32,000 nt of DNA from Candidatus Saccharimonadota bacterium (lineage in GTDB: Archaea; Micrarchaeota; Micrarchaeia; Micrarchaeales; Micrarchaeaceae), in NCBI GenBank assembly GCA_963705375.1, contig OY970071.1, positions 630,001-662,000 on the forward strand, read 5' to 3'. The translations under genes and the position numbers were made by a program. The notes beneath the pieces are model-generated. The model was not told the DNA's origin and searched no databases. It saw nothing but the letters and a program-made list of their open reading frames with translations. Every line of letters starts with the position of its first letter. The first letter of the stretch is position 1. Shown here piece by piece: positions 1 to 32,000 of the stretch.

Positions 1-274
1 CCTGATAAGTCAGGGGCCTTAGGTGATTGTGCTTCAAAAGTTTCATAGACTTGGCATGATTTGCCTCGGTTTCAGATACGAATACGCCAGTATTGTTTAC
101 TTCCGTAAACTGTGTTTCCGTGATCGCTTTAGTTTTGGGCATTTTATCAAAGCTATCTATTACCATTATCTCCGTTTGTCCAGATACGCATACTATTGGT
201 TTTCCTGACAGTTTATTTACGACTCTTTGTTGAAAATAACCCCATCTTTCGTCCAGCACGATCGCTTCGAGCAC
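1..274 (-). CDS. hypothetical protein, N-terminal part only (gene runs off the left edge)
   Basis: The minus-strand frame has no stop codon from position 307 down to position 2. My hand translation reads VLEAIVLDERWGYFQQRVVNKLSGKPIVCVSGQTEIMVIDSFDKMPKTKAITETQFTEVNNTGVFVSETEANHAKSMKLL. It is absent from the ORF track because its stop lies outside the window. The start is a guess (GTG at 274 or ATG at 166). No family recognised. Confidence 0.3.
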   Translation of the reverse strand, partial: MLEAIVLDERWGYFQQRVVNKLSGKPIVCVSGQTEIMVIDSFDKMPKTKAITETQFTEVNNTGVFVSETEANHAKSMKLLKHNHLRPLTYQ

Positions 275-307
275 GTAGAGTGTGCAGCAAAACCTGCTTA
301 AGCAACC

Positions 308-925
308 CTAAACGATCAAGTCCCTAAGCGCAAGTGGTTCGTATTCCCAATCTCGAAGTTCTTCCATTCTAGATCGGCTAATCTCAGTATCTACAGTACC
401 ACATAAATCGCATGCAATTTTGTGCAGCTTATATGATGCCTCTTTATCATTCTTTATATCAAAGCCTTCAACGCTTATTTCAATATAATGTTCCTGGTGA
501 TTGTAGGTCACTACGACATAAATACCGTTTTCGGCTTCGGAACTGTGGTACACATCCTCAAAAGGCTCACGCATTTTGTAAGGAGTTTCGTTCTTTGGAA
601 GAATGCCTCGTATGTTATCCAATTTATCCTCAGGAACCTCAAACCTGTAGAATATGGCACCATACGCACTATTGTAGTGGTATATAAAATTTCCCATATA
701 TTGGGCCGCCTGTTCATTTTGCACTTCTTTTTTTGTAGTATCAATATGGACTTTTCCTGTAGTTGGCACAGTATCACAGTAATGTTCCGTATTTCCAGAT
801 ATTTCTATGTTTCTGTTGCCCAATTCCAACGGCGCGGAAGGCATAAAAGCGCACGCACAAATATACTGGATAGAGAGCATGGAGGAAAGCGAGGAGAAGG
901 ATATAAGGTATGTCCTAGAAGTCAT
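308..925 (-). CDS. hypothetical protein (start uncertain)
   Basis: 205-aa ORF in the track with ATG at 925. In-frame alternative ATGs lie at 880 and 844. The longest form overlaps the divergent gene at 879 by 47 nt, so a shorter form is likely. No recognisable domain. Confidence 0.5.
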   Translation of the reverse strand: MTSRTYLISFSSLSSMLSIQYICACAFMPSAPLELGNRNIEISGNTEHYCDTVPTTGKVHIDTTKKEVQNEQAAQYMGNFIYHYNSAYGAIFYRFEVPEDKLDNIRGILPKNETPYKMREPFEDVYHSSEAENGIYVVVTYNHQEHYIEISVEGFDIKNDKEASYKLHKIACDLCGTVDTEISRSRMEELRDWEYEPLALRDLIV

Positions 926-1325
926 TTCACCAGATAAGCAACGCTATGATACGCCTGGAGACTGGGTGCCAGGCAAGCCGGCCAGAATTGTCAGTTCAAA
1001 AATGGAAAAGGAGGATTACGAGTTCCTCATCCTGCTTCATGAACTTATAGAATATCACCTGTGCAAAAAGAAAGGGATCACTGATGAAGCTGTGGTCGAG
1101 TTCGACAAAAAATTTGAAGAGGACCGCAAAGAGGGAAAGCACTCTGCGATGGAAGAGCCAGGAAACAGCCCGCAAGCTCCGTACAGGGACGAGCACGTGT
1201 TCGCAACAAAGCTAGAAAGACTAATGGCGAAGAAGTTGAGCGTTGACTGGGAAAGATACAGTGAGGCAGTGCACGGAGTGCCCAAAGAAGAAGGAAAGAA
1301 ACATTGGTGGATATTCAAAAGATGA
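879..1325 (+). CDS. hypothetical protein, acidic/charged, 148 aa
   Basis: This is the in-frame ATG (MEESEEK...) inside track ORF 807..1325. A TATA-like gcataaaag sits at 841-849, about 30 nt upstream. The protein contains LLHELIEYHLC and DEHVFATKLERLMAKKLSVDWERY. Family not recognised. Confidence 0.55.
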   Translation: MEESEEKDIRYVLEVISPDKQRYDTPGDWVPGKPARIVSSKMEKEDYEFLILLHELIEYHLCKKKGITDEAVVEFDKKFEEDRKEGKHSAMEEPGNSPQAPYRDEHVFATKLERLMAKKLSVDWERYSEAVHGVPKEEGKKHWWIFKR

Positions 1326-1334
1326 ATGGCAGGA

Positions 1335-2639
1335 CTAGAAATACCCCCAGCTGAGCAGCATGTCGCTGTCCCTGAACCATCTTTGACCTATGTCTGAACG
1401 ATAGAACATGTTAGGCATCATGACATTCTTGACATTCTGGTACGTTTTCTGTATCGCTTCTGACATTGAAGGGCCAGAACCAGTGACTACTAGCGCATAG
1501 CCAGACTCTCCTGCAATGTACCAGTCATTACCTATCCTTTTCACTTCACCTATGTGTATCCCGTCAAGGCTTTGGTGCTTGAACAGGATAGCAGCGCCTT
1601 CAGAATATTTTTTGAATGCCTTTTGGTCTTCAAATGGGAAAGGAGGTATTGCAACAACCACGCCAAGCTGGTATCCTTTCTTCGCCTTCAATTGCGCATC
1701 CTTTCCATGCGCAAGATCGTATAGGAAAGCACCCCATTCGCTGGCAATCCCTTCCATCTGGATGCTTATCGTAGGGTAGCCGAAGCGTGCAGTCCATTCC
1801 AGAGGATATATTCCCCTGCCATTCACTATGCAGTTTATGTCTATGTAACCCACATAACCGCTAGCCACAAGTCTTTCTTTGGTCTTTAACAGCGTGTTCT
1901 CGAATATCGGATTGCTTTTGGTCCAGTACATCGATGTGCCCATCTCTCCTGTGCTTGGACCTATTTCATCAGGAAACAGGTGCTTGTGCTCAAAGTTGAT
2001 GTTAACCGGGGTTATGAAGTTTTTCCCGTTGAAGAAGGCACCTACTGCGATTTCTACACCTTCGGCCACTTTCTGGATCAAAAATTCCTTTATCTTTTTG
2101 GACCACATCGCCTTGTAATGCTCAAGGACCTGCAGGACATCTATGCCGTTCTCTTCGCGACCAACGAACAAGAGTTCCTTCTCGTCCTGTATCTCGCCAC
2201 TCGGCTTTATCACATACTTGTCAGGATTAGCCTTTACGAATGCTATTGCCTCATCGAACGAAGTGAAATTGCGATAAGGAAGTATCGTTACTCCAGAATC
2301 CTTCAGTTCGCTTTGGCCGAACTTTCTGTCAAACTCAAGCCGGTCAGTATATGTTGAGCCGCCAACAACGAACTTTCCGGCTTTTCTCAACTGATCTGCT
2401 TCTTCTCCGAAACCTACGTCGTCAAAAAGGATAACATCGGCCCAGTCTTTGTATTGCACCCAGTCATCGATCTTTTCTATAAACCCGTCTCCGACATCCT
2501 TCTCGGGCTGATTTTTGCAAAAGAATTTGACTTCATGCCCTTCCTTTGTTATCTGCCACGCAAGATCAGAAGAAAGAGCTTCTTCAGTGACAAACAAGAA
2601 CTTGTATTTCTTTTTTTCTTCTTCAACGGTCGTGGTCAT
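1335..2639 (-). CDS. ATP-grasp ligase, PurD-like (phosphoribosylamine-glycine ligase family) but non-canonical
   Basis: The 434-aa ORF is collinear with PurD as I remember it. [23 protein letters not shown] corresponds to [36 protein letters not shown] to FNCRFGDPETQPIM, and the C-terminal [10 protein letters not shown] to FCRKDIGWRA. The N-terminal GGREHA loop is absent. ATG at 2639 has a TATA-like tttatacataaaat about 20 nt upstream on the minus strand. Confidence 0.8.
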   Translation of the reverse strand: [434 protein letters not shown]

Positions 2640-2727
2640 CAGATCGCTTGACTTTTCATGATTTTATGTATAAATCGCTGAAAACTTTTAAACCTTCTTG
2701 ATGCTTGTGCGTATTGCCCTATCAGTC

Positions 2728-3957
2728 TTACATCTCATCATAGGATTTCAGGATTATGTCTGCGCTGTCGATTTTTAACGAACTCAACAACTTGTTCAGA
2801 GCTCTGATTCCGCTTTTGCTTTGCGGCACGGTGACTTCTACAAAATCACCAAGCTCTGTCGTATTGTCCCCTTCTGTTTTGCAAACGCATGTGTCCACGC
2901 CGAAAATGAGTCCATTGTAGAAGTACAATGTTCTGTCTTTTGTGATCACCTTGGGTTTTATGACATACACAGACGATATTCCCTGCTCGGTCTTGCGGTC
3001 TATCTCGAATTCGAACTTATACCGTTCTACTGCGTAGTTATTTGGCAATTTTGGGCCCTTGTATGTAAAGACGGTGCTTTTGTTCTCCTTGCGTATTCGT
3101 ATCATCTCTTTAGTGCTCGCGAAAGAGCCGTCTTGTGGGACATAATAATAGTCTGTCTGATTCACGCTTGAAAGACGGCTTGCTCCAATCTTTCGCAAAG
3201 CTTCGGGATCTACACTAGCCCTGTATTTCCTCTGAATTTCTAGAACACCTGCACTTCCCGCCTCTTGATGAGGATTGTAGTCGTTGTCTATTATGATATC
3301 TGCGTTCTGCCTTGTGGGCGCTATGTGCACGCCATACATCGGTTCCACAACATTTGTCATGTATTGCATAGAACGCATCGGTACTGAAAACAGATTATCC
3401 CTTTTACTGTCTCTCATAAGACGCCGCATTATCCTGCCGTGAGATCCGACGTCAACGAACACTCTTACGTCACCCTCTCCAGCAACTTTTTTATTGAGCG
3501 CGAATATACCTTCGAGTATTATTATCCTTTTCGGATTGACCCTTTCATTTCCTGTCCTTTCGCCAGTCTTAAATTCGTATATCGGCTTCTCTATAACTTT
3601 ACCTTCTTTCATCAATCGCAGGTGTTCTTTCAGAAGATCGAGATCCACAGCATCTGGATGGTCAAAATTAAGGCCACGTGCATTGATGCGGCTTGCGCCT
3701 ATGAAATAATCGTCGATTGAAATCAGAATGGCCTTGTCCTTGAACTTTTCTTTTAGTTTGCTTGCGATCTTTGTTGTTTTGCCAGAACCGGAACCGCCGG
3801 CGATCTCCACAATTATCGGATTTGGACTGTTAGGTGCTAACTCGGTTATTCTGTCAAATATGCGGCTTATGCCTGCCTCTAGAGACAATCTTGAGTTTTG
3901 CTTTTTGTTGAGCAAATCAGCAGAAGAATCGCCAGCATTGTTTTTACGGTCTGTCAC
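2728..3957 (-). CDS. uridine kinase/phosphoribulokinase-family P-loop kinase fused to a C-terminal CYTH (triphosphate tunnel) domain
   Basis: 409-aa ORF. The N-terminal half carries Walker A (GGSGSGKTT) plus ISIDDYF, NFDHPDAVDLDLL, PIYEFKTGERTG, IIILEGIFAL and VFVDVGSHGRIMRRLMRDSKRDN, which is the uridine kinase pattern. The C-terminal half starts LEIQRKYRA, which is CYTH ExExK-like. The start is GTG at 3957 with no nearby in-frame ATG, so the true start may be slightly downstream. Confidence 0.8.
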   Translation of the reverse strand: MTDRKNNAGDSSADLLNKKQNSRLSLEAGISRIFDRITELAPNSPNPIIVEIAGGSGSGKTTKIASKLKEKFKDKAILISIDDYFIGASRINARGLNFDHPDAVDLDLLKEHLRLMKEGKVIEKPIYEFKTGERTGNERVNPKRIIILEGIFALNKKVAGEGDVRVFVDVGSHGRIMRRLMRDSKRDNLFSVPMRSMQYMTNVVEPMYGVHIAPTRQNADIIIDNDYNPHQEAGSAGVLEIQRKYRASVDPEALRKIGASRLSSVNQTDYYYVPQDGSFASTKEMIRIRKENKSTVFTYKGPKLPNNYAVERYKFEFEIDRKTEQGISSVYVIKPKVITKDRTLYFYNGLIFGVDTCVCKTEGDNTTELGDFVEVTVPQSKSGIRALNKLLSSLKIDSADIILKSYDEM

Positions 3958-3994
3958 AGCATCGCTTTAAAATTAAATGGTTTAGAAAGAGCTT

Positions 3995-4465
3995 TCACTT
4001 TTGCTCAGGAACTTCTTGAGACGGATTTGCAGTTTGGACCGGCACAGCAGACGGCTTTCCGCCGCGTTTTTCTTGCTTTTCTGTTCGTACATTGACAAAC
4101 TGCAAAGCGACGTCTTCCTCTTGACTGCTTTCTGTCCACGCCTTTATATAAGATGCAATGTTCCTCAAAGGTTTTGAGAATCTGTCGGTCATCAGGTACG
4201 CGTTGTCTTCGTGCTTGAGCAGCCCAACCTGTACACCGTAGTCCAGGTACCTCTTCGCCGTAGCTATGGGTATGTGCTTAGGCACTTGCTTAAGCCGTAT
4301 TCCGTTGTTTCTTTTAGCTTCCAAGAGCAGGAGCGCGAACCGATACGCCTCGGTTTCGTTATCGAAGAATATTTTTGCGACTTCTCGCACCCGTACGTTC
4401 TTCAGTTTCTCTTTAAGCGGAGCATCCTCGAACTCCCAATACTTGATCGACAACCAGGCACCCAA
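3995..4465 (-). CDS. putative winged-helix DNA-binding protein
   Basis: 156-aa ORF with a TTG start and no in-frame ATG near the 5' end. A TATA-like aataataaatag sits about 21 nt upstream on the minus strand. The segment IPIATAKRYLDYGVQVGLLKHEDNAYLMTDRF looks like a recognition helix plus wing. The C-terminal tail is low-complexity. The stop lies 37 nt from the kinase-CYTH start, so co-transcription is likely. Confidence 0.55.
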   Translation of the reverse strand: MGAWLSIKYWEFEDAPLKEKLKNVRVREVAKIFFDNETEAYRFALLLLEAKRNNGIRLKQVPKHIPIATAKRYLDYGVQVGLLKHEDNAYLMTDRFSKPLRNIASYIKAWTESSQEEDVALQFVNVRTEKQEKRGGKPSAVPVQTANPSQEVPEQK

Positions 4466-4565
4466 TTGGTATTTGTACGCAACATCTATTTATTATTGCC
4501 GTTGGCTGCAAAGAACATGCTTAAATAGTCTCCCCGAGAGTAGTCGTACAGTAACAAGTGACTAA

Positions 4566-4643
4566 ATGGCGAAGAAAATTGCGAAGAAGACGACAAAGAA
4601 GACTTCAAAGAAGACGTCTAAGAAAGGATGCAGTTGCTGTTAA
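4566..4643 (+). CDS. 25-aa polybasic micro-protein ending in a Cys cluster (MAKKIAKKTTKKTSKKTSKKGCSCC)
   Basis: Hand-translated ATG..TAA, below the ORF-track size cut-off. A TATA-like gcttaaatag lies about 36 nt upstream. A perfect 10-bp hairpin plus T-run follows 3 nt after the stop. The coding region is built from 12-nt repeats (acgacaaagaag / acttcaaagaag / acgtctaagaaa). It could instead be a small non-coding RNA. Confidence 0.4.
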   Translation: MAKKIAKKTTKKTSKKTSKKGCSCC

Positions 4644-4645
4644 AG

Positions 4646-4682
4646 CAGGAATAGTCTTTACTATTCCTGACTTTCTATTTTT
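4646..4682 (+). terminator. hairpin plus oligo-T terminator after the micro-ORF
   Basis: caggaatagt (4646-4655), loop cttt, actattcctg (4660-4669) form a perfect 10-bp inverted repeat. It is followed by actttctattttt, which contains a T5 run. Confidence 0.6.
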
Positions 4683-4760
4683 GATGCATGCCGCATAGAC
4701 TGCCATGCGTGTTGGTCAAGACGCAACATCCACGAAAAATAAATGCCAGATGAGGGATAG

Positions 4761-5015
4761 TCACTTGGCATACATCGGTGCGCTTTTGACTTCGTGATAG
4801 TATTGTATAACTTTAATGGCCCCTACGACTACGTCAGCAGATTCATTCGTGTTTCCAGTTAGGCCGTACAATGCAATAATTATACGATCTGAATGCTTAT
4901 CCATAGTATAGAGGAAATTCGCCACGATAAGCGGTGTAGAGGATCCGTCTTTGATTGCAGCCACTATCATTTTTGCAGCGTCAGACTCTTCTTTTGATAT
5001 TGTTATACTGGGCAT
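4761..5015 (-). CDS. small hypothetical protein, paralog A (84 aa)
   Basis: ORF track, ATG at 5015. It is homologous to the 94-aa protein at 5262..5546: both start MPS, and they share the pattern A..IK..D.G....IV..FL...D...D.II.IA. A conserved promoter lies 20 nt upstream. Confidence 0.6.
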   Translation of the reverse strand: MPSITISKEESDAAKMIVAAIKDGSSTPLIVANFLYTMDKHSDRIIIALYGLTGNTNESADVVVGAIKVIQYYHEVKSAPMYAK

Positions 5016-5035
5016 AGTATTTCCATAGACTGTTC

Positions 5036-5047
5036 CAGATATTTAGG
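5036..5047 (-). promoter_or_regulatory. TATA box (sense CCTAAATATCTG) of paralog A
   Basis: The plus strand reads cagatatttagg. It lies 20 nt from the ATG at 5015. The same 12-mer recurs at 5572-5583. Confidence 0.6.
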
Positions 5048-5261
5048 TATTGTTATTTATGACAAAATATTTGCATGATTTTGTTACTTTGGTACTCTAA
5101 ATTGTATAGCGTTCATGATTCTGACAAAGGACGAGACAAAAGAGCTGCAAGGTAGCTGCAGTATCTGTACCATTATTTCTCTTTTAAGATAAGGCCAGTC
5201 AAGTACTCATTAAATGCACATTAGCCAGAGCACACCACTTGAAGGGCAGTAGCCAAACAGG

Positions 5262-5546
5262 TCAATAAAAATTATCGCTAGAAGAACCGCGCATCAACCC
5301 AGTGTGCAGCAACTTGCGCGAATTATAGCAGTGCTGAAGCTCGTCGCATGCATTTTTATATAGCCCCGCATATTCTTGGGATTTCAATCGTTTGCACGCA
5401 ATAGTAATAATGTGATCTGCAGTTTCATCAAGCTTATGAAGAAAAGTGTCCACTATGGTATTAGCACGGAAACGTCCACTATCTACAGAGGTTTTGATTG
5501 CCGCTTCAACTTCAGAAGCTTTGCTTTCAATTATTTTGCTCGGCAT
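5262..5546 (-). CDS. small hypothetical protein, paralog B (94 aa)
   Basis: Track ORF 5262..5555 begins at a GTG. The first ATG, at 5546, gives MPSKIIESKA..., parallel to paralog A. The TATA box lies 25 nt upstream. Confidence 0.6.
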   Translation of the reverse strand: MPSKIIESKASEVEAAIKTSVDSGRFRANTIVDTFLHKLDETADHIITIACKRLKSQEYAGLYKNACDELQHCYNSRKLLHTGLMRGSSSDNFY

Positions 5547-5571
5547 AATATTCACTTGAACATCTGGTTTT

Positions 5572-5583
5572 CAGATATTTAGG
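5572..5583 (-). promoter_or_regulatory. TATA box (sense CCTAAATATCTG) of paralog B
   Basis: The plus strand reads cagatatttagg, identical to 5036-5047. It is followed further upstream by a block about 55 nt long that is roughly 75% identical to the block next to paralog A. Confidence 0.6.
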
Positions 5584-5788
5584 TGTTGCTATTCATGACA
5601 GTGTGTTTGCAGAATTTTGTGGTTTTGTAAACTCTCACGGCGTGTAGAAATGCTAAGAGGTCAAGAGCACTAGCAACTAGGGACGGCCGTATTTCCATAA
5701 AGAAAAGGCTAATGGCGAATTCCTTGTAGGTGTTTAGGCCGAACAACTCAATAGATAGATTTTCTGCAAAGGCGAGTCCGAAGGGCGG

Positions 5789-5806
5789 AAATATATAAAT
5801 ATCTCC
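5789..5806 (+). promoter_or_regulatory. TATA box (aaatatataaatatctcc) for the 5833 gene
   Basis: A/T-rich box containing TAAATATCT, about 30 nt upstream of the ATG at 5833. Confidence 0.5.
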
Positions 5807-5832
5807 ATAAACTCATCGAATCCGATGGTATA

Positions 5833-6222
5833 ATGCCTAGCGATAAGAAAACGCATATAGCCGAAAATAAATCGGAGCCAAAGGAAAAGGTAGAATACAC
5901 TCTTGTTAAGGACGCTGTGTCGGACATCATATACTCGGAACAAAGAGAGGGAGTAATACTTACCATACATATTGAGGATGAAGACACTTTCAAATCATTA
6001 AACGGAATTTTAAGAGGTGTAGAAGAATTTGAGATTCACATGATGGGTAAAGAGCCTACTGGAAACGAAGAGTGTAATGTTGGGGAAATGAAAGACGGCG
6101 AACAAGTTGAATGGTTTGGACATCTATCGTTTATGGTAGCATCGAAGGGCAACATTCCCACCATCAGAAAGGATATGGAAGACCTAGCAAACGCGCCTGA
6201 AGGAGAGCGTGCCGATGAGTAA
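5833..6222 (+). CDS. acidic hypothetical protein (129 aa)
   Basis: ORF track, ATG start (MPSDKK...), promoter upstream. It ends 14 nt from the convergent SRP54 stop. No family recognised. Confidence 0.55.
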   Translation: MPSDKKTHIAENKSEPKEKVEYTLVKDAVSDIIYSEQREGVILTIHIEDEDTFKSLNGILRGVEEFEIHMMGKEPTGNEECNVGEMKDGEQVEWFGHLSFMVASKGNIPTIRKDMEDLANAPEGERADE

Positions 6223-6236
6223 TAAAATCGTGACAC

Positions 6237-7532
6237 TCACATTAGACCCGAAAACCTTTTCCTGAGACTACGGTCGCCTTTGAGCATGTTGAACACTTTC
6301 TTCATCTTGTTGAAGTCAGAGATCAACGTGCTAACATCAGATTCGGAGGTTCCGCTGCCGGTCGCTATGCGTTTTATCCTGCCAGACTCATGCAATAGTC
6401 TATCGTTCGTGCGCTCCTCTTTTGTCATGGAACCGATTATTACCTCGTACTTTTTGAGTTTCCCTTCGCCTTGTGCAACCACGTCTTTTGAGACATCAGG
6501 AGCTCCAAGCATGCCGAATACGTTCTTAAGGGGACCCATCTTGCTCATAGCCTTGAGCTGCATGTAGAAAGACTCGAAATTCAGCTCGTCAACAACGGTT
6601 TCTTCTGGCTTTATCCTGGCCTCCTTTATCGCTTCTTGCACGCTGGAAACCAGTGCGCCTATGTTTGGTATACCGAGCAGCGAACCAATGTATTTGTTTG
6701 CGTCGAACGGCTCCAGATTGTTCATCTTTTCTCCGGTGCCTATGAACATAACGGCAGTGCCTGATGCTGCGGTGGCGCTGAGGGCACCGCCGCCTTTCGC
6801 AGATCCGTCCATCTTTGTTATCAGCACTCCAGAAAGCTTCACTGCACTGTCGAATTCCCTTGCCTGCCTTCCGGCAACCTGACCAGTGTCGGCACTTACA
6901 ACAAGCAGCTTCTCGTCAGGAGAGAACACGTCGACCACGCTGTGGAGCTCATCAACAAGCTGTTCGTCGAAAGCACTCCTGCCGCTGGTGTCGCATATGA
7001 TCACCTGCTTGTCCTTGAACTTTTCAAGTGCTTGGTGGACTATGTTGGCAGCATTCGTCTCTCCAGAGACACCAAAGAAGGGCACATTCACCTGTTTCGA
7101 AAGAGTCTCTAATTGCTCGTAAGCAGCCGGCCTGGAAACGTCACAGCAGATTAATGCAGCACTCAGACCCCTATCCTGATAAAACTTCGCGAGCTTAGCA
7201 GCAGTTGTGGTCTTACCAGAACCATAAAGGCCCATCAGCAATATCTTCTGTTTCTTGAGCACTGGCTCATGGGACTTGCCGACAAGGCGCACCAGCTCAT
7301 CGTACACGATGTTAGTTATGTAGTCTTTAGGAGTCACGCCTTTTGGGACACTGCCTTTGAGCGCCTTATCTTTTATGTGCGAGGCGAAGTCCTGTGCCAG
7401 ACCGACCTCAACGTCTGCGCTGAGCAACGTGGCCGCCAACTCTTCGCAGAAATCACTTATCGTGTTCGCATCTATTATTGTGGATCTGCTCAGCTTTGCT
7501 ATAGCTTGGCGCAGCCCTTCCCCTAGGTTCAT
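6237..7532 (-). CDS. srp54: signal recognition particle protein SRP54
   Basis: The N domain starts MNLGEGLRQAIAKL. The G domain has GLYGSGKTTTAAKLA, DTSGR and TKMDGSAKGG. The M domain is Met-rich. The track ORF begins at TTG 7541; the first ATG at 7532 fits SRP54 N-termini and the TATA spacing. Confidence 0.95.
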   Translation of the reverse strand: MNLGEGLRQAIAKLSRSTIIDANTISDFCEELAATLLSADVEVGLAQDFASHIKDKALKGSVPKGVTPKDYITNIVYDELVRLVGKSHEPVLKKQKILLMGLYGSGKTTTAAKLAKFYQDRGLSAALICCDVSRPAAYEQLETLSKQVNVPFFGVSGETNAANIVHQALEKFKDKQVIICDTSGRSAFDEQLVDELHSVVDVFSPDEKLLVVSADTGQVAGRQAREFDSAVKLSGVLITKMDGSAKGGGALSATAASGTAVMFIGTGEKMNNLEPFDANKYIGSLLGIPNIGALVSSVQEAIKEARIKPEETVVDELNFESFYMQLKAMSKMGPLKNVFGMLGAPDVSKDVVAQGEGKLKKYEVIIGSMTKEERTNDRLLHESGRIKRIATGSGTSESDVSTLISDFNKMKKVFNMLKGDRSLRKRFSGLM

Positions 7533-7557
7533 GAATACCAATAAAATAAGCCAACCC

Positions 7558-7569
7558 GTATATAAATAG
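7558..7569. promoter_or_regulatory. shared bidirectional TATA box (gtatataaatag) for SRP54 and the glycosyltransferase
   Basis: It lies 23 nt from the ATG at 7592 (+) and 25 nt from the ATG at 7532 (-). It is the only A/T-rich box in the 59-nt intergenic region. Confidence 0.55.
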
Positions 7570-7591
7570 CTTTCCGGAACATAATGATGCG

Positions 7592-8731
7592 ATGTTGAAA
7601 CTCATAATTGCACAGTCGAATCTGACGCTCAAGGGTGGTGCCGAGAGAGTAGTGCTGAAGATAGCCCAGCACTACGATGCGAGCATCTACACGGTAGAGT
7701 ACGACAAGAGCAAAACTTTTGATGAATTCAAAGACATCGATATAAAAGCCATCGGAAAGGGCGTGCTTTCAAAAATATTGCCTTATGGAAGGGTGGCGCA
7801 AGGGCTCAGTTACGGGATGGCGTTCTACAATCTCAAGCTCAAGGAAGACTACGACGTGATAAATGCGCACATGGTACCGAGCCACTGGATAAGGAACAAG
7901 AACGAACGAGTCCTGTGGTACGTGCACACGCCGTTCAGGGATGTCTATGACTTGTACGAATTCCGGATGAGGTTGAAAAAGTTCTACCAGAAGCCGGTCC
8001 ACTGGGCAGGCATAAAGGCAGTGAGAGGCATAGACCAGAATGTTGTGAAGCACATAGAGGGCATACTCTCAAACAGCTACAACACGCGCTCAAGGATAGT
8101 AAAATATTACGGCAGAAAAGATGCGACTGTGCTCAATGGCGGCGTCGAGTATGAGAAATATTCCAACAATGGCACAGAGAAATATTTCCTGTATCCGGCA
8201 AGGTTCTCCCCTAACAAGAGGCAAGAGTACGCGATGGAGGCTTTCAGACTGTTTGAAAAGAAGATAAAAGGCTACAAGCTTCTGCTTGTCGGACCAGTGT
8301 CTAAGGACAAGGCGTATTACGACTACTATCTGCGCATTGCTGAAGAAGCAAAGAAAAGCAGTGCAATCAAGATAATCAAGGATGTTGACGATGAAAAACT
8401 CAAGGACCTGTATTCCCGTTGTGCTGCTGTACTTTACACACCTGTGAATGAGGATTATGGGCTTGTGCCTCTTGAGGCCATGGCGAGCTCGAAGCCCATA
8501 ATAGCGGTGAATGAGGGGGGTCCTAAAGAAACAGTAGAGGACGGAAAGACTGGCTTCCTTGTGGACAGCGAACAGGCGATGGCAGAAAAGATGGCCGCTG
8601 TTGCGGAGAACCCGCAAATCTCAGAGGAGTTAGGTAAGAATGGCAGGAAGAGAGTGATGGATAGCTACTCTTGGAAGGCGTTCTTCAGGGAGTTTGACAA
8701 GCACCTTAGGGATGTGAGCAAAAAAGATTAG
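7592..8731 (+). CDS. glycosyltransferase, GT4 (GT-B fold) family
   Basis: 379-aa ORF with the C-terminal signature EDYGLVPLEAMASSKPIIAVNEGGPKETVEDGKTGFLV. Confidence 0.9.
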   Translation: MLKLIIAQSNLTLKGGAERVVLKIAQHYDASIYTVEYDKSKTFDEFKDIDIKAIGKGVLSKILPYGRVAQGLSYGMAFYNLKLKEDYDVINAHMVPSHWIRNKNERVLWYVHTPFRDVYDLYEFRMRLKKFYQKPVHWAGIKAVRGIDQNVVKHIEGILSNSYNTRSRIVKYYGRKDATVLNGGVEYEKYSNNGTEKYFLYPARFSPNKRQEYAMEAFRLFEKKIKGYKLLLVGPVSKDKAYYDYYLRIAEEAKKSSAIKIIKDVDDEKLKDLYSRCAAVLYTPVNEDYGLVPLEAMASSKPIIAVNEGGPKETVEDGKTGFLVDSEQAMAEKMAAVAENPQISEELGKNGRKRVMDSYSWKAFFREFDKHLRDVSKKD

Positions 8732-9126
8732 GGTTTGTTCCTTTCCCTGTCCTTTTCCTCGAGTCGCTTCTTTTCCGCGAGCCTCGTCTTCTCATCTTGA
8801 GGATTGAGCTCTATTACATACTTTGACACCACTTTTGCCACATAATCCAGGACGCGGCGAATGTTCGCCTCTGTGTTGGTGCCCGTGCATATGAGCTTAC
8901 CGTTCTTGAACAATATGATCTTGGACTTTGGCTCTGCCACTCTGAAGATTGCGCCCGGGAACTGCTCAGGCTCATAGTCGACAGCTTTAACATCCTTTGA
9001 AAGTGCGTAGAGATCTATGATTGCATGGAGATCAGCACTAACGACGATATTCTGCACTTTTATCTGCGGGACTGTAACGCGCTTTGGCTGCGCTGTTGAA
9101 GGCTTTTGAGGCTCTTTTTCAGACAT
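8728..9126 (-). CDS. single-repeat TATA-binding-protein (TBP) homolog, 132 aa
   Basis: [79 protein letters not shown] closely parallels the second repeat of archaeal TBP as I remember it (IDVQNMVFSGDIGREFNLD...[37 protein letters not shown]). Only one repeat is present. The start is taken at ATG 9126 (MSEKEPQK). The track ORF extends to 9192, which would run up to the divergent gene start. Confidence 0.8.
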   Translation of the reverse strand: [132 protein letters not shown]

Positions 9127-9163
9127 CTGATCACCACAAGTGTTAATAGATGTGAACGCAAGA

Positions 9164-9172
9164 CTTATATAG
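9164..9172. promoter_or_regulatory. TATA box (cttatatag) between the TBP-like gene and the reductase
   Basis: It lies 20 nt upstream of the ATG at 9193 (+) and 37 nt from the ATG at 9126 (-). Confidence 0.45.
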
Positions 9173-9192
9173 AGATGACACATGGTCAGCAC

Positions 9193-10293
9193 ATGAAAAA
9201 GAGTGTCGTAATAGTCGGGGCAGGAGTTGTCGGACTTTCGCTAGCGAGGGACCTCGCTTTGAAAGACATCGATGTTACCATCTATGACGCAAATAAACGC
9301 ATATTTGAAAATGCTGCAAGAGCTTCAGGGATACTCTCTGTCAATGGCCTTCAGAGGATAGCAATACCATACAAGAAAGCAGAAATCAACCGGCTCGCTG
9401 GCGCCGTGCTTCATGCAGGAAATGAGACTTTACGTGTAAAGGCACCACGCACAATGGCACTTGTCATAGACCGATGCAAACTTGCTGAAGAATGCCTTGC
9501 AGAAGCCGAAAAGGCAGGAGCAAGAATAATAATGGAACGAAGGCTCTACAAGGAAGAGGCAGCAAACATTGCGAAAAATAAAGACGTTGTGTTGGTCGGG
9601 GCTGATGGGGCAGTGTCGACAGTTGCGAATGCATTCTCGTTTCCGTCGATCAAAGAGTACATACTGACGTACAAAGTGGAATATGGAAATGCAAAAGTGG
9701 ATGACACTGACATTGTTGACATGTTCTTCTCCAACATAGCAAGCAGGTTCTTTGCCTGGACCGTGCCGTACTCTAAAGAAAAAGTGGAGGCAGGAATAGG
9801 AATAGGGTATTTTGCCAAGAGAAACAGTGCGGATGCATTCAGAACTTTTGAAAAGACGAATAGCGTGCTGATGAATGCAAAGCGTGGGAAAGAATGGGCG
9901 AGCATAATACCTTTGGGCTGCAGAGACATCACTGTAAAGGGAAATGTGGCGCTTGTGGGCGACGCTGCAGGACAGGTCAAGGCCACCACAGGAGGCGGCA
10001 TAATATTTGGAGTGTCATGCGCAAAGATACTTTCAGATGCGATAGAAAATCATATCAAGAAGGGCACATCTCTTTCACATTACGAGCACGCCTGGCGCAG
10101 GAAGTATGCAACAGATCTAAAGCTACACGATATGCTGCATAAGTATTACTCCGGAATCGACACCAGAAGCTTTGAGCACCTGTTCAGGATCTCCAAGCTT
10201 TTCGGAGCCGAAACCTTCCTGAGCAAATACGGCGACATGGACAGACCGAGCGCAATGATCAAGAAGTTCTTCCTAAGGGGCCTGGCCAGATAA
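9193..10293 (+). CDS. geranylgeranyl reductase family FAD-dependent oxidoreductase (archaeal lipid saturation type)
   Basis: The N-terminal Rossmann motif is MKKSVVIVGAGVVGLSLARDLA...IYD. The motifs VGADGAVS and GDAAGQVKATTGGGI are typical of the GGR family. The first ATG in the track ORF that fits the dinucleotide fold is 9193. Confidence 0.8.
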   Translation: MKKSVVIVGAGVVGLSLARDLALKDIDVTIYDANKRIFENAARASGILSVNGLQRIAIPYKKAEINRLAGAVLHAGNETLRVKAPRTMALVIDRCKLAEECLAEAEKAGARIIMERRLYKEEAANIAKNKDVVLVGADGAVSTVANAFSFPSIKEYILTYKVEYGNAKVDDTDIVDMFFSNIASRFFAWTVPYSKEKVEAGIGIGYFAKRNSADAFRTFEKTNSVLMNAKRGKEWASIIPLGCRDITVKGNVALVGDAAGQVKATTGGGIIFGVSCAKILSDAIENHIKKGTSLSHYEHAWRRKYATDLKLHDMLHKYYSGIDTRSFEHLFRISKLFGAETFLSKYGDMDRPSAMIKKFFLRGLAR

Positions 10294-10377
10294 AGTGCTG
10301 CACTCCGTCTTCTTTGCCACAGCGTTTCAGTTAGCACTAGGTTTGTTTTTAATGATACTTGACTGCGCTTCCGTAGA

Positions 10378-10998
10378 CTACTTGTTGTAAGTATTACGAA
10401 AGGATTTGACGTATTTTTGCAATTTCTGCTCTGCAATCTCTGCTTCTTTTAATGCATCATTTGCTTGCCTAATATGCTTAGGCGCCATCGAGGCTGCAGC
10501 TAATACATCTCTTGCACCTGTAACATTCGTAGGTGTTAGTTTTTGCGTGGGCACATGTATGCTTGACATCTCAGTTTGAAAGCGCTTGCGTGCATCAGAT
10601 ATCTTAGAACTTAGGGTTTGATAATCGTGTGATTGCGCTATTGCTTCTTCAAATCTGACGTCAGCACGTACACCCACCAGAAGCGTACGCACATTAGCAA
10701 ACATACTGTTATTTCGCGTCTCCAAATCTTTTTTTTGGAGCGTCAACACACCTACCCCAAGATTCAACAAACTATTTAATCTAGCATTGTTAGTATTAGA
10801 CAAATTGCCTTTTATATTTTCAATTGAAGCAGCAAATTTTATACGTGTAGCTTCGGGCATAGGCTTCATTACGTCTGTCAGAAAGGCTTGTATTTCTTGT
10901 ACGCGTACGCGCTCGGCCAATGTGCTATGTGCCTTCGGTGCCGCGCCATCATGTTCTGTCTCGCTTGGCGATTTAGTCGCATTTACACGCTCCATCAT
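10378..10998 (-). CDS. hypothetical alpha-helical protein (206 aa)
   Basis: Track ORF 10378..11016. The start is taken at the ATG-ATG (MMERVNATK) 30 nt downstream of TATA tataaatatctga. No family recognised. Confidence 0.5.
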   Translation of the reverse strand: MMERVNATKSPSETEHDGAAPKAHSTLAERVRVQEIQAFLTDVMKPMPEATRIKFAASIENIKGNLSNTNNARLNSLLNLGVGVLTLQKKDLETRNNSMFANVRTLLVGVRADVRFEEAIAQSHDYQTLSSKISDARKRFQTEMSSIHVPTQKLTPTNVTGARDVLAAASMAPKHIRQANDALKEAEIAEQKLQKYVKSFRNTYNK

Positions 10999-11027
10999 AA
11001 CCACCAGGTACAACACGATTTTGATGT

Positions 11028-11043
11028 TTCAGATATTTATATA
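11028..11043 (-). promoter_or_regulatory. TATA box (sense gtatataaatatctga)
   Basis: The plus strand reads tcagatatttatatac. It carries the same TAAATATCTGA core as the promoters at 5036 and 5572. Confidence 0.5.
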
Positions 11044-11086
11044 CATAGGGAATGCAGCACATCAGCCTCAAAATATGTTTCTTTCG

Positions 11087-11926
11087 TCAAGGCAGGGAGT
11101 TTATCTGCGCTTGACTTGTGGCCTGGCTTACTGAAGATGCATTCAGCGATATCAGGATGCTGCTGCCGTTAGCGGCAGTGAGATTCGCGTAAACGTACAA
11201 CGGTATGTTGTACTGGGCTGAAAGGCATGTGTTGAAGTTGACGTTAACCGGTGTTTGAGTGGCAGAATTGCCGTCCACTAGAGTGCTGTTAACGAGCATA
11301 GACCCAGTGCCAGATACAGAGAAGCAGGGTTGCCCGTCGTACAGCTTCACTCCGTAAGAAGACATGGTTATGCCGCTGAGACTTGAAACGTTTATGAACA
11401 CGTTGGCGATGCCAAGCAGCTGAGACCATGCAGAGCCGTTGTAGGTCTGGACGCACTTGTAGCCGTTTGTTACGTTGTTACTTTCGATGGTGTCGAATAC
11501 GGAATTTGGATCGGCCTTTATGCACAGCGTGCCCTGCATGCTGCTCATATTTTTAGAGATCATCACGACGCTCAGGTTCCCGAACGGCTGCAAATCTTTT
11601 ATCGAAAGGGCCATTTTTGTGTCATTGTAGTATTTAGTGAATGAAAAGCTGATCGGGGGGTCTTTTTTGATTACGATCTGGCCTGTGTAGTTGACTGCAA
11701 AGGTTTTTGCAGCATTAATCTTCTGGGTCAGAGTGCCCTCGAGCACAGTCGAGTTCAACTGCTTTCCTGAAGATACTGTAGAAACCACTGCACCAGGAAG
11801 ACTGCCATAAGTTTCGTACAGGTACGCAATTATGACCGCGAGCATGAGCAATACCGCCAATGACGCCAGCAGGACTTTGTGACCTTTGCCTTTTTTGGCA
11901 TTCTTGCTTTCGTTATCTTTAGCCAT
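11087..11926 (-). CDS. N-terminally anchored, sequon-rich surface protein (279 aa)
   Basis: The start is taken at MAKDNESKNAKKGKGHK, followed by a TM helix (VLLASLAVLLMLAVIIAYL). I count about 12 N-x-S/T sequons. The C-terminal Cys-containing region resembles the C-termini of the 582-aa and pilin-like proteins. It lies 73 nt downstream of nuoN on the same strand. Confidence 0.6.
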   Translation of the reverse strand: MAKDNESKNAKKGKGHKVLLASLAVLLMLAVIIAYLYETYGSLPGAVVSTVSSGKQLNSTVLEGTLTQKINAAKTFAVNYTGQIVIKKDPPISFSFTKYYNDTKMALSIKDLQPFGNLSVVMISKNMSSMQGTLCIKADPNSVFDTIESNNVTNGYKCVQTYNGSAWSQLLGIANVFINVSSLSGITMSSYGVKLYDGQPCFSVSGTGSMLVNSTLVDGNSATQTPVNVNFNTCLSAQYNIPLYVYANLTAANGSSILISLNASSVSQATSQAQINSLP

Positions 11927-11999
11927 GAACACACACAAATATCTCAAATGACAAAGCTAAAATACCGATGCTCAGGGCAACCGCAATACCGCAAAGCGT

Positions 12000-13400
12000 T
12001 CAGACGCCCAATAGTGCCTTGCTCGCAATCTGCGCCACCGCTATTATTGGTTGGGGATATACGCCGAAAACCAGCAAGATTACCAGCGCAGACAGTACCA
12101 CAGCCGCAACAACAGGTTCGGTCTTTATGGCGGCATGTCCTTTTGTGGAGTACATCGCACTCACCAATCGGGCATAGTAGAACATGGAGATAAAGCTGTT
12201 CAGTATACCGATCAAAGCAAGAGCCAGCAGTTTTGAGTCTATAGCGCTTGAGAAGAGCAAGAACTTGCCCATGAAACCCATAAGGGGAGGCATCCCTGCC
12301 ATCGAAAGCACAAGCAGCGTCAGCGACGCAGCAGCAAACTTGTTCCTGCCATTAAGGCCTCCATAGTCGCTCAGGGTCTTAAGGTTGTTTGATTCGAGCC
12401 ACAGAACTATTGCAAATGCACCGATGATCATGAATGCGTGTGCAATAATCTGGAAGATGCTGGCCTCTATGCCGAACAGCGATGCAGCTGCAAGACCAAT
12501 GAGCAGATATCCAGTCTGAGATATTGATGAGTATGCAAAAAGGCGCTTTACGTTTTTTTCTCCAAGAGCCGCAAGATTCCCGAAAAACATGGTCATCACA
12601 GAAAGGCCTAGTGCGATTGAAGAGAAGGTGGTCTTGTATGCAGCAAATACAACAAACAGAATCTCAAGAAGCGCAACGAATGCAACGGTCCTGTTAACGC
12701 TGGAAAGCATCGCTGAAACGTATGATTGTGCGCCTTCGTAGACGTCAGGAACCCATAAGTTGAAGGGGAACACCTCGGCACCAAAGCCGAGCGCGACCAC
12801 AAACAAGACAAGTGCAAGGACTATAAGGGCGTTGCCGCTTATGTTTGGATTTACGCCTAGAACGCTAACGCCCATCTGTGCGCTGTATGGAGAGATAAGA
12901 ACAAGCGCAAAAGACAGCACCGAGATAGACACCGCACCCATTATGAAGAATTTTACTGCGGATTCCAGTTGGTACTTGCCAGAAAGCAGCATCATCAAGA
13001 TAGTCGGCACAGCCATGAGCTCAAGGCACACGAGAAGCAAAAGCAGCGTCGATGCAGCAGGCGCAAGCACTGCACCTGAGAAAACAAAGCATAGCATGAG
13101 CAGGTTCTCGGCATACGCATTCGAGTATCTATAGGAAAGTGCGTTAACCAGCAACAGTGTCAAGGAGGACAGAAACGCAAACAGCATGGAAAAGCCATAC
13201 ACCCTGAATGCGCCAAAAACAAGCGTGTCGATATTGGCGCTAAGAAGGTATGTCGATATGACCGCGTCTATCGCAAGAATCGCGCTGCTAGACACGAATG
13301 CTGTAGATTTAGACCTAGTAAGCACCGCAGCCATTGACATTGCAACCAATAGCGGCAGAGTGTACAAGAGCACACTAGACAATAGCAAAACAATAGCCAA
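12000..13400 (-). CDS. nuoN: NADH-quinone oxidoreductase subunit N (antiporter-like)
   Basis: 466-aa polytopic ORF containing FGAEVFPFNLWVPDVYEGAQSYVSAML, the NuoN/ND2 motif. It is the last gene of the H-to-N run. Confidence 0.85.
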   Translation of the reverse strand: MAIVLLLSSVLLYTLPLLVAMSMAAVLTRSKSTAFVSSSAILAIDAVISTYLLSANIDTLVFGAFRVYGFSMLFAFLSSLTLLLVNALSYRYSNAYAENLLMLCFVFSGAVLAPAASTLLLLLVCLELMAVPTILMMLLSGKYQLESAVKFFIMGAVSISVLSFALVLISPYSAQMGVSVLGVNPNISGNALIVLALVLFVVALGFGAEVFPFNLWVPDVYEGAQSYVSAMLSSVNRTVAFVALLEILFVVFAAYKTTFSSIALGLSVMTMFFGNLAALGEKNVKRLFAYSSISQTGYLLIGLAAASLFGIEASIFQIIAHAFMIIGAFAIVLWLESNNLKTLSDYGGLNGRNKFAAASLTLLVLSMAGMPPLMGFMGKFLLFSSAIDSKLLALALIGILNSFISMFYYARLVSAMYSTKGHAAIKTEPVVAAVVLSALVILLVFGVYPQPIIAVAQIASKALLGV

Positions 13401-13404
13401 TCAA

Positions 13405-14817
13405 TCACGTCTTAAGCAGGCCCAGCAGGATGTATGGGAAGATGCCAAATAAGAATATGAATGCCAGCAGCAGCGCATAACCAAGATACTGCGGCGCACC
13501 TATCAGTTCGGTGCTTGTGGAGTGGCCTTTTGCCGAGAACATCGAGCGTTCAACAACAAAGCACATGTATGCGCCGACAAGCAGCAGAGAGATGAGCGAT
13601 ATCGCGCCGTAAGCCCCGAACGCACTAACGGCACCAAGAAATACGAGAAGATAGCCCACAAAACCCGTGGTTAAGGGGAATCCGACGACCGCCAGCGCAC
13701 TCACAATGAACGCATACACCGTTTGCCCTGCATCGACAACGGCACCCTTGATAAGCCGGATATCCCTCTCTCCAAAAATGTGCTGAATTGACCCTAAAAC
13801 AAGGAACATCAGAGCAGCGGCCAACCCTTGGGAGAACATAGCGAATAGCGCGCCGTGCGTGCCGATGACATCGGCAGAGCTTATGCCGAGAAGTGCCACA
13901 CCGGTGCAAACCATCGAGGAGTACGCAGCGATGCGCTTTATGTCATTCTGATGCAATAGGACAAGTGAGGCATACACGGAAGATATTGTAGCTATTGTTG
14001 CGGCCAGCACAGAATATTTTGAGGATATCGGAAGCATCGTAAACAATAGCAGCATGCCGAATGTGCCGAACTGCGTAAATATTCCAGATAATAGCATCGA
14101 TCCCTGGGTCGACGACTCTGCGTGCGCGTCAGGAAGCCAGAAGTGGAACGGAAGCATCGGCATGTTTGCCATGAAAGCGACGAATAGTGCTGCGAATATA
14201 AGCGCTTGGGTTGTTTCTGGTATACCTGCAGCGGTGCCCGTTATGTACTGTATATCGAAAGAGTGCAAGGGTGTATGGAAATACACTAGCAGTATTCCAA
14301 AAATCAGGAGCGCCCCTGCAAAGAGCTCATACATCATGAATCCGATCGATGCGTGTGCCCTGTTCGCGGAACCGAGCATGTTGATCACAAGAAACATTGC
14401 GACGACTCCGATGCTCCAGAAGATGAACAGCAGGAACAGATTTGCCGAGGAGAAGAAGCCTATGGCAGCGACTTGGAAGAGCTCAACAAGCATGCTTTCC
14501 GCCTTGGGCCTGTCGCTTTCAGGACTGCCAGACATGGATGTTGCGAGCAAAATTGCAGAAGACATTAAAAGCATGATGAGAGACGTTGCATTGACGCTAA
14601 AGCCTAGCGATATGGATAGAGAGCCTATGTAGGGATAGCTCTCGTTGAAGTGTACGCTTCCAGCATGCATTGAGATGTAGAGCATTGAGACTGTTGCCAA
14701 CAGCGCAATAAACGCGGCACCGACAGCGATGCTTCTGCTGTATTTCTCGTCAAGCACCGATGTCAGCAAAATGGCAAGCACAGAGGATGCGAGCATTATG
14801 GATATGAAAGGGATCAT
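13405..14817 (-). CDS. nuoM: NADH-quinone oxidoreductase subunit M (antiporter-like)
   Basis: 470-aa polytopic ORF containing PMLPFHFWLPDAHAESSTQGSMLLSGIF, the NuoM/ND4 motif. Confidence 0.9.
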   Translation of the reverse strand: MIPFISIMLASSVLAILLTSVLDEKYSRSIAVGAAFIALLATVSMLYISMHAGSVHFNESYPYIGSLSISLGFSVNATSLIMLLMSSAILLATSMSGSPESDRPKAESMLVELFQVAAIGFFSSANLFLLFIFWSIGVVAMFLVINMLGSANRAHASIGFMMYELFAGALLIFGILLVYFHTPLHSFDIQYITGTAAGIPETTQALIFAALFVAFMANMPMLPFHFWLPDAHAESSTQGSMLLSGIFTQFGTFGMLLLFTMLPISSKYSVLAATIATISSVYASLVLLHQNDIKRIAAYSSMVCTGVALLGISSADVIGTHGALFAMFSQGLAAALMFLVLGSIQHIFGERDIRLIKGAVVDAGQTVYAFIVSALAVVGFPLTTGFVGYLLVFLGAVSAFGAYGAISLISLLLVGAYMCFVVERSMFSAKGHSTSTELIGAPQYLGYALLLAFIFLFGIFPYILLGLLKT

Positions 14818-14818
14818 C

Positions 14819-16723
14819 TCACCACACCACTAGAAGGACCATCACCACTATTGCGCCCACGACCAACAAAGGCACGTAAACATCTTCCCGTCCTTCTGTC
14901 ATTATACGTAGAGCAGATCCAAAGCGTGCGGCAGATCCAGCGCTACGTCTCATGAACAGATACAGTGCGTGATCGAAAACATAAACGACATTCGAGATCG
15001 CAAGCACTGCGCGCGCAACATACTGGTAGAAAATGTTGACAAGCACACCGTTGTACATCACAGCATACAGGCCGAGATGCTTCTTCATGTTGTACGGATT
15101 TGGATGAAGATACAGAACGTATGCAAATGCAAAGCCGGCTATTGCGGCAGCACACTCGATTATCACAGTCACAGACGCTGCGTTCAGCACGACCTTGCCG
15201 AAAGTCACAAAGAATGCAGGCAGGTACATGTACATGTGCGCGGAAAACGACAGCATTGTCAGCACTGCATGTGCATAAAACAATGCAAGACCCTCCAAAG
15301 CAGTGTTTTCAGAGGCGAAGCCAAGAGCGGCCGTGCCAAAAGTCCCAAGAAATTTGGGCAGGTACATGTATGCGAATGAAGAAAACACAGTAAGAGCCTC
15401 AAGCGCGTAGATGGGCACCATTATCGATATCGGCATTGTACTGTATATCCCTTTGATTTCACTGCGTGCGCCTGGGCGCATCGGCACTAATGCCCACTTG
15501 AACGCATATATGCTGCTTGCCATGCTCACGAGTACAAGGGCGGAATACACGAACATGTTCGATGATGCTGCGATCCCTATGCTTGATGATGCAAAAAATC
15601 CGCTAAGTGGAAACATGCCTGCGACTGAAACTGCACCTATTAGCGTAGCCAGAAAAAGAGGAGAGTGCAAAGACGGGCTGCGAATCCTGTAAATGTCGTC
15701 CTCATTGTCATTCGCGAGCATCATGGCACCAGCGCACATGAATAGCAGCGCAGTATAGAACGTCTGCACGATGAAAAGCAGCATAGCCGCGGACAGGGCA
15801 TTGAAACCCAATGCGACCACGATTAGGCCCAGGTTCCCTATCGCGGAATACGCAAGCATGCGCTTTATATTGCTCTCCGCCAACGCGTTTGACACACTGA
15901 GAAGCGCAGTCACCAATCCAGACACAACAAGAAGTCCAAGAAGGTCGTATCTTGCAAAAAGAGGAAGCAGCACGACCAGCAGGAACACGCCCGCTTTGGG
16001 CATCGTTGAAGAGAGGAGTAATGCCGATGACGGCGCAGGCGCTTCCATTGCATCGGGAAGCCATTCGTTGAATGGAAATTGCGCAGATTTGGTAAATGCG
16101 GCCACAATCAGCAACATGAGCGCGAACCCGACCTCTGGTTTTGATGGCGCTTGGAGCACTCCTGCAAAGCTAAGCGCCCCGTACGCGTTCCAGAGCAGCA
16201 GCATCGCGACGAACATAAGGATGTCGCCTAACAGCACGATTGTCATTGCCTTCCTTGCCGCGCCTTGGGCCTTGGCATTGGCATGCCAGAAGCCTATGAG
16301 CAGATAACTGGCAAGGCTGATGAGCTCCCAGCTTATTAGAAGCGTGATGAAGTTTGCAGATATTGCGAACAGCATCATCGATGCAGCGAATATGCACATC
16401 TCGAAATAATACCTGCCCTGTTCGCTTGGTACCTTCATGAAACCTAAGGAGTACACGAACATTATCATGGTTAGCGCTGCAACAAGAAGAAGCATGAGCG
16501 CATTCAGCTGCTGCAGCTCGGTCATGATGCTGAAAGTGAAACCTGGAACACTGAACCAGGTAATGGTTTGAAGGCCTGTGTTGTTCATAACAAGGTACAG
16601 AGCGAGAAGCAGGCTAAGGACGCTTGCAAAAAGGGAAACATAGCCAGACATGTGCCTATCGTTCAGCAGCACCGCGATGAGCGCAGCAACAAGAAGCGGC
16701 ACGGTTACGAGTATAGTGAGCAT
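14819..16723 (-). CDS. nuoL: NADH-quinone oxidoreductase subunit L (antiporter-like)
   Basis: 634-aa ORF with LISWELISLASYLLIGFWH, the NuoL/ND5 N-terminal motif. A long C-terminal helix/anchor region follows. The gene is 1 nt from nuoM and 1 nt from nuoK. Confidence 0.9.
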   Translation of the reverse strand: MLTILVTVPLLVAALIAVLLNDRHMSGYVSLFASVLSLLLALYLVMNNTGLQTITWFSVPGFTFSIMTELQQLNALMLLLVAALTMIMFVYSLGFMKVPSEQGRYYFEMCIFAASMMLFAISANFITLLISWELISLASYLLIGFWHANAKAQGAARKAMTIVLLGDILMFVAMLLLWNAYGALSFAGVLQAPSKPEVGFALMLLIVAAFTKSAQFPFNEWLPDAMEAPAPSSALLLSSTMPKAGVFLLVVLLPLFARYDLLGLLVVSGLVTALLSVSNALAESNIKRMLAYSAIGNLGLIVVALGFNALSAAMLLFIVQTFYTALLFMCAGAMMLANDNEDDIYRIRSPSLHSPLFLATLIGAVSVAGMFPLSGFFASSSIGIAASSNMFVYSALVLVSMASSIYAFKWALVPMRPGARSEIKGIYSTMPISIMVPIYALEALTVFSSFAYMYLPKFLGTFGTAALGFASENTALEGLALFYAHAVLTMLSFSAHMYMYLPAFFVTFGKVVLNAASVTVIIECAAAIAGFAFAYVLYLHPNPYNMKKHLGLYAVMYNGVLVNIFYQYVARAVLAISNVVYVFDHALYLFMRRSAGSAARFGSALRIMTEGREDVYVPLLVVGAIVVMVLLVVW

Positions 16724-16724
16724 A

Positions 16725-17024
16725 TCAATGCCTAAGCTTCGAAAGCTTCGTCAAGTCCATGCTCGAGTTCCATTTTGCCGTATAATGATACAGCACTATG
16801 AACGCCATGGTTTCTGCAGACGCAACAGACCACAATGAAAGCAGCAGAGGGAGCACGCTGCTTGTAGAGCTGTAATAGAACAGCGTCACTGCAAGAAGTG
16901 TGCTAGCGAGCAGCATCACCTCTATAGAGAGCCCCATCATAAGGAAGTGTTTGCTTGATGTGACACCTCCTGTGCCTAGCGCAAATATGGCAATACTCAG
17001 TGCTATGAAATAAATTGCTATCAT
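16725..17024 (-). CDS. nuoK: NADH-quinone oxidoreductase subunit K
   Basis: 99 aa with three TM helices. A membrane Glu is present in LSIEVMLLA, plus SVASAETMAF. It overlaps nuoJ by 4 nt. Confidence 0.85.
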   Translation of the reverse strand: MIAIYFIALSIAIFALGTGGVTSSKHFLMMGLSIEVMLLASTLLAVTLFYYSSTSSVLPLLLSLWSVASAETMAFIVLYHYTAKWNSSMDLTKLSKLRH

Positions 17025-17488
17025 CCCACTCGCCTCAGCAGCACTATAGTGCCTGTTCCTACTCCGAAAAGCATGAACACCAGGACATAGAGCATAGTAA
17101 TGTTTTGTGAAAGGCTTGAAGCTATAGCCTGTTCGGAAAGCACACTACCTTGAGTGCCAAGAAACGTGGCATGTGATGCTCCGTAATACATAGCTGCAAA
17201 GAATCCAAACGCGAGCAGGGCAAGAAGTACGCGGTTTATGCGCAGATGATTGTGGGCATCTGTGCTCGCTACGGCCACAATCAGATATGTCGCAATTCCA
17301 CCCACCATGACAAACAGCTGCATCAGCGCAAGAAGCGGCTGTTCAAGCGTGAGAAATATCAGTGAGACAGCAAAGAATGCAGCTGTAAGAGAAACAACGG
17401 CATGCAGCTGTTCCTTCAGCAAGAAGAGCATGACAAGTGACACCAACTCGAACAGCGAGAGCACGACAAACAACGCAAATTGCAGCAT
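17021..17488 (-). CDS. nuoJ: NADH-quinone oxidoreductase subunit J
   Basis: 155-aa hydrophobic ORF located between nuoI and nuoK. The assignment rests mainly on position, size and TM pattern. Confidence 0.7.
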   Translation of the reverse strand: MLQFALFVVLSLFELVSLVMLFLLKEQLHAVVSLTAAFFAVSLIFLTLEQPLLALMQLFVMVGGIATYLIVAVASTDAHNHLRINRVLLALLAFGFFAAMYYGASHATFLGTQGSVLSEQAIASSLSQNITMLYVLVFMLFGVGTGTIVLLRRVG

Positions 17489-17495
17489 CGAACCA

Positions 17496-17861
17496 CTAGT
17501 CCAGCTCTTCAGGCCTCTTTATGAAATCGCGCCTGTCGTAGCGCTCCAAGCCATCATAACACTTGGTGAGCGTCAGGCATCCTGTCGGGCACACCTCCTC
17601 GCACAAGCCACAAAAAAGGCAGCGCTCCAAGTTTATTTCTGGCATCTTCTTTGTGCCGCGTTCAGTATCCGTATCGACCATCGATATTGTGCTGTTGGGG
17701 CATATGAGCGCGCACGACGCGCAGCTTATGCACGTCTTCATGTCGAGCTTCTGGACACCACGGTAATTGTCAGCAACAATCGCCCTCTGTTCAGGGAACT
17801 CGAGAGTTGACGGCTTGCTCAGAATTTCGCGCACCACCTTTGTCACTGGATTCTTCACCAT
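17496..17861 (-). CDS. nuoI: NADH-quinone oxidoreductase subunit I (2x[4Fe-4S] ferredoxin-like)
   Basis: 121 aa with two CxxCxxCxxxCP motifs: CISCASCALICP and CLFCGLCEEVCP. It directly abuts nuoH. Confidence 0.9.
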   Translation of the reverse strand: MVKNPVTKVVREILSKPSTLEFPEQRAIVADNYRGVQKLDMKTCISCASCALICPNSTISMVDTDTERGTKKMPEINLERCLFCGLCEEVCPTGCLTLTKCYDGLERYDRRDFIKRPEELD

Positions 17862-18908
17862 CTACCTCACGAACAATATGAATGTAACTAATAAATTGAC
17901 CACTGCAAGCAGAGTTAGGTACAGCCAGCTCATCCGGAGAACTCTGTTTATTTTCATCCTCACGGTCGTGACCCTGAGCAATATGATGAGAAGCGCAACC
18001 AATGCGACCTTGGACATCAGGACCAAGAACTGGGGCACAATGGCCATGCTGTTCCACCCTCCAAGGAAAAGCTCTGAAATAAGCAGCGAGCCCACGAAGA
18101 GTCTTGTGTAATCGACCAGCGCCGAAAGGCAGTAATAAGGTGCAGGCACGTCTGTAAGCCGGCCTGCTATCAGCTCGCTGTCCGCTTCTCCGAGGTCGAA
18201 GGGAGGCCTCTCGAGTCCAGCGAGCAGCACCACAAAGAACACGATGAATCCGATAGGCATCATCACAACGAACCACATTTGCCGCTGCATGCCGACAATC
18301 GTGCTCATGCTGAAGCTGTTGGCCAGCATGGCAACAGATGCAACTACGAGCAGAAGAGGTATCTGGTAGCTGGTCTGCACGACTGCGGACCTGTAAGCCC
18401 CTACGGAGGCGTATTTGTTGCCGCTGGTCCAGCCTAGAAGGAATAACAGCAGCGGCAAGAACGAGAGCAGCACAAATATTGCAAGCATGCCAAATGTTGT
18501 GTTCACTCCGATGAAGGCGCCGTTCATAGGGATGAGCACAAGAACGACGAACAGCAGGGCGGCGAGCAGAGGCAGCGCTGCCTTGAATATCGGCTTGTCC
18601 GCATTGTCGGGCATTATGCCTTCCTTTGACATCAGCTTGAAGAAATCTGCAACGTTCTGCATCATGCCGTATTTTCCTACGTATGTAGGGCCGCGCCTGG
18701 ACTGTGAACGTGCGACGGCCTTGCGTTCTATCCACACAAAGAGGAAAATGAAAATGAAAACCAGCAGAGTCATGATGGCCGCAAAAGCGATAAGCGATAA
18801 AAGCAAGGACATATCCGCAAGAGCCGGCTTCGAAGCTACGGAAGGGGCAAGCGCATCGTATATTGAAGTGTAGTAAGCGCTCACCGCAGGAGAGCCGATC
18901 TGAGGCAT
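17862..18908 (-). CDS. nuoH: NADH-quinone oxidoreductase subunit H
   Basis: 348-aa ORF with ARSQSRRGPTYVGKYGMMQNVADFFKLMSKEG, the NuoH/ND1 signature. ATG at 18908 lies 20 nt downstream of a TATA box. Confidence 0.9.
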   Translation of the reverse strand: MPQIGSPAVSAYYTSIYDALAPSVASKPALADMSLLLSLIAFAAIMTLLVFIFIFLFVWIERKAVARSQSRRGPTYVGKYGMMQNVADFFKLMSKEGIMPDNADKPIFKAALPLLAALLFVVLVLIPMNGAFIGVNTTFGMLAIFVLLSFLPLLLFLLGWTSGNKYASVGAYRSAVVQTSYQIPLLLVVASVAMLANSFSMSTIVGMQRQMWFVVMMPIGFIVFFVVLLAGLERPPFDLGEADSELIAGRLTDVPAPYYCLSALVDYTRLFVGSLLISELFLGGWNSMAIVPQFLVLMSKVALVALLIILLRVTTVRMKINRVLRMSWLYLTLLAVVNLLVTFILFVR

Positions 18909-18927
18909 AGAACTAGATGGAAACTTG

Positions 18928-18939
18928 CTTTTATATTAC
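18928..18939. promoter_or_regulatory. TATA box (cttttatattac; minus sense gtaatataaaag) heading the nuoH operon, shared with the divergent small gene
   Basis: It is the only A/T box in the 64-nt gap. It lies about 20 nt from the nuoH ATG and about 34 nt from the ATG at 18973 (+). Confidence 0.55.
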
Positions 18940-18972
18940 TATATGAGATTACTATACGAGTATGGTGCTTGC

Positions 18973-19239
18973 ATGGTGATAGATGGAAAAACTGCCGAGA
19001 TACTGCGGCAAGGTTACGCAAGGATAAAGGTGAAAAGGGCAGGCATGCTTCAATTCCAGGTGTTCAAGGTCAAGAGGGCAGAAATTGGCGGAGAAACCTT
19101 TGTTGAACTTTTCCTAGACAGGCTGTTGGACATGAGCGAGATGGTGCGCGTTGCAAACGAGACCGGCTTGCCGGTAGAGGCGGAGACCCGGCGCGTGTTC
19201 CCTGAGGGCAAGGGCGCAAAGGACTTTACAAATCTTTAG
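18973..19239 (+). CDS. small hypothetical protein (88 aa)
   Basis: Track ORF 18925..19239 begins at a TTG inside the TATA box. ATG 18973 (MVIDGKTAEILRQGY...) fits the TATA spacing; ATG 18943 is the alternative. No family recognised. The stop overlaps the convergent gene by 4 nt. Confidence 0.45.
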   Translation: MVIDGKTAEILRQGYARIKVKRAGMLQFQVFKVKRAEIGGETFVELFLDRLLDMSEMVRVANETGLPVEAETRRVFPEGKGAKDFTNL

Positions 19240-20984
19240 TGGAGCGCCTGGTTGGTCACGTTTAGAGTTCCGGCTATTGACTGGGTAGAGTTCATGTACG
19301 TGTAGTTCATGGCAAACGCGTAATTCGTGTAAAGGCTTGCGATTGTGCCTACCGGAATGCTTATGCACGCCACAGAGATGTTTACGTGGCTGTTGCCGTT
19401 GACGGTTACGTTAAAGGTCTCGTTCTGCCTCAGACCAGGGGCAAAGCAGGACAGCGTGTTTATTCTAAGAGGTTTTGGAAACTTGTTGCTTATGTTGAGG
19501 TATGCGGTATTGTATGAATAGTCGAAACCGGTGACGTTGCAGCCTATCGAAGCGTTTCTTAATGAACATGTATTTTTGAACGTGGACTTCCACGTGATGA
19601 TGTTGCTAACATTGAGTGCGTTTAGAAGCTCTACGCCATTCACGTGCGCGAGGGTTAGATCGCTAAGGTTGACTAGAGAATAGAGACTGAGCCTGTACGA
19701 GTTGGTCAGCTCGGTCGTGTTCACCATCCCAAAGTTGCTCGCGTTGCTTGTCGGATGCACATAGACAGAGCAGACGCTCACGTCATTACCTGTATAGATG
19801 AGGCCTCTGCATAGAGGTCTTGTCCCTTCGAAAGAAGTAGTGTTCTGGACTTCGTTTGTAAAGAAGCCGTGTGCGTTCTCGAAGAAATCCACTATTGAGA
19901 GCGTGTTTCCGTATATGAGCGAGGACCCTATCGAAGAAGAGTTAATATAGATGAAATGCTGCTGGTACGCCACCATGCCTTTATTGGCCTTTATCTGCGC
20001 CACAATCGTGTTACTCTCTTCAGACACATACTTTTTGCCCGCTATGTCCAGGCATGTGCGTGCATGGCTGTTGTTGAAATAGGAGAAGATTTTTGTCCAG
20101 CCACCACTGTACAGGTAGCATATGCTCGTGGTGCCGTTGACCGCAAGGTAACCCACATTGGTGCCATTTATGCTAGTGTTGAACTGCCTGAGGTAGAAAG
20201 ATGAGAGAACGTAGTTCACAAGCGATGGTTGAACCTCTCCCTGTATCCACATAGAATAGGCAGTCGTGTTGTCCGCATACCTGACATAGGCTCCGTTGGC
20301 GGTGCTTATGGCCACATAGAGATTTTCGAACAGCTTGATTAGCACATTCCGTGCCGGAGAGAACAGATTGGTAAAAATGCTGACGTTGTATTTGCTTGCG
20401 GTCGCAGCTGCGGCGACAAGCCCGGTAGGGGTTAGCGAGAAGCTCTGAGTGTATGTGATGTTGCTGTTGGGCAACGATGCATACACGTCAGGTTTTTCAG
20501 TTTGATTTATCACCATAGAAACTGAGCTCTGCACCGCGCTCCTGTCTTTTATTGCTAGCACATCTGCAGGATCGGCAACTGCAGAGAAAGTGTAGTTGCC
20601 AGGGTTAAGATAAGTATAGTTATCGACCACTTGCACCGTCCTACCAGCAGGCACATCCACTGAGCTGTAACGAATAGCGGAGCCATCCATATAGAAGCCG
20701 ACGGTCAGGCCCTTTATGCTTGAACTGCCTTTGTTTGTGATGTTGACCAAAAAGTATGATGTCTGGTAAGGATACGATACGGGAGTGTTGGTGCTAAGCG
20801 AGACAGATACGCGGTAGTTTTCTAATACGTTGCGCCCAACAGTCTGAAACACATTCACGAGAAACGCAACAGCGACCACAACGACCACAGCCAGCACAAA
20901 GTAAAACAGAAGGCTTGTGCGAGAGGTCTTTCCCTCTATTTTAGAGTCATTTGCAGAACCACTATTTCCTTTCATAACCATCAT
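19236..20984 (-). CDS. large N-terminally anchored, heavily sequon-decorated surface protein (582 aa; S-layer/adhesin-like candidate)
   Basis: The N-terminus has charged residues followed by a TM helix (LLFYFVLAVVVVVAVAFLV). I count roughly 25-27 N-x-S/T sequons by hand. The C-terminal 110 aa form a four-Cys domain homologous to the pilin-like protein at 26957. The ATG overlaps the upstream gene's stop (ATGA). Confidence 0.7.
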   Translation of the reverse strand: MMVMKGNSGSANDSKIEGKTSRTSLLFYFVLAVVVVVAVAFLVNVFQTVGRNVLENYRVSVSLSTNTPVSYPYQTSYFLVNITNKGSSSIKGLTVGFYMDGSAIRYSSVDVPAGRTVQVVDNYTYLNPGNYTFSAVADPADVLAIKDRSAVQSSVSMVINQTEKPDVYASLPNSNITYTQSFSLTPTGLVAAAATASKYNVSIFTNLFSPARNVLIKLFENLYVAISTANGAYVRYADNTTAYSMWIQGEVQPSLVNYVLSSFYLRQFNTSINGTNVGYLAVNGTTSICYLYSGGWTKIFSYFNNSHARTCLDIAGKKYVSEESNTIVAQIKANKGMVAYQQHFIYINSSSIGSSLIYGNTLSIVDFFENAHGFFTNEVQNTTSFEGTRPLCRGLIYTGNDVSVCSVYVHPTSNASNFGMVNTTELTNSYRLSLYSLVNLSDLTLAHVNGVELLNALNVSNIITWKSTFKNTCSLRNASIGCNVTGFDYSYNTAYLNISNKFPKPLRINTLSCFAPGLRQNETFNVTVNGNSHVNISVACISIPVGTIASLYTNYAFAMNYTYMNSTQSIAGTLNVTNQALH

Positions 20985-21439
20985 CTTGTCCTGAGAGCTT
21001 TCATCGCTATTGTGACCTTGTCTCTTATCGGCCCAATCTGCATATCAAGATAGTTCTGTATCCATGAATCGGCATCGTACTTGTCCCCTATGTCGGGCCT
21101 CAGCAGGAAGTACTTGCCCTTCTCGTTGCTTATTATCGTAGCTTTCTTGAGTTGCAGCAGATGGTACCTAAGGGTCTTCTCATTTATTGCACCCCAGCTC
21201 TTCCCGATGTATTCTATGAGCTCGGGCACTGTCGGATCCTTCCTGTCGGTGAACTGAAAATACAGTATAGCGTCGAGCACGGACACCGCGCTTAGCCTGG
21301 TTTCGCCAGGGCTTATCACACCAAGCGCGAGTGCGAGCCATCTGACTATGGACCTTCTGGTCTCCATGACCTCCTTTGTCATCTGAAGGTTCCTCAATGT
21401 AAGCTCGCGCTCGATTAGCTTTGCTTCGTTCACCTTCAT
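20981..21439 (-). CDS. winged-helix transcriptional regulator-like protein (152 aa)
   Basis: TVPELIEYIGKSWGAINEKTLRYHLLQLKKATIISNEKGKYFLL is an HTH plus wing pattern. The track ORF starts at TTG 21463. ATG 21439 lies 28 nt downstream of TATA agatatttatagg. Confidence 0.6.
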   Translation of the reverse strand: MKVNEAKLIERELTLRNLQMTKEVMETRRSIVRWLALALGVISPGETRLSAVSVLDAILYFQFTDRKDPTVPELIEYIGKSWGAINEKTLRYHLLQLKKATIISNEKGKYFLLRPDIGDKYDADSWIQNYLDMQIGPIRDKVTIAMKALRTR

Positions 21440-21467
21440 GAAAAGCACATGCGAAAATCTCAATTCA

Positions 21468-21480
21468 CCTATAAATATCT
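21468..21480. promoter_or_regulatory. bidirectional TATA box (cctataaatatct)
   Basis: It lies 18 nt from the ATG at 21499 (+) and 28 nt from the ATG at 21439 (-). It contains the TAAATATCT core. Confidence 0.55.
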
Positions 21481-21498
21481 TTTGTGAACAATCAGATT

Positions 21499-21858
21499 AT
21501 GGCGAAGATGCAGGTCACTGTGAAATTCGACCCGCAGACGCTGAAGTCTTACAAGAGAAACGACGTCACCATGAATCTCACCTTGGAGAATGTGGATGAA
21601 TCCAAGCTGTACTGGTGCGAATGCGAGATTGCAGTGAAATCGCCGTTGTCTCTGGCGATAGACTGCGAGCTCGATGCCGGACGAGCAAGGATAGGCATAG
21701 TCAAGCCTTCAGAAGGCAAGAGCAAGCAGATAAAGCTGTACACGAGACCTAGCAACTTTCCGGACAGCTACAAGGTCGGCATCACCACCTATGTCTATGA
21801 GGATGACGGCACCATAGCGGAGAGGCTTGAGCAGACAGAGAGCATAGTGTGCGTCTGA
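21499..21858 (+). CDS. hypothetical protein (119 aa)
   Basis: Track ORF 21484..21858 starts at a GTG. The first ATG is 21499 (MAKMQVTVKF...). The composition looks beta-rich. No family recognised. Confidence 0.5.
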   Translation: MAKMQVTVKFDPQTLKSYKRNDVTMNLTLENVDESKLYWCECEIAVKSPLSLAIDCELDAGRARIGIVKPSEGKSKQIKLYTRPSNFPDSYKVGITTYVYEDDGTIAERLEQTESIVCV

Positions 21859-22079
21859 TGCCGAGAACCTACAGGATAAGCAAGGGGAACGACTCTGTTT
21901 TTGTGACTATAGACGATAGCGGAGCATACATAATAAGAGATAACGCTGGCAGAAAGGTGTTCCTGTCAAGATACCAGGCACAGCTCATGAAGTTTGGGAT
22001 AGAGAATCTGCTGAAAGACACATTCGAGAACGTGGACACCAAGGATGTTGTTGTGGAAGAAGTGAAGTACAAGGAATAG
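21858..22079 (+). CDS. hypothetical protein (73 aa)
   Basis: ATG 21858 overlaps the upstream stop (TGATG), suggesting translational coupling. The protein starts MPRTYRISKGNDSVFVTIDD... No family recognised. Confidence 0.45.
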   Translation: MPRTYRISKGNDSVFVTIDDSGAYIIRDNAGRKVFLSRYQAQLMKFGIENLLKDTFENVDTKDVVVEEVKYKE

Positions 22080-22096
22080 CTACAGCAATTGTGTCT

Positions 22097-22276
22097 TTAC
22101 TTTGCTTGCTGCTTTGATTTACTATGCTTTCCGAGTACCTGGCGCGGCTTCCTGCGCATCACCGCGCCGTTCTTATAGCAGCGGCTTGAGCAGTAATAGC
22201 TGATGTTCCCTATTTTAGAAACGAACATTATGCCTGTGCCCTTTCTGACTTCCGATAAGCAGTAGCTGCATTTCAT
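22097..22276 (-). CDS. rpl24e: 50S ribosomal protein L24e
   Basis: This gene is not in the ORF track because it is 59 aa. The hand translation is MKCSYCLSEVRKGTGIMFVSKIGNISYYCSSRCYKNGAVMRRKPRQVLGKHSKSKQQAK. It has the L24e pattern C..C...I..G.G.M.V...G....FCSSKC, and sits in the conserved position after L7Ae and S28e. Confidence 0.85.
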   Translation of the reverse strand: MKCSYCLSEVRKGTGIMFVSKIGNISYYCSSRCYKNGAVMRRKPRQVLGKHSKSKQQAK

Positions 22277-22284
22277 AAAAACGC

Positions 22285-22569
22285 CTACTTGACTTTTATC
22301 TCTCTCGCTTCTCTGCTTGTGTCAGGAAGCCTTATCACATCGCCGATCTTTACCGGACCCAGAACGTTCCTTCGTATGATCCTGTTGCTGTCTTTCAGTC
22401 CTGGCGCAGGAAGTATCTTGCATGACACAGAGTATATCTCCCCGGATATGCCCGTCTTGACTTCTCTAACAACATCGATAATCTCTGCCAAGTAACCTTC
22501 GAACGCTACAACCTTCTGCTGCGGTTGCGGGTTCTGCGGGTTCTGCTGGGGTTGCTGCTCTGCTGCCAT
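22285..22569 (-). CDS. rps28e: 30S ribosomal protein S28e with Q/P-rich N-terminal extension
   Basis: The C-terminal 70 aa match S28e (AEIIDVV...TGISGEIYSVSCKIL......RIIRRNVLGPVKIGDVIRLPDTSREAREIK). The first ~20 aa read MAAEQQPQQNPQNPQPQQ. Confidence 0.9.
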   Translation of the reverse strand: MAAEQQPQQNPQNPQPQQKVVAFEGYLAEIIDVVREVKTGISGEIYSVSCKILPAPGLKDSNRIIRRNVLGPVKIGDVIRLPDTSREAREIKVK

Positions 22570-22585
22570 ATATCATCACGATTGT

Positions 22586-23038
22586 TCAAGCCTTAGGTGC
22601 TGCTGCGGCCTTCGGCGCTTGCTCCTTTGCAGGCTTCGGTGCATCCTTTGGTGCAGATTTGGCCTGTTCCTTTGGAGCGATGCCAGACACTCTTGATACT
22701 ATGTCCTTTATTTGCTGCGAAGCCTTGCCTGCGTTTTCCACAGCGATGGCTGCGCACGAAATGTTCATGCCTATGGCCTTGCCAAGGTCTGTCTTGCTCG
22801 GCACGTAGGAATAAGCGATCTTCTTCTGTTCGCAGAGAACAGGCAGGTGTACGACGACCTCTTCAGGGTCGACATCTGCAGCTATGACAACAAAGGAGGC
22901 GAGTCCGCGCTCTATGCTCTTTGTCACTTCATTAGCACCCTTTCTGAGAGTGCCTGACTGCTTTGCTAGTTGCAACGCCTCGTAGGTCATTGACGCTACT
23001 TCGTTGGATACCTCGAATTTGACATAAGATTTTGGCAT
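22586..23038 (-). CDS. rpl7ae: 50S ribosomal protein L7Ae with A/K/P-rich C-terminal extension
   Basis: YVKFEVSNEV...LRKGANEVTKSIERGLASFVVIAADVDPEEVVVHLPVLCEQKKIAYSYVPSKTDLGKA is the canonical L7Ae core. The start is taken at ATG 23038 (MPKSYVKF); the track start at ATG 23062 is the alternative. The last ~35 aa read APKEQAKSAPKDAPKPAKEQAPKAAAAPKA. Confidence 0.9.
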   Translation of the reverse strand: MPKSYVKFEVSNEVASMTYEALQLAKQSGTLRKGANEVTKSIERGLASFVVIAADVDPEEVVVHLPVLCEQKKIAYSYVPSKTDLGKAIGMNISCAAIAVENAGKASQQIKDIVSRVSGIAPKEQAKSAPKDAPKPAKEQAPKAAAAPKA

Positions 23039-23170
23039 AATAACACCGTCGGATTGCTTCATCCAGTATTATCGTATCGCAAAACGAGAATGAAAGCTAT
23101 CTCGCAGTATGTAGTATGTTATATGGTGCAAAAGCTATAAAGCCTTTCGGCATGACCTGATTAAGAGGAA

Positions 23171-25369
23171 TCAGTCCATGTACAGCTCTGGAGCAGGCAC
23201 TTCTGTCGGCTGGCCCTTCCTCTGGCGTATCTCTTTCACTATCTTGTTCTGCAGCTCCGTCGGCAAGCGCTCGTAGCCTGAGAAGTCATAGTACCATATC
23301 GCCCTTCCCTGTGTCATGCTTCTTAGTTCTCTTGAGAAGCCCTTTATGACTTCGGAAACTGGCAGCTTTACGGTTACAGAAGCAATGTCGCGCTCCTGCT
23401 CTACACCCTGCATCTGTCCGCGCTTGTTCTGAACGAAAGATATCACATCGCTAAGATACTCCTGGGGTATGTTTATCGTGAAGACTTGTTTTGGCTCCAT
23501 CAGAACGACGCCGGCATAGAGCATACCGGCCCATATCGGACGCCTTATTGCAGGCATTATCTGTGCTGGACCTCTGTGGACAGGGTCCTCGTGTATGGTC
23601 GCATCTGTTATCGTTGCCATCACGCCGCTGCACTTCTCCCTCGCCATGGGGCCTGTTGCAACTGCTTCTATGAAGCCGTCGACCAGAGTTTCCTCTACTT
23701 CATTCATGTACTGAACGCCGTGCGTCTGATCGACAAGGATGCAGTTGTTAGAAACATACATCACACCTTTTGCCACGTCACGCTGAAGCCCTGCGGCAAT
23801 CATAGCTTCTACGGCAGCCTTGCCCTTCGGCTTGCCGTCGCGTATAAGACCGCTGTCCATGGCTTTGAAAACTGTTTCGCTTACAGGCTCAACCGTGACA
23901 TAGAACTTTGAGTGCCTGTTCGGGGTCTTTCCTTCTATAGGGCCTATCTTCTTTTCTATTGTTTCAAGATAAACCACAATAGGTTCGCTCGTAGTTATCT
24001 GCACTCCGAAATCATCCCTGAGCTTAGTCTCCACTATCTCAAGGTGGAGTTCGCCCATTCCACTCACGAGATGCTCTCCTGTGTCTTGGTTTATCTCGAC
24101 TTTTATAGTCGGGTCACCCTTGGAGAGCATGCGCAAAGCCTCTATAAGCTTGGTCGTATCTCTGGAATCTTTTGGCTCTATCGCCTTTGTGACCACGGGT
24201 TTTGAGTAGTGCACTATCTGCATGAAAGGCTCTATCTGCGTCTCGCTTAGCGTTGTACCGACAGAGATGTCCTTGAGACCCACCACAGCTGCAATGTTGC
24301 CCGCAGGCACGGCATCGACCATGACCTTGTCGTGACCCATGTAGACTCCGACCTGCTGCACCTTCTGAGTGTCACTTTTTCCCGATATGTGGAATTCGAC
24401 TCCCTTCTTGACAATACCTGAGAATACCCTGCCTACTGCAACTTCGCCACTGTGCTGATCATACATCATATGGAATATTACCATGTTCGTGCCGGCCTTC
24501 GAATCGCACGCGAGCATCGCCTTGCCTTCCGTGCTAGTAAGATCTCCACCCCATATCTGAGGTATCCTGTATTTCTGGGCCTCCATCGGAGAAGGCAGAT
24601 GGTCTATGATCATGGCAAGAGTCGCTTCATCTATAGGAGCAAGCTCCTGAAGCTTCTTGAGCCCTTCATCGCCTTTCATCGTAAGCTCAAAAATCTGCTT
24701 GAACGTTATCTTGTACTTGTCCATTATGTATTTGGAGATCGCCCACTTGTCATAAGCAGAACCAAAGCAAACGCTGCCTTTCTCTACGCTCACGTTCCAC
24801 TTGCCGACAAACTCTTCAGCAGCATACCTGTCGATCAGCTTGTTGACTTCGTTTATCAAATTCAGCAGACGTTCGAAGGTTTGCTCAGGCGTAAGCCTTA
24901 GCTCATTGAGAAGCCTGTCGACCTTGTTTACGAAAAGGACCGGCTTTGCCTTCTCCTTCATGGCCTGTCTGACCACCGTTTCGGTCTGAGGCATGATCCC
25001 TTCGACGGGATCGACTACGAGCACGACGCCGTCAACGGCGCGCATCGACCTTGTGACGTGGCCTCCGAAGTCAACGTGACCAGGAGTGTCTATGAGGTTG
25101 ATTATGTAGTCCTTGCCCTTGTATTCGAATCCGAGAGATATGTTAGCAGATTTTATAGTCAATCTACGGTCCTTCTCTATGGCTTCGTAGTTTGTGTAGA
25201 GCACATCTCCGGCCACAGTCTTTGATATCAGACCCGCCCTTACAAGCAGCGAATCCGTAAGCGTGGTCTTGCCATGGTGAACGTGAGCAATTATCGCCAT
25301 GTTACGTATGGCGCTAAGGTCGCTCATCAATGAAGTTATCTCCTCTACGATGTACTCTTTTCTTGCCAT
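23171..25369 (-). CDS. fusA: translation elongation factor 2 (aEF-2)
   Basis: 732 aa. G domain motifs are AHVHHGKTTLTD, DTPGHVDF and NKVDR. The diphthamide context is IHEDPVHRGPAQ. Confidence 0.97.
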   Translation of the reverse strand: MARKEYIVEEITSLMSDLSAIRNMAIIAHVHHGKTTLTDSLLVRAGLISKTVAGDVLYTNYEAIEKDRRLTIKSANISLGFEYKGKDYIINLIDTPGHVDFGGHVTRSMRAVDGVVLVVDPVEGIMPQTETVVRQAMKEKAKPVLFVNKVDRLLNELRLTPEQTFERLLNLINEVNKLIDRYAAEEFVGKWNVSVEKGSVCFGSAYDKWAISKYIMDKYKITFKQIFELTMKGDEGLKKLQELAPIDEATLAMIIDHLPSPMEAQKYRIPQIWGGDLTSTEGKAMLACDSKAGTNMVIFHMMYDQHSGEVAVGRVFSGIVKKGVEFHISGKSDTQKVQQVGVYMGHDKVMVDAVPAGNIAAVVGLKDISVGTTLSETQIEPFMQIVHYSKPVVTKAIEPKDSRDTTKLIEALRMLSKGDPTIKVEINQDTGEHLVSGMGELHLEIVETKLRDDFGVQITTSEPIVVYLETIEKKIGPIEGKTPNRHSKFYVTVEPVSETVFKAMDSGLIRDGKPKGKAAVEAMIAAGLQRDVAKGVMYVSNNCILVDQTHGVQYMNEVEETLVDGFIEAVATGPMAREKCSGVMATITDATIHEDPVHRGPAQIMPAIRRPIWAGMLYAGVVLMEPKQVFTINIPQEYLSDVISFVQNKRGQMQGVEQERDIASVTVKLPVSEVIKGFSRELRSMTQGRAIWYYDFSGYERLPTELQNKIVKEIRQRKGQPTEVPAPELYMD

Positions 25370-25379
25370 AGAATCAGCC

Positions 25380-26141
25380 TTACTTGGCGCTGCGAGCCAT
25401 ACGCTCTATCTCGTTCTTGCGCTTGAGTGCGAAGCTGTTTATGTCTGCGTTTGCAGCCAGCATGAGCTCGTTTGCAAGCGCCTCGGCAATATTGCGCTTG
25501 TTGCCGAACGCGCCTATGATAGTTGCGTGGGCAACGTTTCTAAGTGCGATGTCGAGCCTTCTGCTGGCGCTTATGTCAACTGCGACATTTGAGGTTATCC
25601 CGCCGTATACGACGTGCGTTGTGTCCTCGATCGGCGCACTGTTTTCAAGCGCCCTAATGAAAACCTGGACAGGGTTTTGACCAGTCTTTGCGTTGATTAT
25701 ATCGAACGCTTCTTCGATGATCTTTATGACCTTCAGTTTCTTGCCCTGGAGTCTGCCCTTGGTACGTATGACATGGCCGCCAACCTTGCTGCCCGTGCCT
25801 CCGCGCATGAGCGAATTCTCCAATCGCTCAATAATACCGGCATTCGCCTTGGAGAAGGGGTTCTGGCTTAAGCGCCTGCATGCAAGAGGATATTCTGCCT
25901 GCTTAAGGTTTATGTAATTCTTAAGGCTCAGGTCTGCGACCTCGACATCGTAACTGTACTTTTCGAAAAGCATGTGCTTTGTGGGCATGCCTTCCACGAC
26001 AGCAGTGGTGCTCGGTTTTGCTTGCCTTTTCGCTTTTGCCTTTGGAGCTGCATTTGCCGAGGCCTTTGCGTCTTGCTGCGCAGCATCTGCCTGCGCAGCC
26101 TGTGCCGGCGCAGCCACTTGAATCAATTGTTCTTCAGCCAC
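25380..26141 (-). CDS. rps7: 30S ribosomal protein S7 (long form with A/Q/K-rich N-terminal extension)
   Basis: The S7 core runs from LFEKYSYDVEVADLSLKNYINL to the C-terminus. ATG 26141 lies 4 nt after the S12 stop. An internal ATG at about 25988 (MPTKHMLFEK) would give a conventional length. Confidence 0.85.
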   Translation of the reverse strand: MAEEQLIQVAAPAQAAQADAAQQDAKASANAAPKAKAKRQAKPSTTAVVEGMPTKHMLFEKYSYDVEVADLSLKNYINLKQAEYPLACRRLSQNPFSKANAGIIERLENSLMRGGTGSKVGGHVIRTKGRLQGKKLKVIKIIEEAFDIINAKTGQNPVQVFIRALENSAPIEDTTHVVYGGITSNVAVDISASRRLDIALRNVAHATIIGAFGNKRNIAEALANELMLAANADINSFALKRKNEIERMARSAK

Positions 26142-26145
26142 ATGA

Positions 26146-26574
26146 TCATCTCTTCGGCTTCTCCTTCTTGCCAGACCTTACCAGCCAGAGGTTCACGCCG
26201 TTGACTTCTGCCACTTTGTACTTAAGCCCGGGTATTGCTCCGAGCTGGCCTCTCTGCGAGCCTCCAAGGCCCTCTATAGTGACCTCGTCGTGCTCGTCTA
26301 TGAAGTTTATAGATCCGTCGTAAGGGACAAAAGCGCCAACCACTTTGTTGTTCTTTATGAGCTGCACCTTTACGCACTTTATTTTGCCAGAGTTTGGTTG
26401 CTTCTGGTCCAGTATGAACTTCTGCAGAACTAGGGCCTTTGCGCGCGGATTCATGCCCAATGCGTCGTACTTCTGCTTAAGCCTGAACACCTTTCGCTTG
26501 TACCATTTCTTGAGCAGGCGCTGGTGCCTGCGCTGCCTCAAAAGTTTCCTTGCCGCAAATTCTCCATTAGCCAT
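26146..26574 (-). CDS. rps12: 30S ribosomal protein S12
   Basis: 142 aa with PNSG..KCVKVQL.KN.K.V.AF.P.DG..NFIDEHDEV.IEG.GG and a GKKEKPKR C-terminus. This is a divergent archaeal S12 pattern. Confidence 0.93.
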   Translation of the reverse strand: MANGEFAARKLLRQRRHQRLLKKWYKRKVFRLKQKYDALGMNPRAKALVLQKFILDQKQPNSGKIKCVKVQLIKNNKVVGAFVPYDGSINFIDEHDEVTIEGLGGSQRGQLGAIPGLKYKVAEVNGVNLWLVRSGKKEKPKR

Positions 26575-26578
26575 GTAA

Positions 26579-26878
26579 TCAATAACTCTCGTTAAGTATG
26601 TTCGAGTTGCCCGGCGATATCACCGAAAGAGCCGCTACAGAATACGGCTTTCCGCACACAGCGCCGAGTTCGACTGAAGTGCCTTTGAATTGCAACATCC
26701 TCATTCCTGAAAGCTTGCAAAGGTGCACAAGGTCCTGGAGGAACTCAGGCTTGTTCGGAACGGCCACGACCACCACCTTGGCGGTGTTGGATCTTATCGA
26801 CGCCTTGACGCCGTTGATTCCGAGGCGCGCCTCTCCGCTGTCTACAGCTAAGCGTATATCATTGGACAAATCTGCCAT
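26579..26878 (-). CDS. rpl30e: 50S ribosomal protein L30e
   Basis: The last 99 aa of track ORF 26579..27148 are the L30e fold pattern: MADLSNDIRLAVDSGEARLGINGVKASIRSNTAKVVVVAVPNKPEFLQDLVHLCKLSGMRMLQFKGTSVELGAVCGKPYSVAALSVISPG. The 90 upstream codons have no homology and overlap the opposite-strand pilin-like gene. Confidence 0.85.
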   Translation of the reverse strand: MADLSNDIRLAVDSGEARLGINGVKASIRSNTAKVVVVAVPNKPEFLQDLVHLCKLSGMRMLQFKGTSVELGAVCGKPYSVAALSVISPGNSNILNESY

Positions 26879-26914
26879 GAAATCAGCACCGAAAAAGTAT
26901 AGGTATTGTCTTAG

Positions 26915-26928
26915 CAAAATATATAAGT
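26915..26928. promoter_or_regulatory. A/T box (aaaatatataag) between L30e and the pilin-like gene, probably bidirectional
   Basis: It is the only strong TATA-like element in the gap. It lies about 30 nt from ATG 26957 (+) and about 40 nt from ATG 26878 (-). Coordinates are accurate to about 1-2 nt. Confidence 0.4.
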
Positions 26929-26956
26929 GTTCGTCTAGCATATGCTCTCGAATCAT

Positions 26957-27490
26957 ATGCCCATACTGAGGAGACTGGCAGTGCTGGCCAGCAAAAGTGG
27001 AGGGCAAAAGGACAAAGCCCAGTCGGCTACCGAATACCTTGTAACTTATGGCTGGGCCATCCTGATACTGTCTGTGGTTCTTGTTTCGTTGTTCGTGCTC
27101 AACCTGTTCAATCCCGCCACGTTTGCACCAAACTACTGCGTATTCCAAGCCTCAGTGGGCTGCCAGGTAGAATTCCTAGACCACGCCAGCGGCGATCTGA
27201 ATGTAACCATAGGGCAGGCGCTTCAAACGCCGATAAATGTCACTGCACTGGGCTGCAACGACCAAGGCACAATCACAAACATGATATACTATACACCAAC
27301 GAGCAACAACATTTACATGGATATAGGCAGCAATTATACATTCTCGACAATACCGTGCTATCAGAACGGCGCGGTGGTTTCCGGAGCTGTAGGAACGCTA
27401 TATACAGGATATATTGTTATGCAGTACACCAACCTGCAGACAGGCCTACAGCATACCGCAATAGCAAAGATTTCGCAGAAGCTGACATGA
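26957..27490 (+). CDS. archaeal type IV pilin-like protein with class III signal peptide
   Basis: The N-terminus is MPILRRLAVLASKSGGQKDKA / QSATEYLVTYGWAILILSVVLVSLFVL. This gives a K-A then Q prepilin-peptidase-type site, the QxxxEYL class III motif and a hydrophobic helix. A four-Cys, sequon-bearing globular part follows. The start is chosen from TATA spacing; the alternatives are 26942 and GTG 26981. Confidence 0.65.
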   Translation: MPILRRLAVLASKSGGQKDKAQSATEYLVTYGWAILILSVVLVSLFVLNLFNPATFAPNYCVFQASVGCQVEFLDHASGDLNVTIGQALQTPINVTALGCNDQGTITNMIYYTPTSNNIYMDIGSNYTFSTIPCYQNGAVVSGAVGTLYTGYIVMQYTNLQTGLQHTAIAKISQKLT

Positions 27491-27511
27491 CGATTAAGCA
27501 TTGGTGTGTAA

Positions 27512-28147
27512 ATGAGAAAGGCAGACATTGCAACCGCGTTCAGGATCATAGCCGTGCCTGTGATAGTCTATACTGTGCTGCTGAAGACAAACCCCATAAT
27601 TCCTGTGGCATTGTTCATTGCGGCGCTAGTGTCAGACGGCATTGATGGCTTCTTCGCCTTGAGCGAGATAAGCAACGGAAAGATAGGCTTCGGCACATAT
27701 GTCAGGTACGCGTGCGGAGACGAAGCAGCATCAAGGATGGTCGCGAGCTACAAGCCAAAAATAGAGAAGACGGCAAAATACGGGCCGAGAATGGATATCG
27801 CTGGTGACCGCATGGTGGAGTACTCGCTCTGGATGCTTTTCGTTTACACTAGGACCATTCCATTCTTTGTGATACTGTTGATACTCACCGTGCACTCTGT
27901 GGCAGACGCGCTCATGGGCGGCAGGGGCACATCGTCAAAGATCAGGACACGCATAGCCAAGATAGTGTACACGTCAAAATGGAGCAGGCTTGTCGCGAAC
28001 GTGCTCAAGGCGCTGACGTTCTCATACCTGATGTTCGCGTACATATCCGGCTGGAGCCTTGCGATCGGTTATGTGCTTACAGCTTTGCTTGCAGGGTTCG
28101 TGACCTTGCGTGGCACCGCGGAAATCTATGAGTGCTTACAACCCTGA
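27512..28147 (+). CDS. CDP-alcohol phosphatidyltransferase family protein (atypical, interrupted signature)
   Basis: 211 aa, polytopic. It carries SDGIDGFFAL ... GPRMDIAGDRMVE, which matches D-G-x2-A ... G-x3-D-x3-D. There are about 41 residues where 8-9 are normal, and Leu replaces the usual Arg. Confidence 0.7.
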   Translation: MRKADIATAFRIIAVPVIVYTVLLKTNPIIPVALFIAALVSDGIDGFFALSEISNGKIGFGTYVRYACGDEAASRMVASYKPKIEKTAKYGPRMDIAGDRMVEYSLWMLFVYTRTIPFFVILLILTVHSVADALMGGRGTSSKIRTRIAKIVYTSKWSRLVANVLKALTFSYLMFAYISGWSLAIGYVLTALLAGFVTLRGTAEIYECLQP

Positions 28148-28819
28148 CTATTTCCGCAATAGCTTTCGGTGCGGTGTCGCTCTGCCGGCACGCTCATGCG
28201 GCCAGTCTTCGATGAAAGGAACGTTGTACGCATAGATCAGGGACACATCAAGAAGGATGTACCGTTCCTGTGTTTCGCAGAAGCTGCGGTAAACAATTCC
28301 TATATGCTCAAAAGGGGATCGCACCAAATAGCGAGCAGTGGAATCCGAGGCAGAACTTGCTATGTCAATCGGCATGCCCGTATTTCCGTCCTGTAAATAC
28401 CAGCCGTTTTCCGTTGGAAAGGAAAGAGCATAGGAGGCCTTGCCTTCAAGAATCCACTTTCCAAACTCCAGTTTCCCACTAGGGCACGTTATTGAAATTG
28501 TAGAATTGTCCAGGACAAGCGCAACATCCTTCATGTTCTGATAATCTTTTGGAACTTTAAAGCACCCAGATCCGGATTTGACGGTCTCGCCAAACACCTC
28601 GTTTGGGCCCTTGTACACCACTATAGTACTAGTAGCACACGGATTAGACCAATGGTAATCAAAGGGAATGCTGCCGCGGAGGATTGCGTCGACCAGACGG
28701 TTGTCTGCGATGTCATTCTTGTTATTAGCCAAGTGGAATAAAATATCGAAGCCCGAGACCTTTTCTTCTATTCTTATACGTGGCGGCGCGTACGATATGC
28801 CCTTAGTCCTGTTCATCAT
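28148..28819 (-). CDS. hypothetical protein (223 aa)
   Basis: Track ORF 28148..28840 starts at a TTG. ATG-ATG at 28819 lies 26 nt downstream of TATA tatattatattt. No family recognised. Confidence 0.5.
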   Translation of the reverse strand: MMNRTKGISYAPPRIRIEEKVSGFDILFHLANNKNDIADNRLVDAILRGSIPFDYHWSNPCATSTIVVYKGPNEVFGETVKSGSGCFKVPKDYQNMKDVALVLDNSTISITCPSGKLEFGKWILEGKASYALSFPTENGWYLQDGNTGMPIDIASSASDSTARYLVRSPFEHIGIVYRSFCETQERYILLDVSLIYAYNVPFIEDWPHERAGRATPHRKLLRK

Positions 28820-28924
28820 TTTATCACAGCAGTATCGCAAATTTCCAAATATAATATACTTGCCCCTTCAAAGGAAAGGTATAAGAACATTAATTTGTGC
28901 AAATGAAAAGAAATATGTGAGTCT

Positions 28925-30949
28925 ATGGTATTAGAATTTGCTTTCTTCGCAGGTTTCGTATCGTTGGCCACCGCGTTGGTGCTCGTCTTCTGGATTTCAA
29001 AGCAGAAGGTAAAAGATAAGAAGATGCAAGAGATATCCGATGCCATCAGAATCGGATCAAATGCTTACCTAAAGAGGCAGTACAAAACGATAAGCGTGAT
29101 TTCGCTTATCTTGGCAGTCATACTTTATTTTGCCTTTGGCATTAAAACATCACTCGCATTCGTAGTCGGCGCGATAATGTCGCTGCTCGCAGGGTATGTC
29201 AGCATGGCGGTCGCAACTAGGTCGAACGCAAGAACAACATACGCAGCAAATTTTGGAGTGAACAAGGCAATGAAGGTTGCCTTCTATGGCGGCCTGGTGA
29301 TGGGCCTGTTCAACGTCGGATTGAGTCTGATAGGATTATCGAGCCTGTTCTTGCTTTATGGCAATAATCCGTCATTACTTGTCGGTTTCGGTTTTGGCGC
29401 ATCGCTTGCGGCGCTGTTTGCCCAGCTTGGTGGAGGAATATTCACAAAAGCGGCAGATGTGGGTGCTGACATCGTAGGTAAAGTAGAGGCAGGCATACCG
29501 GAGGACGACCCAAGGAACGCTGCAGTCATTGCAGATAATGTCGGCGACAACGTAGGAGACGTCGCTGGCAGGGGCGCAGACCTGTTCGAGAGCATGGCAG
29601 GAGAGAACATAGCAGCAATGATCATAGGATTCTCTCTGTATCTGCTCACCAAAAACTTCTTTTTCGTCATATTCCCATTGCTTGCAAGGTCAGTAGGAAT
29701 ATTTGCTTCGCTGCTCGGTGTTCCGTTTGTGCAGGCGAAGGAAGGCAAGGACCCGATGGACGCTCTTAGAAACGGCCTGATTGCCACAGTGGTCTTTGCA
29801 ATAGTCGGATTCTATGCACTCATTAGGTACACAATAACAGACTTCAATCTATTCTTGGCGAGCATGGTCGGCCTGGCCGCGAGCCTGCTCATAGTCTTGA
29901 TAACAGAGTACTACACATCAAAGGCGCACAAGCCAGTCCAGGAAATCGCAGAAGCATCAAAAACAGGGCATGCTACAAACATAATAAGAGGATTTGCAAT
30001 TTCTCTTGAATCTCCAACGGTACCCGTTTTGGTCGTCGCGGTTGCAATCCTGGTCTCATACTACTTTGGGACACAGTTCGCTGCTGCAAATGGCATAAGC
30101 GCAGTCTTGGGAGGCATATACGGCACTGCTGTCGCCACAATGGGCATGCTATCAATAGCAGGAATGATCCTTGGTCTGGATGGATTCGGGCCGATAGTGG
30201 ATAACGCAGGCGGAATAGCTGAGATGTCCAACGCCCCTAAGAAGGTAAGAAAAACGACAGACGCGTTCGATGCAACAGGAAACACAACAAAGGCGCTGAC
30301 AAAAGGTTATGCGGTAGGCTCTGCCGGATTGGCTGCAATGCTGCTGTTCCAAGCGTATCTGCAAGTCACACACATAACAATAGTGGACATAGTATCGCCA
30401 CCGATACTGGTAGGCCTATTCATCGGAGCGATGCTCCCCTTCGTATTCGCATCATTCGCGATACGCGCAGTGGGAAATGCTGCGTTCAAGATGGTCGAAG
30501 AAGTAAGAAGGCAGTTCAGGGAGATAAAAGGCCTGATGGAAGGAAAAGCAAAGCCAGACTACTCAAGAGCAGTCGACATTTCTACAGCGGCTGCACAGAG
30601 GGAGATGATAATCCCTGGCTTGCTGCCGGTCGTAGTCCCGATAGCCTTGGGCTTTACATTGGGTGCTGAATCTGTAGGCGCATTCTTGATCGGAGCAACC
30701 ATAACCGGCTTTATCCTGGCAACGCAGATGAACACTGGTGGTGCTGCTTGGGACAATGCCAAGAAGTACATAGAGGAGGGCCATATGGGTGGCAAGGGCT
30801 CCGAGGCCCACAAGGCAGCAGTTACAGGTGACACATTTGGAGACCCGCTGAAAGACACAGCAGGACCTTCCCTACACGTCTTGATCAAGCTGATCAACAC
30901 GGTCTGCCTGGTGTTCGGACCTCTGTTCGTCATGCACGCGCTGCTCTGA
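28925..30949 (+). CDS. hppA: membrane-bound H+-translocating pyrophosphatase (K+-independent signature)
   Basis: 674 aa. It contains GGGIFTKAADVGADIVGKVEAGIPEDDPRNAAVIADNVGDNVGDVAGRGADLFES, DATGNTTKALTKGYAVGSAG and GGAWDNAKKYIE...GDTFGDPLKDTAGPSL. Confidence 0.95.
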   Translation: MVLEFAFFAGFVSLATALVLVFWISKQKVKDKKMQEISDAIRIGSNAYLKRQYKTISVISLILAVILYFAFGIKTSLAFVVGAIMSLLAGYVSMAVATRSNARTTYAANFGVNKAMKVAFYGGLVMGLFNVGLSLIGLSSLFLLYGNNPSLLVGFGFGASLAALFAQLGGGIFTKAADVGADIVGKVEAGIPEDDPRNAAVIADNVGDNVGDVAGRGADLFESMAGENIAAMIIGFSLYLLTKNFFFVIFPLLARSVGIFASLLGVPFVQAKEGKDPMDALRNGLIATVVFAIVGFYALIRYTITDFNLFLASMVGLAASLLIVLITEYYTSKAHKPVQEIAEASKTGHATNIIRGFAISLESPTVPVLVVAVAILVSYYFGTQFAAANGISAVLGGIYGTAVATMGMLSIAGMILGLDGFGPIVDNAGGIAEMSNAPKKVRKTTDAFDATGNTTKALTKGYAVGSAGLAAMLLFQAYLQVTHITIVDIVSPPILVGLFIGAMLPFVFASFAIRAVGNAAFKMVEEVRRQFREIKGLMEGKAKPDYSRAVDISTAAAQREMIIPGLLPVVVPIALGFTLGAESVGAFLIGATITGFILATQMNTGGAAWDNAKKYIEEGHMGGKGSEAHKAAVTGDTFGDPLKDTAGPSLHVLIKLINTVCLVFGPLFVMHALL

Positions 30950-30960
30950 TAAGGCACGGG

Positions 30961-30997
30961 AGGCACAGCACATTGCCTGGGCTTCCTTTTCTTTTTT
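30961..30997 (+). terminator. short hairpin plus long T-rich tract after hppA
   Basis: aggca-cagcacat-tgcct forms a 5-bp stem, followed by gggcttccttttctttttt. The T-tract merges into the TATA box of the next gene. Confidence 0.45.
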
Positions 30998-31022
30998 ATT
31001 TTAGGCATTTAGAGTGTTAGGC

Positions 31023-31529
31023 ATGTATTCTACGAGATCTGAACACATCATGGAAAGAGTTTCTGAATCCGTGATAAAAGCGGCGTTGCCGAAAGTTGAT
31101 ATCGGAAAGCTTCTGGACCGTGCAGCGGAAATCAGCGACGAAGCGCAGGTAGTCCAGTTTTTCAACAGGGAGGCAGTGGCAAGCAGGGAACACGTTCTTG
31201 GCGCATATCTCAATGCGCTGATCGCGTTCAGGAACCATACAAACAGGGCGCGAAGCATAGGTATTGAGATGCTCCTCTTTGTTTCGCTCACAGACCAGAT
31301 AAATGATGCGCTGAAAATAGCAGGGGCAAAACCGGAATCTGAAATGATAGTATTTGCAAGCAGCACAGACATGTTTTCGAAAATAGCTCCGATGCTGAAA
31401 GGCATTTCTGATTTCAATCAGAACAGAACACATCAGAGTGCAGTGTTAGAAAAGCTTGGAATCAAGAACACAGGCGATGCGTACAGCAGCATAATGCAGG
31501 CTATGGCGATGTCACGGCTAGGCCCTTGA
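31023..31529 (+). CDS. cgi121: KEOPS complex subunit Cgi121
   Basis: VQFFNREAVASREHVLGAYLNALIAFRNHTNRARSIGIEMLLFVSLTDQINDALKIAGAK parallels archaeal Cgi121 as I remember it (FQILNADVVATKKHVLHAINQA...SFWMEILVRASGQRQIHEAIKIIGAK). ATG 31023 lies 19 nt after the box ttttttatttta. ATG 31050 is an alternative. Confidence 0.7.
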   Translation: MYSTRSEHIMERVSESVIKAALPKVDIGKLLDRAAEISDEAQVVQFFNREAVASREHVLGAYLNALIAFRNHTNRARSIGIEMLLFVSLTDQINDALKIAGAKPESEMIVFASSTDMFSKIAPMLKGISDFNQNRTHQSAVLEKLGIKNTGDAYSSIMQAMAMSRLGP

Positions 31530-32000
31530 GCCATAGCCGAGGTTCATTGCAGAGTGTATCGACTCTGCCTTCTTTTGTCCTATGTTATCGACTTTCATGA
31601 GTTCTTCCTTGCTCGCGTTGAACACGGCCTTGATGCTTCCGAAATGCTCCAGGAGCAACTTTGCAGTCTTTGGACCCACGCCAGGAAGATTGCCTATTAT
31701 TCGCTGCTGTAGCTGTTCGGGCGTGTGTGCGCGAACGCCGCCCTTAGCCGAGGGCTCCCTTGAGGCCCCGCTCTGCTCCCTCTTTGCGATGCTGGTCAGC
31801 ACCTCCGCAGTCTCCTTTGCACTGCGCAGAGATATCGAAACGATGCCGTGGTCGACATACAGGGCGGCAAGAGCGCCGCTCATGACAGTGCTGCCCAATC
31901 CGAACTCTGAGCTGTCTCCCTCTATTATGAGCATTGGGAATTCGTAGCTCTCCCGCAAGCGCTTGATCTGGTCGAAGAGCCTACCATTGATTATAGAGCT
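31518..32000 (-). CDS. XPF/Hef/Mus81-family nuclease, C-terminal part (ERCC4 domain end plus HhH2); 5' end outside the window
   Basis: The frame stays open to the right edge. It contains LIIEGD, then a linker, then the tandem helix-hairpin-helix LPGVGPKTAKLLLEHFGSIKAVFNASKEELMKVDNIGQKKAESI. It overlaps the Cgi121 3' end by 12 nt, convergently. Confidence 0.8.
   Translation of the reverse strand, partial: SSIINGRLFDQIKRLRESYEFPMLIIEGDSSEFGLGSTVMSGALAALYVDHGIVSISLRSAKETAEVLTSIAKREQSGASREPSAKGGVRAHTPEQLQQRIIGNLPGVGPKTAKLLLEHFGSIKAVFNASKEELMKVDNIGQKKAESIHSAMNLGYGSRA

Follow-up and report, generated by a model that had tools for sequence, protein, structure and literature searches.

A stand-alone single TBP repeat conserved across the Micrarchaeales

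The 32,000-nucleotide stretch of DNA analysed here (the window, part of a 1.2-Mb contig) contains a gene, designated H, that encodes a genuine stand-alone single TATA-binding protein (TBP) repeat, at a locus with neither room for nor trace of a second repeat. H is a conserved, vertically inherited hallmark of the Micrarchaeales (DPANN archaea), present in at least 80 species. By the textbook argument, TBP's two-fold pseudo-symmetry points to a homodimeric one-repeat ancestor that was duplicated and fused, and we know of no natural, clearly TBP-like one-repeat form able to replace TBP that has been characterised. New here are an order-wide, highly conserved one-repeat TBP, a second one-repeat gene at the canonical TBP locus of its relatives, and two-repeat TBPs in sister lineages that appear to have been newly duplicated head to tail, the identity between their repeats reaching 92%. 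The reading that we favour, with moderate confidence, is that H is a conserved one-repeat TATA-binding protein derived within the Micrarchaeota, the H-H homodimer being its most likely physiological form.

The H gene and its surroundings

The open reading frame of H extends from an ATG at 9124–9126 to a stop codon at 8728–8730 (Table 1), and the 132-residue product is identical to a database protein (P0001). The longest mechanical reading frame begins at a GTG at 9192 and comprises 154 aa, and it intrudes on the divergent gene. The product matches Pfam PF00352 in one stretch that covers profile positions 1–85 of 85 (78.9 bits, E = 2.6e-22, cut-off 22.9), as anticipated by the first-pass annotation, which had described a 132-aa protein with a Pro/Lys-rich N-terminal tail, one TBP repeat at approximately residues 22–107 and a mixed-charge tail. 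A phmmer search of the PDB retrieved archaeal TBPs with E values from 1e-34 to 1e-31, and the single repeat can be aligned to either repeat of each of them. NCBIfam models of full-length TBP yielded 64–84 bits compared to cut-offs of 181–347; H matches the repeat profile of the TBP family (PF00352/arCOG01764) and does not have the two tandem repeats of that family. Both DNA-kinking phenylalanines are indeed retained, F56 (codon 8959–8961) within EQFPG and F73 (codon 8908–8910) within ILFKNGK, and the YEPEQFPG stirrup, which binds TFB in TBP, is intact. The chain stops 29 residues past the repeat, and residues 112–129 of the C-terminal tail are predicted as a helix in the structure model.

Table 1. 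Features of the H locus in window coordinates
Feature	Position	Strand	Basis and remarks
CDS of one-repeat TBP (H)	8728..9126	(-)	132 aa + stop codon
N-terminal tail, residues 1-20, Pro/Lys-rich	9067..9126	(-)	Length and sequence vary among orthologues
Single TBP repeat, residues 21-103	8818..9066	(-)	Pfam PF00352, PDB alignments, column-by-column conservation
C-terminal tail, residues 104-132, mixed-charge	8731..8817	(-)	Not conserved among orthologues
Shine-Dalgarno-like motif, GGTGAT	9130..9135	(-)	4 nt before the H ATG; conserved upstream of orthologues
Box B, second AT-rich element (TTAATAGA / TCTATTAA)	9143..9150		By eye
Box A, palindromic TATA-like element (TTATATA / TATATAA)	9165..9171		Sequence; putative function
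Divergent FAD-dependent oxidoreductase	9193..10293	(+)	Pfam DAO / FAD_binding_3; conserved neighbour
Convergent GT4 glycosyltransferase	7592..8731	(+)	Overlaps the H stop codon; conserved neighbour

A placement among RNase HIII-type proteins was considered and rejected. H belongs to the same fold class as helix-grip proteins such as the TBP-like N-domain of RNase HIII, but the sequence evidence for such a relationship is negligible: the NCBIfam model rnhC gave 14.8 bits (E = 0.013) against a cut-off of 161.2, and H has no RNase H domain.

The neighbouring genes leave no space for another repeat, as had been pointed out before. A 66-nt spacer separates H from the oxidoreductase (67 nt start to start), the glycosyltransferase overlaps the H stop codon by 4 nt, and a six-frame hmmsearch detected no second TBP repeat in the 32-kb window. 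Box A is centred 42 nt from the H ATG, and the ATG of the divergent reductase is 25 nt from the same centre. Comparison by eye of 51 loci with the divergent arrangement revealed an equivalent of Box A (TATTTAAA / TATATAA, then CTTTC) and a counterpart of Box B (TTTAAATAT / TATAAATA) upstream of many orthologues. As to the suggestion that a symmetric TBP would fit bidirectionally placed TATA boxes, one TATA-like box does lie between the divergent start codons, but the link is conjectural, and orientation in archaea is set by contact between TFB and the BRE.

The window belongs to the core chromosome and contains genes for SRP54, nuo subunits, EF-2, S7, S12, L30e, L7Ae and H+-PPase; neither Rfam matches nor tRNAs were found in it. 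A viral or mobile origin of H was rejected on account of this core-chromosome setting and of the IMG/VR collection, which contains no H-type gene and only two 39%-identical two-repeat TBPs.

Conservation among Micrarchaeales genomes

An identical H gene flanked by the same neighbours is present in an independent assembly (Logan contig L001), where no adjacent second repeat appears. Each of the 80 best-matching species genomes, all Micrarchaeota MAGs, contains one copy of H with a single repeat, in line with the expectation of orthologous single-repeat genes in related genomes. Among the best 120 protein clusters, 96 are one-repeat proteins of 91–174 aa; the lineage names attached to them, where given, are Micrarchaeota, Micrarchaeia or (likely mislabelled) Marsarchaeota. 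A six-frame hmmsearch of the window and 81 related loci (82 sources) found no second repeat in any frame. The surroundings of H are conserved as well, with GT4 present at 70, the FAD reductase at 69, NuoN at 52 and SRP54 at 47 of the 80 loci. Across one set of 45 genomes, mean identity to the window proteins was highest for H (75%), followed by SRP54 (67%), GT4 (60%), the reductase (53%) and NuoN (51%). H is under strong purifying selection, and its conservation exceeds that of SRP54 in the same genomes.

Most annotated "half TBPs" turned out to be misannotations in earlier surveys (Brindefalk 2013, PMC3597702), and H could accordingly be suspected of being a pseudogene or a canonical TBP broken by frameshift, truncation or mis-assembly. 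The identical gene in the independent assembly, the 82 sources that each have a single repeat and are free of remnants in all frames, the synteny with conserved neighbours that tightly abut H, and the strong purifying selection refute a frameshift or misassembly and make an artefact of any kind exceedingly improbable.

Across 101 aligned H proteins, conservation is complete or reaches at least 90% at N26, V28, F56, P57, I71, F73, N75, K77, I79 and T81. F56 and F73 belong to the invariant positions, as does the entire stirrup Y51-E52-P53-E54-Q55-F56-P57-G58, whereas R62 is arginine in 70% of the proteins and lysine in at least one (P0242). We take these conserved positions, R62 included, to be the equivalents of the DNA-contact residues of yeast TBP; E52, E54 and Q55 presumably correspond to residues that contact TFIIB or TFB. 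The start position is ACG rather than ATG in 42 of 81 orthologous loci, the window gene being one of those with ATG; this would suggest that in most species H is expressed at a low level and has a specialised function instead of a general one. There are also 14 H-specific substitutions, some of them within elements S1 and H2 of the repeat. Gene callers truncate many of the orthologues, and annotation pipelines label them as hypothetical proteins or as full TBPs.

One-repeat and two-repeat TBP genes in the phylum

Micrarchaeota TBP genes contain one, two or three repeats, and many lineages possess solely a one-repeat gene at the canonical L21e-TBP locus. At this site adjoining the ribosomal L21e gene, where other Micrarchaeota carry a two-repeat TBP, we found in related genomes a second, distinct one-repeat TBP gene, here called H2 (P0345, P0393, L094-L120). 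Its products are 99–118 aa long and, like H, have one repeat with the same contact residues and D50; the two proteins are 53% identical. Unlike H, which lies at a different locus, H2 occupies the ancestral DUF655-RpoF-L21e / TBP locus, has a normal ATG start, is less conserved (mean identity 77–80%, compared to 84% for H), is sometimes lost, and is sometimes re-duplicated into two-repeat genes. It is also nearer than H to the repeats of two-repeat TBPs.

H2 is hidden in protein searches, which rank one-repeat matches below the doubled scores of two-repeat proteins, and is common by a locus-based metagenome scan. Of 17 close relatives of the MAG REEA75, 14 have an H2-type one-repeat gene at the L21e locus and three, a 587-kb contig among them, have none there. 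REEA75 is the only MAG in which both H (L005) and H2 (P0345, L082) were seen; the contigs with H and H2 have GC contents of 56.2 and 56.7%, respectively, and their tetranucleotide profiles correlate with r = 0.89. The published complete Mia14 genome has two arCOG01764 (TBP) proteins, known by family label alone, and one TFB. None of the two-repeat TBPs among the best 120 matches per search lies on a large H-bearing contig, which is weak evidence that H may be the sole general TBP of its genome; the lack of H2 in the three relatives points indirectly the same way, and REEA75 and Mia14 point indirectly the other way.

The two-repeat proteins P0389-P0392 are whole-unit head-to-tail duplications with repeats 85–91% identical, and these repeats resemble each other more than they resemble the nearest one-repeat gene. 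Judging from such comparisons, the two-repeat TBPs of Micrarchaeota look like re-duplicated one-repeat genes. The lowest divergence between TBP repeats highlighted earlier was that of Methanocaldococcus jannaschii.

H had been described as closely resembling the C-terminal repeat of TBP. Its score against generic profiles of N-type and C-type repeats lies in between (-1.4 bits, controls at -11.3 and +12.6), and with profiles made from the Micrarchaeota repeats it leans to C by 5 bits. We accordingly assign H to neither repeat type. In neighbour-joining (NJ) trees of 85-column repeats, the H proteins form a clade in 200 of 200 bootstrap replicates (100%), with 23% for its sister group; a long stem branch under the clade is followed by tight conservation. 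H is nested among the Micrarchaeota TBP repeats, next to H2, and has in common with them the motifs FKNGK and ICTG, as well as D50 in the case of H2. Because of this nesting, the lineage-specific residues and the secondary locus, H is probably a derived paralogue that reverted to the one-repeat architecture. It may have originated by duplication of, or fission from, Micrarchaeota's own TBP gene, followed by divergence.

The first-pass annotation had instead associated H with the hypothetical ancestor of TBP that preceded the duplication. Direct descent of H and the other Micrarchaeota one-repeat TBPs from such an ancestor would agree with the position of all Micrarchaeota repeat units midway between the generic N-type and C-type profiles and with the NJ trees, in which the two-repeat TBPs of the phylum show no separation into an N-repeat and a C-repeat clade, but drift towards an intermediate sequence is what one would expect of a symmetric dimer in any case. 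Other archaea and eukaryotes share TBP's N/C duplication, and under the established phylogeny Micrarchaeota would have to diverge ahead of every one of them for H to be an ancestral relic. The location of H inside the Micrarchaeota cloud and at a secondary locus, together with the demonstrably recent re-duplications that gave rise to two-repeat forms, likewise speaks against this interpretation, which we consider very unlikely.

Proposed subunit pairing and relation to known systems

With one repeat per chain, a saddle needs two subunits, and H, which keeps the DNA- and TFB-contact residues, must dimerise to make one. We infer dimerisation, DNA binding, TFB binding and the choice of partner. 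In the AlphaFold model, the monomer has a pLDDT of 60, with strand S1 at the expected interface below 50. An artificial head-to-tail tandem of the H repeat is modelled as a complete TBP (pLDDT 93.3, pTM 0.82), and a Foldseek search aligned this model to solved TBPs with TM scores of 0.80–0.90 over ~185 columns; the modelling was driven by an alignment of two-repeat TBPs and therefore demonstrates compatibility with the TBP fold only. One H repeat would form half of the saddle, and two subunits, paired along their central strands, could make up a ten-stranded sheet with two-fold symmetry, each subunit contributing one phenylalanine pair for kinking the TATA element and one YEPEQFPG stirrup. TFB could dock on either stirrup, so that the direction of the promoter would be set by the TFB-BRE contact and not by TBP. 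H may also mix with its paralogue H2 where the H2 gene is present. Indirect support for one-repeat TBPs working as symmetric dimers in Micrarchaeota comes from the loci with only a one-repeat gene at L21e and from the fused near-identical units of P0389-P0392.

The first-pass annotation had concluded that a functional protein would have to homodimerise. The need for a dimer stands, but a homodimer is not the sole option, as H2 in related genomes and the two TBP-family proteins of Mia14 make a heterodimer a live alternative. It is possible, though in our estimate unlikely, that H and H2 are obligate partners in a pseudo-symmetric TBP split between two unlinked genes. REEA75, with its two genes on contigs of matching composition, and Mia14, with its single TFB, suggest that H may normally have a different partner; H2-type genes are frequent at the L21e locus of REEA75 relatives, H and H2 are mutual closest relatives, and the long stem branch of H followed by tight conservation would be expected after specialisation. 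However, H and H2 have been seen together in that one MAG only, the Mia14 pair is known by its family label, and the lack of H2 at the locus in three relatives argues against an obligate pair. Moreover, the stirrup and DNA-contact residues are the same in both proteins and hence exhibit no complementary asymmetry, and in more distant lineages the L21e locus has a one-repeat TBP although H is nowhere in evidence. These one-repeat TBPs and the recurrent fusion of identical units indicate that homodimers are evidently viable in the phylum. More doubtful still, in our view, is an accessory or regulatory role in which H would not itself bind promoters and would modulate transcription as a decoy or a dominant-negative partner, by capping H2 or a TBP or by titrating TFB. 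Such a role would suit the low abundance suggested by ACG, probably a weak start codon, at about half of the orthologous loci, as well as the location of H away from the phylum's TBP gene, the H-specific substitutions, and the precedent of halobacterial TbpA, a non-essential one-domain TBP. On the other hand, a mere decoy would not need to conserve every DNA-contact position, nearly all at 90% or more, and the description sits poorly with a protein that surpasses SRP54 in conservation and occurs as a syntenic single copy in 80 species or more.

These results lead us to a broader proposal, which we put forward tentatively and with slightly less confidence than the homodimer itself, that transcription in Micrarchaeales operates without any two-repeat TBP, the saddle being assembled from H and H2 one-repeat subunits, and that the unit has been repeatedly re-fused and reduced again. 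If this is the case, up to three dimers (HH, H2H2 and HH2) would act with a single TFB. Across the phylum, the fusion of the unit into two-repeat and three-repeat chains of nearly identical repeats and its renewed reduction would then amount to a living, reversible counterpart of the duplication and fusion by which TBP has long been supposed to have originated. H, in a phylum with TBP genes of such varied repeat number, is a natural test case for that origin. The binding of TATA elements by a symmetric TBP, the choice of direction with identical stirrups, and what asymmetry adds are all open to ordinary biochemistry.

Canonical archaeal TBPs (Pyrococcus woesei 1PCZ/1AIS, Sulfolobus acidocaldarius 1MP9) are ~40–50% identical to H in each of their repeats and share with it the kinking phenylalanine pair, the Asn/Val/Thr contacts and the TFB-binding YEPEQFPG stirrup. 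They differ in having two repeats per chain with a built-in N/C asymmetry, which would be lost in a saddle made of identical H halves or of H plus H2. For a switch from dimer to tandem or back, the closest parallel in concept is offered by archaeal histones, where a symmetric DNA-binding unit is formed either by two small subunits, as in the homodimers, or by one tandem chain, as in doublet histones; their fold and function are unrelated to those of H, and the parallel is an analogy only.

Monopartite TBP-domain proteins have been reported from Thermococcales and Halobacteria only, and none from Micrarchaeota (PMC3597702). Those of Thermococcales are remotely TBP-like and always occur beside a normal TBP, and halobacterial TbpA is near-identical to the host's own TBP and non-essential (Brindefalk et al. 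2013, PMC3597702). We found no description of a Micrarchaeota half-TBP in the full-text literature on half-size TBPs or Micrarchaeota genomes, and no TBP entry in a portion of the supplements on Ca. Micrarchaeum harzensis. Like the reported proteins, H is a stand-alone protein of less than 150 aa whose single TBP domain has no second one beside it, in a genomic context that excludes a truncated TBP. By lineage and by their descriptions, it falls outside both the Thermococcales class and TbpA. H differs from the reported monopartite proteins in being a bona fide TBP repeat (79 bits, Pfam) that is order-wide, chromosomal and syntenic, and in belonging to a clade in which a one-repeat protein is the usual product even of the canonical TBP locus.

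A conserved gene with a single TBP repeat

The H protein (half-TBP) contains one complete TBP repeat at residues 21–103 (Pfam, 78.9 bits, E = 2.6e-22), and a six-frame profile scan found no further TBP repeat in the 32-kb window, which agrees with the stand-alone single repeat and the lone domain match expected in the first-pass annotation. With H as query, the match to the full-length TBP models of NCBIfam is confined to one half, with scores far under their cut-offs. Archaeal TBPs in the PDB are matched at E values of 1e-34 to 1e-31 (phmmer), and the repeat can be aligned to their N or C repeats about equally. An intermediate profile score speaks against the specific resemblance to the C-terminal repeat proposed earlier. 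Both DNA-kinking phenylalanines are present as described (F56 in EQFPG, F73 in ILFKNGK). The neighbours also lie as described, with an FAD-dependent oxidoreductase starting 66 nt upstream on the opposite strand and a GT4 glycosyltransferase overlapping the H stop codon by 4 nt. The coordinates are collected in the table, which includes window ORFs with no Pfam match; two of these, of 212 and 286 aa, separate the nuo cluster from the reductase, and homologues were detected in none and in 1 of 80 related loci, respectively.

Coordinates of the features discussed (window positions unless a locus is given)
Feature	Locus	Position (strand)	Description
H CDS	window	8728–9126 (-)	ORF, 132 aa
Spacer	window	9127–9192	between H and divergent reductase
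AT-rich second box	window	9143–9150	in 66-nt spacer
TATA-like palindromic box	window	9165–9171	42 nt from H ATG, 25 nt from reductase ATG
P0345 (H2)	L082	3622–3975	L21e locus; 117 aa, one repeat, 51% identical to H
H2 family	L094–L120 + P0345		DUF655-RpoF-L21e locus; 99–118 aa, one repeat
L21e locus with transporter	L092	9080–10984	contig Ga0307374_10000001, 586,870 bp; MFS-type transporter after L21e instead of H2
P0246	L170	1100–1483	H locus, divergent FAD reductase alongside; one repeat
P0389–P0392	L086	10001–10591	two-repeat TBPs
P0124	L083	58–909	three-repeat ORF, confirmed on L083
ORFs without Pfam match	window	10378–11947 (-), 308–1325, 3995–4465, 5833–6222, 20981–21858, 28148–28840	124–286 aa
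Region without long ORF	window	4466–5832	~1.4 kb, lower GC (0.42); no ORF ≥110 aa, tRNA or Rfam match; two minus-strand ORFs (84 and 97 aa), possible weak mutual similarity by eye
Nuo gene run	window	12000–18908 (-)	NuoL/M/N/J/H-type genes; membrane-arm subunits only, here and in Logan contig L001
H+-pyrophosphatase	window	28925–30949 (+)	in DPANN genome of ~1.2 Mb

A protein identical to H (P0001) lies on a 1,209,602-bp NCBI contig, and the identical gene with the same neighbours occurs on an independently assembled Logan contig. One-repeat proteins of 91–174 aa make up 96 of the best 120 database clusters, and where a lineage name is given it is Micrarchaeota or Micrarchaeia, a few mislabelled records aside. 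With each GTDB species represented by one genome, a scan returned at least 303 relatives. The best 80 of these are all Micrarchaeota MAGs of separate species in which the match spans a single repeat, and within ±6 kb, whatever the frame, each locus contains just the one repeat; the orthologous single-repeat genes that the annotation suggested looking for are found in related genomes. GT4 is nearby in 70 of the 80 loci, the FAD reductase in 69, NuoN in 52 and SRP54 in 47. Given the identical gene in an independent assembly, the single repeat at all loci and the conserved neighbourhood, an assembly artefact is ruled out and has next to no probability as an explanation of H. In the 45 genomes where all could be compared, mean identity to the window protein is 75% for the half-TBP, compared with 67% for SRP54, 60% for GT4, 53% for the reductase and 51% for NuoN. 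The gene content of the window is that of an ordinary core chromosome, and no H-type gene was found in IMG/VR.

Across 101 aligned one-repeat proteins, conservation is complete or at least 90% at N26, V28, F56, P57, I71, F73, N75, K77, I79 and T81 and in the stirrup Y51-E52-P53-E54-Q55-F56-P57-G58. In the TBP complexes of yeast and Pyrococcus these positions are equivalent to residues that contact the minor groove, the phosphates and TFIIB/TFB (yeast E186, E188 and L189 for the last). The alignment also shows 14 H-specific positions (V29, D32, H34, A35, S43, K44, A48, D50, I70, I71, T85, N88, V92, S101). Judged from it, H keeps the residues needed by a TBP.

The spacer and the start codons

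In a reading by eye of 51 loci with the divergent arrangement, the two-box layout followed by GGTGAT recurs upstream of many orthologues, conserved in the spacers of L002–L081 as TATTTAAA / TATATAA then CTTTC, TTTAAATAT / TATAAATA, and then GGTGAT. Such a spacer is compatible with back-to-back promoters and is no specific sign of a symmetric TBP, which the annotation had linked to bidirectional TATA boxes. In 42 of 81 orthologous loci ACG fills the in-frame position 7–11 nt past the conserved GGTG(A/G/T)T motif; ACA, ACC and ACT never stand there, and the next codon varies synonymously. In 15 loci the stretch from the upstream stop codon to strand S1 lacks ATG, GTG and TTG, and ACG is the first codon after that stop in about 12. 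A conserved non-canonical ACG initiation codon is probable in H orthologues, and would account for the truncated proteins of 91–101 aa reported by gene callers. The orthologous start positions concerned lie in L004–L081; H of the window (9124–9126) and the H2 genes start with ATG.

A second one-repeat type and variable repeat number

Two-repeat TBPs are present in other Micrarchaeota (Anstonellales and others), where their genes adjoin those of ribosomal protein L21e, RpoF and DUF655. In the MAG REEA75 this position is held by P0345, a second one-repeat type (H2), and the locus shows no trace of another repeat; the same MAG carries H (L005), and the two contigs are alike in GC and tetranucleotide usage. 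A locus-based scan of JGI metagenomes, for which an alignment of DUF655 served as query and the gene beside L21e was then read, showed H2 to be common. Among the 17 informative loci nearest REEA75, a one-repeat H2 gene of 99–112 aa is found in 14 and a two-repeat gene in none; three (L092, L108, L119) have no TBP gene there, so that H2 is either dispensable in these or relocated. In lineages more distant from REEA75 both one-repeat and two-repeat genes occur at this locus. The published gene-content table for the complete genome of Mia14 (Ca. Mancarchaeum, Micrarchaeales) lists two arCOG01764 (TBP) proteins and one TFB, and a single TBP in 13 of the 14 other DPANN genomes. The L21e position of H2, the presence of both types in REEA75 and the two TBPs of Mia14 identify H as a second one-repeat paralogue; it sits at its own locus and is not positionally orthologous to TBP.

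In the two-repeat proteins retrieved, mostly Micrarchaeota-type TBPs, N and C repeats are on average 68% and at most 92% identical, compared with 42–49% in Pyrococcus and Sulfolobus and a mean of 44% in 86 diverse TBPs. These repeats form no separate clades in the tree, and same-chain repeats are sister leaves in 6 of 42 proteins. The two-repeat proteins nearest H2 (P0389–P0392) are head-to-tail copies of the whole unit, including its N-terminal leader (AKR..LKP.FKIENIV) and tail (KYIL). Their repeats are 85–91% identical to each other and 81–84% to the nearest one-repeat genes, the higher mutual identity indicating recent re-duplication of a one-repeat gene. With N and C repeats 80–92% identical in P0389–P0392, P0194, P0046 and others, such TBPs are far more symmetric than any highlighted in the literature we read. 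Three consecutive repeats occur in ORFs P0121, P0124, P0125 and P0239 (272–283 aa), all on contigs shorter than 2 kb, which limits their context and authenticity accordingly. A 376-aa protein with four repeats (P0240) resembles a eukaryotic TBP in duplicate and is possibly an artefact of assembly. These interconversions of repeat number provide indirect evidence for symmetric dimers of one-repeat TBPs in Micrarchaeota.

Origin of H and its proposed dimer

H is monophyletic in 200 of 200 and 300 of 300 bootstraps. P0246 groups with it (79%) and combines an H-like first half with a second half similar to units of the H2 or two-repeat type; it represents a basal H lineage, or else gene conversion between paralogues produced it. 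In the best tree H is sister to H2, at a weakly supported node (23%), and H is 53% identical to H2 versus 46–48% to the repeats of two-repeat TBPs. D50 is common to H, H2 and P0389–P0392, and FKNGK, ICTG and a further 10-letter string are common to H and the whole phylum. All Micrarchaeota units score as intermediate when compared with generic profiles of the N and C types (H -1.4 bits, controls -11.3 and +12.6). This fits symmetrisation and is also compatible with an ancestral-like state, a point in favour of H as a relic of the pre-duplication ancestor suggested in the annotation. The N/C duplication of TBP is common to other archaea and eukaryotes and H occupies a secondary locus, for which reasons we read H as a derived reversion; as H moreover groups among Micrarchaeota repeats, we regard a relic as very improbable.

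Because one repeat is half a saddle, H needs a partner. AlphaFold modelled the monomer poorly (pLDDT 60.4), with strand S1, the inter-repeat seam strand in TBP, below 50. An artificial head-to-tail tandem of the window repeat, aligned with two-repeat TBPs, reached pLDDT 93.3 and pTM 0.82, and TM values of 0.80–0.90 over ~185 columns against solved TBPs; since the two runs used different input alignments, the tandem model indicates compatibility rather than proof. We propose that H is a subunit of a dimeric TBP, in which two subunits would form a symmetric saddle, kink TATA DNA with two Phe pairs and present two identical TFB-binding stirrups. Promoter direction would then be set by the TFB-BRE contact, on which it reportedly depends at archaeal promoters (Bell et al. 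1999; Littlefield et al. 1999).

The annotation held that H would have to homodimerise. A homodimer is still our first choice and somewhat probable as the physiological form; the requirement itself falls away with the H2 paralogue, which makes a mixed dimer possible. A dimer of H with H2 has to be taken seriously as a rival to the homodimer, and H2 accompanies H in REEA75; in its obligate form we consider it rather unlikely. A regulatory decoy role, in a protein that retains the contact residues, is more doubtful still.

In the literature searched we found no description of the Micrarchaeota half-TBP family, of H2, or of near-identical and triple repeats. The saddle-forming pairing proposed for H is distinct from the known inhibitory TBP-TBP dimer, which hides the DNA-binding face (e.g., 1VOK). 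One-domain archaeal TBP proteins are already known as remote Thermococcales proteins or as halobacterial TbpA, and both groups are accompanied by a normal TBP (Brindefalk et al. 2013, PMC3597702).
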